Origin: Anaerolineae bacterium
GTDB taxonomy: Bacteria > Chloroflexota > Anaerolineae > 4572-78
Direction: 5' to 3'
NCBI GenBank assembly: GCA_965199695.1
Contig: OZ241372.1
Coordinates: 3,729,782 to 3,793,781 of the forward strand
DNA: 64,000 bases
Shown: piece after piece, positions 1 through 64,000 of the stretch
How positions within the stretch are numbered: the stretch's first letter is position 1
Layout of the letters: each line of letters starts with the position of its first letter
Translations under genes and position numbers: made by a program
Notes under the pieces: model-generated
The model's input: the letters and a program-made list of their open reading frames with translations, nothing else
Told to the model about the DNA's origin: nothing
The model's database searches: none

Positions 1-926
1 TCATCAATTTAATGGAACCACACTTGCCTTATAACCCGCCTCATCGTTTTATCAATCGTTTTGCCCCCTACTTTAAAGAAGATCGAGAAGTCCGCGATTT
101 CATCAATCAATACAATATTCAAGCTTTCCGTTGGCTGTTCCCCTTGGAAGAGCGTTTCAAGCCTAAAGAATCAGCGATACTCAACGACATGTATGATGCT
201 GAAGTCATGTATCAGGATCATCTCCTAAGTCAAGTCTTGGAATTTATTAGCCAACCTGAGATCGCCGATAATACCTTGACGATTATTGTCGGTGATCATG
301 GGGAGGGCTTAGGCGAACATAATTTCATGGGCCACTCTTTTGTAGCTTATCAAGAATTGGCCCATGTACCCTTAATGATTAAATTTCCAGGCCAGACAGG
401 GGGCCAGCGCATTGAAGAAACTGTCTCCACCCGTCGTGTTTTCCACACCATGCTAGAGGCAGCCGGTCTCCAACTTTTCGAGACAGAAAATCGCCCCGCG
501 AGTGATGTGAAACAATTGAGCCTCACCCGCACCGTACAAGGCCAAGACCCAGAGCAGGGGTTGGTTTTTGTTGAAGCCTATGCCCCAAATAACTTTTTGG
601 CGATGATGGAAACGCATGCTCCGCAACTGATTGAAACCTTTCATTGTAAACTCAATCGACGGGCTGTCTTCCAACAAAAAAATAAGTTGGTCCGCATTGA
701 TGGGGTTCAAGACGAATTATTTGACTTAACCCAAGACCCGCTTGAACTGCACGACATTATTGATCAAAAGCCAAAACAAGCGAGCAAACTTTCTGGCAAA
801 ATTGATGCTTTCCTGGCCAAAGCCCTTGCCCGTCGTCCCGACACCTGGCAGGCTAATCAAACCCTTAACTTAGAAGAAAACGAAAGCCTAGCCCAACAAC
901 TACGGTCCTTAGGCTATATGGAATAA
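1..926 (+). CDS. sulfatase family protein, C-terminal part (5' end outside window)
   Basis: Contains the sulfatase signature IIVGDHGEGLGEH (GDHG metal/active-site region) about 95 aa into the frame. That motif normally lies about 300 aa into a sulfatase, and there is no in-frame stop upstream in the window, so the gene is truncated by the window edge. Confidence 0.6.
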   Translation, partial: INLMEPHLPYNPPHRFINRFAPYFKEDREVRDFINQYNIQAFRWLFPLEERFKPKESAILNDMYDAEVMYQDHLLSQVLEFISQPEIADNTLTIIVGDHGEGLGEHNFMGHSFVAYQELAHVPLMIKFPGQTGGQRIEETVSTRRVFHTMLEAAGLQLFETENRPASDVKQLSLTRTVQGQDPEQGLVFVEAYAPNNFLAMMETHAPQLIETFHCKLNRRAVFQQKNKLVRIDGVQDELFDLTQDPLELHDIIDQKPKQASKLSGKIDAFLAKALARRPDTWQANQTLNLEENESLAQQLRSLGYME

Positions 927-961
927 GAATTAGCAACGAGTAATTAACAATTAACAAATAT

Positions 962-1017
962 TTGCTAATTGCTGATTGCTAATCGCTAATCGCTAATTGC
1001 TAATCACTAATTGTCTA
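962..1017. repeat. 8 x 7-nt tandem repeat T(T/C)GCTAA immediately upstream of lgt
   Basis: ttgctaa ttgctga ttgctaa tcgctaa tcgctaa ttgctaa tcactaa ttgtcta read directly from the sequence, with perfect 7-nt periodicity. Confidence 0.8.
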
Positions 1018-1028
1018 TAGAGGTTTTC

Positions 1029-1925
1029 ATGATCGATCCAATCATTTTCACCATTAACTTAGGTCCAATCAGTTTACCCATCCGCTGGTATGGCGTTTTA
1101 ATTGTGTTAGGCTCTTTAGCTGGGGCTTGGTATGCCAGTTGGTATTTCAAGCGACGGGATCAAGACCCTGAAATCGTGTGGGATGTTTTAATTTGGCTTC
1201 TCATATCCGGCATCATCGGGGCCCGGATTTGGTATGTCATCGCGGATATAATTGGCGGTGATTCACGGTATCTGGATAGCCCTATGCAAATTATTCGGAT
1301 CGACCAAGGTGGGCTGAATATTTTGGGGGGTCTCATTGTATCTGTGATCGTGGCGATCATTTATACCAAACGCCACAACATCGACTTCTGGCTTTTGGCT
1401 GATGCCTGTGGCCCTGCATTGTTAATCGGACAGGCAATTGGTCGCTTGGGAAATTATATTAATCAAGAACTTTATGGGCCCCCCACCAACCTGCCTTGGG
1501 GGTTGACTATTCAGGCTGAACACCGCCTCGCCCCCTGGAATGACTTAACGCAATTTCCGGTCGAAACAACTTTCTTTCACCCAACCTTCGCCTACGAATT
1601 AATTTGGAATCTGGTTATGGCTGGGATATTAACCTATATCATCATTTTTAAGAAAGAATGGTTTAAGACGGGTCTCATCGCTGGGGGAGCCTTGTTGGCA
1701 GCAGGTGTTGGGCGCACTTGGATTGAATTTTTCCGCCCTGATCAACCCAGTTTCTTCGGAGCCCCCTTCAGCACCTCTACGGTTATTTCTATCATCTTCG
1801 CCTTGCTAGGTCTCTTTATTATTTTGGTCAGAATAGGCAAACTAAGCGTACCCTTCTTATCTGAAGGCCAAGATGACTATGAAAAAGCGATCTCGCCCGT
1901 GCGCCGACCGGCCCGACAGAAATAA
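1029..1925 (+). CDS. lgt: prolipoprotein diacylglyceryl transferase
   Basis: Multi-TM protein with the Lgt signature G(R)LGNYINQELYG and a typical MIDPIIF...WYG N-terminus. ATG at 1029 is preceded by AGAGG; the ORF track's TTG at 1011 lies inside the 7-mer repeat. Confidence 0.9.
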   Translation: MIDPIIFTINLGPISLPIRWYGVLIVLGSLAGAWYASWYFKRRDQDPEIVWDVLIWLLISGIIGARIWYVIADIIGGDSRYLDSPMQIIRIDQGGLNILGGLIVSVIVAIIYTKRHNIDFWLLADACGPALLIGQAIGRLGNYINQELYGPPTNLPWGLTIQAEHRLAPWNDLTQFPVETTFFHPTFAYELIWNLVMAGILTYIIIFKKEWFKTGLIAGGALLAAGVGRTWIEFFRPDQPSFFGAPFSTSTVISIIFALLGLFIILVRIGKLSVPFLSEGQDDYEKAISPVRRPARQK

Positions 1926-1982
1926 CAGGTGTAAGTGCCTTATACCGCTTATCTTAGCTTTGTAAAAATATAAATAGTGTCT

Positions 1983-2414
1983 ATGATGGATAAATATAAA
2001 TCTCTTTTAATATCCTTCATCCTCATCACCTCAGTCTTATACGCCTGTGGTGATGAGGCCCCAGCCTCCAAGGGGCCAATTGTCGGCGATCTAAGTCGAG
2101 GCAAAGAAATTTTTGAGCAGACTGGCACCCTGTTGACCCCCAATTGCGACACTTGCCATACGGTTGAACCTGATGTCGTGAAGGCTGGTTCGCCCGCTTA
2201 TCTATGGGCCCAAACCAGTGCCGAGACCATTAAAAAATCGACGTATACTGGTCAAGCCACGACAGTTGAAGAATATTTACGCGAATCCATTCTCGACCCC
2301 AATCTCTATATTGCCGAAGATTATGTGGGCGGTATAATGTATGCCAAATATAGTGAACGCTTGAGTGAACAAGATATAGCAGATTTAATTGCCTATATTC
2401 TAAGTTTAGAGTGA
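1983..2414 (+). CDS. c-type cytochrome lipoprotein (single CxxCH heme site)
   Basis: Lipoprotein signal ...LITSVLYAC(G) and the heme-binding motif NCDTCH. Small at about 144 aa. Confidence 0.7.
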   Translation: MMDKYKSLLISFILITSVLYACGDEAPASKGPIVGDLSRGKEIFEQTGTLLTPNCDTCHTVEPDVVKAGSPAYLWAQTSAETIKKSTYTGQATTVEEYLRESILDPNLYIAEDYVGGIMYAKYSERLSEQDIADLIAYILSLE

Positions 2415-2485
2415 AGCGGAGCAGAGTAGCTAGGGGGCAAGATATTCCTGTGTAACTTTGCTCCTTGCTTATTCTAAGAGACAGC

Positions 2486-3313
2486 ATGACCACAGCAAAA
2501 CTTTCCCAAAAATTGACGCATTTGTGGCTCGACTGGCGAGACAGTTTAGGCGGGAATAAACGACCGCTGATCCCCCCTCGGCGGTTGATGTTTGAGGGTA
2601 CACCAGATCCGGCAGCCTTCCAGGCAGAAGGACGGGAATATCTTCATTATTATAAAACGCTATGTCAACTGCAACCTGAAGAACGCATGTTGGATGTCGG
2701 TTTTGGCATTGGCCGTAAAACCATCCCCCTAACAGACTATTTAACAGAGCAGGGGCGTTATTATGGCTTTGAGGTCAACTTGACTGGCGTTATCTGGTGC
2801 GAAAAACATATCACCAGCCAATACCCCCACTTTCAATTTCGCCATGACAAAATTCATCACCCCATTTATAACCCGAAAGGAAAATACAAGACCACAGATC
2901 ACTATTTTGCTTATGAACCAAAAGATTTTCACTTCGTGGTCCTGGCGACGGTTTTACCCCATTTATTGCCTGAAGCGGTGAAGCATTATATCGAAGAAAC
3001 TGAGCGGGTCTTAAAAAAGCGGGGACGCGGATTAATCGCTCTCTGGCTTTTAAATCAAGAAGCCCTCGACTTCATCCAGGCTATCGCCAAAGTCGAGGCG
3101 CATCAAGGCCAAAATAATTTTCATCATTCTCTTGGGGAACAGCGGACACTCGACCCAGCTATCCCTGAAAAGGGCATCGCCTATCAAGAAGATTTCGTTC
3201 TCGGCTGTATTGAACAGGCAGGGCTAAAGGTACAGAACATTTATTATGGTTCTTGGTGTGGGCGCAAGGAATTCTTGAGCTTTCAAGATATCATCACTGT
3301 CTCAAAACCGTAA
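2486..3313 (+). CDS. class I SAM-dependent methyltransferase
   Basis: Rossmann motif I LDVGFGIGR. ATG at 2486; the track start at 2465 is TTG. Confidence 0.6.
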   Translation: MTTAKLSQKLTHLWLDWRDSLGGNKRPLIPPRRLMFEGTPDPAAFQAEGREYLHYYKTLCQLQPEERMLDVGFGIGRKTIPLTDYLTEQGRYYGFEVNLTGVIWCEKHITSQYPHFQFRHDKIHHPIYNPKGKYKTTDHYFAYEPKDFHFVVLATVLPHLLPEAVKHYIEETERVLKKRGRGLIALWLLNQEALDFIQAIAKVEAHQGQNNFHHSLGEQRTLDPAIPEKGIAYQEDFVLGCIEQAGLKVQNIYYGSWCGRKEFLSFQDIITVSKP

Positions 3314-3389
3314 AAGTTTAGATTTACGCTTGAACGATTGTCAACCCAATCGTCAAGCTGAAAGCCTAAATCTATTGAGTGCCTCATCC

Positions 3390-3992
3390 TTACTTTATAA
3401 TCTTACTCCCACTTTGTGTCGCTTGATGGGCCATGATAATGGCATCAGCCACTTCATACATCGGTCGCCGATTGTTCATACTCATTTTCTGAATGGTTCT
3501 AAAAGCTTCGGCTTCTGTCATGGCTTTCGTATCCATTAAAATACCTTTAGCCCGGTCAACGACCTTACGAGTCGCTAAGGCTGCTTGTAAATCCTTTACT
3601 TCTTTGTGCATTAGATTAAATTCGGCAAAGCGGGCTAAGGCAATTTCAATCGCTGGACTAAGATCAGCTTCTTTGAAGGGCTTGACCAAATAACCCGCCA
3701 CGCCTGCCTCTCTGGCCCGATCAATTAAATCTTTCTGACTATAAGCTGTTAGTAGCACCACCGGGGCTATATGCTCTGTCGTCAAAATCTGGGTCGCATC
3801 AATGCCATCCAAACCGGGCATGCGAATGTCCATTATCACCAAATCGGGTTTAAGGTCTCGCGCTAATTGGACGGCCTTCTTCCCATCGCCTGCTTCAGCC
3901 ACGACCAGATAGCCCAGATTGTTCAACATTTCTCGCAAATCCATCCGAATGATTGACTCATCATCAGCAATAATTATACGCTTTCGTTCCAT
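3390..3992 (-). CDS. response regulator with receiver + ANTAR RNA-binding output domain (PdtaR-like)
   Basis: Receiver motifs IIIADDE...DLVIMDIRMPGLDG and a C-terminal ANTAR-like segment EAEAFRTIQKMSMNNRRPMYEVADAII. Overlaps the upstream kinase gene by 19 nt. Confidence 0.85.
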   Translation of the reverse strand: MERKRIIIADDESIIRMDLREMLNNLGYLVVAEAGDGKKAVQLARDLKPDLVIMDIRMPGLDGIDATQILTTEHIAPVVLLTAYSQKDLIDRAREAGVAGYLVKPFKEADLSPAIEIALARFAEFNLMHKEVKDLQAALATRKVVDRAKGILMDTKAMTEAEAFRTIQKMSMNNRRPMYEVADAIIMAHQATQSGSKIIK

Positions 3993-5521
3993 CCTTCTTC
4001 ACCTCCAAAAATTGATTTAAAGAACGTGATTGTGGCATTTGTGCCAGGGTGACTAGATAATTCTAACGATCCTTGTAAATCTTCTGTAATTAGATTTTTG
4101 GCAATCTGTAAGCCTAAACTATTGGTCTCATTTATATCAAATCCGGCTGGTAAACCAACGCCATCATCTTGGACGGTAATCATGACATGATCGCCTTCAT
4201 CCTCTAGCTGAATGGCTATCTGGCCTTGGTCCATCTCTTGAAATCCATGTTCAACTGCATTTTGCAAAAATTCATTGATAATTAAGGCACAAGCGGTGGC
4301 TTGTCGAGCAGGCAACCAAATTGAGGGGCCATCTAAACTAAACGTAATCGCTTTTTCAAGCGGCACAATACTCTGTTTAGACTGGGTGATAATCCGCTGA
4401 AAAACTTCTTTCATATTAATAGCCCAGGTACCCTGTTCGGATAAAAATTCGTGAATGACGGCCACACTTAAAATGCGGTTGATGCCGTCTTGCATGACGG
4501 TTAAGGCATCTTCATCAGTCACCCGACGGGATTGAATGCGTAAGAGCGCGGCAATTGTCTGTAGATTATTTTTAACGCGGTGGTGAATTTCCTGAATCAT
4601 AATATTTTTCATACGAATTTCTTGTTCTTTACGCAATTCTTCTGTTTTGTCACGAAGAACAAGTACAACGCCGACCAAGTTGTCCGTTAGACTAGACCGC
4701 GTGAAAATACGCCATATCTTCTCAAAAAAGTTTGGCTCCTCCAAAATAGGCAAGGATTTTCGAACCCAAGAACGCCCGCCGCTTTCTGTTTCCTCTTCTA
4801 CACAGACCAAGTTGATCATGGTTTGACGCGCAATGTGATCATCATGGGTGGCCAGATTCTCAATATTGATCCCCATCAAACCACCGACATACCCTAGTTT
4901 ACGATAGAGATTGGCGGCTATACCACTGGTATAGCGAATAAATCCCTGTTTATCCAGAACGACCAAACCTTCATGTTCCCCAAATTGAGATAGACTTTCC
5001 GCATTGGTCAGTTGGCCTTTGATGAGCATGTGGTGTAGTTGGCGTAAAGCTTTGCGAAAAACAGGGCTACGGCGGCGGTGTCGCTCATACTCAATTAGAC
5101 TCAAATTAATGCTGACCGCCCCCAAAATCTGTTTTTTGGTATCAGGACAAGGGATGGGCAGAACTTTTATCCTGACCATTGCCCCATCACCAAAACTATC
5201 TTTAGTTGAAACGCCTCTTTGGATACGGCCTGTTCGTAGGGCTTTGACGACCAAAGGAACTTCCGAAGCAATCATGAGTTGGTTGGTCCGATCATGTAAA
5301 TAAACGGGAGCCACGGAATGAGGTTGCTCATGGGCTAACACCTTTGTTTTGCCAGCTACGAGTGGGCCATACAAAAGCGTATCAGCCCGACTCAAATCGG
5401 CAATAATACTGAGATGAGTTTTGATTTGATCTACAAATAATTGCTGTTTGTCTGTGAGATGATCGGCCACGATGCCTGAGTATCCATACCTACAGCAGTA
5501 AATGGGGTAATCAGTGTTCAA
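3974..5521 (-). CDS. sensor histidine kinase, GAF/PAS + HisKA_2 + HATPase (PdtaS-like)
   Basis: HisKA_2 H-box EIHHRVKNNLQTIAALL and HATPase boxes NEFLQNAVEHG, DDGVGLP, SLGLQIA. Start is uncertain: the track's TTG at 5596 overlaps a terminator hairpin, so a TTG at 5521 is proposed instead. Confidence 0.75.
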   Translation of the reverse strand: MNTDYPIYCCRYGYSGIVADHLTDKQQLFVDQIKTHLSIIADLSRADTLLYGPLVAGKTKVLAHEQPHSVAPVYLHDRTNQLMIASEVPLVVKALRTGRIQRGVSTKDSFGDGAMVRIKVLPIPCPDTKKQILGAVSINLSLIEYERHRRRSPVFRKALRQLHHMLIKGQLTNAESLSQFGEHEGLVVLDKQGFIRYTSGIAANLYRKLGYVGGLMGINIENLATHDDHIARQTMINLVCVEEETESGGRSWVRKSLPILEEPNFFEKIWRIFTRSSLTDNLVGVVLVLRDKTEELRKEQEIRMKNIMIQEIHHRVKNNLQTIAALLRIQSRRVTDEDALTVMQDGINRILSVAVIHEFLSEQGTWAINMKEVFQRIITQSKQSIVPLEKAITFSLDGPSIWLPARQATACALIINEFLQNAVEHGFQEMDQGQIAIQLEDEGDHVMITVQDDGVGLPAGFDINETNSLGLQIAKNLITEDLQGSLELSSHPGTNATITFFKSIFGGEEGWNESV

Positions 5522-5582
5522 TACTTCGTGGGCTATTGAAGGTGGACTGAATACTGATGTCTCATCATAACTAAACCACGAC

Positions 5583-5610
5583 CAAAAAAGTCTCAAACGC
5601 TTTGAGACTT
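5583..5610 (-). terminator. rho-independent terminator downstream of fmt
   Basis: Perfect 9-bp stem AGTCTCAAA/TTTGAGACT (5589-5597/5601-5609) with a 3-nt loop, followed on the minus strand by a T-run (plus-strand A-run 5584-5588). Confidence 0.55.
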
Positions 5611-5664
5611 TGTACCATATTTAGAGCCAATAATTATACCGCAGACACTTTAAGCGAGCAAAGG

Positions 5665-6588
5665 CTACAACTGAGACCCAATAAAATCCTGCGCTCCATT
5701 GATGAAGTCACGGGTCGCCATTGTACGCTTATTTGGCGGTTGAATTTGGTCCAGCCTAACCGCCCCATCAGCCGTTGCTACTGCGACATCATTCTCTAGC
5801 TTGAAAATGCTGCCAGGTGGTAAATCAATTGACTCGTTCAAATATGGCCTGACCGAAATAATTTTTAGCGGCTTATTGTGCCAAATGGTAAATGCACTAG
5901 GCCAAGGATGATAGGCCCGAACATGGCGTTCCACAGCTATGGTGCTTTGTTTCCAATTGATTAGACCATCATGCTTATGCAGTTTGGGTGCTAAGGTGGC
6001 TAAAGTCTCATCTTGAACTTGAGTTTCAAGTTCTCGAGCAAACCAATAAGGCAAGGTGTCTATGATTAACGCTGAACCTAAGGCGGCTAATTCATCTGTT
6101 AGACTGCCGCCTGTATGTTCGAGCGTAATTGGCACGGCTCGGCGGCTCACAATCGGTCCAGTATCAAGACCACGATCCATGTGCATAATGGTGACACCTG
6201 TCTCAATATCGCCTGCCCGAATCGCTGCGGTCACAGGCGAAGCCCCTCGCCAACGCGGGAGAAGTGAGGCATGAATATTCAGACAGCCATATTCTGGGAG
6301 ATTGAGGACCTTATTTCGCAAAATATGACCAAAGGCAGCCACAATGATCACATCAGGGGCTAAGGCTTTCAGAGCAGCCTGAATGTCCCCCATTTTATGA
6401 GGCTGGAGAACAGGTATCCTAACAGACTCAGCAAATTGTTTCACTGGCGGCGGCATAAATTTACGACCCCGCCCCCTGCGTCGGTCTGGCTGCGTGACCA
6501 CAGTGCTGATGGTATATGTTTGATGTAGTTTTTTTAAGGCAGGCACGGCAAAATCTGGGGTGCCCATGAAGATGAGGCGTTTTGACAT
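5665..6588 (-). CDS. fmt: methionyl-tRNA formyltransferase
   Basis: N-terminus MSKRLIFMGTPDFAVP and the formyltransferase core NIHASLLPRWRGASP. Confidence 0.9.
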   Translation of the reverse strand: MSKRLIFMGTPDFAVPALKKLHQTYTISTVVTQPDRRRGRGRKFMPPPVKQFAESVRIPVLQPHKMGDIQAALKALAPDVIIVAAFGHILRNKVLNLPEYGCLNIHASLLPRWRGASPVTAAIRAGDIETGVTIMHMDRGLDTGPIVSRRAVPITLEHTGGSLTDELAALGSALIIDTLPYWFARELETQVQDETLATLAPKLHKHDGLINWKQSTIAVERHVRAYHPWPSAFTIWHNKPLKIISVRPYLNESIDLPPGSIFKLENDVAVATADGAVRLDQIQPPNKRTMATRDFINGAQDFIGSQL

Positions 6589-6930
6589 GGCGTTGCTCTT
6601 TGTTTTGGATGGACTTTCAAAAAGATATAATAGTATACCCCAAAAGCATAAGAAGTGCTACCCCACTGACAATCGCCAAAATATAGCCAGATAATCTCAC
6701 AGACCCTACACATCTAAAAGCATCCTAACCTGATAATCAGAATATAAAGGCTGAATTTGCCATTTTTAAGCAGTGGTGATACATTTCGTGTTTATCAAGC
6801 CTTTCAAATTTAGGAATGAATGAAATTCGCTTTTGATGATATTTGAGGCAAATTGGTTAATAATCTTGCCTGAATGATTGAATAATGAATAGTTGATTTA
6901 TTATTCTACAAATTCATAGGATGGAAAATA

Positions 6931-8367
6931 ATGATGACTGAAAACCAAGAAGCTTTACCCAAGATTTGGTACGATGAACATAATGAGACGATTTATATCG
7001 GGGACGAAAAGGTTGATGACTTGTCGAAGATGCAACAGACGATTTTACAATTCTTGATCCAAAATCCCTTGGTCAGACATGATCAATATGTCTTGATGAA
7101 TTTGGTCTGGCCTGATCCGCATACCCATAAAGAAAGTACGCCCAACGCTTTGCAAGCCCATATTTTTCAAATTCGGAAACGGATTGAACCAGACCCCGCC
7201 CCCAAACATGCCCGTTATCTGATTACTTGGTATGGTAGCCCCGGCGGCTACCAATTTTTCCCTGAAGGCAGGCCCGAAGTCCCAGCCTTAACGGTGTCCC
7301 CAACCTTTGAGGGCCTTCCAGAAAAAGTGTGGATTGAAGAACAAACACAGAATTTGTATCAAGGTGAGACCTTGCTGCAAGGGCTTTCAGATAGACAATT
7401 TACGCTTTTACGCTATTTTGTGGAGAACCCCTATGTTAAACATACTAGAGAGAAGCTCATTGAGGTCGGTTGGACGGATAAGGAACAGCAAAAGGGGGTG
7501 AATATTAATGCTTTACAGGCCCATATTGTGTATATTCGGAAACGAATTGAGCCTGACTTTTCTCATCCCCGCTTTTTAGTCACTTGGCATGGACGTGCAA
7601 CGACGGGCTACCAATTTTGGCCAGAAGGCATTGCTAAATTGCCGCGTCAAGGGCTAACAGGTCAAGACATCCCCGCTGAAAATATTTTATGGTACGATGA
7701 GGTTACGCAAAATTTATATCAAGGCCAATCTTTAATTCAAGGGCTATCTGAACGACAATCTTTGCTTTTGCGCCATTTGATTCAAAATCCCTATATCGAG
7801 CATAGCCGTCATATATTAATGAAGGAAGCTTGGTCAGAGATAGAACGCAATGAAGGGGTGACTCCCAATGCGCTCCAAGTTCATATTTATCAAATTCGGA
7901 AACATATTGAACCGAACTTAGAGATACCGCGCTATTTATTGACCTGGAAAGGGAAGCCCGGCGGTTATTACTGTGTGCCAGAGGGTCAAAAGCAGCATGC
8001 AGCAGCCTCGGCGAATGGTCATCGAGAACGACAGGGCGAAATTTGGTTTGACGAAGCCTCGCAAGGCATTTTTCAGGGTCAGACTTTGATTGAATCTTTA
8101 TCCAAAAAGGGCTACGCTTTGTTGAAGTTTTTAATTGAAAATCCACGGGAAAAGCTCCCCCAAGCTGCTCTCATTGAATACCTGGAGGCGGATAAGAAAC
8201 CAAAAGATATAGCAGTTAAAGCCCTTTATCGTCATGTAGAGCAGGTACGCAAGCAGATTGAGCCTGACTTGAGACGACCAAAGTATCTACTCACCTGGCA
8301 TAGCCGACCCGGCGGCTATCAATTTTTTCCAGATGGCAACCCGGATGAAGAAGCCCAAAGTGCCTGA
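6931..8367 (+). CDS. protein composed of four tandem OmpR/PhoB-type winged-helix DNA-binding domains, no receiver
   Basis: Four units of about 100 aa (aa 11-113, 132-233, 252-352, 370-469), each ending ...NALQAHI(F/V)QIRKRIEPD...RYL(I/L)TW.G.PGGYQF(F/W)PEG. This matches the trans_reg_C pattern (LRKKIE...TVRGvGY). Confidence 0.7.
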   Translation: MMTENQEALPKIWYDEHNETIYIGDEKVDDLSKMQQTILQFLIQNPLVRHDQYVLMNLVWPDPHTHKESTPNALQAHIFQIRKRIEPDPAPKHARYLITWYGSPGGYQFFPEGRPEVPALTVSPTFEGLPEKVWIEEQTQNLYQGETLLQGLSDRQFTLLRYFVENPYVKHTREKLIEVGWTDKEQQKGVNINALQAHIVYIRKRIEPDFSHPRFLVTWHGRATTGYQFWPEGIAKLPRQGLTGQDIPAENILWYDEVTQNLYQGQSLIQGLSERQSLLLRHLIQNPYIEHSRHILMKEAWSEIERNEGVTPNALQVHIYQIRKHIEPNLEIPRYLLTWKGKPGGYYCVPEGQKQHAAASANGHRERQGEIWFDEASQGIFQGQTLIESLSKKGYALLKFLIENPREKLPQAALIEYLEADKKPKDIAVKALYRHVEQVRKQIEPDLRRPKYLLTWHSRPGGYQFFPDGNPDEEAQSA

Positions 8368-8370
8368 GCG

Positions 8371-8574
8371 ATGCCTGAGAAATCTATTCAACTCGACCAA
8401 TTTTTAAAGTTAAATGATATTGTCTCGACAGGCGGACAGGCAAAATTACTTATTCAGCGTGGTGAAGTGAAACTGAATGGAGTCATTGAGACAAGACGCA
8501 AAAAAAAATTATATGACGGTGATATCATTGAGCTATTCGAACAATCTTGGGTGGTGGAATTTGTCGAATATTAG
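8371..8574 (+). CDS. S4-domain RNA-binding protein (YbcJ-like)
   Basis: LDQFLKLNDIVSTGGQAKLLIQRGEVKLNGVIETRRKKKL matches the YbcJ/S4 pattern. Start lies 4 nt after the preceding stop. Confidence 0.7.
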   Translation: MPEKSIQLDQFLKLNDIVSTGGQAKLLIQRGEVKLNGVIETRRKKKLYDGDIIELFEQSWVVEFVEY

Positions 8575-8583
8575 TGTCTATGC

Positions 8584-9819
8584 CTAAGGCGGTGTCCGCC
8601 CGTCAATCAGAATAAAACTGACCGCTTGGTTTTGAACCGTAACTGGATAATCAAAATTAATGCCGTCAAATGATGTTTTGATCACATAATTACCCGCTGG
8701 TACGTCGGCGAAGGTAAAGGTTTCGCCAAGTTGAGGGTCGGGCGTATAACGATGGTCTGGATAGGTGCGAGTTTGTCGCCAAAAACGGTTTGGGGAGGCG
8801 GCTTGATGGAGGGTGAGCAGTTGTTGAGGCACATAAAATCCATCTTTATCGACGACCCGTCCAGCAATCACCCCATAGCCATAATCAGGTCGGATCCAGA
8901 GATCAGGGTTTTGGGTACCTAAATAATCCAAGGCATTGTTCAAACGTATCTCTAAGTGAAGATGCGGTCCCAAGGCGACGCCTCCTTGTCCAGTGAGCGC
9001 AATCATTTGACCTGCTGAAACAATATCGCCTTCTTGAACCAAGGTTTGCGACACATGACCATAAAGCGTGTAGACGGGAAAGTTTTCTCCATTAGACAGC
9101 GTTAGACCCTCATGTTGTAAGATCACGGCTTGACCGTAAAAATTGTTATATAAACCGACAACTTGACCCAAATCATTGGCAGCAAAAACGACCAGACCAT
9201 CGCCCACAGCTAAGACGGGTGTATTTTGTGGATTTTGAATATCAATCCCGCGATGCCACAAATAAAGGCCATTATTATTTGTGCCATAAGGATATTGCCA
9301 ACTGCCCCAAGTTCGGTTGGGGTGATTATAAGGACGATTGAACCAAAAATGCGGTTCGCTTTGGGTATAATCTGGCGCATTATCAGCCCGCACTGTGCGT
9401 GGTAGGGGCGTAGCTGTTGGGGTGTGGGCTGGTGTGGGGAGTTTAACGTTGGCAAAGACTGCTGCTTTGGATAGGTCAATGTTGAGCAGTGGGGTAGGGG
9501 TTGATGTTCGGGTTGGCGTAGGTGGGATGGGGGTGTTTGTGGCTGTGTCAACCGGCGTAGAGGTCGATGTTTCAGTGGGCGTATCAGTCGGTAAAGGCGT
9601 ATAGGTAGGAGGCAGGGTCATCGTTGGCGACGGGGATGTTGTCGCCGTGGGTGTGGCTAATTCTATGACGGAGACTGCCTCTTGGTTAGATGCTTCTGGC
9701 GAGGCAGGTCCAAATATCGCTTGAAGACAACTGGCTAAACTAAGTCCTATCAGTAGATAAAGGAAAATCCATTGCTGTTTCCGACCTGTTATCGTTTGTT
9801 TTAATTTAGAATGAAACAA
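8584..9819 (-). CDS. M23 family metallopeptidase with N-terminal signal/anchor and Pro/Thr-rich linker
   Basis: M23 motifs HRGIDI and LYGH...GPHLHLE, with N-terminal hydrophobic segment and PTPT linker. TTG start. Confidence 0.85.
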   Translation of the reverse strand: MFHSKLKQTITGRKQQWIFLYLLIGLSLASCLQAIFGPASPEASNQEAVSVIELATPTATTSPSPTMTLPPTYTPLPTDTPTETSTSTPVDTATNTPIPPTPTRTSTPTPLLNIDLSKAAVFANVKLPTPAHTPTATPLPRTVRADNAPDYTQSEPHFWFNRPYNHPNRTWGSWQYPYGTNNNGLYLWHRGIDIQNPQNTPVLAVGDGLVVFAANDLGQVVGLYNNFYGQAVILQHEGLTLSNGENFPVYTLYGHVSQTLVQEGDIVSAGQMIALTGQGGVALGPHLHLEIRLNNALDYLGTQNPDLWIRPDYGYGVIAGRVVDKDGFYVPQQLLTLHQAASPNRFWRQTRTYPDHRYTPDPQLGETFTFADVPAGNYVIKTSFDGINFDYPVTVQNQAVSFILIDGRTPP

Positions 9820-9975
9820 TATATTACCTTATATTTAAGGGGTCTATTTCATGAGAGTCAGCCGTTTGCTAGTGAACTTAGAATAAACGCTTGAGTCCAG
9901 AATAAACCTTGGGATTTGGAATTTATTCTGGCATCTCTAGACTCGTTTGAAGTATATCCCTATTTGAGCATAAAA

Positions 9976-12281
9976 TTAAGGAGTCCAAACAATACGTTCC
10001 TCCAACCAGCCAAAGGAATGCTCTACATCAATCTGAGCAATCCCATCTATCGAGCCATTAAGCGAGAAGAGTTTTCTTTGCTGTTCCCCTGAGGGAGTCA
10101 TGGCCCATACGCCCCACTCACCATCTCGGTCAGCCACGAACACAAGGGTATTGCCATCTGGGGACCAAGCGGGTAGACCATCGTTGGGAACCTCAGTTGT
10201 CAGGCGCGTCAAATTTTGACCCGTCAGATCAATTTTATAAATTTCCCAATTGCCATCTCGGTCTGACATAAAAGCAAGGGTGTTGCCATCAGGGGAGACA
10301 GCAGGTGCGTTATCATTGGCCTGGGGCGTGAGTTGTTGAGGCCCACTGCCATCAAGATTGGTGATGATTAAACCACAATTATTGCTTAAGCAACCGCGAT
10401 AAACGATGCGTCCATCGGGTGTGACAGCAGGCTTTTCGCCTTGGACAGGGATTCCATCGCGGCGAATGATTTCATGGTCTGCGCCATCAGTACGATAAAC
10501 ACCTGGCGTTTCACCACCCTGACGAGAATGGAAGACAAAGAACTGTTCATCAGGTGAAAAGACAGGGCTGGCTGCTTCAAAGAATTTTACAAAGTGCCAG
10601 GCATTTGTTTCGTTGATTGCCCGCGTCATCAAGCCTCGTTGACTGGCCTGCCAAGAGCGATAAACAATGCGTTGTCCATCTTGGCTCATATCAGGTTGGC
10701 TGGCATCGGCCACAAGCAACTCTTGGTCAGTCCCATCTAAATTCGCTCGGAAGATGTCATAGGTGCCACGGGTTAGGTCATAAACCGGAAAAATGAGCTT
10801 GCCAGTCAGTGCTTGTTGACCCCGCCCTCGAAATTGGTCATGTGAGACAAAATCAGGTAAAGGCTCGACCTCACTTAAGGGTGAGCCTACTTCGTTCGTT
10901 GCGTGAGCGACAGGTTCATCTTGAGGCTCCTCACCTGTATCTGCGGTTTCAGCTGACACCTGAGTATCATTCGCTGAGGCAGATACGGTTTCTTCCTCGG
11001 ACTCAGGTAATGCTGTCGGTGTTATTTCTGGTGAGACCGCTTGGCTGGGGGTGTCGGTGGTTTGGGGATCGGATATTTCAGCTTGACGTTCAGTGCGGGT
11101 AGCGGATAGGGCTGTCGCTGTGGGAATAAAGACCACCTCTTCTTCTACTGGGGCATATAAACGAAGATTATCGAAACTGACCCAGATATTCGGGTCATCA
11201 AAACTGCTGGCGAAAAAGCCGAAGTTACCTGATTGGAAGCTATCGTCAGTCACCTGAGCTAATTTTTGTTCATTGGCGAACACGGCAATTTGTGGCCCAA
11301 AGGCATGGACAGCCAAGTGATTAGGATCTTCACCTTTGTTAATCCTGCCTGAACCTGTCCAATCGACTAAAATATGCCATTGACCCTGTTGTAATTTCGC
11401 CAAATGAAAAAAGCCATCGCTGCTGACATCAAAGCGATAATAATTATTGGTGTCAACAAAGCGGAAGATAATGCCGTAAGTATTATTGTTCCCCCCTTGA
11501 CGTTTAATGGTTTCCACTTCAATCTTGAAGTCGGCTGTATGTCGATTAGCCAAACCCCAAACAACCAAGTTATTTGTGTTGATATCGATATTATATTGAT
11601 GATTGCCATAGCGTTTGGTATAATAAGGGCCAGAGGCATCATCCCACCCACTATTCGAGTCACTGAAATCATCTTTATATTTTAGGGGTAAATCCAATGT
11701 ATTGTCTGTATGACCAGTTTCAATGAGGTCGGATTGCAAGGTGGCCTCTTCACTTTTGGTCAGAGCATTATTTCTCACCCACAGGACCAACGCGACAAAT
11801 GCGAGGATTAAAATAACGATCAAGCCACCAGCAATATAGACTAAACGCCCTATATACTCTGGCTTGGGATTGGGCTGAGAAGGGGATTGAGCCTGGTCTG
11901 GGGCAGGGGAAGAGACTTGTTGAGGTTTGTCAATGTGTTCGGCTAAGGGATCTTGAAAAACCAAGATACTTTCGCCAACTTGAAGGCTATCTCCTTGTGA
12001 GATGGGTTGTAGGGTCCCCAAAGGCATATTATTGAGTAACGTGCCATTGGCACTGCCTAAATCGGCTAAAAGCCATTCGCCATTTTCATAGCTGATTTGA
12101 CAATGATAGCGCGAGACACGAGGGTCGACCAGCACCACATCATTATCAATCTCACGGCCAATACGAGTCTTGAATTTTAAGCGGAATGTTTTGCCGACCG
12201 ACTCGCCCTGAATCATTTCTAACTTGGGCACAACTGATGGGCCAACAATCGTTGAGTCTGCTTTTTGTGCTTGATCCATAA
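9976..12281 (-). CDS. FHA domain protein with TM segment and C-terminal TolB-like (PD40) beta-propeller
   Basis: N-terminal FHA (GKTFRL...GREIDNDVVLVDPRVSRYHCQI...GSANGTLLNN), a TM helix near aa 160-185, an acidic PT-rich region and C-terminal PD40 repeats (SPDGNTLAFMSDRDGNWEIY...). ATG at 12281 is preferred over the track's TTG at 12327. Confidence 0.75.
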
Positions 12282-12401
12282 AAACTTCCCTAAAAAGAGT
12301 CGCCGAATTATAGCAGAGGGAGCGCAAGTCAGCCAGTCAGCGGGGCAGCGTTACATTGTCTTTAATTTTCCTAACTTCCAAAATGACTTCATCACCCTCT
12401 G

Positions 12402-13511
12402 TCACTTTACTGAGTCCCGTTCAATAATACCGCCGCCGAGGACGTGTTCACCCTGATAAAACACAAAGCCTTGGCCGGGGGTGATGTCGGGCAGAGGGGT
12501 TTCAAATGTAGCCTGTAGCCGTTGGTCTGGGAGGCTGGTGACGGTGGCTGGCATGGGGTGAGATTTATAGCGAATTTTGGCCTCAACTGGCGTAGGTTCA
12601 GGAAATGGGGCCCCTGAAATATAAGTGACATCGCGGGCGGTTAGGTCTGTTCGACCTAGTTCGTCTCGTGTCCCGACCACGACTTGATTATTTGCCGCTT
12701 CGAGTTGGATGACGTACATGGGCTGCGGGGCAGCGATGCCCAAGCCTTTGCGTTGCCCGATGGTATAGGCGGGTAGTCCCATGTGTTCCCCTAAGCGCTC
12801 ACCTTGGGTATTGACAATGTGGCCTGGTTGTAAAGCTTCAGGCGCATTGCGTTGCAAGAAGCCACGGTAACCGTCTTGGCCTAAAAAGCAGAGGTCTTGG
12901 CTATCGGCTTTATTAAAAACAGGCAAGTCATACCGAATTGCCATCTCTCGCACCGCTTCCTTCGTATAGTCTCCTAAAGGGAAAAAGACATGGGGCAAAT
13001 TTTTTTGGGTCAGCGTATGTAAGACATAGCTTTGGTCTTTTTTGGGATCGATGCCCCGCCAAAGTTCATAGCCCCCTTGCTCATTTTGTTTTACTTTCGC
13101 ATAGTGCCCCGTGACCAAATACTGCCCCCCCAAAGCCAAAGCTTCTTTTAATAGAAGATCAAAGCGAATTGTTTTATTGCAGGTAATACAAGGATTTGGG
13201 GTAATACCCCTGGCATAATCAGCGATGAAGTTATCGACAATAATGGCTTTAAAGATATCCTTATAATCTCGAACATAAAAAGGAATATCAAGCCTGTCGG
13301 CTACAGTTTGGGCATCGTCAATAGCATCCGGGGTACAACAACGATTGGCCGCGCCACCATCTTCAGCCCACAAACGCAGCATCAGACCAATGACATCATA
13401 GCCCTGCTCCACTAGCAAGGCTGCGGCAACAGAGCTATCAACGCCGCCACTCATTGCAACGACAACACGGGTATTATCGGGATTTGGATAGATACTTTTA
13501 GTTTGGGACAT
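12402..13511 (-). CDS. mnmA: tRNA-specific 2-thiouridylase
   Basis: PP-loop VVVAMSGGVDSSV and conserved Cys residues of MnmA/TrmU. Confidence 0.9.
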   Translation of the reverse strand: MSQTKSIYPNPDNTRVVVAMSGGVDSSVAAALLVEQGYDVIGLMLRLWAEDGGAANRCCTPDAIDDAQTVADRLDIPFYVRDYKDIFKAIIVDNFIADYARGITPNPCITCNKTIRFDLLLKEALALGGQYLVTGHYAKVKQNEQGGYELWRGIDPKKDQSYVLHTLTQKNLPHVFFPLGDYTKEAVREMAIRYDLPVFNKADSQDLCFLGQDGYRGFLQRNAPEALQPGHIVNTQGERLGEHMGLPAYTIGQRKGLGIAAPQPMYVIQLEAANNQVVVGTRDELGRTDLTARDVTYISGAPFPEPTPVEAKIRYKSHPMPATVTSLPDQRLQATFETPLPDITPGQGFVFYQGEHVLGGGIIERDSVK

Positions 13512-13647
13512 ATTGATATTATTTTAATTCAAAGTTAGACACCTAGGATGATTAGTCACAGTCTTGATAAGCCTTGATAAATTTTGATGGCGGTCACAAC
13601 TTCTGTTTTTCCTGAAAGGACAATATTGACTTCCTCTGTCATTGGCT

Positions 13648-13905
13648 TCATCGTCGCCCACGCCCTCCGCCTCTATGGCCTCCAGCTGGACCCCCTCTAT
13701 GACCGTGAAATGATCTGGCCCCATGTCTGAAAAAAGGGCCATGAAAAAAAGAGGGCCATCTGAACCTGGGCCATCCAAAAGCAGGCCACCTAAAAGGGCT
13801 ACATCCACCACCTATTGTACGTGCGGTCAAAGCAAAATAGAGTATAAAAAAGAGTATAAACATGAACGGTAAGAAAAGACATCCAAGTAAGAGAAATGAT
13901 CCCAT
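13648..13905 (-). CDS. hypothetical small membrane protein with Gly/Arg/Pro/Trp/Phe-rich repetitive tail
   Basis: Strong SD (GGAGGA, 5-nt spacer, ATG). N-terminal TM segment, then FRWPAFGWPRFRWPSFFHGPFF...GGHRGGGRGRR. DNA shows short gggccat repeats. No family recognised. Confidence 0.35.
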   Translation of the reverse strand: MGSFLLLGCLFLPFMFILFFILYFALTARTIGGGCSPFRWPAFGWPRFRWPSFFHGPFFRHGARSFHGHRGGPAGGHRGGGRGRR

Positions 13906-14307
13906 AATATCCTCCGGTCAGCTTTTGTTCGAATTTGTCAGAATAAATATTAATATGAAAAGAGTATACCTGACTTATTATGAAAAAGAAAGTCTCAGTA
14001 GGGGCATTCTTAAAGAAAGATGGTTATACGGCAAAAAGGCAGAGTGACAAAACTCTAGGTAAACATTTGTCCTAGCTGATTTTGCTACGCTGCCAGGCTG
14101 ACCTTATCCTTCTTGATGCCACAACCGCCGCATTTCCTCGCTGTTGGCTAAAAGATGATCTAATTGACCCTGGCAATAAAGGCGCAGCATTGATGGCTGT
14201 CCAGGCTAGAGCATTTAGGATATATAATTTCGGGCGGTCTTTGATTAAGCCCGCGCTCGCTTGCCAAATATTCATGAAGTTAACTCCTTTGAAAATACAG
14301 TTATGCG

Positions 14308-14364
14308 TGCTGAATGATGAGTTATGAGTTTTTTAATTCAGCACTCAGCACTCATCATTCAGCA
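14308..14364. terminator. long hairpin, likely bidirectional terminator 3' of the APH-like gene
   Basis: 14-bp perfect inverted repeat TGCTGAATGATGAG/CTCATCATTCAGCA flanked by T-rich runs on both strands. Confidence 0.45.
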
Positions 14365-14404
14365 TTCTATTTTCATACGCCGTACTGTACCATCGTGCTG
14401 AAGT

Positions 14405-15412
14405 TTACGTATCTACATCCCATAATAAACTTGCCAGATCCGCCAAAGTCGCTAAATCTGCTATCTCTGGATAGACTTTAAATGCCCCTTCTAAAACGTT
14501 GAAACGATGGAGAAGGGTAAGGGTCATGACTTTATGTGGTAATTGTTGTCGGGCTGCGTGACCAAGGTTGTAAGCTTCTAGATAAGCGGCTAAGAGACTT
14601 TTATCGCATCTGAAGAGAGCAAGATGAAGCGCAATCAGTTCATAACCCCAGTCAGCCACCATTGCGTCACCGAAGTCAATGAGACCCCGCATCTGCCAGC
14701 CTGTTTCGGTAAGTTGTCCAAAAATATGATCTGCTGTCAGGTCGGCATGAATGAGATGGGGCTGTTGTTGAGGGTCGATTAAAGCCTCTGGTACCCATAG
14801 ATAAGCCTCGATTTGGTCTAACCAATGCAGGGGCAGTAATCCTTCCTCTTGGTGAAATTGACGACAGCGAGCCTGTTGAGTCTGCAAAAAATTCAGATAA
14901 GGTTGCCAAGAAGGCTGTAAAACTCGGCCCATCGTCACGGATATTTGATGTATCTTTTTTGTCATTTGGCCCATCATTTGAGCCACCGCTATTTTATCAG
15001 CCTGTGAAACTTGTTCATAAACTTGGCCAATGCTCAGACCCGGCCAAAATTCATAAATGAGATAAGGCCAGCACCAAGTCGTAGAGTCATTGAAAAGTTG
15101 GCCTTGGTGCAGTAGCTGTGGTGCGCTGAGAACTTGGTTCTCCCTGAGCAGGCAGTTGGCTTCATATTCCGTCTCAAAAGCTAGCTGCCCGTCAAACAGT
15201 TTCCCAAAAAATTTAATGACCCATTGATCATCCACAATAAAAGTGGGATAGCTGCCTGGGACACCGATGCGAATGACTGCCTGGCTGAACCCCTCTCGCT
15301 GACAAACTGCCTCAATATATGCCTGCCAATAACGCACATCCATAAAATGTTGGCGGTAGCTATCTATATGATGGAGGCGATTGAGCGGTTTTTCATCTAA
15401 GATCCTCATCAT
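14405..15412 (-). CDS. phosphotransferase (APH/CotS-like kinase fold) family protein
   Basis: Brenner/DFG-like motifs HADLTADHIF and LIDFGDA. Start overlaps the ABC gene stop (ATGA). Confidence 0.65.
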   Translation of the reverse strand: MMRILDEKPLNRLHHIDSYRQHFMDVRYWQAYIEAVCQREGFSQAVIRIGVPGSYPTFIVDDQWVIKFFGKLFDGQLAFETEYEANCLLRENQVLSAPQLLHQGQLFNDSTTWCWPYLIYEFWPGLSIGQVYEQVSQADKIAVAQMMGQMTKKIHQISVTMGRVLQPSWQPYLNFLQTQQARCRQFHQEEGLLPLHWLDQIEAYLWVPEALIDPQQQPHLIHADLTADHIFGQLTETGWQMRGLIDFGDAMVADWGYELIALHLALFRCDKSLLAAYLEAYNLGHAARQQLPHKVMTLTLLHRFNVLEGAFKVYPEIADLATLADLASLLWDVDT

Positions 15413-17163
15413 ACCAAGGCCTGCTCCACCCCAGAGCGTAATAAATGCGAAAAGTGCGAATGGGGGTTAGCACTTAAGACGATGCGGTCTCCAAACTCTT
15501 TTAATTCACCGTCTTCCAAAATCATAATCTTATCTGCGCGTTGCACTGTGGCTAAACGGTGAGCGACAATGATAGCACTGCGTTGATATAAAAGATGGTC
15601 AATCGCTCGCTCAATCAAGTGCTCTGTGGCTGGGTCGAGGCGAGATGAGGCTTCATCCAAGATGACCAAACCTGGGTTTTTCAGAAAGACGCGGGTGAAG
15701 GCCAAGAGTTGGGCTTCCCCTGCTGAAAGACCCCCATTACCAGCCGCTAATTGGGTGTCCAAACCTTCTGATAAACCTTGATACCATTGGCTTAAACCCA
15801 AATCATGTAAGACATCTAAGATCAGACGATCGGGCAAACGATCATCAAAGAAGGTCAAATTATCACGCACTGTAGCCTGAAAGAGTTGCACTTCCTGAGT
15901 GACGATGCCCACCCGTTGACGCAAGTCGGCTAAATTGGTTTGGGTTAAGGGTGTACCCCCAAGGCGAATTTGCCCTGTTTGAGGATCATAGAGGCGGAAG
16001 AGCAAGCGGGTGATGGTGGTTTTTCCGCTGCCTGTGCGCCCTAACAACCCCAAGGTCTCGCCTGGTTTGAGCTGGAAACTAAGGGCCTTTAAAACGCGCT
16101 CTTCTGGTACATAACCAAAATTAACATCTTCAAACTCGATGTCCAGCGGCTCAGAAGGTAGCTGTCTGGCTTGGGCAGGGGGAATATCTTGGACAATGGG
16201 TTGCGTGTTCAATAATTCTTGGATTCGTTCAATGCCTGCCGTAGCCGATTGCAGGTCTTTCAATTGTCGGGTTAACGCCTCGATGGGCCAGTGTAGGATG
16301 GTGTTGTAATGGAAAATCAGATAAACTGTGCCAATGGTGAAGGCCCCTTGCTGCATTAAATAGCCGCCAAAGCCCAGGGCTAAGGCTGCTCCCAAGGCAA
16401 ATAAGAGTTCGCTGACTCCCCAACTGATTTCTCCCATGAGAAACGCTTTACGCGTGGTTAGATAGAGTTGATAAACCGCTTGCTGTAAACCTCGCATCAC
16501 ATAAGCCACCCCGCCGTTGGTCCGAATATCTTCAGTGCCCGCCAAGCGTTCTTCTAAGAAGCCAAACATTTCTGATAAAGATTGTCGCCGTGCTTTCCAA
16601 TGGGGAATAGCGATCGAGGCTGTTTGGCTCAAGAGAAAGGCACTGAAAATGGTAAAGCCTAGAAAACCAAGACCAATCCGCCAATCTTCTAAGAAAAGCA
16701 TGATCAAAACACCAACGAGCAGGACAACATTGCCCAAGATTTGGATGATGAATTGGGATAAGAAATTGGACAGCGCATTGATATCGCCATCAATGCGTTC
16801 AATCATCTTGCCTGGTGTTTGAGCATTATGAAAACTCATGTCGAGGTTCATACAATGGTTCGCTAGGTCACCCCGTAGATGGTTGGTCGCCAGCCATTTG
16901 ACATCTTCGGTCATGTAAGCCGCGCCCATCTTAACCGTTTGACTGATGAGGGTCACAATAAGAAAGATCATCGCTATTCTGAGCAAATCTTGGGTCGACC
17001 CACCCATTTGTGCTTGCTCAACAAACTCCCGTACCAATTGCGGTGTGTACAACTGTAGCCCAATCCCGCCGAAGAGTAAGAGGGTTAAGATGAAGACTTT
17101 TTGCTTCAGCGGGACAAGGTAGGTTAAGAGCAAAGTTTTATATTGTTGTAAAGGTAACTTCAT
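15409..17163 (-). CDS. ABC exporter, fused permease/ATP-binding protein
   Basis: Six-TM N-terminal half; Walker A GRTGSGKTT, signature LSAGEAQ, Walker B ILDEASS. Confidence 0.85.
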   Translation of the reverse strand: MKLPLQQYKTLLLTYLVPLKQKVFILTLLLFGGIGLQLYTPQLVREFVEQAQMGGSTQDLLRIAMIFLIVTLISQTVKMGAAYMTEDVKWLATNHLRGDLANHCMNLDMSFHNAQTPGKMIERIDGDINALSNFLSQFIIQILGNVVLLVGVLIMLFLEDWRIGLGFLGFTIFSAFLLSQTASIAIPHWKARRQSLSEMFGFLEERLAGTEDIRTNGGVAYVMRGLQQAVYQLYLTTRKAFLMGEISWGVSELLFALGAALALGFGGYLMQQGAFTIGTVYLIFHYNTILHWPIEALTRQLKDLQSATAGIERIQELLNTQPIVQDIPPAQARQLPSEPLDIEFEDVNFGYVPEERVLKALSFQLKPGETLGLLGRTGSGKTTITRLLFRLYDPQTGQIRLGGTPLTQTNLADLRQRVGIVTQEVQLFQATVRDNLTFFDDRLPDRLILDVLHDLGLSQWYQGLSEGLDTQLAAGNGGLSAGEAQLLAFTRVFLKNPGLVILDEASSRLDPATEHLIERAIDHLLYQRSAIIVAHRLATVQRADKIMILEDGELKEFGDRIVLSANPHSHFSHLLRSGVEQALV

Positions 17164-17361
17164 GGTGATCTCCTGGAAAAATTACAATTAACAATTAGCA
17201 AATTAAAAACTAACGACTAAGGACTAAAAATTAAATTAAGCACATAATAGATGGTGTTTGACCGCCTGATGTGACAATTCGTCCAACAAAAAAGCCGCAA
17301 GTATTATAAATACCCACGGCTTAACCTAGTGTTTTATTTGATGGCCCAGGGACCAAACAAT

Positions 17362-17397
17362 AAAAAAAGCCGTAGGCAGAACACTCTCGCCTACGGC
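17362..17397 (-). terminator. rho-independent terminator 3' of the ATPase gene
   Basis: GCCGTAGGC/GCCTACGGC 9-bp stem followed on the minus strand by TTTTTTT (plus-strand A-run 17362-17368). Confidence 0.6.
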
Positions 17398-17612
17398 TGA
17401 TTTCGTTTATTTTTTACTTACGAATGTTCAGGCAATAGACGCACTCATCCCCTTGAAGGTGTGTTGTTTGAGCAAAGGGTTTCTAAAAAAGTTCATGAAA
17501 TATCAATTCCTAAATGATAGATTAACACTATGGCTACAGAGTTTAACAGATGAGGCCCGAAATGTCAACCCCTAATTTTAAATTAGGATTAAAACAGCAT
17601 GATTTAAGCTGG

Positions 17613-19244
17613 CTAAGAGGTCGCCACAAAGATGGTTTCCACACGCACCCCTGTCTTTTCATCCACCGTCAACACCTCATACTTCTCTCGATTAGCCTCA
17701 TCAATCGCTTCTACAAAGAAAACAAGGGAGATTTGGCACAAGTTGAGTTGTTTGCCATAACAGGCGGCTTGGGTAATCGCTTTTTTGTAGCTGGTTTGAT
17801 TGGCATAACTTTTCACTTCCAGCCCATATCTTTGGCCAGAATAATGAATAATTAAGTCGATCTTACCATTGCCTGTTGGAAATTCAGGATAGACTTGACC
17901 GTCTTGGTGCTGTAGAAAATAGAAGAGGTACATGTAAAGATTGAAATGATAGACTGCTTCATAAATGCGTAAATCGGTGGTCCGGCGTGGAACATTTTTG
18001 AATAACCAGTCTCGATTTCGCTGGAGATACCGTTCATATAAGCGTAACATTTGTTTTATGTTTATATCTGTCTCAGTAACGATGTCACTCAAATCCTCAA
18101 AAGGGGGATGTAATTGACCGACGTATTGAAATAATTCTGAGGAGAAATAATTAAATAAACGTTTTTGAACAAAGGGGCAGGAAAATTTGAGATTCTGCTC
18201 TGCTTCATCAACCACATCTTGTTCAACAACCCCGTTCATATACAAAAAGTTCGTCTGAGGGTCATCGTAGCGGAAGGTGATTTTCTCTTGGGTTTGGAAC
18301 ATTTCTAAAATAAGCTGTCGATAAGGCTCTTGTTTCGCTTTACTGATGATGTTCACGATGTTCGCATTGGGCAGGGCGTTTACCGCTGCTGAATAAGCAA
18401 TCTCAAAATCACGGTTAGTAATAGTGGCTTGGTGTTTGTTATACGTTTCGGTCAAGAGTTCTCCTAGCCAAGAGACAAACCCTGGCTGCCCCTGTGTCTC
18501 ATAATATACATGCTCAATGACCGCCTCTTCGACCTGCTGTCCGCTCTCCCGCTCATACCATTGATACATTTCTTCAACCTCCGCAAAGGTGAGATTAGGA
18601 ATATGCAAACTTCGTTGTACATTAAAAGGCGAGCCGCTTTTGTTCTCAATACCCAACCCACTGCGTACCCCGACCAAGGCAACACCATGCAAAAGATACG
18701 TTTCTTCATCAAGGGTCTGGTACTGCCGACTAACATAGATATTTCTGAAGACATCGACAATCCCACTAATGGCCTCCTCTGCTAAGGCATCAAATTCATC
18801 TAAGATCAGAATCAAAGGTTTTTGCAAATGCCCTTTCTTAAAAATATGATGAAACTGGTCTAAGGAGCCATGTACCGCCAGGTGGGCTAAGGTAGAATGG
18901 CCATCGTCAGCCAGAAAGTTCGTTTGGACATCTGCCAAGCCAAGCCTTTGCACAATCTCGCTAGCGATGGACTGCACGATTTTATTCACATCAGGCTGAC
19001 TGCGTAGATGTTGCAAACTTAAGGCCATCGTATCAAAATGATCCTCCCGGCGTAAGCGATGCAAAGTTTGTTGCATGACCCAAGTTTTCCCCCGCTGTCG
19101 AGGAGCCCAAACGGTGATGAAATGTCCTCCCTCATCAGGATTTTCACCGAGTAATTGGACACAAGCTTGCCTGATCAGGGATTCACGAGGAACGTAGTAA
19201 TGGGAACCAGTACTGACAGGCCCATAAGATGAAAATTTACGCAT
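17613..19244 (-). CDS. ATPase_2 (Arch_ATPase-type P-loop) protein with C-terminal DUF234 / PD-(D/E)xK-like domain
   Basis: P-loop APRQRGKTWV, Walker B ILILDEFD, and C-terminal GKIDLII...GLEVKS consistent with a D..E.K nuclease-fold motif. Confidence 0.65.
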   Translation of the reverse strand: MRKFSSYGPVSTGSHYYVPRESLIRQACVQLLGENPDEGGHFITVWAPRQRGKTWVMQQTLHRLRREDHFDTMALSLQHLRSQPDVNKIVQSIASEIVQRLGLADVQTNFLADDGHSTLAHLAVHGSLDQFHHIFKKGHLQKPLILILDEFDALAEEAISGIVDVFRNIYVSRQYQTLDEETYLLHGVALVGVRSGLGIENKSGSPFNVQRSLHIPNLTFAEVEEMYQWYERESGQQVEEAVIEHVYYETQGQPGFVSWLGELLTETYNKHQATITNRDFEIAYSAAVNALPNANIVNIISKAKQEPYRQLILEMFQTQEKITFRYDDPQTNFLYMNGVVEQDVVDEAEQNLKFSCPFVQKRLFNYFSSELFQYVGQLHPPFEDLSDIVTETDINIKQMLRLYERYLQRNRDWLFKNVPRRTTDLRIYEAVYHFNLYMYLFYFLQHQDGQVYPEFPTGNGKIDLIIHYSGQRYGLEVKSYANQTSYKKAITQAACYGKQLNLCQISLVFFVEAIDEANREKYEVLTVDEKTGVRVETIFVATS

Positions 19245-19672
19245 GATTAGCTCCTTAGATAATGAAGGTCAGTCCGAATAATTATAGCCTAAATACGCTT
19301 TCGTATCCAATGTGCGGCAAAGTTCATCTTACAGCCCCCACTTCTCCCGTTCTTCCTCCATTGACATCAATTCACCCAGACCATGAACTGTATGCTCAGT
19401 CACATCAACACCGCCCCACCGCTTACAAAAAATTCGCAATATCCTGCAAATCCGCAGTTCTAAATCGTAGAACTGAACAACCCTGATCCTTTCCCTAAGC
19501 CAAATCCCCACCTCTCATCCCCACAAACTGCCTAATTCGCGCTTGGCCTGCGACGTAAAAACGGATATTGTATAAATTGACTGATGAATAACGGTAGTAG
19601 CTGGTTGAAAAATCTGTAATATGCAGGGCGTAGATATAACGAACCACGAACCACGCCCTGCGGTAAGACCTT

Positions 19673-21157
19673 ATGTTCACTAAACAAACTTCTCAATTAA
19701 ACCAAGCCCTCACCCTCACTTTTACCCTCCTCCTCCTCATCCTCTGGTTCTGGCTCTATTGGCCAGTCTTCAATTACCTGAACCTCATCTTTTCCCAAGA
19801 AGATTTTCGGACCAATCAGCTACTCCTGATTGGGGTGGGGGGTCTTTTGGTGTGGCAAATTCAGCAGGGATATTTTCGCTGGCTGGGTGATATCAGACCA
19901 CAATGGTATCCTGTAGCCCTGAGCATGGCTTTAGGCGGCTCAGTATTATATCTAATCGTCGAACGCTATCTGGCAATTAACACCCTCTCAGCCAGCTTGT
20001 TTGCTCTAGCCAGCTATGGCTTGTTGGGGCTATGGATGCAGCCCCAAGCTTGGCGACAAGGTTTACCCGCCGCGCTCTTGCTGGTCGGCACTCTGCCCTT
20101 TGGCGATCACATGCAGACCTTCATTGGCTACCCCCTGCGAATTTTCACTGCCACGCTCATCCGCGATGGCTTAGAAGCGGCAGGTGTGGCTGCGCTCGGG
20201 GTTGATACGATTTTAATTTTTGAAAATGGGGTCTCTCAGGTAGATATGCCTTGTAGTGGAGTCAAAAGCTTATGGACAGGTATGCTCTTTCTACTCGCGG
20301 CGACATGGCTTGAACGGCGACCGATTAACCTTACTTGGGGAGGCATCGCTATTCTATTTGCGGGGCTGCTCTTTCTGGTCAATATCATGCGAGTTGGACT
20401 CTTAATCATTCTTGGCCCGGTGGCTGGGTGGCCTGTATTATCGGAGATGATGCATGTTCCTTTGGGCGTGTTGGGATTTGGGGGAGCTTGTGCTGGGGCC
20501 TTGGGGTTGTTGCGCTGGCGGCGTTCAGGGGATGAGGGTGAATTGATCCAGAAATCAACCCATCCCGCTTGGCTCGCTCCCATCCTCGCCCTCATCATCT
20601 TTACCTTTGCCTTAATCTACACGCCTCGTCCACATCCTGGCCTCACCCAGGCTCCGCCAATCTGGCACTTCCCGCCCCGGCTCACCATCAACCCCATGCC
20701 CCTCAAACCCGACGAGCGAGCCTGGCTCACCCGCGACGGAGCCGAATCAGCCACCCGCTTTCGCTTTGCTTGGCGAGACTTGACAGGCTCCCTGATCCTG
20801 ATCATCAGCAACACTTGGCGTGGGCATCATCGACCTGAACGGTGCTTTGAAGTTTATGGCCTCAACCTCAACGATTCACGGGCCTATCTCGTTCGCCCTG
20901 ATTTTCCCTTGCGCTTTGTATCTCTGGCTGGCCAAGATGGCCCCACCCTTTCCGCCAGCTATTGGTTCCAATCGGCCACCCAGACCACCGACGACTACGC
21001 TACCCGCATCTGGGCCGATCTGCCCCCGCATCGCCAACGCTGGATACTGGTCTCGATCTTGTTTGATGATGCCTACGCCCCTCAGGCGGATAATGTGCAA
21101 GCATTTTATGAAATGTTACATGAAGTTGTTCAGCAGATGGTGGCGCGGGGAACGTAA
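19673..21157 (+). CDS. exosortase family transpeptidase fused to a C-terminal EpsI-like domain
   Basis: Eight or so TM helices. Exosortase motifs VDMPCSGVKSLW (Cys), NIMRVGLL (Arg) and HVPLGVLGF (His). The C-terminal ~200 aa carry WRGHHRPERCFEVYG, resembling EpsI (exosortase-associated, H.PE.C..G.GW). Confidence 0.8.
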   Translation: MFTKQTSQLNQALTLTFTLLLLILWFWLYWPVFNYLNLIFSQEDFRTNQLLLIGVGGLLVWQIQQGYFRWLGDIRPQWYPVALSMALGGSVLYLIVERYLAINTLSASLFALASYGLLGLWMQPQAWRQGLPAALLLVGTLPFGDHMQTFIGYPLRIFTATLIRDGLEAAGVAALGVDTILIFENGVSQVDMPCSGVKSLWTGMLFLLAATWLERRPINLTWGGIAILFAGLLFLVNIMRVGLLIILGPVAGWPVLSEMMHVPLGVLGFGGACAGALGLLRWRRSGDEGELIQKSTHPAWLAPILALIIFTFALIYTPRPHPGLTQAPPIWHFPPRLTINPMPLKPDERAWLTRDGAESATRFRFAWRDLTGSLILIISNTWRGHHRPERCFEVYGLNLNDSRAYLVRPDFPLRFVSLAGQDGPTLSASYWFQSATQTTDDYATRIWADLPPHRQRWILVSILFDDAYAPQADNVQAFYEMLHEVVQQMVARGT

Positions 21158-21214
21158 TGTCTGGTTCGTGTTTCATCGTTGTTACCGTCTATAGTTAAGG
21201 AGATATATAACCTC

Positions 21215-24199
21215 ATGAAAAAAATGTTTATGACCCTTGTCCGCAAATTTTTTAGCCATCAAGGCTGGGCTTACTTCTTGTTTTGGGCTTGGAACCTCAT
21301 CTTCCTCGCTTTTATGTTTTTGGGCTTTGCCCCGCTGGTATTGCTAACCTTGCTTGAGGCGGTACAAGCAGGCGAACTACCGCCTAATTTTTTAGTCTAC
21401 GCCGCGCTCTTAACTGCCATCCCTGCGATCACGATTCTGCTGGGGTTCTTTCGTTTACGTCGAGAACCAAGCCATTTATTTGCGCTGGGTTATGGAGTCG
21501 AAGGCCCATTGATGCTTCTCATCGCCCTTCGCCTTTTTGCCGTCCGTGCGCTGACAGCAGCGGTAGCCTTTTTGTTTATTATTGCAGGCTTGGGCATCAT
21601 GACCTATCTCTGGAATTTGCTTGACCGTCAGATTGACCGCCGGGGTTTGCTACTGACCTATCTGCGAAGCATTGGCCTCACCCTGAATTTCTTAATTGGT
21701 TTATACGCGAGCCTATGGATTGCCTTTTACGCCTTTCCTTTGGGGATGATGGGCATCAATTTCTTTATGAACGAATTCTTGGTCAATTTAGGTCAAATTT
21801 TAGATAATCTCTGGTCAGCTTTGCTCGCCTTTGATTGGGCTGAGGTATTCACAATTTCTGGGCGTGATCTTCTCCTCTTACCTTTCTTCATTCTTTGGCC
21901 GATCTTGATAATGTTCTCCGCCACCTTGTTTGTCTTCATGCCGATTGCCATTGCCATCCTCTACACCCGGTCTTGGTGGGATGGACTGAGCAATTTGATT
22001 CGTCGCTATGGTTGGTCTCAGGCGCTGCCCTTAACAAGCTTCGTGATGGCCGTTTGCATTATCTTTTTCATTGATACCAATCGCCAACCGCAGCATCATG
22101 CTTTTGCCCTGCTCGAAAATCCGCCTAACTCGCCTGCTGAAGCGCAAGCCCTGCTTGAGCAACAAAAGGCCATTCGAGAAGGTCTGCTCAATTCGTATCT
22201 AGCCCCCTTACGCTACTTCAGCGCGGTCGGCGAAGTCTATCATGTGCGTGAAATGTATGAACGGAGTCTGGGTCTAAGGCCCCAACAAGCGGCTGAAATT
22301 CAACGCCTCTATGATACCCTGGCCCGACCCGTTCTTTATGAACCCATTGAACCCGTTGCATACGTTAATTCATTAGACAGAAATCGTTGGGATAATCGAG
22401 CCTTCAACGAAGACTCCCTGCAAGCCGCTGAACGCTATGAAACCTTTTTCGATCAAGATATTCTCGACGGTGAGCGCGAGGCGATTGTGCAAGCTGCCCT
22501 GTCTACCTGGTCAATTGATCAAGCGAGGCAAGCGAGGCAAGCGGTTGATGACCGCGAGGTCTATTTACGACAACAGGAAATTAACATCAAAGAACATGGT
22601 GATTGGGCTGAGGTTGAGTTATATGAGGCATATCAAAATAAAACGACCCAAGGTCAGGAGGTGGTTTACTATTTCAGTCTGCCCGAATCCGCCGTCATCA
22701 CCGGTGTATGGCTGGGCAATAGTCCCAATCGAGAGAAGCAGTTCGTTTATCGTATCGCGCCGCGAGGGGCCGCGCAAGCTGCCTATCGCAACGAAGTACG
22801 CCGTCAGGTAGACCCGGCCTTAGTCGAACAAATTGGGCCGCGTCAATATCGCCTGCGCGTCTTTCCGATTGAACCGCGAAATTTTTCTTGGGACCCTGAA
22901 GCAGACCACTATACCTTGCAAGAAGGGCCGTCCCTACATCTATGGCTGACGTGGCAGGTCTTGGCTCATAATCAAGCTTGGCCCATGCCCCAGTTGGCTG
23001 AACATCTCAATGTCTATTGGGACGATGACAGCATCCGTCTGGTGAATGGTCAAGCCATGCAAATAGATGAAGAAACATGGCTCCCCGAAGCTGTGCCTGC
23101 AATCTCACCTGTGACTCCAGTCACCCATCGCCTCCAGTTTCCGAGTGATGAAATCGTGATCATTCAGCCCCTCGCCACAGAAGACCAACCAGAACCACCC
23201 TCAGCTATCCGTCTCGCCCTCGTCTTAGACCGTTCTCGTAGCATGATTGATCAGGCTGAGGCGGTCAAAACTGCCTTGATGAGGCTCTCCCGTCTAACCG
23301 AGGCAGCGATTGATGTTTATCTGACCGCCTCACAATATCGAGGGGAAGAGCCGAGCCTTGTTTCGTTAAGCGATATCGACCCCGACCAAATCCTCTATTA
23401 CGGGGGGCAAAACGCGGTTGAATTATTGAGCCAATTCAACGCCCTGCACACAGATCAAGTGTATGAGGCTATTTTTGTCCTGACTGATGGCACAGGCTAT
23501 AAATTGGGCGAAGGGGATATCGACCTGCCCCCTTCTAACATACCAATTTGGATGATCCATCTAGGCGGAGATTTCCCCTTGGGCTACGATGACCCAACTT
23601 TAGAAGTCATTCAAGCCAGCGGTGGTGGCGTGGTCGGCGATGTGGAAACCGCCCTGACTCGCCTAGCCATTAGCCTGAACAGAGATCTGGCATCATTTAC
23701 CAATTTGCCGCTCACCTTGGCCGACGATGTGGCGGCAGACATCATTGATGGCTATCTCTGGCTAACGTTACCTGCCACTCAAGCTGAGGCGGTCACTGAA
23801 CTTGACCCGCCGACAGAAGCCCCGCTTGATGTCTTTGCCGCTTTCGCTGCTCGCCGTCTCATCTTGGCGGAGATGGCGCGTCAGCGGGGAAACTTAACCG
23901 ACTTAGCCATCCTCGACCACCTGCATGCGCTCGCCATCAAGTATAGCCTTGTTACGCCCTACTCCGCCATGATCGTCTTAATTAATGAAAGACAGCAAAA
24001 AATGTTGGACGAACTGGAAAAACGAGCTGATCGCTTTGACCGCGAGTATGAAGAAATCGGCGAAACAGAAGCCGAAAACCCCTTCACAGTGACAGGTGTA
24101 CCAGAACCCGAAGAATGGTTGTTGCTGGGTTTGGTCATGATAATGTTGGGGGGGTATATTTATACGAGGCGACAGCAGAAGCAGTCAAATGCAACATAG
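21215..24199 (+). CDS. PEP-CTERM protein with polytopic N-terminal membrane domain, VIT-like and vWA domains
   Basis: C-terminus VTGVPEPEEW-LLLGLVMIMLGGYIY-TRRQQK (PEP + TM + basic tail) at nt 24098-24196. vWA MIDAS LVLDRSRSM and FVLTDGTGY. VIT-like segment VVYYFSLPESAVITGVWL. About 8 TM helices in the first 290 aa. AAGGAGA precedes ATG 21215. Confidence 0.75.
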   Translation: MKKMFMTLVRKFFSHQGWAYFLFWAWNLIFLAFMFLGFAPLVLLTLLEAVQAGELPPNFLVYAALLTAIPAITILLGFFRLRREPSHLFALGYGVEGPLMLLIALRLFAVRALTAAVAFLFIIAGLGIMTYLWNLLDRQIDRRGLLLTYLRSIGLTLNFLIGLYASLWIAFYAFPLGMMGINFFMNEFLVNLGQILDNLWSALLAFDWAEVFTISGRDLLLLPFFILWPILIMFSATLFVFMPIAIAILYTRSWWDGLSNLIRRYGWSQALPLTSFVMAVCIIFFIDTNRQPQHHAFALLENPPNSPAEAQALLEQQKAIREGLLNSYLAPLRYFSAVGEVYHVREMYERSLGLRPQQAAEIQRLYDTLARPVLYEPIEPVAYVNSLDRNRWDNRAFNEDSLQAAERYETFFDQDILDGEREAIVQAALSTWSIDQARQARQAVDDREVYLRQQEINIKEHGDWAEVELYEAYQNKTTQGQEVVYYFSLPESAVITGVWLGNSPNREKQFVYRIAPRGAAQAAYRNEVRRQVDPALVEQIGPRQYRLRVFPIEPRNFSWDPEADHYTLQEGPSLHLWLTWQVLAHNQAWPMPQLAEHLNVYWDDDSIRLVNGQAMQIDEETWLPEAVPAISPVTPVTHRLQFPSDEIVIIQPLATEDQPEPPSAIRLALVLDRSRSMIDQAEAVKTALMRLSRLTEAAIDVYLTASQYRGEEPSLVSLSDIDPDQILYYGGQNAVELLSQFNALHTDQVYEAIFVLTDGTGYKLGEGDIDLPPSNIPIWMIHLGGDFPLGYDDPTLEVIQASGGGVVGDVETALTRLAISLNRDLASFTNLPLTLADDVAADIIDGYLWLTLPATQAEAVTELDPPTEAPLDVFAAFAARRLILAEMARQRGNLTDLAILDHLHALAIKYSLVTPYSAMIVLINERQQKMLDELEKRADRFDREYEEIGETEAENPFTVTGVPEPEEWLLLGLVMIMLGGYIYTRRQQKQSNAT

Positions 24200-24442
24200 G
24201 AAAGGCAAATATCATTGAGATGAAAAAACGACTGACCCTACGCCGTCCTGATGATTGGCCTGTTCATTTCAGAGATGGGGACCTGATGCAAAGAGGCGTT
24301 CCAAACAAAAAAACCAAAACCGTCGTTTAAGCACTTGGGTCAAAGGCAAGATGACCGAGGCTCTTCAAACGGTATCTCGGCGTAGAGGTTCTACAAGAAA
24401 TCTATTAATCCGTGTTTTCTATAATTCGTGTGAAAGGTTTTT

Positions 24443-24838
24443 ATGAATCGTACCTCAATTAGTAGCGGAACAACTTGGGAAGCACTCGCCAGCTATGCGC
24501 GGGCCGTGCGGGTCGACCAACGCATTTTGGTTTCGGGCACGACTGCGACTGGGCCAGATGGCTTGGTTGGTGGCGATGATCCTGCGGCGCAAACGCAGTT
24601 TATTTTGGATAAAATTGAAGCGGCGATTAAGGAATTGGGTGGCTCTTTAGGCGATGTGATCCGCACCCGAATCTACCTGCGAAATGTGGCCGATTGGGAA
24701 CCCGTCGCTCGTGTGCATGGTGAACGTTTTGCTGGCATCTGTCCAGCCAATACCTTGGTCGAGGCAAAATTGGTTGGAGACGAATATCTGGTAGAAATCG
24801 AGGCTGAGGCCATCATTGGAGCAGGCAATGCGCTTTAG
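24443..24838 (+). CDS. RidA/YjgF family protein
   Basis: Typical RidA length and motifs (..ILVSGTTA...GD..AQT.....I.A...LGGSL.DVIRTRIYL...). Confidence 0.85.
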   Translation: MNRTSISSGTTWEALASYARAVRVDQRILVSGTTATGPDGLVGGDDPAAQTQFILDKIEAAIKELGGSLGDVIRTRIYLRNVADWEPVARVHGERFAGICPANTLVEAKLVGDEYLVEIEAEAIIGAGNAL

Positions 24839-25841
24839 CTTACGACTAAACAATGATCTGCCAGTATCTACCTACATCCGACTAGCCAAAATAGCCGAGC
24901 AGGTTGGCTTTGATCAAGTTTGGATTAGCAATGATCTGTTTTTACGCAGTGCCGCCGTTATTCTAGCTGCTGTCGCTCTCGAAACAGAGCGTATCGAAAT
25001 TGGCTCGTGTATCTTTAATCCCTACACCATCAACCCCAGTGAAATCGCCATGTTTTCGGCCACCATGGATGAGTTATCTGGTAATCGTTTCAATTTGGGT
25101 CTCTCAGCCGGGGCAGGAGACTTTTTAAGCTGGGTCGGGTTAGCGCAGAAACACTCGTTGACGGCGGTGTGTGAAACGATTACCGCAATTCGGTCTCTAT
25201 TAGCAGGTCAACGTACGCCGACATCAGGACAATTCTTACAATGGAACGACGAGGCCTATCTCCGTTTTGATGCCCCGCGCATAACGCCCATCTATGTGGG
25301 GGCCCTAGGGCCGAACATGCTACAACTCGCCGGAGAAATGGCCGATGGTGTACTTCCTTTACTTTTCCCGCCCGAGCATTATTTCGGGGTCAAACCTTTA
25401 TTAGAACGTGGGATAGCCAATCGTGCTCAACACTTGCCAGACCTTGATTTTGCGGCTTGCATCTGGGTTTCATTGGCCGAAGATGCCTCAGAAGCGAGAC
25501 GGGTTCTGGCTGAAAAAGTGGCTTATTATGGCTACGCCTTAAGTCCGCTCATTCTTGAACGGCTTGGTCTTGTCCGCGCCGATTTTGATGCTATTCGTCA
25601 CGCAGTCGTTGGTGAAAATGATTTGGCGAAAGCCTGTAAGCTTGTTGATGATCGCATGTTAAAAATTGGGGTGATGGGCCGTTCTCATGATTTGATTAAG
25701 TGCTTGGAGCCGCTGGTTGAAGCCGGCGCAAGCCATTTGAGTTTTGGGCCCCCCCTTGGTCCAAATCTGGAAAAGGCAGTCAGCTTGTTGGGCGATGTGA
25801 TTAAGTATTTCGGTGGGGGTAACATCGTGACTGATGTATAA
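24828..25841 (+). CDS. LLM-class flavin/F420-dependent oxidoreductase
   Basis: Luciferase-like monooxygenase N-terminus MRFSLRLNN...VGFDQVWISNDLF and TIM-barrel pattern. Confidence 0.8.
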   Translation: MRFSLRLNNDLPVSTYIRLAKIAEQVGFDQVWISNDLFLRSAAVILAAVALETERIEIGSCIFNPYTINPSEIAMFSATMDELSGNRFNLGLSAGAGDFLSWVGLAQKHSLTAVCETITAIRSLLAGQRTPTSGQFLQWNDEAYLRFDAPRITPIYVGALGPNMLQLAGEMADGVLPLLFPPEHYFGVKPLLERGIANRAQHLPDLDFAACIWVSLAEDASEARRVLAEKVAYYGYALSPLILERLGLVRADFDAIRHAVVGENDLAKACKLVDDRMLKIGVMGRSHDLIKCLEPLVEAGASHLSFGPPLGPNLEKAVSLLGDVIKYFGGGNIVTDV

Positions 25842-25961
25842 CCAACTTAAGTTTGTCATATAGGTTGCGATAGCATATACTGGATGAAAAGACTGCATCA
25901 AACCCTAAATCTCAGTTGTAAAATTTTAAATTCATCCAAAAAGAAAAGGAGAAAAATTATC

Positions 25962-27602
25962 ATGACAGTGAAACGATCCATATTTCTCATGAGTTTGATT
26001 GCCGCAATATCCTTACTCATCTCGGCCTGTGCGACAGTCCCTGCGCCTGACACCGCTGGGGAGACAAGGGATGCAGCGATGGTGTCTGAGGCCGATGATA
26101 GCCTGGATAGCCCGCTAATTATCGCCATTTCGGAAGATACAGCCTCACTCGACCCAGCCCGTTCATTTGAAACCTTGCCTTCTATCGTCCACAAAGCAAC
26201 CTACCAAACCCTCGTCACTTTCCCGCCCAATAGCGTGGAACAGATTATCCCTTCCTTAGCCGCCTCTTGGGATATTTCTGAAGATGGGACTGTCTACACC
26301 TTCTCGCTTGACCCAGACGCAGTTTTCTCCAACGAAGATCCTGTCATGGCTGGTGATGTGGTTTTTTCATTCAAGCGTCTCAAAAATATTACGGGGAACC
26401 CCTCATTTTTAGCTGAGACAGTTGCCTCTATAGAAGCCGCCGATGACAGCACAGTGGTCGTCACCTTAACCCAGCCTGATCCCGCAATTTTAGCCAAAAT
26501 GGTTTTTGGAGCCTTTAGTATTGTTAACCGGTCAGAAGTAGAGGCAAACGGTGGCTCTGCTGCTGAAGATGCTGCCACGGCGGATACAGCCGAAAGCTGG
26601 CTCAACAGCAATTCAGCCGGCAGTGGCCCCTATATACTGGAGAAATGGGAACCAGAAGTAGAAACCGTTCTGGTGCGTAATCCCAACTATTGGGGCGACT
26701 CAGGAAAAATTGAGCGGATCATTTTTCGCAATATTCCCGAAGCTGCTACCCAGAAAATCCAGCTAGAAGCGGGTGATATTGACATTGCTTTTGATCTCAG
26801 TGCCGACCAAGTTCCATCCTTACAGGGCAACCCCAATGTGACCGTGTTCGAGGGCTTGAGTGATACCCTCGTCTTCCTCAAAGGCAATCAGGATAAAAGC
26901 ATCGGCGGCGCGATGAGTAACCCAACTGTGCTTCAAGCGGTCCGATACGCGCTTGACTATGAAGGCATTCGCCTTCTGGCCGGGGGACAGGCAGTGACCC
27001 CACCATCAATGTTACCCGTTGGTTTCTTAGGAGCTTATGGGTCGGATAAAGCCTTCACCCGCGATATTGATAAAGCCAAAGAATTGTTGGCTGAGGCAGG
27101 GTACGCTGATGGCCTCGATATTGATTTAGCCTATCCAGATTTTACCTTCGCCGGGATCAATTTTGGCACCTTTGCCCAAAAAGTGCAGGCCGATATGAAT
27201 GAAGCGGGCTTTAATGTCACGCTTCAACCGGGCGATGTTCAAGTTGCCCTAGAAGCCTATCGTCAAGGTACTGAACCATTTGGCCTTTGGCTCTGGCTGC
27301 CGGACTATCGTGACTCGTTGGACTATGTTGAATTTCTACCGAGCGGTGTCGTCGGCAATCGTCTCAATTGGCACGATGAAAACGCTGAGGCGGCTATTCT
27401 GGAAATTCGAGATGCGGCCAAAACAGAAACCGATGATGATGTTCGGGCCGGCTTGTTCGAGCAAATGCAAGACTACTTACAAGAGAGCGGCCCTTATGCG
27501 CCTATTCTACAGCCAGGTTTGCAAATTGGCTTGAATAGTCGTATCGAAGGCTTTGTTTATAATCCGCAATGGCGCGTTGATGTATCTTTAATTAGCAAGT
27601 AA
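25962..27602 (+). CDS. ABC transporter substrate-binding lipoprotein, family 5 (peptide/nickel)
   Basis: Lipoprotein signal MTVKRSIFLMSLIAAISLLISAC and SBP family 5 architecture. AAGGAG precedes ATG 25962. Confidence 0.85.
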   Translation: MTVKRSIFLMSLIAAISLLISACATVPAPDTAGETRDAAMVSEADDSLDSPLIIAISEDTASLDPARSFETLPSIVHKATYQTLVTFPPNSVEQIIPSLAASWDISEDGTVYTFSLDPDAVFSNEDPVMAGDVVFSFKRLKNITGNPSFLAETVASIEAADDSTVVVTLTQPDPAILAKMVFGAFSIVNRSEVEANGGSAAEDAATADTAESWLNSNSAGSGPYILEKWEPEVETVLVRNPNYWGDSGKIERIIFRNIPEAATQKIQLEAGDIDIAFDLSADQVPSLQGNPNVTVFEGLSDTLVFLKGNQDKSIGGAMSNPTVLQAVRYALDYEGIRLLAGGQAVTPPSMLPVGFLGAYGSDKAFTRDIDKAKELLAEAGYADGLDIDLAYPDFTFAGINFGTFAQKVQADMNEAGFNVTLQPGDVQVALEAYRQGTEPFGLWLWLPDYRDSLDYVEFLPSGVVGNRLNWHDENAEAAILEIRDAAKTETDDDVRAGLFEQMQDYLQESGPYAPILQPGLQIGLNSRIEGFVYNPQWRVDVSLISK

Positions 27603-27608
27603 GAGACG

Positions 27609-28628
27609 ATGCCGCTCTATCAGTATATTTTACGTCGCTTAAGCTTGACGATCCCCCTCCTGATTGGGGTGACGCTGATCGCTTTCACGATTTCACAAGC
27701 CGTGCCAGCCGACCCGATCACGGCCAATCTGGGTCAAAAGGCCATGTCTGATCCAAAAATTGTCGCGGCTTTTCGGGCAGAATGGGGTTTAGACAAACCG
27801 GTTTACGAGCAATATCTGGTCTATATCGGCAACTTACTCCAGGGGAATCTTGGTCAGTCGATTAAAAGCCGCCGTCTGGTAGCAGAGGATTTGCGAGCCT
27901 TTCTACCCGCAACCATTGAGTTAGCGACCGCCTCGATTATCTTCGGAGTGGTCGTTGGCCTCAGTTTTGGCTTACTCTCAGCGATGTGGCGCAATAGCTG
28001 GTTGGACCAGGTGGTGCGGATTATGTCGCTCTTGGGGGTTAGTATCCCCGTCTTTTGGCTGGCGTTGTTGGCCCTTTTTGTGCTATACGCCCGTTTGGGT
28101 TGGTTTCCAGGCCCAGGGCGAATTGATGTGGGGCTGACAACGCCCGCTCCCATTACCGGTCTCTTGACCATCGATGCCCTCTTACGCGGCGATTGGGCGA
28201 CCTTCCAAAACGTTCTCGCTCATTTGCTACTGCCCGCCTTCGTTTTAGGTAGCTATACCACGGGCTTGATTACCCGTGTCACCCGTTCAGCCATGTTAGA
28301 TGTTCTGGGTGAAGATTATATTCGTACCGCCAGAGGCAAGGGCTTATCCTCACAGGCCATTACCATCCGCCATGCTTTGCCTAACGCCGCCCTGCCGGTC
28401 ATTACAGTAATTGGTTTTTCGTATGGCAATCTGTTGGCGGGCACAGTGCTGACTGAAAGCATCTTCGCTTGGCCTGGGATCGGTCAATATGCCTATCGCG
28501 CCTCAACCTCGCTCGACTTTCCAGCGATCATGGGGGTGAGCATGGTGATCGCGTTCATCTTTATCCTGACCAATCTCATAGTCGATATCCTCTACTTTAT
28601 CCTTGATCCGCGTTTGAGGGTGGCTTAG
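27609..28628 (+). CDS. ABC transporter permease (DppB/OppB-like)
   Basis: Six TM helices and a BPD_transp_1 EAA-like loop (IRTARGKGL). Confidence 0.9.
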   Translation: MPLYQYILRRLSLTIPLLIGVTLIAFTISQAVPADPITANLGQKAMSDPKIVAAFRAEWGLDKPVYEQYLVYIGNLLQGNLGQSIKSRRLVAEDLRAFLPATIELATASIIFGVVVGLSFGLLSAMWRNSWLDQVVRIMSLLGVSIPVFWLALLALFVLYARLGWFPGPGRIDVGLTTPAPITGLLTIDALLRGDWATFQNVLAHLLLPAFVLGSYTTGLITRVTRSAMLDVLGEDYIRTARGKGLSSQAITIRHALPNAALPVITVIGFSYGNLLAGTVLTESIFAWPGIGQYAYRASTSLDFPAIMGVSMVIAFIFILTNLIVDILYFILDPRLRVA

Positions 28629-28635
28629 ATTACCG

Positions 28636-29511
28636 ATGTCACGACCACTCGCTGTCGGGCGACCACAAAAAGCATGGTTGACCAGCATCAGCCGATTTTT
28701 AGGGCGCAATCCATTGGCCTTATTAGGTATCACAGTCTTTTTAATCTGGGTCTTGGTCAGCATCTTCGCTAGGCAACTGGCTCCTTATGAGCCATTAGAA
28801 CAAAATATTGTTGCTCGCTTACAAGGGCCAAGCGGAACCCATTGGTTTGGCACGGATCAACTGGGACGTGATATCTTTAGCCGAGTTCTATTCGGTGGTC
28901 GGCTATCACTGCCAGCCGGGTTGATGGTCGTCATTCTGGCAGGCATCATCGGCACCATCATCGGGGCCTTGGCTGGGTATATCGGCGGCTGGGTCGATGA
29001 ATTGGTCATGCGTCTAACCGAGATTTTTATGGCTTTTCCGACGATCATTCTAGCCATGGCCATTGCCGCCGCCCTAGGGCCAAGTCTGATCAATGCCATT
29101 ATCGCCATGATTGCGGTTTGGTGGCCGAATTACGCTCGTGTAGTTCGCTCTCTGGTGATTGGGGTAAAATCGCAGGAATACGTTGAAGCTGCCAATGCGC
29201 TTGGCGTTCCCCAAGCACGTATCTTAATCCGCACGGTCTTACCCAATTGTCTGGCTCCAGCCGTCGTTTTGGGGACGATTGATCTCGGCAACGCTATTCT
29301 GGTCTTTGCCGGCCTAAGCTTTCTGGGGTTAGGGCCGGCACCCTCTTCACCAGAGTGGGGGCGTATGGTGGCCGACGGCATTCAATATTTTGATCAATGG
29401 TGGTTGGCAGCCTTCCCTGGCCTCGCTATTTTCACCGTCGTGATGGGCTTTAATTTCATCGGCGATGGTATCCGCGATGCGCTTGACCCACGGTTGAGAA
29501 AGACAATTTAG
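28636..29511 (+). CDS. ABC transporter permease (DppC/OppC-like)
   Basis: Six TM helices and an EAA-like loop (YVEAANALGVP). Confidence 0.9.
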   Translation: MSRPLAVGRPQKAWLTSISRFLGRNPLALLGITVFLIWVLVSIFARQLAPYEPLEQNIVARLQGPSGTHWFGTDQLGRDIFSRVLFGGRLSLPAGLMVVILAGIIGTIIGALAGYIGGWVDELVMRLTEIFMAFPTIILAMAIAAALGPSLINAIIAMIAVWWPNYARVVRSLVIGVKSQEYVEAANALGVPQARILIRTVLPNCLAPAVVLGTIDLGNAILVFAGLSFLGLGPAPSSPEWGRMVADGIQYFDQWWLAAFPGLAIFTVVMGFNFIGDGIRDALDPRLRKTI

Positions 29512-29590
29512 GGCAGTCCAAAAATAAAAGGTCTGAAATTATCCTGACTAGATATCTGGGATACAAATAGCCACCTCACAGGAGAGAGCC

Positions 29591-30736
29591 ATGCTCAATT
29601 ATCAAGACCGTTTGACAAAGACCCAAGCTCAGATGAGAGAACAAGGGATTAATTTATTGTTCTTGCCGCGTTCCGCCAACTTAAATTATCTGACGGGTCT
29701 TCCACGAGATGAACCAAATTTTGGCAACGCGATCTTTCCGGGCGAATGGTTAACGGGTGCTTGGATTCCACAAGAGGGTGCGCCGATTCTAACCTTGCCC
29801 AGAATGTTGGCTGAATTTCACCTCGGTGAAGTGACTGGCTATGATATCCGCATTCTGCCTGATGCGGGGGATCCCATTCAATTGGTCAAAGATGTGCTTA
29901 AGCAGTTTGCTCTGCCAAGACCAGCCAAAGTAGCCCTTGAAGACCGGGCTTGGGTTGAATCAGTCCTCAATCTCCAACGTTTGCTCCCAGACCTTGAGTT
30001 CAGCCAAGCTTCGGCCATCTTAATGCCCCTCCGCGTCATCAAAGATGAGGCAGAGATTGCGGTGATGAAAAAAGCGGGCCAAATCACCGAAGCGGCCTAT
30101 CAAGCGAGCTTGGGCCAACTCCGACATGGCATGACCAATCTGGACTTGATCACCGAAGTCAATTATCAGATCAAAAAACAGGGGGGATTCACCAATTCAT
30201 TTGTGACGGGCTTTTACAATATGGGTAAAAATTACCCCTTCGATTTTCATAATCGAGAAGAGGTGTTACTGGTGCCACTTGAACCACCTGTTGCAGTTTC
30301 TTATGATATGGGAGCGGCTTATGAAGACTATTGCTATGACTATGGCCGCTCCGTCTTTTTTGGGGAGCCGGACGCGGAATATCATCGCTGTTATCAATTG
30401 GTGATGGATGCCCAAGCAGCGGGTATTGCTGCCCTCAAAATGGGTAACACTTGCGAGCAAGCCGATGCTGCTGCCAGAGATGTGATCACGGCAGGCGGGT
30501 ATGGTGAAGCCTTCCGCCATCGTCTAGGGCATGCCATTGGCTTGGATGTCCATGAAACTCCTTTCTTAACCGCTGGCGATGCCACCGCACTCCGTCTTGG
30601 CATGTGTTTCACCGCCGAACCAAGTATCTTCATTCCCCACCACCTTGGGGCGAGAGTAGAAGATGTGATCGTTGTCGGGGAAAATGACGGCGAGGCTCTT
30701 ACCAATGGCTTTCAACCCTTGCATATTGTGGATTAA
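29591..30736 (+). CDS. M24 family metallopeptidase (Xaa-Pro dipeptidase/aminopeptidase-like)
   Basis: M24 motif HRLGHAIGLDVHE and conserved metal ligands. Confidence 0.85.
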   Translation: MLNYQDRLTKTQAQMREQGINLLFLPRSANLNYLTGLPRDEPNFGNAIFPGEWLTGAWIPQEGAPILTLPRMLAEFHLGEVTGYDIRILPDAGDPIQLVKDVLKQFALPRPAKVALEDRAWVESVLNLQRLLPDLEFSQASAILMPLRVIKDEAEIAVMKKAGQITEAAYQASLGQLRHGMTNLDLITEVNYQIKKQGGFTNSFVTGFYNMGKNYPFDFHNREEVLLVPLEPPVAVSYDMGAAYEDYCYDYGRSVFFGEPDAEYHRCYQLVMDAQAAGIAALKMGNTCEQADAAARDVITAGGYGEAFRHRLGHAIGLDVHETPFLTAGDATALRLGMCFTAEPSIFIPHHLGARVEDVIVVGENDGEALTNGFQPLHIVD

Positions 30737-30929
30737 ACATGGAGATATTAATGATATAGGAATTGATTTGCCATTGCTTGCAAATTCATTTATCATTTAG
30801 GTTAGATAGTTGATTGAGCCCAGCGACGAATTTTCACCCCGACAGTCAACCCATCACGACAGTCATCTCGTCAAGGTCCGCCCCTACGTGCAACGCCCTG
30901 ACAAAAACCGCGTGTAAAGGAGACTATTC

Positions 30930-33071
30930 ATGGCTAAGAGCAATGTTAATGTCAGCGAAGTGTTCGAGACAGCCAACCAAGTGATTGCTGAAACCGATAC
31001 AGCTGTCAAAGCTTTGACGACCCAAGCTGATCAAGTCAGTCTTTTAAGCAAGATGACTGGCTTTGGCAAACGGATTAATGTTCCCCCCGACGAAGTGCAT
31101 TATGTGGTTGGGCATGGCCTCCATTGGATGAAGGCTGCTACCGAGGGCATGATTTTTGGTAAAGCAGCTAAACAGCCAACCATTTATTGGCTCAACAGCT
31201 TAACTCAGGTGGTGAAGCTTAAAACGATTAGTTTTACGGTTAATCTGCATGGGGTAGATGGTCTAGGCATCAAAGCCCTCGACGAGGCAAATGTGCCATT
31301 TACCCTGAAAGCCCATGCCGTTGCCTCGCTGACGACGAGCGACCCGCAATTTGTGGAAGCGGCTGCAGAACAAGTCGGCGTGGATATTGAAAATCTGATT
31401 ATCACGATTACGCAGGTTGGGACGACGCAGCTCATCAATGCGGCGGCGAAAATGACCCTGCAAGATATCATTGGCAGTCGGCAGAAACTAGCCGAAGATG
31501 CGTATAGTGAAGTTAACAAAGTTCTCGAGGGGCTTGGTTACAGCCTTAAGCTGTTAACCATTACAGACCTTGGCGGTGAAGCTTATGAGGAAATGATCCG
31601 CCAAGCGACAGCGACGGCCCTGCAAGAAACGACGGTCAAAACAAACGCGGCGGAACTTGAGACTCAACGCAATAATGAAGAGCGGGAACGGGAAGAAAAG
31701 GAAATCGCCTCTAAAACGCAACAGGCAGTTTACAGAGCCGAGTTAGCGCAAGAGAAGGCAGAATTAGAGAAAAATGAAGAAATTGCTGCCGAACAGCATC
31801 GTTTGGAAATTGAAAGTATTGGTCGGTCTCAGACACTGGCCGGTCGCCAGAATGAGCAAACGATGGCCCAATTGGCTCTACAGAAAAAGCAAAGCGAGGT
31901 TCAAGTTGAAAATGATGCCGCGATTGCTCTCAAAGAAGCAGAGGCTGCGGCTGATAAAGAAGCCTTGCAGGCGCAACGTGAAGATCAGTTAGCGAAAGAG
32001 CGACAAGAACGACAGGCCGCCATTGATTTGGCCAGGACTGAGACTGAACAGGAGCGTTTGGCCGCCGAGCAAGCTAAAACCATTGAGCGTGACAATGAGC
32101 TTGCTAGAGCCGAGGCTGAACGGACGCAAGAGGTGGCAAATATTCGGGCTGATCAAGAGGCGGCTGTCGCTCGGACGAGAGCGCAGGCGGAAGCAGATGC
32201 GACGCGGACGAAAGCGCAGGCGGAGGCAGATGCGGCCTTGACCAAGGCTAAAGCGGAAGCGGAGGCGAATAAGGAAAAGGCCTCTGCCGCAGAGGCTCTG
32301 GCAGAGGCGGGTAAACTCGAAGCTGAAGCCCTCCAGGCCCAAGAGGCAGCCTCTGGTTTGGCCACAGCAGAAGTCTCTGCGCGACAGGTGGAGATTGATG
32401 CCGCCCGGGTTGAAGTGACCCGCAATGAAGGGTTAGCGCAGGCAGAAGTCACAAAAGCCCAAGCTGAAGCTGAGTTAGCGGTGGAGCAGTTCAAAGCCAA
32501 ACTGTATGAGCAGGCTCCTGTTTTGGTCGAAATTGAGCAATTGCAAATGCGCTACCAACATGCCCAGCACATTACCACCATCGAAGCAAATGCTCGCCTA
32601 GATGCGCTGAGAGCCATTGCCCCCCAACTTAACTTGAACGCTAATCTTGTCGGTAGCGGCGGTCAATTAGGCACCGTTTTAGCCCAAGTACTCAATCTGA
32701 TCAACGGGACTCAAATTTTGACTCAGGAACTCCCGGCCCTGCAAGGAATACTCGGCCATGGCTTTGATAACCCTGACAATGGTGATTTCGGTCAGATTAT
32801 TAGCAAGGTGATTGAACAGGCCAAACCCTACTTGACTCAAATCGCTGATAATGTACAACCGCGTATGGTGGCCTCCTTGACCGTGAGCGATTTCCTCAAT
32901 GAGCTTGGGACTGTGGCGAGCGGTGAAACCTCCGTCCTTGAAGCAGTCGAAAACATCCGCCAGGCAGGCGCTTTCCGTGTGCTGGGCGATATTCCCGTCG
33001 GCCAAATTTTGCAACCGCTGGGCGGATTGCTCAACAATCATCGTCAGGAGGCTGAGGCTAAGTCTAAATAG
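30930..33071 (+). CDS. SPFH/flotillin-like protein with very long Ala/Glu-rich coiled coil, no obvious TM
   Basis: N-terminal band-7-like domain (aa ~90-240), then ~250 aa of AEAxA heptad-like repeats and a flotillin-type C-terminus. Confidence 0.65.
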   Translation: MAKSNVNVSEVFETANQVIAETDTAVKALTTQADQVSLLSKMTGFGKRINVPPDEVHYVVGHGLHWMKAATEGMIFGKAAKQPTIYWLNSLTQVVKLKTISFTVNLHGVDGLGIKALDEANVPFTLKAHAVASLTTSDPQFVEAAAEQVGVDIENLIITITQVGTTQLINAAAKMTLQDIIGSRQKLAEDAYSEVNKVLEGLGYSLKLLTITDLGGEAYEEMIRQATATALQETTVKTNAAELETQRNNEEREREEKEIASKTQQAVYRAELAQEKAELEKNEEIAAEQHRLEIESIGRSQTLAGRQNEQTMAQLALQKKQSEVQVENDAAIALKEAEAAADKEALQAQREDQLAKERQERQAAIDLARTETEQERLAAEQAKTIERDNELARAEAERTQEVANIRADQEAAVARTRAQAEADATRTKAQAEADAALTKAKAEAEANKEKASAAEALAEAGKLEAEALQAQEAASGLATAEVSARQVEIDAARVEVTRNEGLAQAEVTKAQAEAELAVEQFKAKLYEQAPVLVEIEQLQMRYQHAQHITTIEANARLDALRAIAPQLNLNANLVGSGGQLGTVLAQVLNLINGTQILTQELPALQGILGHGFDNPDNGDFGQIISKVIEQAKPYLTQIADNVQPRMVASLTVSDFLNELGTVASGETSVLEAVENIRQAGAFRVLGDIPVGQILQPLGGLLNNHRQEAEAKSK

Positions 33072-33258
33072 GGATAATCTTCGAACATGATTTATCCACA
33101 GATTTCGCAGATGACGCAGATTTTTTGTCCGGAGAGTAAAGAGGCGCCAATAGAAGATGATGAAAAACGGATTACGAATGAAACGAATAGACGAATGGCC
33201 CGAATTTTTTAAATATTTGTGAAATTCGTCCCTTCGTAAAATTCGTGAGATGGCGCTA

Positions 33259-33285
33259 ATTGTTAATTGATATTTCCAGAGGAGA
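33259..33285. promoter_or_regulatory. 27-nt conserved 5' element ATTGTTAATTGATATTTCCAGAGGAGA, second copy at 36118-36143
   Basis: 26/27 nt identical upstream of the desaturase and GT5 start codons. Includes the GAGGAG SD. Confidence 0.6.
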
Positions 33286-33291
33286 CAAACG

Positions 33292-34320
33292 ATGACCCGT
33301 GAACAGTTTTATCAACCTAAGCATAGCAAAAAAGTTAATTGGTATAGAGTCCCCGTAGACCGGGAAACTCTCAAAGCCCTACATCAACGAAGTGACTGGC
33401 AAGGCCTGCGCCAGATACTCGGCCATGTCGGACTGGTCTTGCTCACTGGCAGTGCCGCTTGGTATGCAGCTGAACGATTGCCCTGGCCCATCCTACTGCT
33501 TATTCTACTTTTACATGGTATGTTTTATGTCTTTCTCTTCAATGGTTCCCATGAGCTTTCGCATTATACAGTTTTTAAGACCAAGGCGTTGAACACCTTT
33601 TTTCTCTACACCTTCTGTTTTTTTGTCTGGCGGAGCCATGTTCTCTTTTCAACCAGCCATGCCGAACACCATAAATATACCCTCCACCCGCCAGATGATC
33701 TGGAGGTGGAATTGCCCCTGGAACTGAGCCTTAAAGGATTTCTTAGAAATGCCATCGTAGATCCTTGGCTATGTTACAGTACCATCAAAGCCACCATTCG
33801 TCTTAGCCTTGGTAAACTCGAAGGCGAATGGGAGCATTCTCTGTTCCCTGAATCAGAGACGACTAAACGCAAAAAGTTATTCGCCTGGGCCCGTGTTTTA
33901 CTCGTTGGTCACGCCTTGATTATCGGTCTCTCCATCTATTTTGGTTGGTGGATGTTACCTGTTTTAACGACCTTTGCCCCCTTCTATGGCGGTTGGCTAC
34001 GCTATCTCTGCAATAATACCCAACATGTGGGCCTACAAGACAACGTGCCTGATTTTCGCCTTTGCTGCCGCACGATGATTTTGAGTCCCTTCGTCAGCTT
34101 TCTCTATTGGCACATGAATTATCACATAGAACACCATATGTATCCCGGTGTGCCTTGCTATAACTTGGCTAAACTCCATGAGGCGATCAAACCTGAGATG
34201 CCTGAGTGTCCAGTCGGTCTTTATGAAGCTTGGCGCGAGATTGTGGATATTTTGAGGAAACAGGAGGTAGACCCGACCTATCAGTACGCGCCCGAGTTGC
34301 CGAGGCAGGCGATAGCGTGA
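33292..34320 (+). CDS. membrane fatty-acid desaturase
   Basis: Three His boxes: HELSH, HAEHH, HIEHH. Confidence 0.85.
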   Translation: MTREQFYQPKHSKKVNWYRVPVDRETLKALHQRSDWQGLRQILGHVGLVLLTGSAAWYAAERLPWPILLLILLLHGMFYVFLFNGSHELSHYTVFKTKALNTFFLYTFCFFVWRSHVLFSTSHAEHHKYTLHPPDDLEVELPLELSLKGFLRNAIVDPWLCYSTIKATIRLSLGKLEGEWEHSLFPESETTKRKKLFAWARVLLVGHALIIGLSIYFGWWMLPVLTTFAPFYGGWLRYLCNNTQHVGLQDNVPDFRLCCRTMILSPFVSFLYWHMNYHIEHHMYPGVPCYNLAKLHEAIKPEMPECPVGLYEAWREIVDILRKQEVDPTYQYAPELPRQAIA

Positions 34321-34328
34321 GAGGGCAA

Positions 34329-34487
34329 CGATGCGTAGACAAAACCTTTCAACGACGTTATTTCTATTGCCAATCAGCTTACTTGGACACGCGACCCCTT
34401 TGATCGCATTCTCGTGGCACAGGCTAGTTTGAATGATGACATCTTGATTACGAGTGATCAAGAAATTCGCCCCCATTATCCTCAGGC
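34329..34487 (+). pseudogene. C-terminal remnant of a VapC-family PIN toxin
   Basis: Translates to ...TRDPFDRILVAQASLNDDILITSDQEIRPHYPQARW*, the characteristic PIN-toxin C-terminus. The reading frame opens immediately after the desaturase stop and there is no N-terminal half. Confidence 0.5.
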
Positions 34488-35448
34488 AAGATGGTAAATA
34501 TCAGTCATCAATCAATATGGCAGCACGATCTTTTTGCCGAATCCATCACGCCCAAATACAGCTCATGAAAATAACGAAGCGCGTGTTCCGAAATATTATG
34601 TGCGTTCGAATCGGTGATGTACTAACCCTGTTTGAAGCCGAGCTCTTTCATCCCGCGTTGAATATTTTCGCACAGAGCCTTATCCTCTGGGCCAAGGGTC
34701 TCTCTACTCCACTCAGACCGCAGACGGCTGCGGCGTGGTGCAATCTGGGTCTGGCCATTCAGCCGGTCGCAGCAAGGTCGTGGTGCGCGTTGTTTGGTCG
34801 GGCGAAAACGGATCAAAACGCGAAATGTAGAGATTGTGCCATATTACTTCTCTCCATTTGGGAGGTTCCTTGGATCAGTTCAAATTAGGATGGCTTGATG
34901 ATTTTTCTGACTTCAAAGTTCAGATGAAAAATCTGCCACAAATTTTTTGATTAAAATTCGTGAAATTTGGGTTAATTGTGGCTAAAATATTTCAACTGCG
35001 TAACTTCTAAATATATTTTGTTAATTACTATTAGTAACGTATCTTTAGAGGATAGGGATGATCAGGCATTGATTTATGATTACCTTACTAATTCTTCATT
35101 CAACACGCCAGGTAGGGTAAATCTATCAGCTTTCTTGTTTTTAGACAGTAAAAAAGCTATTTTAAGTGCTAGTATATCAGCTTAAAGGTGGACAAAAGAG
35201 ATAAGCGTATACATAATCAGGTTAAGAAGGAAAAAGTTTTATGTATTTACTAGAGGCTTTTTTGATTGATTACCTAATTTGGATCTGATTCGATCTAGTT
35301 TGTGAATTGGATTTGTTGATTTCTAAATTGATGGTTTCTAAATTTTTGAATCCAATTTTCAAGTCCAAAAAACCTCATGAAATGACCGAGTCAAATTTTT
35401 TTGGATTGACTCTAATTTTTCTTCGCCCAAGTTTTGTGGGATTAAATT

Positions 35449-36042
35449 ATGAACATTAAAATGAATAACAAAAAAATATCTTTATGGTGGTTTATTTTTG
35501 TAGCATTATTATTTTGGTTATTGTTTAGTGAATCTAAATCTAAAATTGGAATTGAGGTTGAGGTTCAAGAAACTTCAACTTTTGCTACTACAGCAACGTC
35601 TAGTTCTTTTGTACCCTTCGAGTGTTCAGAAGAAGTTTTTCTTGAAAGGCTTAATCTTCATATTGGAAGGGGTTACATTGTTTCTGCTTCTCTTACGCCC
35701 ACCAATATCATCTTAAATGAGGACTTTGTTCCGTTTGATTATTTGGCGTATAAATGGGCTGGTGAAAACAGCCTAAAGCTTTATCGTGATTTTGATTGTC
35801 TTGATGAGCTTACTTTCATCATCCCTTATGCAGGCGATAACTATATTATTTCTACAACCCGTGCTACTTTAGAAGATTACTTAGGCGTTTCAATAGCTGA
35901 TTTGAGAAATGTAGATGTTTGGGAGAGTGATGAAAGATATAATCTCTTTCGTGGGGTCAAAAGGCCGTGCAGATTCGGGGAGAAATTTGGAACCAAGCAG
36001 GTCTATGATGCTTCTTTGTCTGGTCGGTTAGTTTGTAAGTAG
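35449..36042 (+). CDS. hypothetical secreted/anchored protein in a low-GC island
   Basis: N-terminal hydrophobic segment, very AT-rich codon usage unlike its neighbours, no recognised family. Confidence 0.5.
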   Translation: MNIKMNNKKISLWWFIFVALLFWLLFSESKSKIGIEVEVQETSTFATTATSSSFVPFECSEEVFLERLNLHIGRGYIVSASLTPTNIILNEDFVPFDYLAYKWAGENSLKLYRDFDCLDELTFIIPYAGDNYIISTTRATLEDYLGVSIADLRNVDVWESDERYNLFRGVKRPCRFGEKFGTKQVYDASLSGRLVCK

Positions 36043-36149
36043 ACTATTTTTAAGCCCTTGTAGAGGCTCAAGTATAAAACCCCCAGACCTGCTATATACC
36101 CTTCTAAAACAGCCCGTATTGTTAATTGATATTTTCAGAGGAGAACGAT

Positions 36150-37997
36150 ATGTCATCTAAAACGCCCTTACGGATTGCCATGCCTGCCTGGGAGATTGGT
36201 CGGGTGGGGACGGGCCTGGGCGCAAAAGTAGGCGGCTTGGCGGTGGTGGTGGAAGAACTGCCCCAAGCCTTGCTCAATGCCGCGGCCAAGCAAGGGATTG
36301 ACTTGGAAATTGAATTACTCACCCCTTGTTTTGCCCATTACGATAAAAGCAAATTGACCAAGCTGGCTGTGACGATGCCTGTGACCTTGGATGAGCATAC
36401 CTTTTCCTTTGAGGTTTATAAACACACCTTTCCTGACGGGGTTACCGCTGTTTATTTCTGGGATGAGTGGCAGTTAGGCTGGACCAACTCAAGCGCGATT
36501 TATCCCCATGATCTCAACATGGCTATGTATCTTTTTGCCGCTGTGTCGCAAGCGATGGCGGGTTATATTCGCCAAGGTAGTTTTGATACCATTCACAGCC
36601 ATGATTATCACGTCGGCCTGATTCCCTTTTATCTTGGTGACGATTATCTGGCCCAAGTGCCGCATCACTTCACCATTCATAATGCCAGCTACCAAGGTAT
36701 TTATGCCGCTCATCAACGGGGTTATGAAGTTTTGGCCAGTCTCAATTTATCTGGGGCAGGTCTCTTCCATAAATATTTTGACTTTTTCGATAACCTCAAT
36801 TTTATGAAAGCAAGCATGATTAAAATCCATGAAACGGGCGGGAAGATTACCACGGTCAGCGGAGATTTGACAGCCAGTTGGGGCTACGCCGCTGAATTGA
36901 GAGAAAGCGGGGAGAGCGTTTATCAGCGAGCGATGGCCCAAAAGGGGGGGCAACCTGCGGGTGAAGTTTTTGTGCCTAATCGCCATTTAGATATTTTTGA
37001 ACAGTTGCCGATTATCGGCATCACTAATGGCATGAGCCCAGGCAATCGCCCTGAAAATCTGCCTCAACTTAAAGCCAGTGTACTGCAAAGCATACAAGCA
37101 CAGCAACCTGAGGGACAACCTCTGTTTCAGCATCCCTTTGTGCAAGCGGCGATGTTAACTGAGGATCATAATTTTGACGTAGAACATACAGCAGTTAAAG
37201 CAGATTTAAAGCGGCTCTTGCATTTAGAAGCCTTTGGCACAGAACCGATGTACGACCCAATTTTGATCACCGTCGTCGGACGGCTCGTGGCCCAAAAGAA
37301 TCTGAGCTTGATCGGTGATATCATTGAGCGCACCTTAGCTTATGATGCGGGGGTCAAATTCATCATGCTCGCCTCAGCCTCTTCCGGCGACAGCGAGGGC
37401 CAAGCCACGGAGAGCCATTTCTTTTGGTTAGCCAGTCAACATCCCCACTGCGTTTATTTCAACAATAGTTTTAATCTGCCGCTCTCCAAACTTATTTTGG
37501 CGGGAGGCGACTTTAACCTCATTCCTTCCCGCTTTGAACCCTGCGGATTGGTTGATTATGAAGCCTCTTTGTTGGGCAATATTGTCATTGGTCGTCGCAC
37601 TGGGGGTTTGCCTAAAGTGGCCCACTGCGCTTACCTCTATGATTGGCTCGACATCAGTGATCGCCTTGGCGAAGCAGCTACCTTTTTTGAGCAAATCAAA
37701 GCCGCTATTGATACCTATCGCCATGCCCCAGCCCATCATCACCATTTACTCAAAACGGCCATGGCGGTGGATGCTGCTTGGGATCAGTCGGCGGCCCAAT
37801 ATATTCAGATGTATCGTTACGGCTTATTAATGAAACGGTGGCGGATTGAGCGTGAACAAATTCAGCAGCGGGTGGACCAATTTATCCAAGCCGTTCACAC
37901 AGAGGATGATCTCTTTGGTGATTTTTATCAACCTCTTTGGGGCGATGGCTTGGATTGGTTTTTGAAAGAGCGATTGATGAGTAAAGTAGCAAGGTAG
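36150..37997 (+). CDS. glycogen/starch synthase-like GT5 glycosyltransferase
   Basis: GlgA motifs KVGGLAVV, HSHDYH, HNASYQG and PSRFEPCGL...TGGL. ATG 36150 after GAGGAG; the track's TTG at 36126 lies inside the conserved element. Confidence 0.75.
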   Translation: MSSKTPLRIAMPAWEIGRVGTGLGAKVGGLAVVVEELPQALLNAAAKQGIDLEIELLTPCFAHYDKSKLTKLAVTMPVTLDEHTFSFEVYKHTFPDGVTAVYFWDEWQLGWTNSSAIYPHDLNMAMYLFAAVSQAMAGYIRQGSFDTIHSHDYHVGLIPFYLGDDYLAQVPHHFTIHNASYQGIYAAHQRGYEVLASLNLSGAGLFHKYFDFFDNLNFMKASMIKIHETGGKITTVSGDLTASWGYAAELRESGESVYQRAMAQKGGQPAGEVFVPNRHLDIFEQLPIIGITNGMSPGNRPENLPQLKASVLQSIQAQQPEGQPLFQHPFVQAAMLTEDHNFDVEHTAVKADLKRLLHLEAFGTEPMYDPILITVVGRLVAQKNLSLIGDIIERTLAYDAGVKFIMLASASSGDSEGQATESHFFWLASQHPHCVYFNNSFNLPLSKLILAGGDFNLIPSRFEPCGLVDYEASLLGNIVIGRRTGGLPKVAHCAYLYDWLDISDRLGEAATFFEQIKAAIDTYRHAPAHHHHLLKTAMAVDAAWDQSAAQYIQMYRYGLLMKRWRIEREQIQQRVDQFIQAVHTEDDLFGDFYQPLWGDGLDWFLKERLMSKVAR

Positions 37998-38447
37998 CAA
38001 GGTCAATGGCGTTAAGTGAAGTCCCCCTCTAGCTCCCCTTTTAGGGATAGGTGTTAAGCAGGAGAGCAGGCGGAAGAAGATGGTGAAGGCAAAGAAAGGG
38101 GAAGGAAACGGCCTAAAGGAAGGGAAAGGCCAGAGAGCAGAGAAGAAAGGCTAGTAAGGATGCCGCGACGAAAACAACTGAGGAGGCGAGGTTGAGAAGT
38201 GCGCCGTGGACGACGAAGGGCCATATGCTTAGACGGCAAAGTATCCTTAGCCTCAGAGCCAACACTGACCCCCCAAAGGATGACCACAGCAATAGCTAGC
38301 CAGAGAAGTTCAGCCCGTTTGGGATCAGTCATCTGCGTCAGATGCCACTGCCAGCCACCGCGGGTGGTTTGCTTGAAACCGCATTCAATGCAATACTGTT
38401 AGCGAATAGGTCTAGTGATTGAACTTACCAACCAGTTCACACGAAAA

Positions 38448-38489
38448 GTGCGTTGAAACGCACGACAAAGCAACCTGTTGAAACAGGTT
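38448..38489. promoter_or_regulatory. two adjacent perfect palindromes sharing the core GTTGAAAC
   Basis: GTGCGTTGAAACGCAC (38448-38463) and AACCTGTTGAAACAGGTT (38472-38489), about 175 nt upstream of the 38665 gene. Confidence 0.45.
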
Positions 38490-38664
38490 TCGCAGTGTCA
38501 ACGGATATTCGGATACTTTGTTTCCGCACAATGTCCGTTTTTGGGCTCGCCAACAATATCACCTTACCACCCTGCAATGCTGCTACTTGGTTTAATTTGC
38601 TCGACTGCATCACCTGACTATAATGCACAGATATTGCTTGTACAAAGCGTCGATGAGGAATTAG

Positions 38665-39849
38665 ATGACAAAGCGTAGAGATCGTAGCTGGTGTATTTTA
38701 TGGTCAATGTGGATGTGGACAGGGGCAATGTTTTTGGCTGGCCCCATGGTTTCAACTTGTAGTATGCCAAGCGATCAGGAATATAGGCAGCCTTTTTCAG
38801 GGCCGTTTTATACCGCCACGACAAGCCTCCTCACAGCGACACTTGAGGTTGTGCCGCCGGAAACGCCACCGGCTATAGCTACGATGACCCAAGTGCTGTC
38901 ATTAAAAGTGCCGCCAACCTATACACCCGTTGTCTCTCCGACAAATACCACGAAGCCTACGGCATCGGCCACTGCAACCCCCTCGAAGACTCCGACCTCT
39001 ACCTATACACCGACTTCTACGGCCACTGCTACATCTACTGCAACACATACCCCCACTCAGACACCTAGCGCAACACTAACTGAAACGGCTACGTCAACCG
39101 CAACACGTACACCGACTCCGACGCAAACCCCTGTGCCTACGGAGACACCTAGCGCAACACTAACTGAAACGGCTACGTCAACCGCAACACGCACACCGAC
39201 TCCGACGCAAACCCCTGTGCCTACGGAGACACCTACCGCCGTAGCAACGCATACCCCCTCTCCGACAGCTACACCCGCGACCTTATTTTTCAAGAGTCAT
39301 CAGGGTTTCACATTGGGGTCCGATTATCAGGTCGTAGGCGAAATTGTTAACGGACAAGCATCGCCAGCTTTTGCGGTAAATGTTGTTGCCCAATTTTACG
39401 ATCAGGATGATAACCTATTGGCTACAGAAAGTGCCTTTGCCTATTTAAGTAAGACTGAAGTCCAACAGCGTAACCCCTTTAAAATAATCTTGCCTGATCT
39501 TGGTTCGCAGGTCAATCGTTATGAATTAGACCTGAGCGCAGAAGATGTAAGCCTGATAGATCGGCAACGTTTGACTGTGTTGAGTCAAAATATCCGCCCT
39601 AGTTCAGATACGGAAATGGAAATATTTGGTGAAGTACGTAATGATCACCGGGAATCCATGCAAAGGCTCACCGTGGTTGTTACTTTATATAATGTAAATG
39701 GTCATGTTGTGGATGTGTCACGAGGCATGACCGAAGCCCAGACCTTGGCCTCTCAGGAAACATCCCCCTATGTCATTGAATTTTTAACGCCGGATCTAAT
39801 GTTTGACGACTTTAGCGTTCAGGCTGAAGGAAGTCGAGCGATTTATTAG
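38665..39849 (+). CDS. secreted protein: signal peptide, Pro/Thr-rich linker, two ~85-aa beta-rich C-terminal repeats
   Basis: Signal/TM at the N-terminus; TPT repeat linker containing an exact 28-aa duplication; two related C-terminal modules ([11 protein letters not shown]... / [11 protein letters not shown]...). Confidence 0.6.
39061..39228. repeat. 2 x 84-bp near-perfect tandem duplication inside the PT linker
   Basis: Both copies encode [28 protein letters not shown]. Confidence 0.8.
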
Positions 39850-39982
39850 TGGGTTCGTTATTAGCCATCAGTTATTAGTGGTTAGTGAACTGCTAACTAT
39901 TCACCATAAACTAAAAATGAAGACCTAAGACCTAAAAACTCAGAGCTAATAACTACCCACAAAATACTAAAAGAGGTTATTT

Positions 39983-42900
39983 ATGATAAGTAAGCGTTCG
40001 ATTTTATACGTTGTGTTAACGATGTTCCTCGTCTTGGGATTACAACCTCCTGTATCCACGGGAGCCCAAACATCATCTGATGAAGAGGATGAACCTCCCT
40101 TTGTACCTGGGCAGTTGATTATCGGTTTTCGCGCTGGGGTAACAGGGGAAGAGATTGCTACATTTTATGAAGACTATAATTTTACCGAAGCATCAGATTT
40201 GGATGGCAATCCGAATGATACTGATGAAGAAGAGAAATTGGCTTATGTGCCTGCACAAGTGACGCAAGATTTTATTGCCTCAGTTGAGCGTGATCCGCGG
40301 GTTGAATTTGCCGAGCCTAACTATTTGCTGTCAGTAGATTTTGGGCCAAATGAGTTTATGTGGCCTCAGGCTCTGACCCCAGATGACCCGCAGTTCGATG
40401 AAATGTGGGGTTTAAATAACACGGGGCAAACAGGCGGCACCGATGATGCTGATATAGACGCGCCGGAAGCCTGGGAGATAACCACAGGGTCAACTGAGAT
40501 TTTGGTTGGGGTGATTGATACAGGGGTGGACTATGACCATGAGGACTTAGCCGCCAATATGTGGGTTAATCCTGATGAAATTCCGGATAATGGCATAGAT
40601 GATGATGATAATGGCTATGTCGATGATATACATGGGATTAATGCCATTAATGACAGTGGGGATCCGATGGATGACTTCGGGCATGGCACACACGTCGCTG
40701 GGACGATTGGCGCCAAGGGGGGCAATGGCCTCGGCGTGATTGGGGTGAATTGGGATATTCGAATTATCGCTTGTAAGTTTCTTGGGGCTAGCGGTGGGGG
40801 GAATAGTGCAAATGCGGTCAAGTGTTTTAAGTATTTTAATCAATTAAAAGCCAAGGGATATAAGGTCCTTATTACGAATAATAGTTGGGGTGGGGGTGGT
40901 TTTTCCCAAGCCTTGAAAGAGGCGATGGCAGCGACAGACCAGCCAGACAATACACCAATTTTGCATGTTTGTGCGGCTGGGAATGCTGGAAATGATAATG
41001 ACTCTATACCAGCCTATCCGGGCAGTTATGATTTGGACAATATTCTCGCTGTGGCCGCCACGGATCATCATGATCTCTATGCCAGCTTTTCCAGCTATGG
41101 CGCAGTGGCTGTCGATTTGGCTGCCCCTGGGGTAGAGATTCTTTCGACTGTCCCGACAGGCAATTGTGCGCTTTGTGATCCGACTGGTTATGAATTTGTC
41201 AACGGAACGTCTATGTCCACGCCCCATGTGGCTGGCACAGCGGCCTTGATTTGGGCGCAATATCCTGATTCAACCTATCTCCAAGTGATTCAACGCCTGT
41301 TGTCGGGGGTTGATCCTTTAGATGATACGAGTAAGGCCACTGTGACGAATGGTCGCTTGAATGCGTTTAATGCTTTGGAGGATGATTCAAGCCCGCCAGC
41401 AGCGGTGAATGACTTGGCTATAGACAATGCTGGTTTGGCTTCTATCACCCTCAGGTGGCAGGCGACAGGCGATGATGGCCTAGAGGGGACGGCCAATGGC
41501 TATGATATTCGTTATTCAGATGTTGGGCCCTTTGATTGGGAGACAGCGACCAAAGTGAGCGATGAGCCTAAGCCCCAAGCGGCTGGGGAGACAGAAACTT
41601 TTGCCGTTTCAGGTTTAGATCCTAGTACAACCTATCATTTTGCGATTAGAGTGCTGGATAACGTAGGCAATGCCTCTGAACTATCAAACATCGTGACAGG
41701 CAACACCAAGGCGGGGTCGCCAATTTTTGAGGATGATGTGGAAAGCGGAGAAGGGGAGTGGACCATAGCTGATGATGATGCCCTGTGGCACATCTCTGAA
41801 CATCGCGCCAATAGCCCCCAGAATGCTTGGTATTATGGGATTGAAGGAACTTGGAATTATGATACTGGCGGCCCTAATTCTGGAACGCTGACATCCCCGC
41901 CAATTGACCTAAGTGACACACCCGAAGCCTTGTTAACCTTCTATGAGTGGAGCGAAGTCGAAACGAACAACAGCTATGACCGGACGCGGGTTCAAATTTC
42001 ACTGGATGGCAAAAACTGGGAGACAATCTTTGAATCTCATGGCACCAATGATACCTGGATAAAACGAGTGATTGACCTCACATCGTATGTGGATGAAGAG
42101 ATTCAACTGCGCTTCTGGTTTGATACCATCGACGGCCTGTTTAATACCTTCGAGGGGTGGTATATTGATGATGTGACGGTGTTTGGGCTCTCTAAAGAAC
42201 CGCCTCCAGCCCAGTCGAATTTGCTGATCCCTGAAAGTAATGTGGGACTAAATCCAGCCGACCCCCAAGCTGGGGACGAGATTGTGATTCGAGCCACGAT
42301 TTTGAACAACGGCACGAGCATCGCGAGTGATGTTACTGTCATGTTCTTTGATCTTTCTCAAGATGAGGGAAAGGCCCCGAAGCCCATTGGCCAGCCTCAG
42401 ATCATTGAGCGGATTGCGCCTGGTGGTAGTGGTCAGGCTAAGATTACTTATAGCCCTGACCCAGCAGAAATGAGTTTACATCAACCTAGCCAGCGGGCTA
42501 TTCAAGTCGTGGTTGATCCGAATAATACCATTGTTGAGGGGAATGAGACGGATAATGAAACAACGAAGAATTTCCAGATCGCCCCAGCACCTAGTCCGAA
42601 TTTGGTTATCTTAGAAAGTAACATAGGCCTTAGCCGAGCTGAACCTGTTTCCGGCGAAGAAATTTTCATCAAGGCGACCGTATTGAATCAAGGCACAGCC
42701 GGTGCTAGTGAGGTCGCGGTTCTGTTTATCGATGTCACGGATGGGACTTCAATACCGATTGGCCCCCAACAGATTATAGAGACGGTCCCGGCTGGAGGAA
42801 GTGGCCTGGTGCAGGTACGCTATGATACTTCAGGCAAGGTCGGGGAACGACAAATTCAGGTCTTGGTCGACCCGAATAATATCATTCAGGAAACGCCTGA

Positions 42901-45900
42901 ATCTGATCCGAATGGGGCCAATGATAATCAAGCCCAGAAAACCTTAACCATTCACGCCACCGCTTTGTCCAACTTGGTGGCGCGATCTGACAATATCGGC
43001 TTTGATCAGCCCTCGCCCAATTGGGGGGATGAGGTAACGATCAGCGCAGTGATTGGCAATGATGGTCAGGCTGAGGCGAACCAGGTGATGGTATTATTTG
43101 TCGATGCTACAGATAGCAGCGGTTCTACAGAAACTGCGCCTGTGCCTATTGGCCTCCCCCAAATAATTAAAACCATTGCTGCTGGTAGTAGCCAGCGTGT
43201 TCAAGTAGGCTATAGACTGCCCGAACAAAGCGGGGTGAGCGGTCATTCGCCTTCGCTAGAACGCGAGATTCTGGTTGTTATTGATCCTTATAATGTCATC
43301 CCTGAAACAACGGAAAGTGATAATGAAGCCCAAGCGACACTTTCAGTGACACCGCCCCCAGCCCCGAACTTGGTGGTGCAAGCTGAGACAATTGGGATTC
43401 ATCCCGCTACCCCAAGCGTTGGCCAGGCGGTCACGCTTCGGGCGATCATCTTCAATAAGGGGACGGCTGAAGCCAAGCCTGGGGCAGCAGATGAGATCTT
43501 GGTCTTGTTTGTGGATGCCACAGGCGGCGAGTTGATCCCCATTGGCCCGCCACAGACCTTGCCCAGTCTGGCTCCTGGTACAAGTACGGTCATCGAAATA
43601 GCCTATGATGCGCCGGGGAAAGTAGGCGAGCGGCTTATTCAAGTGATCCTTGATCCAGATAATGTTTTGCTTGAAAGCGATGAAAGCGATAATGAAGCCA
43701 AACGTACTTTGACCGTAACCGCCCTACCCAAACCAAATTTGGTTGTCACTGCGGATAATATTGGCTTTGATCCGCCTGAGCCAATGAATGGTGAATCGGT
43801 CACGATACATGCTGCTATTTTGAACACAGGTAACGCAGAGGCTCAGGCAGTTCTGATTAAGTTCGTTGATATAACAGGCGGTGGAGCACGTTTGATTGGT
43901 GAACCGCAAACAATAGACGTAATCCCAGCCGGGTCGAGTGACCGTGTTGAGATTTCTTATTTAGCTAGGAGTCGTGGTGAGCGTGAGATTGCGGTAGAGG
44001 TTGATCCAAATAATACGATTGTTGAGCGTGCAGAAGATGACAACAAAGCTAGTCAAGTTTTATCTATTCGATCTCTCGCAGGCCCTAACCTATCCCTTCT
44101 GGACAGTAATATTGGCATTGACCCGGCCGAGCCAGCAGATGGCGAAACGATAACGATTAGGGCCGTGGTCCTCAACACAGGCGGTCGCCGGGTGTCTAAT
44201 GTAACAGTCTCGGTGATTGATGTGACCGAAGGAGGGATTGTGCCGATTGGGGGGCCTCAAACCATCTCTTCCATTGCGCCAGGCGGCAGCGGAAGCATTC
44301 AGATACCTTATAACCCCTTTGGGCGACTTGGAACGTTGCGCTTGCCTGGCCAAGTTGTCAGTCAGGCGCGTGAGCGGCAGATTCAGGTGGTGGTTGATCC
44401 GAATAATACCATTTCTGAGACCGATGAAATGGATAATATGGCGACCAGAGGGGTGACCATAGCCTCGCCGCCTGTGCCGAATTTACTTGTCCCCGTCGAT
44501 AACATTAGTGTTACTCCCAGTCAACCGCGTATGGGTGAAGATGTGACTCTGAGAGCTGTTATCCTCAACGATGGTGATGCTGAAGCAAGCGATATCAGCG
44601 TGATGTTTGTTGATATCACAGATAATGGCTTTGTACCAATTGACTCCTTGCAAACGATTTCTAACTTGGAGCCAGGTGGTAGCAAGGCTGTCCAAGTTCG
44701 CTATGAGACACGCCATAGAGGCCCGTCTAATGAGGCCGATGGCCCTGTCGGCAGCAGCGTTTCCACAAGTGAACGTCAAATTCGGGTCATCGTTGATCCC
44801 AATAATACGGTCCCCGAAGCAAGAGAGAGTGATAATGAGGCAGTGAAGACCTTTGTCATCACCCCACTCCCTAAACCGAATTTGGTGATGTTTGCTAGCA
44901 ATATCGGCTTGAATGTGGCCGAGGTGAAAACAGGGACACCCCTTACGGTCACAGCCACAATTATTAATGATGGCGGAGCTCCCGCGAGTGGGGTCAGGGT
45001 GTTGTTTGCTGATGTGACTGGGGGCACTGCTAAACCTCTTGACGATTTACAGGTGATCTCTGAAATTCCGCCGGGTGGCAGTGGTGTGGCCCAATTGGTG
45101 TATAATACGCTGGGACGTTCGGGGGAACGGATTTTGCACATCATGATTGATCCGAATAATACCATTCCTGAGGCGGTTGAGGATGATAATCAAGCAGAGA
45201 AAAGCTTCACCATTAGCCCCCCGCCTAGGGCAAACTTAGTCATTCTAGAAAATAATATTGGTCTTCATCCGCAGGAGCCGCTAGTCGGTCAAACCGTGAC
45301 GCTACATGCGACCATCCTTAATGATGGAGATGCTTCAGTGAAAGATGTGGCGGTTCGCTTTGTTGATGTGACTGATGGAGCGAATCAGAACGGTAGTTTG
45401 GGAGCCATACCGATTGGTGAGGTACAGATGATTGCCAGTATTCCGCCAGGGAGCAGCGGATCGGTGCAAGTCAATTATGATACCAGTGCTAAGGTCGGTC
45501 AACGTCAGATTGAGGTGATTGTTGATCCTCATAACCTGATTGGGGAGGCGAAGGAATCTGATAATACGCAGATAAAGACATTTATGGTAGCCGCCTTAGC
45601 CAAGCCCAATCTGGTGATTCAAGCGGATAGCATTAGTCTGAACCCGCTTCAGCCTCAGGCAGGTGATGTGGTCTTGCTAAACGCAGTGGTGATGAATAAG
45701 GGGACTGCGCCAGCACGAGAGGTGATGGTTAAGTTTGTCGATGTCACAGACGGGGGTTCAATCCCCGTGGGTACACTGCAAATTTTATCGGCTCCAGATG
45801 GCGATACGGTTATTATGCCTGGTAGCAGCGGCACAGTTGAGGTGATGTACGATACACATAAGCAGGTCGGGGGCGGTGCTTTTGAAACCGAACGTGAGAT

Positions 45901-47647
45901 TGCAGTGGTCGTTGACCCGACTAATGCCATTGTTGAGGCAGATGAAAAGGATAATGAGGCTAAGAAAGTGATCAACGTCATGGCTCTGCCTGCACCAAAT
46001 TTAGTGCTTGAGGCGGCCAATCTTGGCTTTAATCCGTCTCATCCGACCGTTGGTGATGAGGTCGTTCTGTATGCTACTGTCTTGAATAAAGGGACAGCCG
46101 CAGCGCACCATGTTGAGGTAACGTTTATTGATGACACAGATGAGTCACGATTGATTGGGTTGCCACAGGGGATTGAGACGATTGCCCCTGGAGATAGTGC
46201 TGAGGTGCAGGTCAGCTATAATACACAGGATGTGCGTTCGCTAAGGAACGAGTTAGATGCTCGTAAGATCAAAGTGGTTGCTGACCCCAATAATTTAATT
46301 TTAGAAGCAAATGAAAGCGATAATGAAGCGACAAAAGAACTCAGCATTGCCGCTGTCGCAGCCTCTAACTTAGTGGTCTACGCAGACAATATCGGCACAC
46401 ACCCAGTCTCACCGGTTGTCGGCGATGAAGTGACGCTCAACGCAGTTATTCTGAACACTGGCTCTGCTGAAGCGAAGGATATTTTGGTGATATTTCTGGA
46501 TGTGACGGGTGAGGTGGCCCTGCCCATCGGTAAACCGCAGCAAATTGCTGGGCCTGATGGTACAAGCAGTTTGGCCCCAGGTAGCAGTGCGGCGGTGCAG
46601 ATTGTGTACGATACGACTGGTCAAGTAGGCGAACGACAGATTGAAGTGGTGGTTGATCCAAATAACCTCATTCCTGAAACAGAGGAAGATGACAACAGGG
46701 CGATTAAATCGATTTTGGTGGAATCCATGTCCGCGCCCAATCTGGTCATGTTAGCGAACAATGTTGGCTTGCATCCAGTGGGGCCAACTGTCGGTGATGA
46801 GGTTAGCTTAAAGGCAGTTGTTTTGAATCAGGGAGGTGTTGCAGCGAAAGATGTTATGGTTTTATTTGTTGATGTGACAGACGGCGATGCCCTGCCAATT
46901 GGCAAACCCCAGATAATCGCTTCGATTGAGGTGGGTAGTAGTCGTATGGTTGAAACGCGGTATGATACCACGAATAAAGTGGGTGAACGCTTGATTCAAG
47001 TCGTGGTTGATCCCAATAATCTTATCGCTGAAAATAATGAAGGCGATAATAAGGCCCTGAAGAGTCTTAATGTTGTACCGCCGCCTGAACCGACCCCGAC
47101 CATTACGCCGACCCCAACCCCATCGCCAACGCAGGCTCCAACTGATACACCTGCCCCGACTCCAACAATTGCTCCAACTGATACACCTGCCCCGACTCCA
47201 ACAGGTAGTCCAACGCCCACGCCGCCTGCCGATGACCCAAGTCCAACGGAAACAGTCTCTCCGACACCGCCGGGCGACGAACCGCCAGAAACACCTGAGC
47301 CTGAGCCGAGCATGCCCCCAGAGAGTACCCCGACACCAGATGAAAATGCCCCAACAGCAACGGCTCCGGCAGATGAGGTCACGCCAACTGCGACATCTGA
47401 GCCAGAAGATGGTCCAACAGGAACTCCGACAGTTTCTTCAGTTTCAGCATTGCCGCCGGAAATACTAGCACCTATTAGATCTGCTGATTCTGTAGGCAAT
47501 CTTTCCAACGGAAACGGCGTTTCTACGATGGCGATGCCACTTAATCAGGCTTCTGAGGAAACAGCATTTCCGAGGGGGGGGATGACAGTCAACCCTAAAG
47601 TTATACTTAGCACGGACATAAATGTAATTTTTAGGGAACGCAGATAA
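39983..47647 (+). CDS. giant secreted subtilisin-like (S8) peptidase with FN3 and lectin/MAM-like domains, 13 CARDB repeats and a PT-rich tail
   Basis: Signal peptide. S8 triad: VIDTGVD (~40510), HGTHVAG (~40685), GTSMSTPHVAG (~41205). Thirteen ~125-aa repeats PNLV..DNIG..P.EP..G..V.....NEG.A.A..V.V.F.DVT.G...PIG.PQ.I....AGSS....V.YDT..KVGER.I.VVVDPNN.I.E..E.DN.A. Confidence 0.85.
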   Translation: MISKRSILYVVLTMFLVLGLQPPVSTGAQTSSDEEDEPPFVPGQLIIGFRAGVTGEEIATFYEDYNFTEASDLDGNPNDTDEEEKLAYVPAQVTQDFIASVERDPRVEFAEPNYLLSVDFGPNEFMWPQALTPDDPQFDEMWGLNNTGQTGGTDDADIDAPEAWEITTGSTEILVGVIDTGVDYDHEDLAANMWVNPDEIPDNGIDDDDNGYVDDIHGINAINDSGDPMDDFGHGTHVAGTIGAKGGNGLGVIGVNWDIRIIACKFLGASGGGNSANAVKCFKYFNQLKAKGYKVLITNNSWGGGGFSQALKEAMAATDQPDNTPILHVCAAGNAGNDNDSIPAYPGSYDLDNILAVAATDHHDLYASFSSYGAVAVDLAAPGVEILSTVPTGNCALCDPTGYEFVNGTSMSTPHVAGTAALIWAQYPDSTYLQVIQRLLSGVDPLDDTSKATVTNGRLNAFNALEDDSSPPAAVNDLAIDNAGLASITLRWQATGDDGLEGTANGYDIRYSDVGPFDWETATKVSDEPKPQAAGETETFAVSGLDPSTTYHFAIRVLDNVGNASELSNIVTGNTKAGSPIFEDDVESGEGEWTIADDDALWHISEHRANSPQNAWYYGIEGTWNYDTGGPNSGTLTSPPIDLSDTPEALLTFYEWSEVETNNSYDRTRVQISLDGKNWETIFESHGTNDTWIKRVIDLTSYVDEEIQLRFWFDTIDGLFNTFEGWYIDDVTVFGLSKEPPPAQSNLLIPESNVGLNPADPQAGDEIVIRATILNNGTSIASDVTVMFFDLSQDEGKAPKPIGQPQIIERIAPGGSGQAKITYSPDPAEMSLHQPSQRAIQVVVDPNNTIVEGNETDNETTKNFQIAPAPSPNLVILESNIGLSRAEPVSGEEIFIKATVLNQGTAGASEVAVLFIDVTDGTSIPIGPQQIIETVPAGGSGLVQVRYDTSGKVGERQIQVLVDPNNIIQETPESDPNGANDNQAQKTLTIHATALSNLVARSDNIGFDQPSPNWGDEVTISAVIGNDGQAEANQVMVLFVDATDSSGSTETAPVPIGLPQIIKTIAAGSSQRVQVGYRLPEQSGVSGHSPSLEREILVVIDPYNVIPETTESDNEAQATLSVTPPPAPNLVVQAETIGIHPATPSVGQAVTLRAIIFNKGTAEAKPGAADEILVLFVDATGGELIPIGPPQTLPSLAPGTSTVIEIAYDAPGKVGERLIQVILDPDNVLLESDESDNEAKRTLTVTALPKPNLVVTADNIGFDPPEPMNGESVTIHAAILNTGNAEAQAVLIKFVDITGGGARLIGEPQTIDVIPAGSSDRVEISYLARSRGEREIAVEVDPNNTIVERAEDDNKASQVLSIRSLAGPNLSLLDSNIGIDPAEPADGETITIRAVVLNTGGRRVSNVTVSVIDVTEGGIVPIGGPQTISSIAPGGSGSIQIPYNPFGRLGTLRLPGQVVSQARERQIQVVVDPNNTISETDEMDNMATRGVTIASPPVPNLLVPVDNISVTPSQPRMGEDVTLRAVILNDGDAEASDISVMFVDITDNGFVPIDSLQTISNLEPGGSKAVQVRYETRHRGPSNEADGPVGSSVSTSERQIRVIVDPNNTVPEARESDNEAVKTFVITPLPKPNLVMFASNIGLNVAEVKTGTPLTVTATIINDGGAPASGVRVLFADVTGGTAKPLDDLQVISEIPPGGSGVAQLVYNTLGRSGERILHIMIDPNNTIPEAVEDDNQAEKSFTISPPPRANLVILENNIGLHPQEPLVGQTVTLHATILNDGDASVKDVAVRFVDVTDGANQNGSLGAIPIGEVQMIASIPPGSSGSVQVNYDTSAKVGQRQIEVIVDPHNLIGEAKESDNTQIKTFMVAALAKPNLVIQADSISLNPLQPQAGDVVLLNAVVMNKGTAPAREVMVKFVDVTDGGSIPVGTLQILSAPDGDTVIMPGSSGTVEVMYDTHKQVGGGAFETEREIAVVVDPTNAIVEADEKDNEAKKVINVMALPAPNLVLEAANLGFNPSHPTVGDEVVLYATVLNKGTAAAHHVEVTFIDDTDESRLIGLPQGIETIAPGDSAEVQVSYNTQDVRSLRNELDARKIKVVADPNNLILEANESDNEATKELSIAAVAASNLVVYADNIGTHPVSPVVGDEVTLNAVILNTGSAEAKDILVIFLDVTGEVALPIGKPQQIAGPDGTSSLAPGSSAAVQIVYDTTGQVGERQIEVVVDPNNLIPETEEDDNRAIKSILVESMSAPNLVMLANNVGLHPVGPTVGDEVSLKAVVLNQGGVAAKDVMVLFVDVTDGDALPIGKPQIIASIEVGSSRMVETRYDTTNKVGERLIQVVVDPNNLIAENNEGDNKALKSLNVVPPPEPTPTITPTPTPSPTQAPTDTPAPTPTIAPTDTPAPTPTGSPTPTPPADDPSPTETVSPTPPGDEPPETPEPEPSMPPESTPTPDENAPTATAPADEVTPTATSEPEDGPTGTPTVSSVSALPPEILAPIRSADSVGNLSNGNGVSTMAMPLNQASEETAFPRGGMTVNPKVILSTDINVIFRERR
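42203..47090. repeat. array of 13 coding CARDB-like repeats, period ~370-390 nt
   Basis: Repeat boundaries read from the protein (..SNLLIPESNVG.. through ..APNLVMLANNVG..). Divergent at DNA level. Confidence 0.7.
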
Positions 47648-47998
47648 ACGCTGATTTTTTTAATGATCTGCGAAAATCTGTGTTCATCTGCGTCCTATTT
47701 CAAAACCAAATCTTAAGCTTATACCCGCGTCCAGTATAAGGAATGGAGAATTAATGAACTTACCCATTGCTGGTTCCCAAACTCAGTTTAGGAACCAGCA
47801 GTGGGTCATGAAATGCAATTGGCTGAAGACTATATTATTGTAGACATCCTGAATGAGGATCCTGGTATTCAGAGTCGCATTCTTGTGGATATTTTATAAC
47901 AATTTCTAACTCATTTCGACTTGGCAAAGCCCGACTGGTTACATCATCAGCAAAACGCTGAATCCATTCTAAGCCTCGCCCTTGGGGATGATTTGGCT

Positions 47999-48256
47999 CT
48001 ATCCTTGATCAATAATTAATAAGATCAGCGCATTGTCATTTGTAGAGACGATTATCTGCACATTCAGGTCTGCATTTTCACCGTTGCCCTGTTCAATGGC
48101 ATTTGCTACAGCCTCGCCAACAATGGTCATAAGGTCATTTAGACGTTCAGCTGGTACCTTTAATTTTTTAGCCAAACTGATGATAGGGTCTATCACAAAT
48201 TTTTCATAGCCTAAGGTACTAGCAATCGAGATACTCAACAGTTCCGTCGTCTCCAT
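47999..48256 (-). pseudogene. anti-sigma regulatory factor (RsbW/SpoIIAB-like HATPase) N-terminal fragment
   Basis: MTIVGEAVANAIEQGNGEN...ILLIIDQG resembles the N-box and start of the G1 box, then two in-frame TAG codons interrupt the rest. Confidence 0.3.
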
Positions 48257-48443
48257 AAACTATATCCCCATAAAACAATTAGCAATGAACTAATGAACAA
48301 TTGTCTGTTAATGGCTTCTTGGCTAATGGCTAATTACTAATTGTTCTTTAATTTTTGGAACTCCCTAATACAAATTTTAGCTGTTTCCATAACATATACC
48401 TAAAATGGAGGGGACATTCTGTCAAATCGGACGATTCTGCTGA

Positions 48444-49343
48444 TCATTCTAAGGAAATACGTTCAAAAATTGCCAACGTATATTCATGTCCTTCATTCTC
48501 ATCCACCTGCCTCAACCAAGTTTGCTCCGAGACAACTTGTGTACAAGAGCCATAAGTACACAGCGTGATGGGCCGAATTTGGGCTTCGTATTTAAGGCGG
48601 GTTAAAACTGTTTGTAAAATTTCACCTTTAAAAGGGGTGAACATAAAAAATACTGTTCCTGTCGTATAGTCAGCCTCTCGGGCATCCTCATTTACAAAAT
48701 GGATGTTTTGTAATCCTAAAGCCTTAATACAAGCTTCAGCATAAGCAATGTAAGCTGGCTCGATTTCGACTCCAACGACCTGAGCCTCTGTCAACAACTT
48801 GATCAAAATTGCCACATGCCCTAACCCTGCTCCCAAATCGTAAAATACATCAGTGTGACGCAAGTGTACTTGCTCGACCAAGGTTAAAATGATATTTGCT
48901 GGGGTGGGTTCAAGATGAACCATCTCTGGGTGACGTGGCTCAGTAGTTTTTGGGACTTGATCAAGCTTTAGCAGGCCATCTAAAAGGATATCTAGACCAT
49001 TATAGCCAATTTGGATACAATTTGCATTTGGTGTAGCATATTGTATGGCCTGCTCGAATAAGGTTCGTAAATCAAAGGCAGAACAAGTATCTGTTTGGAT
49101 GCCAGTTCTCAGGGTTTGGCAAAATTGACGATCAATATGATTTAATTTTTGCTTCAAGGATTTCGCCCGTTGCCATAAATTCGCGACCCCTGTGAAAGCT
49201 AGGTTCACCCGCATTTTCTCAATCTGCTCAATAAAATCGACCAAATCGATGGCCTCAGCCCTACCCATGAAGTTCAAGGGGTCTAAGAGACTCATATCTT
49301 GTTCAAACATAAGCAAATCTTGTTCTAATTTACTAAAATCCAT
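48444..49343 (-). CDS. class I SAM-dependent methyltransferase with ~130-aa N-terminal extension
   Basis: Motif I VFYDLGAGLGHV and motif II VVGVEIE. Confidence 0.7.
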   Translation of the reverse strand: MDFSKLEQDLLMFEQDMSLLDPLNFMGRAEAIDLVDFIEQIEKMRVNLAFTGVANLWQRAKSLKQKLNHIDRQFCQTLRTGIQTDTCSAFDLRTLFEQAIQYATPNANCIQIGYNGLDILLDGLLKLDQVPKTTEPRHPEMVHLEPTPANIILTLVEQVHLRHTDVFYDLGAGLGHVAILIKLLTEAQVVGVEIEPAYIAYAEACIKALGLQNIHFVNEDAREADYTTGTVFFMFTPFKGEILQTVLTRLKYEAQIRPITLCTYGSCTQVVSEQTWLRQVDENEGHEYTLAIFERISLE

Positions 49344-49545
49344 ATTTTGAATCCAATATTATAGCCAAAAGGCGTAACGATAGAGCGAGTTATTCTGCGC
49401 CATTCGTGCTAAAAAATGTTCCTGAGTAAAAGGCTTCTTTTTGTTCCCTGTTTTTAAGCGTGATATACTCCCCCTTCGTGTTTTACAACTGTCCAAAAAG
49501 TCAACTTTTTTCCTCGTAGCGTATACGATATTTTTGGAGGCCATT

Positions 49546-51132
49546 TTGCTCATCGAAGTCACCCTGTTTTTTATAAAATTAGTTTATATCATCGCCGCTT
49601 TGTGGTTGGCGGTTTATGCTTTTAATAATTGGATCTTGACTTTCATTTACTGGCGGTATCGACGACAGGTTCCCAGACTGCTAAGGTTTTCTGACGAACA
49701 ATACCACCCCGACTCACTTCCTCCGGTAACAGTACAATTGCCCATCTATAACGAAGCTGAAGTGGTGGAAAGATTAATTAAAAGTGTTATCAAACTTGAT
49801 TACCCAGCCCATTTATTACAGATTCAACTCTTAGATGATTCCACAGATCAAACGAGGCTGGTCGCTCGGTCTTTAGTCGAACAGTATCAGCATCAAGGCA
49901 TTAATATTACGTATATTCATCGTCAGGACCGAAGCGGGTTTAAGGCCGGCGCTTTGCAGAAGGGGTTAGAAACGGCCACAGGTGAATTCATCGCCATGTT
50001 TGATGCTGATTTTATCCCACCAGCCAACTATTTGCAGAAGATTATGCCCTATTTTCTTGCACGACCAAACCTTGCTTTCATTCAAACTCGCTGGGGTCAC
50101 ATCAATCCGACATATTCTTTTTTGACTGGGGCTCAGTCAGTCGCTTTGGATGGACACTTTGGGATTGAACAGGTGGCCCGTAATCGAAGCGGGTTGATGA
50201 TCAATTTTAATGGCACGGGAGGCGTGTGGCGCCTAGTGGCTATTCAAGATGTGGGTGGATGGCAAGGAGAAACAGTTTCTGAGGATTTGGATCTTAGTTA
50301 TCGTGTTCAATTAAAAGGTTGGGATTGTCTTTATATTCGTGATGTGGTTGCCCCGGCTGAACTGCCCCCCCAATTGGCGGCTTTTAAACGCCAACAATAC
50401 CGTTGGGCTAAAGGTTCCATCCAATGCTTGAAAAAACTAGGCCAGTCCCTGCTTCAATCTGATCAATCAGTTTGGGTAAAATATCAAGCACTGCTCTATC
50501 TTACAGGCTACTTAATCCACCCCTTAATGATTATTCTGTTGCTCGTATCATTATCCCTAATTTTACAAGGTCAATCAGTGGTTTTTCCTTTGGCTTATTT
50601 AACTATTTTGAGTTTTGCGCCACCTACCCTTTTTATTGTTGGTATTTTTTCTTTATATGGCCGTCAAGCCCTCAAACGTCTCAGGTATTTACCCATCTTA
50701 ATTTTATTAGGCTCTGGGATCGCCTTAAATAATACAAAAGCCATCTTTGAGGCTATATTGGGGGTAGAAAATACCTTTCGCCGTACGCCTAAGTTCAACA
50801 TTGAATGTAAAACAGATCAATGGCAACAAAGTTCTTATAAGCTTTGGGCGGATAAGTTGATTTTTTTTGAAGTAGGTCTAAGTCTTTATGCGGTAATCAC
50901 AGCCATAGCCGCTTTACAAAGCGAAAATTATTTAGCCATTCCCTTTATTATGTTGTATGCGCTGAGTTTTAGCTATGTCGGTGGCTTGGGTCTTTGGGAA
51001 ATGCAAGGTGACATTCGTTTGTGGGTTAAATATTTCTTCAAAAGAAAGTCACCTTCTAAACCAGTGTCTGAGAAACGAGCTTCCTATGAGTATTCGAGAC
51101 CTTCAAGGTTCTCGTCTAACCCGAAGGGTTAG
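49546..51132 (+). CDS. processive family-2 glycosyltransferase (cellulose/chitin-synthase-like)
   Basis: Motifs DDSTD, FDADF and QQYRWAKG (QxxRW), with N- and C-terminal TM helices. Start is uncertain: TTG 49546 after GGAGG is proposed; the track gives TTG 49441. Confidence 0.8.
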   Translation: MLIEVTLFFIKLVYIIAALWLAVYAFNNWILTFIYWRYRRQVPRLLRFSDEQYHPDSLPPVTVQLPIYNEAEVVERLIKSVIKLDYPAHLLQIQLLDDSTDQTRLVARSLVEQYQHQGINITYIHRQDRSGFKAGALQKGLETATGEFIAMFDADFIPPANYLQKIMPYFLARPNLAFIQTRWGHINPTYSFLTGAQSVALDGHFGIEQVARNRSGLMINFNGTGGVWRLVAIQDVGGWQGETVSEDLDLSYRVQLKGWDCLYIRDVVAPAELPPQLAAFKRQQYRWAKGSIQCLKKLGQSLLQSDQSVWVKYQALLYLTGYLIHPLMIILLLVSLSLILQGQSVVFPLAYLTILSFAPPTLFIVGIFSLYGRQALKRLRYLPILILLGSGIALNNTKAIFEAILGVENTFRRTPKFNIECKTDQWQQSSYKLWADKLIFFEVGLSLYAVITAIAALQSENYLAIPFIMLYALSFSYVGGLGLWEMQGDIRLWVKYFFKRKSPSKPVSEKRASYEYSRPSRFSSNPKG

Positions 51133-51145
51133 ATCTAACCCAAAA

Positions 51146-51502
51146 TTACTCCGCCATAAGCAACCGACCAGTCAATACGCCGCTGTCATCTTTATAAAAA
51201 TTACGTACCTGAACATCTCCCTCTACGCGACCTGTGCCTAAAATTTCTAAATGGCCTCGGGCATAAATGGTTCCTGTTACTTCGCCTGAGACAGAGACAT
51301 GTTCAGCCATGATTTTCGCCGCGACACGAGCATACGGAGCGACAACGACATTGCCAACAGTCTCAATCACGCCGCCTTCACAGAAACCTTCAATAATCAC
51401 GTTACCATCGCATTTGAGATGACCGTTAAAACTGGTGTTACCGCCGATGATGGTTTCTACTTTGTCTACTGTTAATTTTTTTGGTCTGGGTCGTCTGAAC
51501 AC
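51146..51502 (-). CDS. bactofilin family cytoskeletal protein
   Basis: Bactofilin/DUF583 beta-helical repeats (IIGGNTSFNGHLKCDGNVIIEG...GEVTGTIYARG...). GTG at 51502 after GAAGGA is proposed. Confidence 0.75.
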   Translation of the reverse strand: MFRRPRPKKLTVDKVETIIGGNTSFNGHLKCDGNVIIEGFCEGGVIETVGNVVVAPYARVAAKIMAEHVSVSGEVTGTIYARGHLEILGTGRVEGDVQVRNFYKDDSGVLTGRLLMAE

Positions 51503-51594
51503 GATTTCCTTCTCTGTAAATAGATTTTGCAGAACTATGTTATGCAGTATAGTCAAGGTAGGCTAAAAGTCAATGTTATGAGGATATCTATTCG

Positions 51595-53364
51595 ATGAAA
51601 ACAGGCCTGGGTCTGATACTATTAACGATATTTATTTTAAATTTATCAGCTTGCTCGATCCCTTTCTTTGCTTCAGAGCCATCCATACCAACCCCAACGC
51701 CAACGCTATTGCCGCCTTTGGCGAGAGCCATCGATATCAGCCCTCAGGCAATTATTGTTTCTATTCCTATTGACCCACCCAGTTTTAATGCTTATCTCAA
51801 CAATACTGGCTATGAAGAGTTAATCGGTGAATTAGTCTTTGGAGCCTTAGTCGATATTGGGCCAGATGGACAGTATTATCCTAAATTAGCTACAGAAGTA
51901 CCAACACTGGAAAATGGAGGCCTTAGTCCAGATGGCCTGACAGTAACTTGGCATTTGCGTCCTGGCCTGATGTGGAGCGATGGCGTTCCCTTCACCTCCC
52001 GCGATATTCATTTTACCTGGGAGTCTTTACGCAACAGTGGGTTGAATATACCTGGGGAGGATAGACGAGGCATCTATGCGCCTGGATTTGATCTTATTAC
52101 GGGCATAGAAAGACCGGATGACTATACAGTGATCTTACAATATCGTGAGTTTTATCCTAATTATGTGCTTCAATTTGGTGGCGAGGGAAAAGGGGTTTTG
52201 CCAGCCCATCAATGTGGTGGTGTTAGTGATATGTTATTTTGGGATTGCAACTTTGATCCAGTGAGCATTGGCCCTTTTACGCTAGCTGAATGGATACCTG
52301 GCCAACGTCTTGTTTTTAATCCTAATCCAACTTATTGGCAAGCGCATCGTCCCTTAAGCGAACAACTTATTTTTGTCATTGAAACAGACGAAAGGCGGCG
52401 AGAGCGTCAACTAAGGCAAGGTAATACACACCTTGATCTGTGGCCAGAAGAACCTCAGTTAAGCAATTTAGCTGAAGATGAGCGGATCCTTGTTCAAGCC
52501 ACGAATCCGCCGCGCTTTATGTTACAACTTGTGCCTAATTTGAGCCGTTTTGGAACAGCAGATCCAGCTCAACCTCACCCCCTCTTCGCTGATGTTCGCG
52601 TTCGGCGGGCCATTCGTCAAGCAATTAATGTGCCTTTATTGATTAGGGATGTTTTTAATCATCGAGCGGTTTTGGCTGATACTGAATTGCTTCGGCATGG
52701 GTGTCCTGTACCTGCCATTCGTTATGAGCCGGCGGCAGCCAAGCAAACCTTGATTGAGGCTGGTTGGGTTAACTTTGAAGGGCAGGGCATTAGGCAGTGT
52801 CAAGGCTGTCTACATGCCTCTGAAGGAAGTTTTTTTGCCTTTGAAAGCTATCATTATGCTGAATTTGGTGAATCGCTTTTGGAGGCTCATCGCCAAATGC
52901 AACAAATGCTGCTTGATGTAGGGATCGACATGCAGATTAAATCTGTCGAAGGGACTGAATTGTGGGACACCTGGACAGCCAAAGGCTTAGAAATACGCGG
53001 AAATTTCCATTTGAATTTATGGGATGATGGCTATTTTGGCGTGGAGCCAACCGACTTTCTTTATGACCTCTACGACCCCCGGACTATTCCAACGCGAAAT
53101 GATCCTCTAGCAGGATTAAATGTTACCCGCTATCGTAATCCTGAGCTTGTGACGATTTTTGATGCCTTAGGTACACCTCTTCGTATAGCGCAAAGAGAAC
53201 AATATTTTTGCCAAATTGCCAATATTTTGGCTGAAGATTTACCAACCATTCCCCTCTTAGCTTTACCTGACTATTACGCCATTCATCGTCGTTTGCAAGG
53301 AATTTCGCCCCATATTTATGATACCATTACTTGGAACGCAGAGGATTGGATTTTGATAGAATGA
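51595..53364 (+). CDS. ABC transporter substrate-binding lipoprotein, family 5
   Basis: Lipobox LNLSAC and SBP_bac_5 architecture. Confidence 0.8.
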   Translation: MKTGLGLILLTIFILNLSACSIPFFASEPSIPTPTPTLLPPLARAIDISPQAIIVSIPIDPPSFNAYLNNTGYEELIGELVFGALVDIGPDGQYYPKLATEVPTLENGGLSPDGLTVTWHLRPGLMWSDGVPFTSRDIHFTWESLRNSGLNIPGEDRRGIYAPGFDLITGIERPDDYTVILQYREFYPNYVLQFGGEGKGVLPAHQCGGVSDMLFWDCNFDPVSIGPFTLAEWIPGQRLVFNPNPTYWQAHRPLSEQLIFVIETDERRRERQLRQGNTHLDLWPEEPQLSNLAEDERILVQATNPPRFMLQLVPNLSRFGTADPAQPHPLFADVRVRRAIRQAINVPLLIRDVFNHRAVLADTELLRHGCPVPAIRYEPAAAKQTLIEAGWVNFEGQGIRQCQGCLHASEGSFFAFESYHYAEFGESLLEAHRQMQQMLLDVGIDMQIKSVEGTELWDTWTAKGLEIRGNFHLNLWDDGYFGVEPTDFLYDLYDPRTIPTRNDPLAGLNVTRYRNPELVTIFDALGTPLRIAQREQYFCQIANILAEDLPTIPLLALPDYYAIHRRLQGISPHIYDTITWNAEDWILIE

Positions 53365-53437
53365 AGCAAAGTGGCAAGATGGCAAAGTAATGTTTATTTG
53401 GTTTTTCTATTTTTATTTTTTCATTCTGTGCTTTACT

Positions 53438-54637
53438 TCATTCCTGCTGAGACGGCTTTTTTCGCCAGACAAGGTAAAAGACGAATGAAAATAAAACAAC
53501 TGTCACAAGCAAGGTGATAATCGGTATCCAGCGTAAGGTGAAATGTTCTTCAGTGGGAGGTAAAAGGGATTGAGGGTCTTCTGACTGTAAAGTTGATGTC
53601 AGGCTGGGCACAGGCGTTAAAACAGCCTCAGCGACTGTGATAGGGGTTGGGCTGGGTAATGCAGTGGGTTTCGTTGTTGGAGGAGCAGGTTTAGAAGTAC
53701 TTGTCGGGACAAATGTACTCGTTGGTGTAGATGCGTCCGTCGGTGAAGGGGTGCCTGTTGGTGAAGACGCGGCAGGGTGTGTAGCTAATGCCATCAGATT
53801 AGTTTGATTAGGTGCAGTTTGACCCTCAGCGACATCTGCTTCTATAGCTATATCTTGGTCAGGTTCCGCCTCCTCAGATTCATTGACCATCAGAGCCTGT
53901 CTTTTGTTTGTATTAGGCGGAGATTCAGCTTGTTCATCAGAAGGCATGTCTGTATCTGCCGTCTCAGTGTTTACGACTGGGCCCATGGCTATTGGAGTCA
54001 TCGTCGGTAGAGACTGGGGCGCAATATTTGCTTCTATTTGCCCCTCGTCTTCTGCCACGCTTTTACCCTCTGCTCTAGCCCCATCATCTGCCATAGCTTC
54101 TGCCTCTGGTCTATCATCTACTATTTCCTCGGCCCTACTTTTCGCTATAGGTTTTTCTGCGCTCTCTTCAGATGCCAAAGCCTCATCTGCTGCCATCGAT
54201 TCTTGTTGAACGCTTTCCTCGACTGGTACCATCGCCACCATCGACAATGTTTCTTGCGTGGAGATGCGCCAGAAAACACCACCGATAATCACTAAGGCTA
54301 TCAAAGCAACAAGCCCACCCCACATTGGCTTAAATAAGGTGAACCAAGACCCCTGAAGTGATTTTTTTGGCCTGAGACCAGCATCGGTTTCTGTCAAGGT
54401 GAAGGGACGCAGAGAAGGAATCTTTGGTAATTCTTGTAAAAGAGCGACGGTCTGACGCAAATTATGTAACTCCTGTTGTAATTCAGGGACTTCAGATAAA
54501 ATACGTTCCACAAAAGCCTGCTCTGTTAAGCTTACCTCATTGTCTAAGTAAGGCGATAGTAACTTACGTGCTTCTTCTATTTGTTTATGAATATCAGGTT
54601 CGTGTGAATTCATCATGTCATTGAGAATGTTTATCAA
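53438..54637 (-). CDS. anti-sigma factor: Cys-less RskA-like N-domain, TM, acidic/PT-rich extracytoplasmic region, C-terminal TM + RKK tail
   Basis: N-terminus ...LSPYLDNEVSLTEQAFVERIL... (anti-sigma-like), TM1 WGGLVALIALVIIGGVFW, and C-terminus PPTEEHFTLRW-IPIITLLVTVVLFSFVFYLVW-RKK. Lies directly downstream of the ECF sigma gene. Confidence 0.55.
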   Translation of the reverse strand: MINILNDMMNSHEPDIHKQIEEARKLLSPYLDNEVSLTEQAFVERILSEVPELQQELHNLRQTVALLQELPKIPSLRPFTLTETDAGLRPKKSLQGSWFTLFKPMWGGLVALIALVIIGGVFWRISTQETLSMVAMVPVEESVQQESMAADEALASEESAEKPIAKSRAEEIVDDRPEAEAMADDGARAEGKSVAEDEGQIEANIAPQSLPTMTPIAMGPVVNTETADTDMPSDEQAESPPNTNKRQALMVNESEEAEPDQDIAIEADVAEGQTAPNQTNLMALATHPAASSPTGTPSPTDASTPTSTFVPTSTSKPAPPTTKPTALPSPTPITVAEAVLTPVPSLTSTLQSEDPQSLLPPTEEHFTLRWIPIITLLVTVVLFSFVFYLVWRKKPSQQE

Positions 54638-54671
54638 AGCTTCAGTCCAAACCCCCTGAAGCCATTGATCC

Positions 54672-55262
54672 TTATTGTCTGAGACGGTAAGGCTGCGGTA
54701 AAAGTTCCTGATCTTTCAAGGCATCCCGCAGCTTGCGTCGCGCACGGCTTAAGCGCGACTTAACCGTTCCTAATGCTAAACCTGTAATTTCTGATATTTC
54801 CTGATAGCTAAACCCTTGCACATCATTGAGGACGACAATTGTCCGTTGATCTTCGGGCAATTGTGAAATAGCTTCTTGGATCATATCATGTAATTCATGC
54901 CGTAGGGCAGTCTCTTCAGGTCGTTCAGCTTGATCAATCAAATGAGGCACGTAATCCAGATCAGTTTCAGCCCCATCGGTCTCTAAAGCCTCTGTAGGTC
55001 GCCGTTGGTGGTAACGAAGGTGGTCGTAACAGGTGTTGGTCACAATGCGTAGGAGCCAACTTTTGAAAGAGCCACCTTTATAGTGCTGTATGGCCTTAAA
55101 GGCCTTAATAAACGCTTCTTGGGTAGCATCTGCTGCATAGTCACCATCGCCAATAACCCGATAGGCTACATTGTAGGCCAGGCTTTGATAGGCCATCACC
55201 AATCGGTTAAAGGCTGATAGATTTCCCTTTTGCGCTAACTGAATGGTCTCAGTTTCGGTCAT
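54672..55262 (-). CDS. ECF (sigma-70 family, group IV) RNA polymerase sigma factor
   Basis: Region 2 (FNRLVMAYQSLAYNVAYRVIGD...ATQEAFIKAF) and region 4 (SYQEISEITGLALGTVKSRLSRARRKL). Confidence 0.85.
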   Translation of the reverse strand: MTETETIQLAQKGNLSAFNRLVMAYQSLAYNVAYRVIGDGDYAADATQEAFIKAFKAIQHYKGGSFKSWLLRIVTNTCYDHLRYHQRRPTEALETDGAETDLDYVPHLIDQAERPEETALRHELHDMIQEAISQLPEDQRTIVVLNDVQGFSYQEISEITGLALGTVKSRLSRARRKLRDALKDQELLPQPYRLRQ

Positions 55263-55387
55263 AGTGGTAGGGGTAGATAGTATAGGGCGTAGAAAGGATT
55301 GTCAGTCATTGATTCTCATTACCTGACCATGCCCTACATCGTATTTGACTTAAATCAAGGTTAGGATTATACTCTACGATATCTTAG

Positions 55388-55469
55388 GCCGAAGTGGCGG
55401 AATTGGCAGACGCGCACGACTCAAACTCGTGTGGAGTAATCCGTGTGGGTTCGACTCCCACCTTCGGCA
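55388..55469 (+). tRNA. tRNA-Leu (anticodon CAA)
   Basis: Hand-folded cloverleaf: acceptor GCCGAAG/CTTCGGC, anticodon stem CACGA/TCGTG with loop CTCAAAC, T-arm GTGGG-TTCGACT-CCCAC, and a long variable arm GGA-GTAA-TCC. Confidence 0.8.
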
Positions 55470-55642
55470 TTTCGCGTGAATTTCACGGGCGAGTTCCAAG
55501 AGGAATGCCAATATTATATGTTTAAGTTGGCAAATACGCCAAGCTAGAGAGCCTGCTTCATCACACATTCGATCAGTGAAATCTGATTTGTGATGAACAA
55601 ACAGGCTTTTTTTTTGAAAAGTTATAATTGAGAAGGACAATT

Positions 55643-56728
55643 ATGAAGTCGCGGTCATCCTTTGATAAACGCATTTTAATTTTGGTGTCCATCATTCCAG
55701 TCGCTTGCCTATTTGCTATTGGGGTTGGTCTGCTAGTCACTTGGGTTGTGTTCCCCAATGTGGTGCCAGGGAATCAGATTAGTGATCTGGCTCCAGAAGA
55801 GATAGAAGAATTTGTTCGTTTGGTCGCCGCTGAATATGCTGCTGCTGACGATTTGGAAAAGGCACGTCAACGGCTGCAAGAGTTAGACATACCGCGTCCA
55901 GAGCAATACGTTGCCTTTTTAGCGGATCGCTATATTCAAGAGGGCCGTGCTAAGGATGATACTGATCTATTAAATGTGATCAATTTGGCGCAAGCTTTGG
56001 GTACTAGTACGAATAGTATGCTGGCTTATATTTATACGCCCACCCCCTTACCGACTGCGACACCACTGCCTACCGAAACGCCAGAACTAACGTATACCCC
56101 AACGAATACGCCTGTTCCGACAGAGACCCCTATTCCAGAAAATACAGCAACCCCCGTCCCACCTGATACGCCGACACCTGTACCTCGACCAACCCAGAGA
56201 CCTCAGCCAGTCGCTGCAAATACCCCTGTTCCACCGCCGAATACCCCGGCACCTGCTGTCGACTTTCGGGTCGCTAAGGTGAATATGCTCACGAAGCAGG
56301 AAAATGGTGGGTGTCTAGGTGCCCATCAAATTTATGTTGATGTTCTGGATGTGCATGGAGATCCTTTATTAGGGGCGAAAATTGCCGACCCCCCTTTCAA
56401 CAACTTTGTGCGAACTTCAGGCGAAAAAAATGAACCCATATTCCATTATGGCAACAAATTGGCTGAGATTGACCTTTATAAAGGGGGCGCAAAACTGGCT
56501 ATTATTGAATACCCCGAAGGCAATCCTGTGACGAGTGAACTCAGTCCCCAGTTAAGTACGAACGATTGGGAAATTCCTATCCCGTGGCTCATTCAAGCCG
56601 GATATTGTGCCAATGAAGGGGAATGTCGCGCCAAATGGAACAGCGGTGTGCCTGGGGTTGGTTCAAATTCCTTATGCTGGGGACATTATTCTTTTTACCT
56701 AGCTTTCCAAGCGACGCGTCCTTTTTAG
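55643..56728 (+). CDS. membrane-anchored protein (signal-anchor + helical domain X + PT linker + C-terminal domain Y)
   Basis: RBS GAGAAGGA before ATG 55643. TM LILVSIIPVACLFAIGVGLLV. Domain X: EEFVRLVAAEYAAADDLEKARQRLQEL. Domain Y: VDFRVAKVNMLTKQENGGCLGAHQIYVDVLD... Confidence 0.65.
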   Translation: MKSRSSFDKRILILVSIIPVACLFAIGVGLLVTWVVFPNVVPGNQISDLAPEEIEEFVRLVAAEYAAADDLEKARQRLQELDIPRPEQYVAFLADRYIQEGRAKDDTDLLNVINLAQALGTSTNSMLAYIYTPTPLPTATPLPTETPELTYTPTNTPVPTETPIPENTATPVPPDTPTPVPRPTQRPQPVAANTPVPPPNTPAPAVDFRVAKVNMLTKQENGGCLGAHQIYVDVLDVHGDPLLGAKIADPPFNNFVRTSGEKNEPIFHYGNKLAEIDLYKGGAKLAIIEYPEGNPVTSELSPQLSTNDWEIPIPWLIQAGYCANEGECRAKWNSGVPGVGSNSLCWGHYSFYLAFQATRPF

Positions 56729-56743
56729 ACTTATAAAACCCCT

Positions 56744-57658
56744 ATGCGACATGAAAGCGATTGGTGGCTCGGTGGCTTTTTGATCGGCTTCTTTGTTGGG
56801 TTGAGTCTAACGCTCATCTATGGCTGGTATTTAGACCCGCGTATACCGACGATTACGCCAGCCCAACTCGACTTAGCTGATACTGAAACGTATATTTTGC
56901 TCATCGCGGCAGCTTACCGTTCTGACCGTGATTTAGCGAAGGCCGAAGCACGATTAGCCAAATTTAAAATGGATAATGTTGTTCAGTTTATTGGAGACTT
57001 AGCTGAACACTATATCAATCAAAATGCTGATATTCATGATATTCACTCCTTGGTTGTCTTAGCTGATGGACTAGGCCAGCCTTGTGCTTTATGTCGGCTT
57101 TATCTGCCTACAGCAACATCTCACTCAATAGAGGCATTGACCACGATAGGTAGGCCTTCTACAGCCATCACGTCACCTACGCCAACTTCAACCCAAATCA
57201 GGGTTGACGAACCGATACCAAGGGCAACCTTACCCTCAGACCAACCACTTAATGACTTAAGCCCTACCCCCAATCCGACAATAACCCCACGCTCACCCAA
57301 GGCCCCCAGGGTAGACCCCCCTTTTAGACTAGCGCAATCTGTGCCTTTGTGTGATAATAGCAGCGATGCCCACTTGAGAATTTATGTGCAGGACCGTCAA
57401 GGTCAAGGTATACCAGGGATAAAAATTAACGTTCGTTGGGCGAACGGTGAGGATAGCTTTTTTACGGGCTTAAAACCGGAAATTGACTCTGGGTATGCTG
57501 ATTTTGATATGCAGCCTGATACAATTTATCAAGTTTCTCTCGGTGATTCATCCATCACCAGGGTCAAGGATATCAATCAAAATGCGAAGACCCGTTGCAC
57601 AAATTTAGCTAATGATATCAGTCCGTCTTGGCAGCTTGTCTTCCAACAAACAAACTAA
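56744..57658 (+). CDS. paralog of the 55643 gene (signal-anchor + domain X + PT linker + domain Y)
   Basis: Domain X YILLIAAAYRSDRDLAKAEARLAKF aligns with the 55643 protein. C-terminal domain Y: FRLAQSVPLCDNSSDAHLRIYVQD... Confidence 0.65.
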   Translation: MRHESDWWLGGFLIGFFVGLSLTLIYGWYLDPRIPTITPAQLDLADTETYILLIAAAYRSDRDLAKAEARLAKFKMDNVVQFIGDLAEHYINQNADIHDIHSLVVLADGLGQPCALCRLYLPTATSHSIEALTTIGRPSTAITSPTPTSTQIRVDEPIPRATLPSDQPLNDLSPTPNPTITPRSPKAPRVDPPFRLAQSVPLCDNSSDAHLRIYVQDRQGQGIPGIKINVRWANGEDSFFTGLKPEIDSGYADFDMQPDTIYQVSLGDSSITRVKDINQNAKTRCTNLANDISPSWQLVFQQTN

Positions 57659-57676
57659 TGTTGAAAAGGAAGGACG

Positions 57677-60634
57677 TTGAACGAAGAACTTCTCCAAAAA
57701 ATACCACTTTTTGCTCAACTGAGTTATCGCGAACAACGCGCTTTAGCGAAACATATTCAACCCGAAATGTATCGACGCGATGAGGTGATTTTTGCTGTCA
57801 ATGATGATAGCGATGCTCTCTACATCATCGAGATAGGATGGGTTAGCCTATCAACCGATGGACGGACGACTTTAGTCAACCTAGGCCCTGGCAGTCTCAT
57901 CGGTGATACGGATTTTTTCAGTGGTGCCCCGCGAGCGATGACAGCGCGAGCGACTGCTGAGGTACAAGTTTGGGTTTTAAGCCACCAAACTTTACATTCG
58001 TTGATTAATAGCCACCCTGAGCTTGGCCTCACCCTGAGCCAAACGCTGGCCAGGCCTATTCGGCAGATGATCCCTTATTTAGCCAATAAACTCGCGCAAA
58101 CATCGGCCCTGCAAACTTTATCACTGGATGGACATCAAGTGATTGCTAGTCTTTTGACCGTGCAAGTGGTTCAAGCAGGGCATACCCTATTTCAAATAGG
58201 CGATGAAGCAAAGAATTTATACCTTATTGAACGGGGTCTTATTCGTCTGACCGATGATCAAGAACGGTTTTATGACCTTGAGCCGAATGATCTGTTTGGT
58301 GAAATGGCCTTGCTCACTGGCAAACCTTATAGTCAAACAGCCCACGCCGTTGAGGATAGTCTTGTGTGGTTTTTGGATGCCTCAAATTTTCAGACAGTGG
58401 TCAAACAGTATCCCGATGTCCGTACCTTATTGAGCCGTGCTGTGACCATGCCTTTGAGTCAGTCTGATCAAACGCAAGCCAGGCCTGTTTTGCAGGGAGT
58501 TTCACTATTCAGTGCCTTGCCTCCTGAAGCTTTAGCAGATATAGCCTCTCATCTTTTGTTGCGTCATGTGTCAGCCGGGGAAGACATTTATCGGCTGGAT
58601 GAACCCGGTGATGCCATGTATATTGTTGAGTCCGGTGAAATCTCGCTCAAGGATGCTCAAAATCAACCCCTGTCTCAACGAACCACTGGGTATGTTTTTG
58701 GTGAAGTGGCTCTCTTGACAGGCAAAAATCGTACCGAGACCGCAGCCGCTTTAAGCCATGCTAATTTATGGTCATTATCCCGTTCGGATTTTGATACCCT
58801 GCTCGCTAAATATCCTCAACTAAGTGCCGCCCTTGGGAGTTCACTACAGGAACATTTACGTGCCGCTGATGATCATCTTGTCGAGAAACATTTACAACAG
58901 TTGGCCACCTTGGGAGGCTTATCACGCACTCAGCTTGATGAGATTTCAGCGTACCTCTATGCGCGGCGATATCAAGCAGGCGATATCATCTATCAAGAGG
59001 GGACACCTAGTCAAGCCTTATACTTTATTGAAAACGGTCAGGTTGAACGATTTGCTTCTACCCAACCCGGGCCTGTCTCGCTCTCAGCTTTGTCATCTGG
59101 TGATTTTTTTGGTGAAACCGCGCTATTGTCAGGGAGACCTCATACAGAGACCGTCCGTACGCCAGCCGGGGCTGACATTTGGGTTCTCAATAAACAAGAT
59201 TTTGATGAATTAGTTTATAAACATCCGAATTTTTCTGCCGTTGTAAATCGGATGATGAGTGACCGGATGGTAGAGGCGATGGACCTGTTACGGAACAGGC
59301 TAGCTGTGCAACCAACACAACAAATACCGCCCGCATCTTCATCAACCCCTGCTCCGAGTCGTCCCAGGCCACCCATAAATCCACAGATTCCGCCGCAGGC
59401 TGTTTCCTCTCAGCGTTCCCGCCCTATGCCGCCGCCATCGCCGCCTTCTCGCCCCAATCGTCCTATGTCCAAAGGGACATCGCCTATACCACCTCCCAAC
59501 TTATCCAGAGGACGTGGGGCTAATGGTTCTGGAGAACGCATCTCGTCGAAACCGAATAGTCCCAAATCATCTGCTCAATCGGGTTCTGGACGGCCTAGCA
59601 ATGCCAATAGTCCCCCCTCACGTTTTGGGTCTGCTTTGGCCAAAAGCTCAGTTCAAACACAGGGGCCGCGGAATGGACAAGTTCAGCGAGCGAGTCGAAA
59701 ATCGCGCCCTCAGACAAGCCGTAATATTGCTCGTGAAGCTAGTAAGATTGGCTCTGGTATTAAAGGGCATATCGATAACACCAGTTATTGGTTTGCCAAT
59801 ATGCCTTTAGGCACGAAGGTCGGTTTGTTCATTTTTATTTTTGTCATTATCTGGATTTGCGGTATTGCTGCTCCATCACTGGTGATTCAGGCTTTAGCTG
59901 CGGCTATCTTTGGCGAAGATAGTCAATTTTTAGTTGATGGTCAAAAGCCTGCGAATATTGTCAGTCGGAGTTTGGCTCAAAATGGTTTGGTCGCTGCTTT
60001 GCCTTTTGTGGAAACAACAACGCCAACCCTAACCCCGAGTCCGAGTCCCTCTGCTACGCCGAGTCCATCCACCACACCGGTCTCTACCCCTTTACCAACG
60101 TTTACGCATACGCCGACTCTAACCCCAACGCCTGAAGATACACCCACACCGACCCTGATTCCCACCGATACTCTGACACCGATTCCTATCCTAACGAACA
60201 TACATTCTAGGCCCCGCGCTCCCATAAACACACCTGCGCCTGAGCCAACCCCAACACCTGACGTTGACTACATTGTCGCTAAAGTACGCAAGCTCACGCC
60301 TTGCGAAAATGCGGGCAAGCATCACATTTTCATTCGGGTACTTTCCGCTAGTGGTCAGGGATTGAATAATGTCCCTGTCAAAATCGCTTGGGGGCCTAAC
60401 TCGCAAGACCATGTGATTAACCACACTGAACCCAAGGACCGTGGTGATGGATTTATTGAATATGCTATGTTTAAGGGGACTTACAGCGTCGAAGTAATGG
60501 GCGCAAAGTCACAAGTGGCGAGCGGCATCACGGCTGATTACCAAACTGATGAAGCCTGTGAGGCGACAGGGGATGCTGTTGGTAATTCGCTTTTTCATGC
60601 TTCTTTCGAGGTGGTGTTGCAGCGGACGTTTTAA
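57677..60634 (+). CDS. four tandem cNMP-binding domains + Pro-rich linker + single TM + PT linker + C-terminal domain Y
   Basis: cNMP-binding cores at about aa 5-115, 140-255, 270-385 and 410-520 (e.g. LFGEMALLTGKPYSQTAHAV, VFGEVALLTGKNRTETAAAL, FFGETALLSGRPHTETVRTP). TM VGLFIFIFVIIWICGIAA. C-terminal VDYIVAKVRKLTPCENAGKHHIFIRVLS... is shared with the two upstream genes. TTG start after AAGGAAGGA. Confidence 0.8.
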   Translation: MNEELLQKIPLFAQLSYREQRALAKHIQPEMYRRDEVIFAVNDDSDALYIIEIGWVSLSTDGRTTLVNLGPGSLIGDTDFFSGAPRAMTARATAEVQVWVLSHQTLHSLINSHPELGLTLSQTLARPIRQMIPYLANKLAQTSALQTLSLDGHQVIASLLTVQVVQAGHTLFQIGDEAKNLYLIERGLIRLTDDQERFYDLEPNDLFGEMALLTGKPYSQTAHAVEDSLVWFLDASNFQTVVKQYPDVRTLLSRAVTMPLSQSDQTQARPVLQGVSLFSALPPEALADIASHLLLRHVSAGEDIYRLDEPGDAMYIVESGEISLKDAQNQPLSQRTTGYVFGEVALLTGKNRTETAAALSHANLWSLSRSDFDTLLAKYPQLSAALGSSLQEHLRAADDHLVEKHLQQLATLGGLSRTQLDEISAYLYARRYQAGDIIYQEGTPSQALYFIENGQVERFASTQPGPVSLSALSSGDFFGETALLSGRPHTETVRTPAGADIWVLNKQDFDELVYKHPNFSAVVNRMMSDRMVEAMDLLRNRLAVQPTQQIPPASSSTPAPSRPRPPINPQIPPQAVSSQRSRPMPPPSPPSRPNRPMSKGTSPIPPPNLSRGRGANGSGERISSKPNSPKSSAQSGSGRPSNANSPPSRFGSALAKSSVQTQGPRNGQVQRASRKSRPQTSRNIAREASKIGSGIKGHIDNTSYWFANMPLGTKVGLFIFIFVIIWICGIAAPSLVIQALAAAIFGEDSQFLVDGQKPANIVSRSLAQNGLVAALPFVETTTPTLTPSPSPSATPSPSTTPVSTPLPTFTHTPTLTPTPEDTPTPTLIPTDTLTPIPILTNIHSRPRAPINTPAPEPTPTPDVDYIVAKVRKLTPCENAGKHHIFIRVLSASGQGLNNVPVKIAWGPNSQDHVINHTEPKDRGDGFIEYAMFKGTYSVEVMGAKSQVASGITADYQTDEACEATGDAVGNSLFHASFEVVLQRTF

Positions 60635-61013
60635 GGTTGAGATTGACGTATTATGTAAGAGGTAATATTATACCTCTTGGAGATAGGGTTTCGTTTGGCT
60701 TTGCCGCAGAAAGTATCGGTGCGGCGACCAGATATGGGCTTAATCCTAAATAGCAATCCAGTGCAGATGGGCTTGTTAGAGCATAGCTATGAAATTTTAT
60801 CTCATTCAAGAAAGACGGAGATAGAAAGGGATACCATACACAAAAAAGGAGAATATCAACTAAGCATTCTCAAAGACTGTGCTTTGCGCGGCGAGATGAT
60901 CAAAATTAGGCGTGTGGACAGGTTCACCACCTGCCGCTTCGGATCTGTGGTCCATATAGCGAAAACTATGCTCATCGCTGAAGATGAAAAGAATATTGGG
61001 TATCGTCATCAGT

Positions 61014-61190
61014 CTATTCCCCCCAATCTTCTTCCTCTTCTGGAGCCATTTCTAAGACCACTGGAGAAAGCGACATCACCTCTAGCTCGACTTCACACTC
61101 TTCACAGGTGACGATTTCACCCTCTACCACATCATCCGCCAAGACCACTTCAGCAGCACATTCTGGACATTCAGCCGTTAAATTTGCCAT
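61014..61190 (-). CDS. lysW: LysW/ArgW-like amino-group carrier protein (58 aa; below the ORF-track size cutoff)
   Basis: Own translation: MANLTAECPECAAEVVLADDVVEGEIVTCEECEVELEVMSLSPVVLEMAPEEEEDWGE. It has a CxxC...CxxC zinc ribbon and an acidic C-terminus ending EDWGE, which is the LysW hallmark. Confidence 0.65.
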   Translation of the reverse strand: MANLTAECPECAAEVVLADDVVEGEIVTCEECEVELEVMSLSPVVLEMAPEEEEDWGE

Positions 61191-61273
61191 GAATATATTT
61201 CCTTCTGTTAATTGATATGGATGTCTTTCAAACGAGGCAATGAAAGATAGCCAATCGATATAATTTAACTCAT

Positions 61274-61310
61274 AAAAAAACAGCCCACCAAGTTAGTCTG
61301 GTGCGCTGTT
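61274..61310 (-). terminator. putative rho-independent terminator 3' of the AIM24-family gene
   Basis: Imperfect hairpin AACAGC-GCACCA...TGGTGG-GCTGTT followed on the minus strand by TTTTTTT. Confidence 0.4.
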
Positions 61311-61489
61311 TATCCACACTGGGGCAGGACAACACAACTTAGCCAGACCAATGAGGCAGCTTATGCATGTTGTCTTTATCTTGCAATAAAGTGGTTAAGC
61401 TCAAATGTATCATTTCCATGCTACAAGTCTACAACAGGTTTATGTCTCTGTCAAAAATATATTTAGCAGGCAGTCGTATACGCCTTGGT

Positions 61490-62260
61490 CTAGTCATCGC
61501 CTAAAATAGTCCCCAAAAAACCACCAGAGCTGCCTGTTTCACCTTGGGTACTGCCTACAGCAGCATAGACCCGACCCGCTAATCGAGAGAAGGGTAAACT
61601 TTGCAGATAGACTTTACCGGGACCAGTCATCTTGGTTAAAAATAATCCTTCACCGCCAAATAAAGCATTCTTAAAACCACCGACAAATTGAATGTCATAG
61701 GAAACCGTTGGCGCGAAAGCCACCAGACAGCCAGTATCTACGCGTAAAGTCTCACCAGATGCCAAATCTTTTTCAATAATTGTCCCGCCAGCATGTACAA
61801 AGGCCAGCCCATCGCCTGTGAGCTGTTGTAGAATAAACCCCTCGCCGCCAAAGAAGCCCGAGGTTAGCTTACGGCTGAAAGCAATGCCAACATCTATGCC
61901 AGAGGCAGCACAAAGAAAAGAATCTTTTTGACACAGAAACTCACCTCCAAGTCTCCCTAAATCTAAGGGGATGACGGTGCCTGGATAAGGGGCCGCAAAG
62001 CCAACATGACCTTTCGTCCCAGCTTGTCCTTCATATACAAAGGTACTGATAAAAAAGCTCTCACCTGCCAAAGCCCGCTTAAAGTCTTGAAAGATTCCAC
62101 CAAGCAGACTGCCGCCGCCGGTGCCTGTATCCATTTTGATGCCATCTTCCATGTAAGTCATGGTCCCAACTTCAGCCCGCCCCCCCTCACCGGGATCCAA
62201 CTCAACTTCGACCAACTGTAAATCATCACCATAAATTTTATAATCAATTACATCAGCCAT
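61490..62260 (-). CDS. AIM24/TIGR00266 (DUF124) family protein
   Basis: Gly-rich beta-rich pattern typical of TIGR00266 (GGEGFILQQLTGDGLAFV..., GGEGLFLTKMTGPG...). Confidence 0.7.
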   Translation of the reverse strand: MADVIDYKIYGDDLQLVEVELDPGEGGRAEVGTMTYMEDGIKMDTGTGGGSLLGGIFQDFKRALAGESFFISTFVYEGQAGTKGHVGFAAPYPGTVIPLDLGRLGGEFLCQKDSFLCAASGIDVGIAFSRKLTSGFFGGEGFILQQLTGDGLAFVHAGGTIIEKDLASGETLRVDTGCLVAFAPTVSYDIQFVGGFKNALFGGEGLFLTKMTGPGKVYLQSLPFSRLAGRVYAAVGSTQGETGSSGGFLGTILGDD

Positions 62261-62453
62261 ATTATTTTTCTCCTAAATATGTTAATTCAAATCTCTTTCT
62301 GTTTTTTAGATTTTTCTTTTGATCTGGTTTAGTTCAGCCTGTCTCCATTTTTGACCTGCTTAGACCAACCATTTCCTATACCTATCTTCCTTCTTGATTC
62401 TTCACTTCATCGGTAGGCAGTTTTTCGGATGAAAAAGACGAACTTCAGGCCAA

Positions 62454-63527
62454 CTATATTCTAAGTTGTTTGCCTAGCCCTTGCTGATATGGGCCGAGAA
62501 ACTTTTCTCCATCAAAATGGATTAAATGGTCTGGTGATGAGGCTATCCATACCTCAGTTTCCCAAGCAATGTCGGCAACAAATTTTTTAAATGTAGCTCG
62601 GTCAATAAATGCAGTTACGAAAATAATGTCAGCGGTACAGCTCTTTAAAAAAGGCTGTAAAGCGATGATTCTTTCAGGACTCATTGGACCGGACGAATGA
62701 ACAGCCTCAATTAAGTACAGCCAGTTTTTCTTAGATGAGTATGCTACTACGTCTGGTAGTTCTTCATGAGCTAATGTGGCGAGTCGAATCGTATCAGCAG
62801 TATCCTCATCATAATGCAAGAATTTGTTTTCAGCATCACCAATGTATACAACTTTTGCTCCAAAACCATACCGAGGTAGAAATTCTTCCACGATTGCCTT
62901 TTGAAGCTGGTTATGTTCACCTAGCCCAAACTTCAATTCAGTGCCTGACGGAAGTTGTATTGGTATTCTGGGTAAATCGCGGTGTGCTGCCAGTTGCGCT
63001 CTTAGGGTTGTTTGACCCTTAAAAGATTTTTCTACCATAGACTCCCAATTGTCTTGAGAATAGGCTCTGATTAACTCAACATATGCCGGATTTACTGCCC
63101 AGGCACGATTCGGGTCGTTTCGTGCAGATTCAGGGCGGTCTGAAATTACTACTCCCGCAAGAGCGGGATGCTTGAGGTCTTTACGTCTAATATCATCATA
63201 TGAACCTCGAGAAATATTTTCGGCAAAATGTGCATTGATGTAGTCAATAATTTCTCTTGTCTTTAATGCATATACGTCATCTAAGGATTTTGCTTTGCTC
63301 CAATCCTGACTAGTTTTTACATCACATAAAGCAAGAAAAGCAAGAGCCATGCGTTCCAATTTGCGAGCAGTTTTGTCCTCAATTGGAACACCGAAATGTT
63401 CTAGAATATGTAAAGCCTCATTTATGAGTTGCTGAACTTTGGAGGGTTTTGCATCAAAGGTATGATAAGATGCACCTTTAATACCAAGCGTTTGAGCTAC
63501 TGAGCTGTTTATGAGGTATCTTTTCAT
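62454..63527 (-). CDS. putative type II restriction endonuclease (BsuBI/PstI-like; family uncertain)
   Basis: Low-GC gene immediately downstream of a C5-methyltransferase gene. Weak PD-(D/E)xK-like segment PDVVAY...LYLIEAVH. ATG 63527. Confidence 0.45.
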   Translation of the reverse strand: MKRYLINSSVAQTLGIKGASYHTFDAKPSKVQQLINEALHILEHFGVPIEDKTARKLERMALAFLALCDVKTSQDWSKAKSLDDVYALKTREIIDYINAHFAENISRGSYDDIRRKDLKHPALAGVVISDRPESARNDPNRAWAVNPAYVELIRAYSQDNWESMVEKSFKGQTTLRAQLAAHRDLPRIPIQLPSGTELKFGLGEHNQLQKAIVEEFLPRYGFGAKVVYIGDAENKFLHYDEDTADTIRLATLAHEELPDVVAYSSKKNWLYLIEAVHSSGPMSPERIIALQPFLKSCTADIIFVTAFIDRATFKKFVADIAWETEVWIASSPDHLIHFDGEKFLGPYQQGLGKQLRI

Positions 63528-63542
63528 CACTAGGTTGAGCGT

Positions 63543-64000
63543 CTAAAACAAGGCCAACTGTTTGGGTTGCGTGTTAAATCTATTGTACCGTTTAATTTCA
63601 TCAAAAGTCATCTTATTTTCATCTGAAAGCAAATATTCTTTGACACTCGCCGCAAGATAGTAAGAAAATAAAGGGGGAACAGCATTTCCGATTTGATTAA
63701 ATTGACTAGTTTCGCTTCCCTCAAATTCAAACCAGTCAGGGAAACTCTGTAATCGCGCTGCCTCTCTGACAGTTAATCTACGTCTACGTCCGTCGGGTAA
63801 ACGGATACGCATCATGTCCCCAGTAGCACCTGCTAGGTTTCGACAGGTTACTGTACGTGACGGTTCATTCAAATGTAAATCACGTGGGCGGATACACTTT
63901 GAGGCTTTTTCATATTTTGCTACATATTCATCCATACTAGGGGTTAAAAATTTTGCATCCATCGGAATTTCAATAGCCATTTTTCCCAACGCATCACCAG
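63543..64000 (-). CDS. DNA (cytosine-5)-methyltransferase, C-terminal part (N-terminus beyond window end)
   Basis: C5-MTase motifs IX/X: [19 protein letters not shown]...[14 protein letters not shown]. Confidence 0.7.

Follow-up and report, generated by a model that had tools for sequence, protein, structure and literature searches.

The window analysed here is a stretch of 64,000 nucleotides from a contig of an Anaerolineae bacterium. Within it, a gene for a protein made of four tandem winged-helix (wHTH) domains lies divergent from fmt and is followed closely by a gene for a small S4-type RNA-binding protein:

6589..6930, divergent intergenic region from fmt (- strand) to the four-wHTH gene; AT-rich, ~37% GC; presumed promoter and leader
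6871..6900, + strand, candidate repeat TGAATGATTGAATAATGAATAGTTGATT proposed by an earlier sequence-only reading of this DNA; degenerate array with a period of 7-8 bp
6931..8367, + strand, four-wHTH gene (ORF and Pfam); 478 aa, ATG start; four tandem OmpR/PhoB-type winged-helix effector domains
6952..7314, + strand, repeat 1 (aa 8-128); recognition helix NALQAHIFQIRKRIE; Trans_reg_C at 31.5 bits when scanned alone
7315..7674, + strand, repeat 2 (aa 129-248); recognition helix NALQAHIVYIRKRIE; Trans_reg_C at 40.0 bits alone
7675..8031, + strand, repeat 3 (aa 249-367); recognition helix NALQVHIYQIRKHIE; Trans_reg_C at 37.2 bits alone
8032..8364, + strand, repeat 4 (aa 368-478); divergent recognition helix KALYRHVEQVRKQIE; Trans_reg_C at 35.4 bits alone
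8371..8574, + strand, gene for an S4_2 (YbcJ/YaaA-like) RNA-binding protein of 67 aa (PF13275)

Four OmpR/PhoB-type effector domains in one chain

The repeats comprise ~100 aa per domain and are joined by linkers of ~16-17 aa. Pfam Trans_reg_C (PF00486) matches the full protein in 4 stretches with 130.9 bits, and upon scanning each repeat singly, all four pass the gathering cut-off of 26.2 bits, confirming the proposal of the sequence-only reading that these are four complete OmpR/PhoB-type domains. The repeats are 39-42% identical to repeat 1 and 39-50% identical to each other over the domain cores. Seven residues (H70, R75, K76, T92, W93, G99 and Y100) are identical in every repeat, and alignment to PhoB and OmpR places them in the recognition helix and the wing. 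The OmpR-like motifs ...IRKxIEP... (helix) and ...GGYxF(F/V)P(D/E)G (wing) are likewise present.

Pfam detects only Trans_reg_C in the protein, with no match for Response_reg, BTAD or an nSTAND1 NTPase, so that the proposed absence of a receiver and of any sensing domain holds. NCBIfam response-regulator models match solely via their C-terminal ~90 positions, far below the cut-offs. The protein is soluble and mildly acidic (pI 6.4, net charge ~-5); since the maximum Kyte-Doolittle average over 19 residues is 0.53, it has no membrane segment. The 342 nt upstream of the gene show no coding potential, and because all three + strand frames contain stops, there is no hidden upstream receiver. No cognate histidine kinase is found beside the gene; the only one nearby is PdtaS-type (3974-5596, - strand) and is encoded in one operon with the REC-ANTAR regulator that it is paired with (3390-3992). 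A signature of horizontal transfer was also considered and rejected, the GC content of the gene (0.44-0.46) being the same as that of its neighbours.

In the AlphaFold2 (AF2) model, each of the four repeats forms a winged-helix fold of its own, with a beta-platform, three helices and a beta-hairpin, while the linkers have pLDDT values <50. With a pTM of 0.40, no interdomain arrangement is confident. The best Foldseek matches are the DNA-binding domains of OmpR, PhoB, DrrB, YycF and RstA (probability 1.00, target TM 0.7-0.79), and a PDB search with a profile of the repeats finds the DNA-binding domains of OmpR (E = 1.5e-8). Another of the fold matches is PDB 8B4D, an entry for ToxR, which occupies direct repeats in promoters with several copies in tandem. 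The protein is thus a beads-on-a-string array of complete effector domains.

A metagenomic orthologue (L005) gives a dN/dS of 0.21 over 347 codons, indicating that the gene is under purifying selection. The order wHTH repeats, S4 gene, M23 gene recurs in two independent metagenome assemblies as partial Logan contigs that begin within the gene, with three repeats at the end of the array covered by L005 and one and a half by L006. Since these independent assemblies share the arrangement, the array is not an assembly artefact. A scan of JGI metagenomes yielded no orthologous loci with upstream DNA.

Relatives and origin of the array

A search for relatives found 313 proteins, the best 120 of which were listed. 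Two have the array architecture: P0003, a four-repeat protein with 61% identity, and P0002, a five-repeat paralogue encoded elsewhere in the same genome. Repeats at matching positions are 61-72% identical between proteins, versus 39-50% within one protein. Repeat 1 and its counterpart in P0003 are 69% identical; repeat 2 is 72% identical to P0003 repeat 2 and 61% to P0002 repeat 3; repeat 3 is 65% identical to P0003 repeat 3 and 61% to P0002 repeat 4; and repeat 4 is 61% identical to both P0003 repeat 4 and P0002 repeat 5. All three proteins keep the repeat period of 114-121 aa, and their linker sequences differ. Within the recognition helix, some residues vary from one repeat to the next, with a variable pair that reads FQ, VY, YQ or EQ, and these residues are conserved per position across the relatives.

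The ~300 single-domain relatives are ~460-500 aa long, with an nSTAND1/AAA N-terminus and one wHTH. Among the matches listed, the nearest are the C-terminal domains of nSTAND1 NTPase-wHTH proteins from Anaerolineae; the repeats are 44-54% identical to the C-terminal wHTH of P0004, P0005 (nSTAND1 plus Trans_reg_C in Pfam) and P0014. The repeats contain a wHTH of the ...TWHGRPGGYQFFPEG subtype, with a wing motif common to these three proteins, which share both the PGGYQFFPEG wing signature and the phylum with the four-wHTH protein. They carry a single C-terminal wHTH behind a P-loop STAND-type NTPase, whereas the four-wHTH protein has four wHTH domains and no NTPase. Since the nearest relatives are NTPase-wHTH proteins and not response regulators, sequence comparison indicates that the array was built through internal tandem duplication of the C-terminal module of an nSTAND1 P-loop NTPase-wHTH protein.

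Arrays of this subfamily are extremely rare, with only three proteins in the databases among the matches listed. The view that OmpR-type outputs occur once per protein holds as the usual case but not as a rule, as public data contain other architectures with two to four Trans_reg_C domains:

P0163, three copies
P0168, four copies and an unknown N-terminal region
P0245, three copies with a STAND NTPase and TPR
P0260, two copies with an adenylate cyclase
P0190 and P0219, two copies each

Like the four-wHTH protein, these have several OmpR-type domains per chain and no receiver. However, they belong to more distant subfamilies (repeat-profile scores of 58-92 bits versus 694-759 for P0001 and P0002), and most have other domains or fewer copies. 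The loci of P0163 (L011) and P0168 (L012) share no neighbours with the window and have neither an S4 gene nor heptamer arrays. We found no description of tandem OmpR-type or Trans_reg_C arrays in the searchable literature.

The upstream region and the S4 gene

The intergenic region contains several sigma-70-like matches. The sequence-only reading had expected four evenly spaced direct repeats in the leader and had put forward 6871-6900 as a candidate operator. For the former, repeat search and TRF returned only two-copy families at chance level in 6589-6930 and no period of 10-11 bp, and that expectation was rejected. The array at 6871-6900, located 30-60 nt ahead of the start codon, fares no better as an operator: its local self-similarity peaks at lags of 7-8, 11-12 and 15, it is under the TRF score threshold, and the window has no further good copies of the repeat (3 matches with <=3 mismatches versus 1.2 expected). 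It resembles the heptamer arrays of many intergenic regions in the window and in other Anaerolineae. Several start codons in the window have a heptamer array 10-35 nt ahead of them, and the gene for P0003 is preceded by AATTAAC x4.4; the heptamer units include AATTAAC and TTGCTAA. Arrays with periods of 10-11 or 21-22 bp were also sought across the window; all candidates were coding-region cases or multiples of heptamers, leaving no intergenic array of four units at 10-11 bp spacing. An Rfam scan of the window had one tRNA-Leu as its single match; it found neither a leader nor a riboswitch in the vicinity of the four-wHTH gene.

The 67-aa protein encoded downstream scores 81.1 bits for S4_2 (cut-off 24.6) and stays below the NCBIfam cut-offs for YaaA (74 vs 84.75) and YbcJ (35.9 vs 95); its homologues carry the source labels "ribosome-associated protein" or YbcJ. 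As the sequence-only reading had noted, the two genes are tightly linked; 3 nt lie between the wHTH stop and the S4 start (TGA gcg ATG), and the genes are probably co-transcribed and translationally coupled. The adjacency is kept in L005 and L006 and is absent from L001, L007 and L008. In other Anaerolineae, S4 homologues sit behind unrelated genes; the P0003 gene is followed by a membrane protein gene and no S4 gene, and there is no S4 gene near the single-domain relatives at L002-L004. The suggestion of a combined DNA/RNA-binding pair therefore loses its footing, and the link between the two genes looks incidental. We infer that this S4 gene, of a widespread YbcJ/YaaA-like type, has a housekeeping role, encodes a ribosome-associated protein and shares a transcript with the array in this lineage only.

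Proposed function

OmpR/PhoB effector domains are the commonest two-component output in bacteria. The isolated effector domains of PhoB and OmpR bind DNA, and they do so head-to-tail on direct repeats of 10-11 bp (PhoB-pho box structure 1GXP; OmpR sites F1-F3 and C1-C3). Normally it is phosphorylation that brings about the use of tandem sites: the receivers dimerise and set two effector domains head-to-tail, and in the case of OmpR several dimers occupy DNA in contiguous side-by-side rows. Each repeat of the four-wHTH protein belongs to the same Pfam family as the response regulators OmpR, PhoB, DrrB and RpaB and has the same fold as the OmpR/PhoB effector (N-terminal beta platform, three helices, C-terminal beta-hairpin wing). 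In contrast to these regulators, it has neither receiver nor phospho-acceptor, there are four domains per chain instead of one, and the loop between helices 2 and 3 is 3 residues longer. The base-contacting arginines of PhoB are also replaced, the positions aligned with R200/R201 and with the wing residue R219 not being Arg in the repeats, so that DNA binding by this subfamily is assumed from homology.

Phosphorylation-free use of Trans_reg_C has parallels in ToxR/CadC/TcpP and in the SARPs (AfsR, ActII-ORF4, EmbR). The ToxR-like proteins, however, combine a single wHTH with a membrane anchor and the SARPs a single wHTH with a BTAD, whereas the four-wHTH protein has neither anchor nor BTAD. 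Chains with several winged helices that read repeated or extended nucleic-acid sites are found in the Rep initiators of iteron plasmids (WH1-WH2) and in SelB (WH1-4). The principle is the same by analogy only, as these are unrelated winged-helix families and SelB binds RNA.

By analogy with OmpR and PhoB, we propose, with a probability of roughly 0.55, that the four-wHTH protein is a covalent tetramer of OmpR-like DNA-binding domains that would bind a composite DNA site of ~40-45 bp independently of phosphorylation and signal. The chain would replace phosphorylation-driven receiver dimerisation in placing the domains. Because the chain would do the job of dimerisation, the four domains would fill four consecutive half-sites with high avidity and without phosphorylation, and as a consequence activity would follow the amount of protein instead of a signal. 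It is plausible that the protein is, as first suggested, a reader of direct-repeat arrays. Since the recognition helices vary between repeats in a way that is conserved per position, the target more probably combines four different half-sites than four copies of one repeat. Counted against the covalent-tetramer model are the mildly acidic pI of 6.4, the lack of a confident interdomain arrangement in the AF2 model, and a window without an intergenic four-unit array at 10-11 bp spacing.

Some of these observations would suit a different role, as an architectural protein that coats or bridges DNA with low specificity, or as a competitor that takes the direct-repeat sites of the NTPase-wHTH regulators and acts as a natural dominant-negative without the NTPase switch. 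Flexible linkers without fixed interdomain contacts would allow bridging of separate DNA segments, searches of leader and window did not find a specific operator, and, because the repeats are as near to the wHTH of the NTPase-wHTH proteins (44-54%) as to one another, site preferences could overlap. However, a pI of 6.4 and a net charge of ~-5 are unlike those of basic nucleoid proteins, the per-position conservation of recognition-helix residues points to defined, distinct half-sites, and none of the best 120 of 313 matches is a close NTPase-wHTH protein encoded on the same 6.11-Mb contig. We consider such a role unlikely.

A more elaborate form of specific binding, to which we give somewhat less weight still, is that the four-wHTH protein and its five-repeat paralogue are "polydactyl" readers, in which each module would recognise one subsite of an asymmetric address of 40-55 bp. 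In a bolder version, they would be the binding factor of the heptamer arrays upstream of many start codons, here and in other filamentous bacteria.

Heptamer arrays are also relevant to the possibility that the protein binds RNA or 5' leaders, perhaps together with the S4 protein, and controls translation via tandem heptamers or other repeats in mRNA leaders. The S4_2 gene 3 nt downstream is kept in the close orthologues, heptamer arrays precede several genes in the window, with a degenerate one before the four-wHTH gene and AATTAAC x4.4 before that of P0003, and the four RNA-binding winged helices of SelB provide a precedent. In other phyla, the factor binding such arrays is unknown (PMC4679880). 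Against this, S4 homologues of other Anaerolineae lie behind unrelated genes, and in the case of P0003 no S4 gene follows; L004, L007 and L008, from other organisms, have heptamer arrays but no multi-wHTH gene in the fetched DNA, and arrays of this subfamily occur in only three database proteins among the matches listed. Moreover, a 7-bp period misfits the 10-11 bp footprint of the fold, and RNA binding is not known to us for any OmpR/PhoB domain. RNA or leader binding is therefore improbable.

Finally, we give practically no credence to a non-working gene (a decayed response-regulator fusion, a pseudogene, or an artefact of assembly or gene calling): the architecture is very rare, with three distinct proteins in ~5.8 billion clusters among the matches listed, but the reading frame is intact with a dN/dS of 0.21, the same structure is present in a complete-genome-sized contig and two independent metagenome assemblies, and the degraded fusion that the sequence-only reading had named as its own refutation fails on linkers of ~16-17 aa, too short for receiver remnants, and on NTPase-wHTH proteins as nearest relatives, one non-response-regulator subfamily being the source of all repeats.

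Significance

The Trans_reg_C domain itself is well known, while tandem arrays of four are very rare and uncharacterised. If the covalent-tetramer reading is true, oligomerisation of OmpR/PhoB effectors would be replaceable by covalent linkage, with four or five domains per chain. Such proteins would offer a system for studying the interplay of spacing, linker length and the specificity of each domain on long composite sites, and might be of use as modular DNA-binding scaffolds. The "polydactyl" reading, if true, would amount to a new modular form of nucleic-acid recognition made from a two-component output domain. The arrays also point to undescribed multi-Trans_reg_C architectures and to the NTPase-wHTH proteins from which they probably derive, a family abundant in Anaerolineae and so far uncharacterised.

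Four OmpR/PhoB-type domains in one receiver-less protein

Genes at the locus (window coordinates)
3390-3992, minus strand: REC-ANTAR response regulator, 19-nt overlap with the kinase gene
3974-5596, minus strand: PdtaS-type histidine kinase (GAF_PdtaS + HisKA_2 + HATPase_c), after fmt
5665-6588, minus strand: fmt, divergent from the tandem-domain gene
6931-8367, plus strand: tandem-domain ORF (P0001), 478 aa, ATG, most upstream start possible
8371-8574, plus strand: S4_2 ORF, 67 aa, 3 nt after the tandem-domain ORF
8584-9819, convergent: M23 peptidase, ends 9 nt past the S4 stop

The sequence-only reading had described the product of the tandem-domain gene as four OmpR/PhoB-type winged-helix (wHTH) domains without a receiver, and this is borne out. 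The 478-aa protein has four Trans_reg_C stretches (130.9 bits, Pfam) and nothing else significant in the Pfam scan, and domain scans detect neither a receiver nor a BTAD domain. Scoring each repeat separately, set beforehand as a check that might overturn the claim, left it standing, with all four repeats individually exceeding the Pfam gathering score of 26.2 bits.

Trans_reg_C scores of the repeats, each scanned alone
Repeat 1, aa 8-128: 31.5 bits
Repeat 2, aa 129-248: 40.0 bits
Repeat 3, aa 249-367: 37.2 bits
Repeat 4, aa 368-478: 35.4 bits

The repeats are 39-50% identical in pairs and share 24 invariant columns. NCBIfam response-regulator models (RpaB, OmpR, PhoB, MtrA) match via their C-terminal DNA-binding part only, far under their cut-offs. 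No membrane segment is found in the protein (19-residue hydropathy maximum 0.53, GRAVY -0.68). In the 342 nt 5' of the ORF, stops occur in all three plus-strand frames; the GC content of the gene is not anomalous, and an Rfam scan returned nothing near it.

Structure prediction of the full protein likewise gave four OmpR-type wHTH units. The AF2 model (mean pLDDT 73.6, pTM 0.40, from an input alignment of three sequences) shows the same pattern four times, in which two or three strands at the N-terminus precede three helices and a hairpin at the C-terminus, and has low-confidence linkers at residues 116-129, 240-245 and 356-367; the predicted arrangement is that of beads on a string. Foldseek against the PDB returned almost exclusively OmpR-family DNA-binding domains (DrrB, PhoB, OmpR, PhoP, YycF, RstA, ToxR) at probability 1.00, with target-normalised TM scores of 0.7-0.79 for isolated domains. 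A four-repeat profile also finds OmpR DNA-binding domains best among PDB sequences (E = 1.5e-8), in an alignment that spans the recognition helix and reaches the wing and the C-terminal 'GYxFxPDG'.

Conservation and rarity of the array

Orthologues with 92.5% protein and 94% DNA identity are present in metagenomes, on the Logan contigs L005 (SRR9074985) and L006 (SRR26713615). Both contigs begin within the gene, leaving three C-terminal repeats on L005 and one and a half on L006, and both keep the gene order of the window: wHTH repeats, 3 nt, S4, convergent M23 peptidase. Over 347 codons aligned with L005, dN is 0.035 and dS 0.170, giving a dN/dS of 0.21 and placing the gene under purifying selection.

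Among the best 120 of 313 matches from 5.8 billion protein clusters, the only full-length relatives are P0002 (593 aa, five repeats, 55% identical), encoded on the same 6.11-Mb contig beyond the window, and P0003 (483 aa, four repeats, 61% identical). The repeats of P0001 and P0003 correspond position by position (69%, 72%, 65% and 61% for repeats 1 to 4), and repeats 3, 4 and 5 of P0002 pair with window repeats 2, 3 and 4 at 61% each. In P0002, whose extra unit duplicates repeat 1, both of the first two repeats look like window repeat 1. All three proteins keep a repeat period of 114-121 aa, despite differing linker sequences. Given this positional matching and conserved period, the array is old, with each position kept individually.

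Searched with the four-repeat profile, 1.84 billion representative proteins gave 759 bits for P0001 (four stretches) and 694 bits for P0002 (five stretches), with the third-ranked match at 152 bits. Further down the same ranking, Trans_reg_C domains also occur in tandem in other proteins.

Other tandem Trans_reg_C proteins (Pfam)
P0168: four, behind a ~170-aa N-terminal region without known domain
P0163: three, alone
P0245/P0218: three, with STAND NTPase and TPR repeats
P0257: two, with AAA domain
P0260: two, with adenylate cyclase domain
P0190, P0219: two, alone

The view that OmpR outputs normally occur once per protein thus needs qualifying: a single copy is usual, but proteins with two to four exist. 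Tandem OmpR-type domains are therefore a recurrent minor theme, and pure four- and five-repeat arrays of the present subfamily nearly unique. The neighbourhoods of P0163 and P0168 (L011 and L012) have no partner gene in common, and the literature searched yielded no description of tandem OmpR-type/Trans_reg_C array proteins.

Origin of the repeat module

The remaining ~300 cluster-search matches (best 120 of 313 listed) span one repeat's worth of the query. These single-domain relatives of ~460-500 aa, from Anaerolineae, Chloroflexi or Caldilineae where the source is named, combine an N-terminal P-loop half (GxGxGRS/T; Pfam nSTAND1 or AAA_22) with one C-terminal wHTH. At 44-54% identity, this wHTH stands as close to the repeats as they do to one another, and it has the TWHGRPGGYQFFPEG wing in common with them. 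The array was thus built by internally duplicating this module, with the NTPase lost or absent, and does not descend from response regulators; NTPase-wHTH proteins are the apparent parent family of the module. The NTPase-wHTH family is large and uncharacterised in Anaerolineae/Chloroflexi (e.g., P0004, P0005, P0014 and P0049; loci L002-L004), and one member, P0084, has an additional N-terminal wHTH.

A decaying fusion of four response regulators, raised earlier as a possible refutation, is ruled out by the dN/dS of 0.21, by the position-by-position repeats and by linkers of ~16-17 aa, too short for receiver remnants; the relatives, too, are not response regulators.

The S4 neighbour and genomic context

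The 67-aa protein has an S4_2 domain (81.1 bits, Pfam) and is YaaA- and YbcJ-like, yet under the NCBIfam equivalog cut-offs for both. The two genes are probably co-transcribed, since the 3-nt gap is conserved in L005 and L006; the close adjacency seen earlier stands. A dedicated DNA/RNA-binding pair finds no support. Hundreds of S4_2 homologues (60-79% identity; 'ribosome-associated protein', 'YbcJ' or 'RNA-binding S4 domain-containing protein') occur in Anaerolineae and other groups, and outside the close orthologues the upstream partner varies: an unrelated 274-aa gene in L007 (S4 at 1389-1592), and, in L008 (S4 at 5001-5204) and L010, a DinB_2-like gene with a 4-nt overlap onto the S4 start; the S4 gene is also seen in L009. 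An M14 peptidase with PKD domains lies downstream of S4 in L007 and L008. The P0003 gene is followed by one for a multi-pass membrane protein, and loci L002-L004 have no S4 gene nearby.

The PdtaS-type kinase is already partnered by the REC-ANTAR regulator. Elsewhere in the window are a 783-aa protein (9976-12327, minus strand) with N-terminal FHA and C-terminal PD40 (TolB-like beta-propeller) repeats, and a 2554-aa S8 subtilase (39983-47647, plus strand) with 13 CARDB repeats and an fn3 domain; just upstream of the latter, ORF 38665-39849 contains an 84-bp tandem repeat (39059-39239, 2.2 copies, 97% matches).

The candidate operator and heptamer arrays

A four-part operator had been proposed at 6871-6900. 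The element there, TGAATGATTGAATAATGAATAGTTGATT, has a period of 7-8 bp and scores under the TRF threshold. A search of the window for other good copies found none: allowing <=3 mismatches gives 3 matches (1.2 expected), a count reached by 11 of 100 shuffles. A repeat search of the leader for four evenly spaced direct repeats found short two-copy families only. The motif is best seen as a degenerate member of a general class of heptamer arrays rather than a specific four-part operator.

Heptamer arrays (window, intergenic, unless stated)
942-1013: AATTAAC + TTGCTAA
14336-14367: ATTCAGC
17177-17235: AATTAAC-like
19639-19655: ACGAACC
39920-39954: AAGACCT
48320-48334: TGGCTAA
L001 (P0003 locus) 314-344: AATTAAC x4.4, 12 nt before the P0003 start

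These arrays are alike to the cyanobacterial STRR and the TAACTGA repeats of Beggiatoaceae, which lie before start codons and whose binding factor is not known (PMC4679880). They have 2-8 copies, most 10-35 nt upstream of a start codon, and the window holds 8 period-7 rows versus 0-4 in local shuffles. The Anaerolineae loci L004, L007 and L008 have similar arrays and show no multi-wHTH gene in the DNA covered.

A proposed covalent tetramer on DNA

Isolated OmpR/PhoB effector domains bind DNA. Following receiver dimerisation, they pair head-to-tail on direct repeats 10-11 bp apart, and OmpR forms contiguous rows of domains on adjacent sites. Four linked domains with conserved spacing would amount to a covalent tetramer, covering ~40-45 bp with high avidity and independently of phosphorylation, a model to which we give a probability of roughly 55%. 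The recognition-helix core (H..IRK.IE) and wing (TW.G..GY), invariant across the repeats, fit retained DNA binding. Two variable helix positions, aligned with PhoB R200/R201, read FQ, VY, YQ and EQ in repeats 1-4 and are the same in three of the four P0003 repeats (repeat 2 has VQ instead of VY); these repeat-specific, largely kept pairs suggest four unlike subsites. Against certainty, PhoB has Arg at R200/R201 and in the wing whereas the present repeats are non-Arg there, the protein has a pI of 6.4, and repeat and motif searches of the window found no target DNA for the array.

An architectural or competitor role is unlikely by comparison, though it is the foremost alternative to the covalent tetramer. 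Action on RNA or on mRNA leaders, in which S4 or the heptamer arrays might take part, we consider improbable. A non-functional gene or artefact is hardly credible given the dN/dS and the position-specific repeat conservation. Part of the probability goes to none of these readings.

The earlier description is right, and its interpretation partly so. The protein is a rare, selected, receiver-less tandem array of the well-known OmpR/PhoB output domain. The array would gain in interest from proof of a long composite site or of a connection with the heptamer arrays.

Follow-up and report, generated by a model that had tools for sequence, protein, structure and literature searches.

Two adjoining genes in the window, which is the whole 64-kb stretch of DNA analysed here, are, judged by their sequences, a typical copy of a catalogued pair that consists of exosortase O (XrtO) and a single large membrane-protein target. 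The pair very probably forms a 'dedicated' exosortase cassette made up of two genes, of the XrtO/TIGR02921 type, in a Chloroflexota genome, where the exosortase would cleave the protein that is encoded next to it. This pairing is already known, is curated as TIGR04489 and TIGR02921, and is found mostly in Chloroflexota.

Identity of the gene pair

Both ORFs are intact on the + strand and are separated by a gap of 57 nt. Each protein matches its model from end to end, with a score above the curated cutoff. The order of the genes, the tail motif, and the order of the domains are as in the XrtO/TIGR02921 relatives at 74 related loci, and no difference of substance was identified. The nearest relatives share 66% identity with XrtO and 59-60% with the TIGR02921 target, which is slightly longer than its relatives (994 aa compared to 942-987 aa). 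Relatives are already called 'exosortase O' (the name that NCBI and JGI give to XrtO relatives) and 'TIGR02921 family PEP-CTERM protein' by public pipelines. The pair is of little value as a discovery: curated models that already exist assign both names automatically, and public databases contain the identical proteins. Experimental work on XrtO and TIGR02921 was not found in the literature, and literature searches for exosortase O, TIGR04489, XrtN, XrtK, and MSEP-CTERM yielded nothing but unrelated papers.

The exosortase and its C-terminal domain

The features of the exosortase gene are as follows.

19673..21157, + strand: xrtO, exosortase O, 494 aa (TIGR04489, 345.4 bits, cutoff 250)
19739..20518, + strand: polytopic exosortase core, aa 23-282 (Pfam PF09721, Exosortase_EpsH, 89.2 bits)
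20252..20254, + strand: codon of Cys194, presumed catalytic nucleophile, in the invariant P-C-S-G-x-K-S motif (C194-S195-G196)
20390-20392, + strand: codon of R240, invariant in the 24-sequence alignment
20453-20455, + strand: codon of H261, invariant in the 24-sequence alignment
20558..20629, + strand: extra TM helix that joins the core to the C-terminal domain, aa 296-319 (hydropathy)
20630..21154, + strand: C-terminal soluble domain, EpsI-like, aa 320-494, predicted extracytoplasmic
20828-20845, + strand: H-R-P-E-R-C, aa 386-391, invariant in 24 XrtO homologs

The sequence-only reading had called the upstream protein an exosortase, and its score against the subfamily HMM bears this out. The TIGR04489 alignment places aa 27-470 on profile positions 1-450 of 451, with the C-terminal domain included. 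The exosortase/archaeosortase signature TIGR04178 was also identified at aa 189-283 (35.3 bits, cutoff 23). The score for the XrtA model is only 44 bits (cutoff 208). The CSG motif, R240, and H261 are unchanged across all 24 XrtO homologs that were aligned (alignment A1). The catalytic role of Cys194 is presumed by analogy with the exosortase family (PMC1569441). A second exosortase was not found in the 64-kb window by tblastn.

The extra TM helix of XrtO, which corresponds to helix 12-27 of the domain model, is preceded by the basic loop RWRRSG. The topology of XrtO is self-consistent by the positive-inside rule. The soluble domain behind the helix had been read as a fused EpsI-like domain, and this reading stands only in part. 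The extra C-terminal domain exists, and the C-terminal 198 aa of XrtO alone score 125.8 bits on TIGR04489 profile positions 289-450. The copy in the window matches neither of the EpsI models (TIGR02914 and PF11984) at E<=10, but weak matches were identified among its homologs. PF11984 matches 11/15 XrtO homologs below the threshold (19-22 bits, cutoff 26.1, best E 1.3e-4), with one match spanning profile positions 7-198 of 203, and TIGR02914 matches 6/15 (best E 0.0012). These weak but consistent matches in two HMM libraries suggest that the domain may be remotely homologous to EpsI. A solved EpsI structure for comparison was not found, and neither was an exosortase or EpsI relative in the PDB by sequence.

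The target protein and its sorting signal

The features of the target gene are as follows.

21197..21202, + strand: Shine-Dalgarno AAGGAG, 12 nt upstream of ATG 21215 (read from the sequence)
21215..24199, + strand: TIGR02921-family PEP-CTERM integral membrane protein, 994 aa (TIGR02921, 672.6 bits, cutoff 200)
21266..22081, + strand: polytopic N-terminal domain in the membrane, aa 18-289, with about 7 TM helices and the N-terminus on the inside (hydropathy)
22082..22549, + strand: alpha-helical region between the membrane domain and VIT, aa 290-445 (AF2, pLDDT mostly 63-86)
22571..22879, + strand: VIT domain (Pfam PF08487, 41.2 bits, cutoff 26.5)
23192..23794, + strand: vWA domain, aa ~660-860 (fold)
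23228-23242, + strand: MIDAS-type DxSxS, invariant D672-x-S674-x-S676; T757-D758 is also invariant
24098..24178, + strand: PEP-CTERM sorting signal, VPEPEEW, TM helix, and RRQQK (TIGR02595, 19.0-20.2 bits, cutoff 16)

The ORF opens at TTG 21179, but the true start is ATG 21215, where the deposited 994-aa protein (exact match P0122, NCBI/ENA) starts. The TIGR02921 alignment covers profile positions 9-921 of 922. The N-terminus is polytopic, as had been noted; the helix count of about 8 given earlier becomes 7, a number obtained by hydropathy heuristics and the positive-inside rule rather than a dedicated predictor. These hydrophobic helices are conserved in 32 aligned target homologs and are helical in the AF2 model, which has low confidence (mean pLDDT 63.6, VIT region <50). 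The basic loops (1-24, 80-94, and 251-269) and the acidic loop (174-222) give a self-consistent topology by the positive-inside rule. A polytopic PEP-CTERM protein had already been flagged as an exception in 2006 (PMC1569441).

The ectodomain of about 680 residues is acidic and consists of the helical region, VIT, and vWA. The helical region has no family match in the HMM search. The presence of VIT and vWA domains, proposed earlier, was corroborated by Pfam PF08487 for VIT and by the fold, not a sequence profile, for vWA. The VIT domain also aligns to the VIT parts of TIGR04477, TIGR04286, and TIGR03788. The vWA fold carries the MIDAS-type DxSxS motif; no vWA family in Pfam or NCBIfam matches the segment at E<=10, and no PDB sequence matches it using the family profile.

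The C-terminal tail, which the sequence-only reading took for a PEP-CTERM signal, passes TIGR02595. The stretch from G961, G-V-P-E-P-x-E-W-L-L, is unchanged in 32 target homologs, and the family-specific motif [GA]VPEP[EHQ]E[WY] is carried by 62/62 complete locus homologs. A rival reading holds that the tail is never cleaved and serves as a permanent anchor, while XrtO, rather than being a protease, stays bound to the polytopic protein as its chaperone, scaffold, or regulator. Such an arrangement would suit a target that is membrane-anchored anyway and needs no release, and biochemical work on the pair was not found in the literature. However, XrtO shows no variation at the Cys, Arg, and His positions that characterise active exosortases, and the PEP motif does not vary at any residue. 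This is the pattern expected of an enzyme-substrate recognition site and not of a simple anchor, and we regard an uncleaved tail as highly improbable.

Conservation of the pair and its neighbourhood

The related loci were found by a genome-collection search with alignment A1, while a single XrtO protein query returned none. Among the 80 related loci, 74 carry the pair and a contig end truncates five of the remaining six, which leaves 75 informative loci. The target gene is next to and 3' of xrtO on the same strand in 74 of these 75. The remaining locus (L047) has XrtO and no adjacent target. One target each was identified in the window and the 80 loci. The divergence of xrtO and the target is correlated (Mantel r = 0.85, a value reached by 0/999 permutations).

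It might be argued that the tail merely resembles PEP-CTERM and that two functionally unrelated genes have come together by chance or misannotation, and the generic PEP-CTERM score is indeed just over its threshold (19-20 compared to 16 bits). This explanation is effectively refuted because both proteins score far above the cutoffs of their curated full-length models, synteny extends across 74 species-level genomes, the tail is invariant, and the two genes diverge in a correlated manner.

A different question is whether XrtO is a general exosortase for many scattered PEP-CTERM proteins, with its TIGR02921 neighbour as one substrate or an accessory. An exosortase usually serves many targets (PMC3237569), the tail scan covered 64 kb of the 6.11-Mb genome, and L047 carries XrtO on its own. 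However, the targets of multi-target systems usually lie apart from the enzyme (PMC3237569), whereas adjacency is nearly constant here and the tail motif is both invariant and family-specific. A relaxed six-frame regex scan identified no other PEP-CTERM-like tail in the window, in agreement with the earlier reading, and none was found in about 900 kb of the 80 related loci. A giant S8/CARDB protease in the window was considered as a second substrate and rejected, as its C-terminus has no sorting signal. A general exosortase is thus improbable. The one-enzyme/one-substrate arrangement proposed earlier fits the synteny, the family-specific tail, the correlated divergence, and the neighbourhood, where no conserved third gene (regulator or acceptor synthesis) was found. 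Polysaccharide genes flanking the pair were not found either. That there is a single substrate is what the synteny suggests.

The GC content of the pair is 0.52 compared to 0.44-0.46 upstream, and the downstream genes have similar GC. Recent horizontal transfer of the pair has no support, given this downstream GC and the fact that all close relatives of the pair, like the host, belong to Chloroflexota. The host was assigned from a flanking M24 peptidase, whose best matches are to Chloroflexota at 86% and to Caldilineaceae at 72%. A strong negative AT skew fits the T-rich codons of membrane proteins. The scans for promoter-like sites (10 compared to 5.1 +/- 2.3 expected) and terminator-like sites (6 compared to 5.6 expected) were uninformative.

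Comparison with other sorting systems

Dedicated sorting systems have been reported, with VIT/vWA proteins as recurring sorted targets (PMC3237569). The XrtN target (TIGR04477) and MSEP-CTERM (TIGR04286) are similar to the window target in that VIT lies far from the N-terminus (about profile positions 350-433 of 822 and 489-568 of 920, respectively) and a sorting signal comes after it at the C-terminus. An alignment to TIGR04477 (E 4.6e-6) was also obtained for the C-terminal region of the window target, and the C-terminal domain of XrtN (TIGR04476) weakly matches that of XrtO. However, the window target scores far below both cutoffs (38.6 compared to 250 for TIGR04477 and 30.6 compared to 150 for TIGR04286), and the MSEP-CTERM motif differs from its own. 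XrtN/TIGR04477 and MSEP-CTERM are sister systems and not members of the XrtO/TIGR02921 family.

The marine proteobacterial sortase TIGR03784 and its target TIGR03788 also form a dedicated one-enzyme/one-target cassette (PMC3237569). The target likewise carries VIT, vWA, and a tripartite C-terminal signal (PMC3237569; the match here is weak). However, the enzyme is a sortase unrelated to exosortase, the signal is LPXTG, and VIT begins at profile position 4, which leaves no large polytopic N-terminal domain. XrtA/EpsH and cyanoexosortase B (CrtB) share the exosortase core and Cys-x-Gly motif with XrtO, and EpsI-type domains are fused or adjacent to the enzyme in XrtA/EpsH-EpsI and CrtB as in XrtO (PMC1569441). 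Unlike XrtO, both have many targets that are secreted with signal peptides, and both lie within exopolysaccharide loci.

Proposed processing of the target

The PEP-CTERM helix of the target would span the membrane with its basic tail predicted to be cytoplasmic. The extra helix of XrtO would place the EpsI-like domain on the outer side of the membrane, the same side as the target ectodomain. XrtO would recognise GVPEPEEW at this outer face and cut there via its cysteine, and the cut would remove the C-terminal anchor of the target. The new C-terminus may pass to another envelope molecule, as proposed for other exosortases; in the current exosortase model PEP-CTERM is removed and covalent linkage is possible (PMC12188702). 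Processing cannot free the target from the cell because the N-terminal membrane domain stays, and it would instead free or re-attach one end of an ectodomain that is still anchored. The probable role of the vWA/VIT module is to bind a ligand or partner, and that of the EpsI-like domain is probably to help hold the substrate or acceptor.

PEP-CTERM systems have been described as Gram-negative (PMC3237569). Chloroflexota are usually regarded as having no classical outer membrane, which bears on where the processed end would go. A more speculative extension, to which we give a small chance, is that XrtO turns the doubly anchored target into a covalent bridge. Nothing would be secreted. The seven-helix N-terminal domain would remain in the cytoplasmic membrane while the freed C-terminus is joined by transpeptidation to a polymer of the outer Chloroflexota envelope, and the EpsI-like domain would present the acceptor. 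The result would be either a tether between membrane and envelope or a MIDAS adhesin activated by cleavage, in a phylum of this envelope type. If true, exosortases would here act in a way that has yet to be demonstrated.

The XrtO/TIGR02921 pair is a minimal study system that has two genes and one predicted substrate and lacks a surrounding polysaccharide locus. It would allow the cleavage site, the acceptor, and the EpsI-type domain to be studied without the redundancy of many substrates. As the substrate is unable to leave the membrane, the question of what its tail is exchanged for is unusually clean.

Assignment and layout of the gene pair

The first gene of the pair, xrtO, encodes exosortase O (XrtO) and the second encodes its putative target. 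XrtO scored 345.4 bits against the NCBIfam model TIGR04489 (curated cutoff 250) and covers profile positions 1-450 of 451. The same protein scored far under the respective cutoffs of the NCBIfam models of XrtT, XrtQ, XrtA, and XrtN. The exosortase recognised by the sequence-only reading therefore belongs to the XrtO subfamily. The target scored 672.6 bits against TIGR02921, "PEP-CTERM integral membrane protein" (cutoff 200), and covers profile positions 9-921 of 922. The pair is the XrtO/TIGR02921 system itself.

Features of the gene pair and its upstream neighbour
17613-19244, minus strand: AAA_35-domain gene (543 aa), divergent, just upstream of xrtO
19673-21157, plus strand: xrtO ORF, intact (494 aa)
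21179-24199, plus strand: target ORF, intact, with TTG at its opening, co-oriented with xrtO
21197-21202, plus strand: Shine-Dalgarno sequence AAGGAG of the target gene

The target deposited at NCBI/ENA consists of 994 aa starting from the ATG at 21215 and is an exact match to P0122. The spacing between xrtO and the target gene is 57 nt. Downstream of the pair are genes for a RidA-type protein and a luciferase-like oxidoreductase. Clustering of the ORFs from related loci did not reveal a conserved position beside xrtO for the AAA_35-domain gene in other genomes.

The GC content of the pair is 0.52 compared to about 0.45 upstream, and the AT skew is strongly negative (-0.258) at 20001-22000. 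The base composition of this segment is attributed to the T-rich hydrophobic codons of two membrane domains as the candidate cause. Transfer of the pair across phyla is not supported by its higher GC. The pair sits in its usual phylum, Chloroflexota, as judged from the best matches of the flanking M24 peptidase, a Chloroflexota MAG (86%) and Caldilineaceae (about 72%).

Residues and C-terminal domain of XrtO

The exosortase core was identified by Pfam at residues 23-282 of XrtO. A basic loop (RWRRSG...) and one additional hydrophobic helix (296-319) connect the core to a soluble domain roughly 175 residues long. C194 (within P-C-S-G-x-K-S), R240, and H261 are invariant in the alignment of 24 XrtO homologs, and so is the H386-R387-P388-E389-R390-C391 (HRPERC) motif of the C-terminal domain. 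The same alignment exhibits two other invariant cysteines beyond the presumed catalytic C194. C273 (20489-20491) lies within the final helix of the core, and C391 (20843-20845) belongs to the HRPERC motif.

The C-terminal domain had been described as EpsI-like. The copy in the window did not match any EpsI model, even at E<=10, but weak matches were identified among its homologs. PF11984, which we take to be the Pfam EpsI-family model, matches 11 of the 15 sequences scanned with E from 1.3e-4 to about 1e-3 (19-22 bits, under the cutoff of 26.1). One of these matches spans profile positions 7-198 of 203 and the rest centre on the HRPERC region. Two NCBIfam models also match weakly, namely TIGR02914, "exosortase C-terminal domain/associated protein EpsI" (6/15 homologs), and EpsI type V (4/15). 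The PDB sequence search returned no exosortase or EpsI structure. From these profile matches, the relationship of the domain to EpsI appears to be real but remote, and it does not place the domain inside the EpsI models. Some EpsH proteins have been reported to carry an EpsI-homologous region fused at the C-terminus (Haft et al., 2006; PMC1569441).

Domains and topology of the target protein

The tail of the target scored 19.0-20.2 bits against the generic PEP-CTERM model TIGR02595 (cutoff 16), which upholds the PEP-CTERM signal that had been read there. The tail sequence G-V-P-E-P-x-E-W-L-L is invariant across 32 target homologs. Of 64 target homologs longer than 800 aa collected from related loci, two are truncated at a contig end. 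Each of the 62 complete homologs carries [GA]VPEP[EHQ]E[WY], and after this motif come a hydrophobic helix and basic residues.

VIT and vWA domains had also been proposed. The VIT domain was detected by Pfam (41.2 bits, cutoff 26.5) and its region is poorly modelled (pLDDT < 50). The vWA domain was not detected by Pfam, NCBIfam, or PDB sequence search, but its D672-x-S674-x-S676 and T757-D758-G761 are invariant in the 32-homolog alignment. The vWA domain also exhibits an invariant G-G-Q-N at 23402-23413 (residues 730-733), with DxSxS and T-D intact. Many vWA domains have G-G-T there, bearing the MIDAS threonine. The G-G-Q-N may represent a variant metal site.

The topology was derived heuristically from hydropathy (target and 32-sequence alignment) and from K+R and D+E counts of the loops. 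The resulting model is N-in and self-consistent and has seven helices (about 18-53, 57-80, 88-110, 112-137, 153-177, 214-252, and 267-289). The N-terminal region is thus polytopic as had been claimed, with a count close to the proposed eight or so, but parity favours seven. The basic loops are 1-24, 80-94, and 251-269, and the acidic one is 174-222. On balance, the ectodomain (about 287-970) is acidic, and the PEP-CTERM helix leads back to a basic, predicted cytoplasmic tail. The target ectodomain and the EpsI-like domain of XrtO are predicted to be on the same side.

Conservation of the gene pair

The scan with the XrtO alignment (one genome per species) identified 148 genomes with a relative, from which 80 loci were kept. 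Almost all of them are from Chloroflexota (Anaerolineae, Caldilineaceae, Ardenticatenaceae, and Thermoflexales). The only locus not labelled Chloroflexota (L035) is from a MAG binned as Acidobacteriota, which reflects either mis-binning or rare transfer.

A target homolog is located downstream of xrtO on the same strand in 74 of the 80 loci, usually 3-300 nt away. Of the other six loci, five stop less than 250 nt from xrtO, so adjacency holds in 74 of the 75 informative loci, those with enough sequence downstream. The sole exception (L047) lacks the target despite 6 kb downstream of xrtO. Its XrtO (5890-7407) scored 359 bits against TIGR04489 and is flanked by a hybrid histidine kinase upstream and an AraC-type regulator downstream. 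Another locus (L013) has a 2.7-kb insertion (7468-10190) separating xrtO from the target. Neither of the two ORFs inside the insertion (480 and 317 aa) matched an NCBIfam model.

Clustering of all ORFs from the loci and the window identified no third conserved gene. The window contains no second exosortase. Other PEP-CTERM-like tails are absent from the window, as confirmed by a six-frame scan, and from the related loci. Together with the adjacency in 74 loci, this fits the reading of one enzyme with one substrate. "Dedicated" sorting systems have been defined by an enzyme and a single target side by side (PMC3237569; bioRxiv 10.1101/2023.06.07.544157). The pair matches this signature, with the target being single within the window and the related loci. 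The pairwise identities of XrtO and target across 62 loci are correlated (r = 0.85, reached by 0 of 999 permutations), which fits inheritance as a unit and alone is no proof of interaction.

Other genes in the window

Other features of the window
9976-12327, minus strand: protein with N-terminal FHA domain and C-terminal TolB-like beta-propeller (783 aa)
39983-47647, plus strand: ORF with S8 subtilase, fn3, and 13 CARDB repeats (2554 aa)
57677-60634, plus strand: protein with four cyclic-nucleotide-binding domains by Pfam (985 aa)

The 2554-aa protein resembles a giant protease that is secreted or exposed at the surface, and no sorting signal is recognisable at its C-terminus. The 985-aa protein exhibits partial similarity to acetyltransferase Pat and to the cNMP region of encapsulin-2B.

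Proposed mechanism and comparison with known systems

This work showed the architecture, the conservation of the catalytic-type residues, the invariance of the recognition motif, and the synteny of the pair, and it predicts the same-side topology. Going by the exosortase family, XrtO would cleave the target at the PEP motif via Cys194 and may pass the new C-terminus to another molecule (PMC1569441, PMC12188702). Through processing, the ectodomain would have its distal end either freed or re-attached elsewhere. Processing could not release the target, since the target retains its seven-helix membrane domain. The vWA/VIT module suggests metal-dependent partner binding.

The window proteins exhibit only weak partial matches to three sister systems. 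XrtN/TIGR04477 and MSEP-CTERM both have VIT-domain targets, and a marine proteobacterial sortase has an LPXTG VIT-vWA target. Public pipelines have already named relatives of the pair "exosortase O", "TIGR02921 family PEP-CTERM protein", or "putative PEP-CTERM system integral membrane protein". The polytopic PEP-CTERM family flagged in 2006 is presumably TIGR02921, going by the description of the model. The literature search returned no experimental study of XrtO or of its target.

The observation made in the sequence-only reading is confirmed and its interpretation is supported. The pair has no novelty at the level of kind because it is a curated family pair that can be annotated automatically. 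What value remains lies in using the XrtO/TIGR02921 pair as a minimal, clean system in which to study the biochemistry of exosortases.

What the first reader, a model, noticed from the sequence alone, without database searches (positions are those of the whole stretch)
55643..60634. Three-gene cluster of membrane proteins sharing a novel C-terminal extracytoplasmic domain; one member carries four cytoplasmic cNMP-binding domains
Seen in sequence. Genes 55643, 56744 and 57677 each end, after a Pro/Thr linker, in a ~120-135-aa module with common positions: [FY][RI]VAKV..LT..EN.G..H.I...VL...G..L plus a conserved Cys (VDFRVAKVNMLTKQENGG.. / VDYIVAKVRKLTPCENAGKHH.. / FRLAQSVPLCDNSSDAHLRIYVQD..). 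The first two also share a post-anchor helical domain (LVAAEYAAADDLEKARQRL / LIAAAYRSDRDLAKAEARL). The third places four CAP-type cNMP-binding domains and a ~150-aa Pro-rich segment before its single TM, so a cytoplasmic nucleotide sensor is wired to the same extracellular module. This looks like a cell-surface/signalling system under cAMP or cGMP control (inference). The cluster lies next to an ECF sigma/anti-sigma pair and a tRNA-Leu. I recognise neither shared domain as a named family.
Basis: partly seen in the sequence, partly recalled or inferred. Interest (0 to 1): 0.85.

Follow-up and report, generated by a model that had tools for sequence, protein, structure and literature searches.

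The report
Conserved Anaerolineae surface-protein cluster with cNMP sensor
Three adjacent genes in a Chloroflexi (Anaerolineae) genome encode membrane proteins that hold the same uncharacterised, probably cell-wall- or sugar-binding domain outside the cell on long stalks, and one of them also has four cyclic-nucleotide-binding domains inside the cell; the cluster is conserved across the class but its function has never been studied.

The parts
53438..54637 (-). Anti-sigma factor (399 aa). It has a zf-HC2-like N-terminal domain, TM1 at about aa 105, a 248-aa acidic Ala/Pro/Thr/Glu-rich external loop (net -32), and a second TM at the C-terminus.
   Evidence: Pfam zf-HC2 E 0.0017 (below the gathering score) and NCBIfam anti-sigma E 3e-7. 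The two-TM architecture is conserved in 5 of 6 orthologs. Orthologs carry zf-HC2 on record.
54672..55262 (-). ECF sigma factor (196 aa), transcribed divergently from the cluster.
   Evidence: Sigma70_r2 and r4_2 match; TIGR02937 scores 128.8 bits against a cutoff of 42.9. It is adjacent in 26 of 32 related loci that can be judged.
55345..55373 (+). Sigma-70-type promoter-like site (TTGACT-17-TATACT) upstream of the tRNA. The same TTGAC(G)-N17/18-TATACT site is present in orthologous loci.
55388..55469 (+). tRNA-Leu(CAA), on the same strand as gene A and directly upstream of it.
   Evidence: ARAGORN and Rfam. It is conserved directly upstream of the first X-Y gene in 40 of 42 loci.
55546..55615 (+). 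Long hairpin followed by a U9 run (intrinsic-terminator-like), ending 27 nt before the start codon of gene A.
   Evidence: The spacer folds with z = -4.1. A hairpin plus T-run is found in 26 of 43 orthologous spacers, with compensatory stem changes. No Rfam family matches.
55643..56728 (+). Gene A (361 aa): TM anchor (nt 55673-55741), X helical domain (55748-56047), Pro/Thr linker (56048-56257), A-type Y domain with a Cys-rich insertion (56258-56725).
56744..57658 (+). Gene B (304 aa): TM anchor (56768-56833), X (56834-57118), linker (57119-57319), B-type Y (57320-57655). Its Y copy has Glu changed to Asp and has lost two of the conserved His.
57677..60634 (+). Gene C (985 aa): CNB1 57692-58051, CNB2 58091-58450, CNB3 58490-58849, CNB4 58892-59260, basic Pro/Ser/Arg linker 59264-59785, conserved juxtamembrane/TM segment 59786-59914, Pro/Thr linker 59984-60262, C-type Y 60263-60631.

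Best explanation
This is a conserved, uncharacterised cell-envelope module of Anaerolineae (Chloroflexota). A and B (plus a second A copy in some lineages) are type-II membrane proteins. Each has an N-terminal TM anchor, a small TPR-like helical domain X next to the membrane, a 65-70-aa Pro/Thr stalk, and a distal beta-sandwich Y. C carries the canonical form of Y on an approximately 90-aa stalk outside the cell. Inside the cell, a PKA-R/PKG-like array of four CNB domains hangs from the membrane on a long basic disordered tether. Y is a disulfide-stabilised extracytoplasmic domain of the transthyretin/CarboxypepD_reg-like superfamily with a conserved polar pocket. Its most likely role is binding a cell-wall or extracellular glycan, because elsewhere it accompanies glycoside hydrolases, peptidoglycan hydrolases and polysaccharide-sensing-type anti-sigma factors. 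The proposed working model has two parts. First, the stalks place Y in or beyond the wall, where it binds an envelope polymer. Second, C physically couples that attachment site to a cytoplasmic cyclic-nucleotide receptor (chiefly CNB3). Nucleotide-dependent oligomerisation or partner recruitment at the inner face would then be localised to, or would cluster, the external anchors. This is spatial or avidity coupling, not allosteric transmission. Conserved TM motifs in A (PVGCL) and C (W-x-CGI-x2-P) suggest that the proteins associate within the membrane. The genes form an operon downstream of a tRNA-Leu(CAA) gene and its terminator, and they usually sit next to a divergent ECF sigma/anti-sigma pair that may regulate them. 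Shown: architecture, homology, fold class, extracytoplasmic location of Y, and synteny. Inferred: the glycan ligand, the A/B/C complex, the nucleotide ligand, the direction of information flow, and regulation by the sigma factor.
For: Homology of X and Y among the three genes. The Y model has pLDDT 94 and a transthyretin/CnaB/CarboxypepD-like fold, with sub-threshold CarboxypepD_reg, SdrD_B and Big_1 hits in family members. Y is extracytoplasmic: it lies C-terminal to the single TM with positive residues on the N-terminal side; paralogues carry Tat signals, lipoboxes or Sec signals; and a co-varying Cys pair is present in both positions in 91 sequences, absent from both in 24, and present in one position in 3. 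The polar signature E19/N20/D32/N112/H116/S118 is 90-97% conserved over 118 sequences. Y is fused to GH5/39/42/10-like domains, Muramidase, M23, Amidase_2, LysM, SH3_3, PG_binding_1, dockerin and zf-HC2+SAF anti-sigma proteins. There are four CNB domains, and CNB3 is canonical in 16 of 18 orthologs. The best solved match is four-CNB PKG. The TM motif is conserved while the linkers vary. Synteny is conserved in loci with A-protein identity down to about 35%. A family-2 glycosyltransferase recurs nearby.
Confidence: 0.5

Rival explanations
1. C is a receptor of the anti-sigma type. Y senses an external polymer or damage, C is cut by site-1 and then intramembrane proteolysis, and the CNB array with its basic tail is released into the cytoplasm, where it acts together with cNMP. 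A and B would be co-receptors or decoys.
For: The same Y domain sits in the external part of true zf-HC2 anti-sigma factors with SAF and GH5-like domains. C's TM helix has conserved helix-destabilising Gly and Pro residues (W-x-CGI-x2-P). The cluster usually neighbours an ECF sigma/anti-sigma pair. Peptidase_MA_2 recurs downstream in three loci.
Against: No site-1 or site-2 protease is consistently encoded in the cluster. C has no DNA-binding or enzymatic output domain. The basic tail is low-complexity and poorly conserved in length.
Confidence: 0.15
2. Y is mainly a protein-protein assembly or stalk domain. A, B and C form a heteromeric surface structure through Y-Y and X-X contacts, and no glycan is bound.
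For: Three or four paralogous Y proteins are always co-encoded. The fold class (CnaB, CarboxypepD_reg) is typically structural. X is TPR-like, which is a protein-interaction fold.
Against: Y also occurs singly on many unrelated secreted enzymes and as a stand-alone Tat-exported protein. The strongly conserved polar residues E, N, H, D, N, H and S are unusual for a pure spacer.
Confidence: 0.2
3. Y is a small catalytic or metal-binding domain that acts on the envelope, using its conserved His, Glu, Asp, Asn and Ser residues (for example a His-dependent site), rather than a passive binder.
For: The invariant polar residues include two or three His, and Met73 is 78% conserved. A single member shows a very weak CueP hit. 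Dioxygenase and 5-hydroxyisourate-hydrolase-type transthyretin folds appear among the weak structural hits.
Against: In multidomain relatives a recognised catalytic domain is already present next to Y, which is typical of accessory modules. No significant similarity to any enzyme was found.
Confidence: 0.1

Closest known systems
Carboxypeptidase-regulatory-like / transthyretin-like / CnaB beta-sandwich domains (Pfam CarboxypepD_reg PF13620, SdrD_B, SpaA; e.g. PDB 8bdw, 5aq0, 3kpt)
   Different: No window protein reaches any Pfam threshold. Y has its own signature (C-E-N-x-G-x-H-H ... G-N-S-x2-H-x-S) and a conserved disulfide pair. A-type Y carries an extra Cys-rich helical insertion. The isopeptide residues of CnaB domains were not identified.
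Tandem CNB arrays of PKA regulatory subunits and apicomplexan PKG (four CNB domains, one degenerate; e.g. PDB 5dyk, 4rz7)
   Same: Four CNB domains in tandem, some degenerate. The best sequence matches (E about 4e-21) span three consecutive domains. There is no HTH.
   Different: C has no kinase domain and no inhibitor sequence. Instead it has a basic disordered tether, a TM helix and an extracellular domain. It is bacterial and membrane-anchored.
RsgI-type anti-sigma factors of cellulolytic clostridia (own knowledge: an N-terminal anti-sigma domain, one TM helix, and an extracellular carbohydrate-binding or GH-like sensor)
   Same: The logic is the same: a cytoplasmic regulatory domain, a single TM helix, and an external glycan-related module. 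Relatives of Y occur in exactly such proteins (zf-HC2 + SAF + Y + GH5-like; P0261, P0286, P0293, P0305).
   Different: In gene C the cytoplasmic part is a CNB array, not an anti-sigma domain. The anti-sigma factor encoded next to the cluster has no Y domain and instead has an acidic disordered loop between two TM helices.
CRP/FNR (CAP) transcription factors
   Same: They share the CNB fold and give weak NCBIfam similarity.
   Different: C has no HTH DNA-binding domain. All CRP/FNR equivalog scores are far below their cutoffs (for example 95.7 against 266). The CNB domains are in tandem rather than in a dimeric CNB-HTH arrangement.

Membership tests
Cyclic nucleotide-binding domain (Pfam PF00027) | The HMM match exceeds the gathering score. 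| tested here: met
   254 bits against 27.5, in four separate stretches. The four repeats were delimited independently.
Cyclic nucleotide-binding domain (Pfam PF00027) | The phosphate-binding cassette has Gly-Glu and Arg-[Thr/Ser] contacting the cyclic phosphate. | tested here: inconclusive
   CNB3 (FGEVALLTGKNRT) is canonical, and so are 16 of 18 orthologs. CNB1 has G-D...P-R-A. CNB2 has Tyr and CNB4 has His in place of the Arg. CNB2 has no Arg in any of 18 orthologs.
Cyclic nucleotide-binding domain (Pfam PF00027) | The domain actually binds cAMP or cGMP. | not testable with these tools
   This needs ITC, DRaCALA or a similar assay on purified protein.
CRP/FNR (CAP-type) regulators | A C-terminal HTH DNA-binding domain follows the CNB domain. 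| tested here: not met
   No HTH Pfam hit. NCBIfam CRP, FNR and NtcA models score far below their cutoffs.
CarboxypepD_reg / transthyretin-like superfamily (for Y) | A seven-stranded prealbumin-like beta-sandwich fold. | tested here: met
CarboxypepD_reg / transthyretin-like superfamily (for Y) | A sequence match to a Pfam family model above its gathering score. | tested here: not met
   None of the three window proteins has a hit, apart from Big_1 at E 0.069 for B. The best hit among 19 family members is E 2e-4, below threshold.
CnaB-type isopeptide domains | An intramolecular Lys-Asn/Asp isopeptide bond with a catalytic Glu or Asp. | not testable with these tools
The Lys is not in the first strand, unlike in CnaB.
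TPR-like helical repeat (for X) | Helix-turn-helix repeats with a TPR-type fold or sequence match. | tested here: inconclusive
ECF sigma factor (neighbour) | Sigma70 regions 2 and 4 only, with a match to TIGR02937. | tested here: met
   128.8 bits against a cutoff of 42.9. Pfam r2 and r4_2 match.
zf-HC2 class I anti-sigma factor (neighbour) | An N-terminal zf-HC2 anti-sigma domain followed by a TM helix, encoded next to the sigma gene. | tested here: inconclusive
   Pfam gives 18.8 bits against a gathering score of 22.2, E 0.0017. NCBIfam anti-sigma gives E 3e-7, below its cutoff. Orthologs in L013-L015 carry zf-HC2 on record. Position and TM fit.

The most novel reading that the evidence does not exclude
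C is the founding example of a bacterial single-pass 'cyclic-nucleotide receptor tether'. A PKG-like four-CNB array would be mechanically linked, through a conserved TM helix that pairs with A and B, to a new wall- or glycan-binding domain. Second-messenger levels would then control how filamentous Anaerolineae attach their membrane to the wall, sheath or neighbouring cells. Expression of the operon would be gated by read-through of the conserved terminator that follows a dedicated tRNA-Leu(CAA) gene, coupling envelope remodelling to tRNA transcription or growth state.
Probability: 0.15. Interest if true: 0.8.

Novelty: new variant of a known kind. Interest (0 to 1): 0.6.

Why it matters
Anaerolineae are abundant, mostly uncultured filamentous bacteria of sediments, digesters and activated sludge, and their envelope biology and signalling are almost unknown. 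This work defines two unannotated domain families. Y has at least 559 clusters at 50% identity and accompanies glycoside and peptidoglycan hydrolases and anti-sigma factors, so it deserves a family entry and a test as a candidate carbohydrate-binding module. The work also defines a class-wide gene module that ties a cyclic-nucleotide receptor to the cell surface. If Y binds a defined polymer, it would annotate hundreds of CAZyme-like proteins. If C responds to cAMP or cGMP, it would be a new output type for bacterial cyclic-nucleotide signalling: neither transcription factor, channel nor enzyme. The unusually tight linkage to a tRNA gene and terminator gives a testable regulatory hypothesis.

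Tried and rejected
2. AFDB Foldseek search of Y. The library was not available.
3. An ECF-type promoter (GGAAC-N15-17-CGT) upstream of A or of the sigma gene. It was found only in three closely related loci and never upstream of sigma, which is about the chance level, so the idea was dropped.
4. The tRNA-to-A spacer as a known riboswitch or leader. No Rfam hit, and RNAalifold on six divergent spacers gave no consensus. The spacers fall into at least two unrelated classes.
5. Contamination of the B profile by A-type sequences. Three sequences dropped out when the B set was purified (one A-type, two with no BLAST hit), and the result held.
6. Finding the source genome. The proteins are called, unnamed, on a 6.11-Mb NCBI/ENA contig, but the contig could not be retrieved and is not among the GTDB representatives.
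7. Literature. Three full-text searches found nothing on this architecture.
8. Chance or pseudogene explanations were rejected because of conservation across more than 40 loci.
Full report
**Observation.** The three ORFs are present as described.
- A runs from 55643 to 56728 (361 aa). The ATG is preceded by GAAGGA, and its N-terminus matches the homologs.
- B runs from 56744 to 57658 (304 aa).
- C runs from 57677 to 60634 (985 aa). Its TTG start is preceded by AGGAAGGA.
- The intergenic gaps are 15 and 18 nt, so the layout is operon-like.
- All three are called, unnamed genes on a 6.11-Mb NCBI/ENA contig.
- Each has one strongly hydrophobic segment: A aa 11-29, B aa 9-30, C aa 719-737.

**Shared modules.**
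- Pairwise BLASTP supports X (A versus B, 5e-11) and only partly supports Y. B versus C gives 1e-6 over 109 aa, A versus C gives 7e-6 over 37 aa, and A versus B gives nothing.
- I built family alignments from 120 A-type, 110 B-type and 18 C-type homologs.
- Profile-profile comparison is then decisive. A_Y versus C_Y gives 99.2% probability, E 1.9e-19, over 121 columns. B_Y versus C_Y gives 99.2-99.3%, E about 1e-20. A_Y versus B_Y gives 92-95%, E 5e-7 to 3e-8. A_X versus B_X gives 99.9%, E 3e-31. The X-versus-Y controls are null.
- C-type Y is the central form, and the A and B types are diverged offshoots.

**Gene C, cytoplasmic part.**
- Pfam finds four cNMP_binding domains (E 6e-77).
- There is no HTH, and the CRP/FNR NCBIfam models score far below their cutoffs.
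- The best solved relatives are Plasmodium PKG, which also has four tandem CNB domains, followed by PKA regulatory subunits. The array is therefore PKA-R/PKG-like, not CAP-like.
- Across 18 orthologs only CNB3 keeps the canonical cassette FGEMALLTGK-x-R-[TS] (16 of 18). CNB2 never has the Arg, and CNB1 and CNB4 have it in about a third of sequences. In the window's protein, CNB1 and CNB3 have it.
- Between CNB4 and the membrane lies a 174-aa segment that is 18% Ser, 16% Pro and 11% Arg, with net charge +22. In orthologs this segment varies from 70 to 260 aa.
- By contrast, the juxtamembrane/TM segment carries a conserved motif, W-F-x5-G-x-K-x2-L-x5-L-x2-W-x-C-G-I-x2-P-x3-I-x-A. Gene A's anchor has a conserved P-V-G-C-L.

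**What Y is.**
- No Pfam, NCBIfam or PHROGs model matches, and a PDB sequence-profile search finds nothing significant.
- The AlphaFold model of A's Y is confident (pLDDT 94.3, pTM 0.88).
- Seven of 19 family members give sub-threshold CarboxypepD_reg, SdrD_B or Big_1 hits.
- Y is therefore a new sequence family inside a common fold superfamily.
- An exhaustive HMM search of 1.84 billion representative proteins finds 559 proteins at E of 1e-3 or better and 121 at E of 1e-10 or better.
- Over 118 full-length domains the signature is L-T-x-C-E-N-x-G-x-H-H-I-F ... D ... K ... S ... C ... G-N-S-x2-H-x-S. E19, N20, D32, N112, H116 and S118 are each 90-97% conserved.
- The two Cys are both present in 91 sequences, both absent in 24, and single in 3. 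This indicates a disulfide that ties the C-E-N loop to the N..H.S segment.
- Gene B's copy has Asp in place of the Glu and has lost two of the His.

**Location and company of Y.** Y follows the single TM helix, with the positive charges on the N-terminal side. Other architectures carry it in the following ways.
- A Tat signal (SRREALKAL; Pfam TAT_signal hits in 5 of 19).
- A lipobox followed by a Pro/Thr linker (L004-L007).
- Sec-type signals.
- One, two, three or four CNB domains followed by a TM helix.
- zf-HC2 anti-sigma N-termini with SAF and GH5-like domains (P0261, P0286, P0293, P0305).

Among 56 Y proteins without CNB or X, the partner domains are CarboxypepD_reg (13), GH5 (6), GH42 (4), GH39 (3), GH10 (2), Muramidase (2), Peptidase_M23 (2), SH3_3 (2), Amidase_2, PG_binding_1, LysM and dockerin. 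This is the typical company of an accessory wall- or glycan-binding module. The ligand itself remains inferred.

**Synteny.** I annotated 96 related loci with my own HMMs and aragorn. After correcting six automatic miscalls by inspecting, the tallies among loci that can be judged are as follows.
- tRNA-Leu(CAA) directly upstream on the same strand: 40 of 42.
- Divergent ECF sigma (with anti-sigma): 26 of 32.
- B after A: 24 of 34.
- A CNB gene directly after the last X-Y gene: 26 of 34.

Some lineages have two A copies (L010, L012, L015, L016, L056, L066). A few have A followed directly by C (L063, L069, L074, L075, L096). L001, L045 and L052 lack an adjacent C. Where sources give names, they are Anaerolineae, Caldilineae or Chloroflexota.

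**Neighbours.**
- The anti-sigma factor has a zf-HC2-like N-terminus, TM1, a 210-300-aa acidic low-complexity external loop, and a second C-terminal TM helix in 5 of 6 orthologs. It has no Y domain.
- A membrane GT2 lies at 49441-51132, and the same domain set recurs near the cluster in L008, L010 and L015.
- No nucleotide cyclase was seen near the cluster.

**tRNA and leader.**
- A conserved TTGAC(G)-N17/18-TATACT promoter precedes the tRNA.
- In the window the tRNA-to-A spacer folds well (z = -4.1). It is dominated by a long hairpin plus U9 that ends 27 nt before the start codon.
- A comparable hairpin plus T-run occurs in 26 of 43 spacers, with compensatory inner-stem changes.
- Other lineages have a different, GC-rich spacer without a terminator.
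- No Rfam family matches.
- It is unresolved whether A-B-C is expressed by read-through from the tRNA promoter or from a promoter overlapping the terminator.
- A search for an ECF-type promoter was negative.

**Mechanism.**
- The data support a class-wide envelope module. Y domains are displayed on Pro/Thr stalks: 65-93 residues with a P+T+S fraction of 0.49-0.61.
- Y most probably binds a wall or extracellular glycan.
- One component, C, adds a cytoplasmic cyclic-nucleotide receptor array.
- Long disordered segments flank the membrane on both sides, so allosteric transmission is unlikely. Spatial coupling, clustering or recruitment fit better, possibly through the conserved TM helices.
- Rival readings are RIP-type receptor processing, a pure assembly domain, and a catalytic or metal-binding site. 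All remain open.

**Novelty.** No paper in the searchable library describes this architecture. X and Y have no family entries. The folds are known. The combination, the conserved cluster and the tRNA linkage are new variants of known kinds rather than a categorically new system.

Noticed in passing
window 55345-55642; also L002, L003, L008-L017 and many of L019-L084: tRNA-Leu(CAA), with its own strong sigma-70-type promoter, is the most conserved neighbour of the cluster (40 of 42 loci), more so than the ECF sigma factor. In 26 of 43 loci a terminator-like hairpin plus T-run, with compensatory stem changes, lies between the tRNA and the first X-Y gene. In the window only 27 nt separate it from the start codon. 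This may be a read-through or attenuation arrangement. No Rfam family matches.
   Followed up: partly
L014, L020-L024, L028, L031 (spacer between the tRNA and gene A): A second, unrelated class of tRNA-to-A spacer is GC-rich and has no T-run. It has conserved blocks (GTCAATGGAGAC ... GGGAACA ... TTATGTGAAAC ... CATTATA) just before the SD. Three of these loci contain GGAAC-N16/17-CGT, but this is not above chance.
   Followed up: partly
window 53438-54637 (-): The anti-sigma factor has an unusual hairpin topology. A zf-HC2-like domain and TM1 are followed by an approximately 250-aa very acidic Ala/Pro/Thr/Glu low-complexity external loop (net -32) and a second TM helix at the extreme C-terminus. 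This is conserved in 5 of 6 orthologs.
   Followed up: partly
P0261, P0286, P0293, P0305 (metagenomic proteins, not in the window): These are anti-sigma factors with zf-HC2 + TM + SAF + Y + one or two GH5/GH42-like TIM-barrel domains. They are architecturally analogous to the polysaccharide-sensing RsgI anti-sigma factors of clostridia, but appear to come from Chloroflexi-type metagenomes.
   Followed up: partly
window 49441-51132 (+); L008 20845+, L010 18107-19645, L015 16009+: A membrane family-2 glycosyltransferase (Glyco_tranf_2_3 / Glyco_trans_2_3, processive-synthase-like) recurs within a few kb of the cluster in several genomes. PCMT and Peptidase_MA_2 also recur downstream in L010, L012 and L015, and hrcA-grpE-dnaK recurs in L008 and L013.
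   Followed up: no
window 39983-47647 (+): A giant 2554-aa secreted protein has an S8 subtilase domain with a fervidolysin-like prodomain, fn3, a MAM-like domain and 13 CARDB repeats.
   Followed up: no
window 62454-63989 (-): A BsuBI/PstI-type restriction endonuclease lies next to a C-5 cytosine DNA methylase that is cut off by the end of the window. GC content falls to 0.41 here, which may indicate a mobile restriction-modification island.
   Followed up: no
window 60635-60680 (+): Immediately after the stop codon of gene C there is a promoter-like TTGACG-17-TATTAT, resembling the tRNA promoter, overlapping a 7-bp hairpin (AAGAGGT...ACCTCTT). It precedes a 144-aa ORF (60677-61111) that has no Pfam match.
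   Followed up: no
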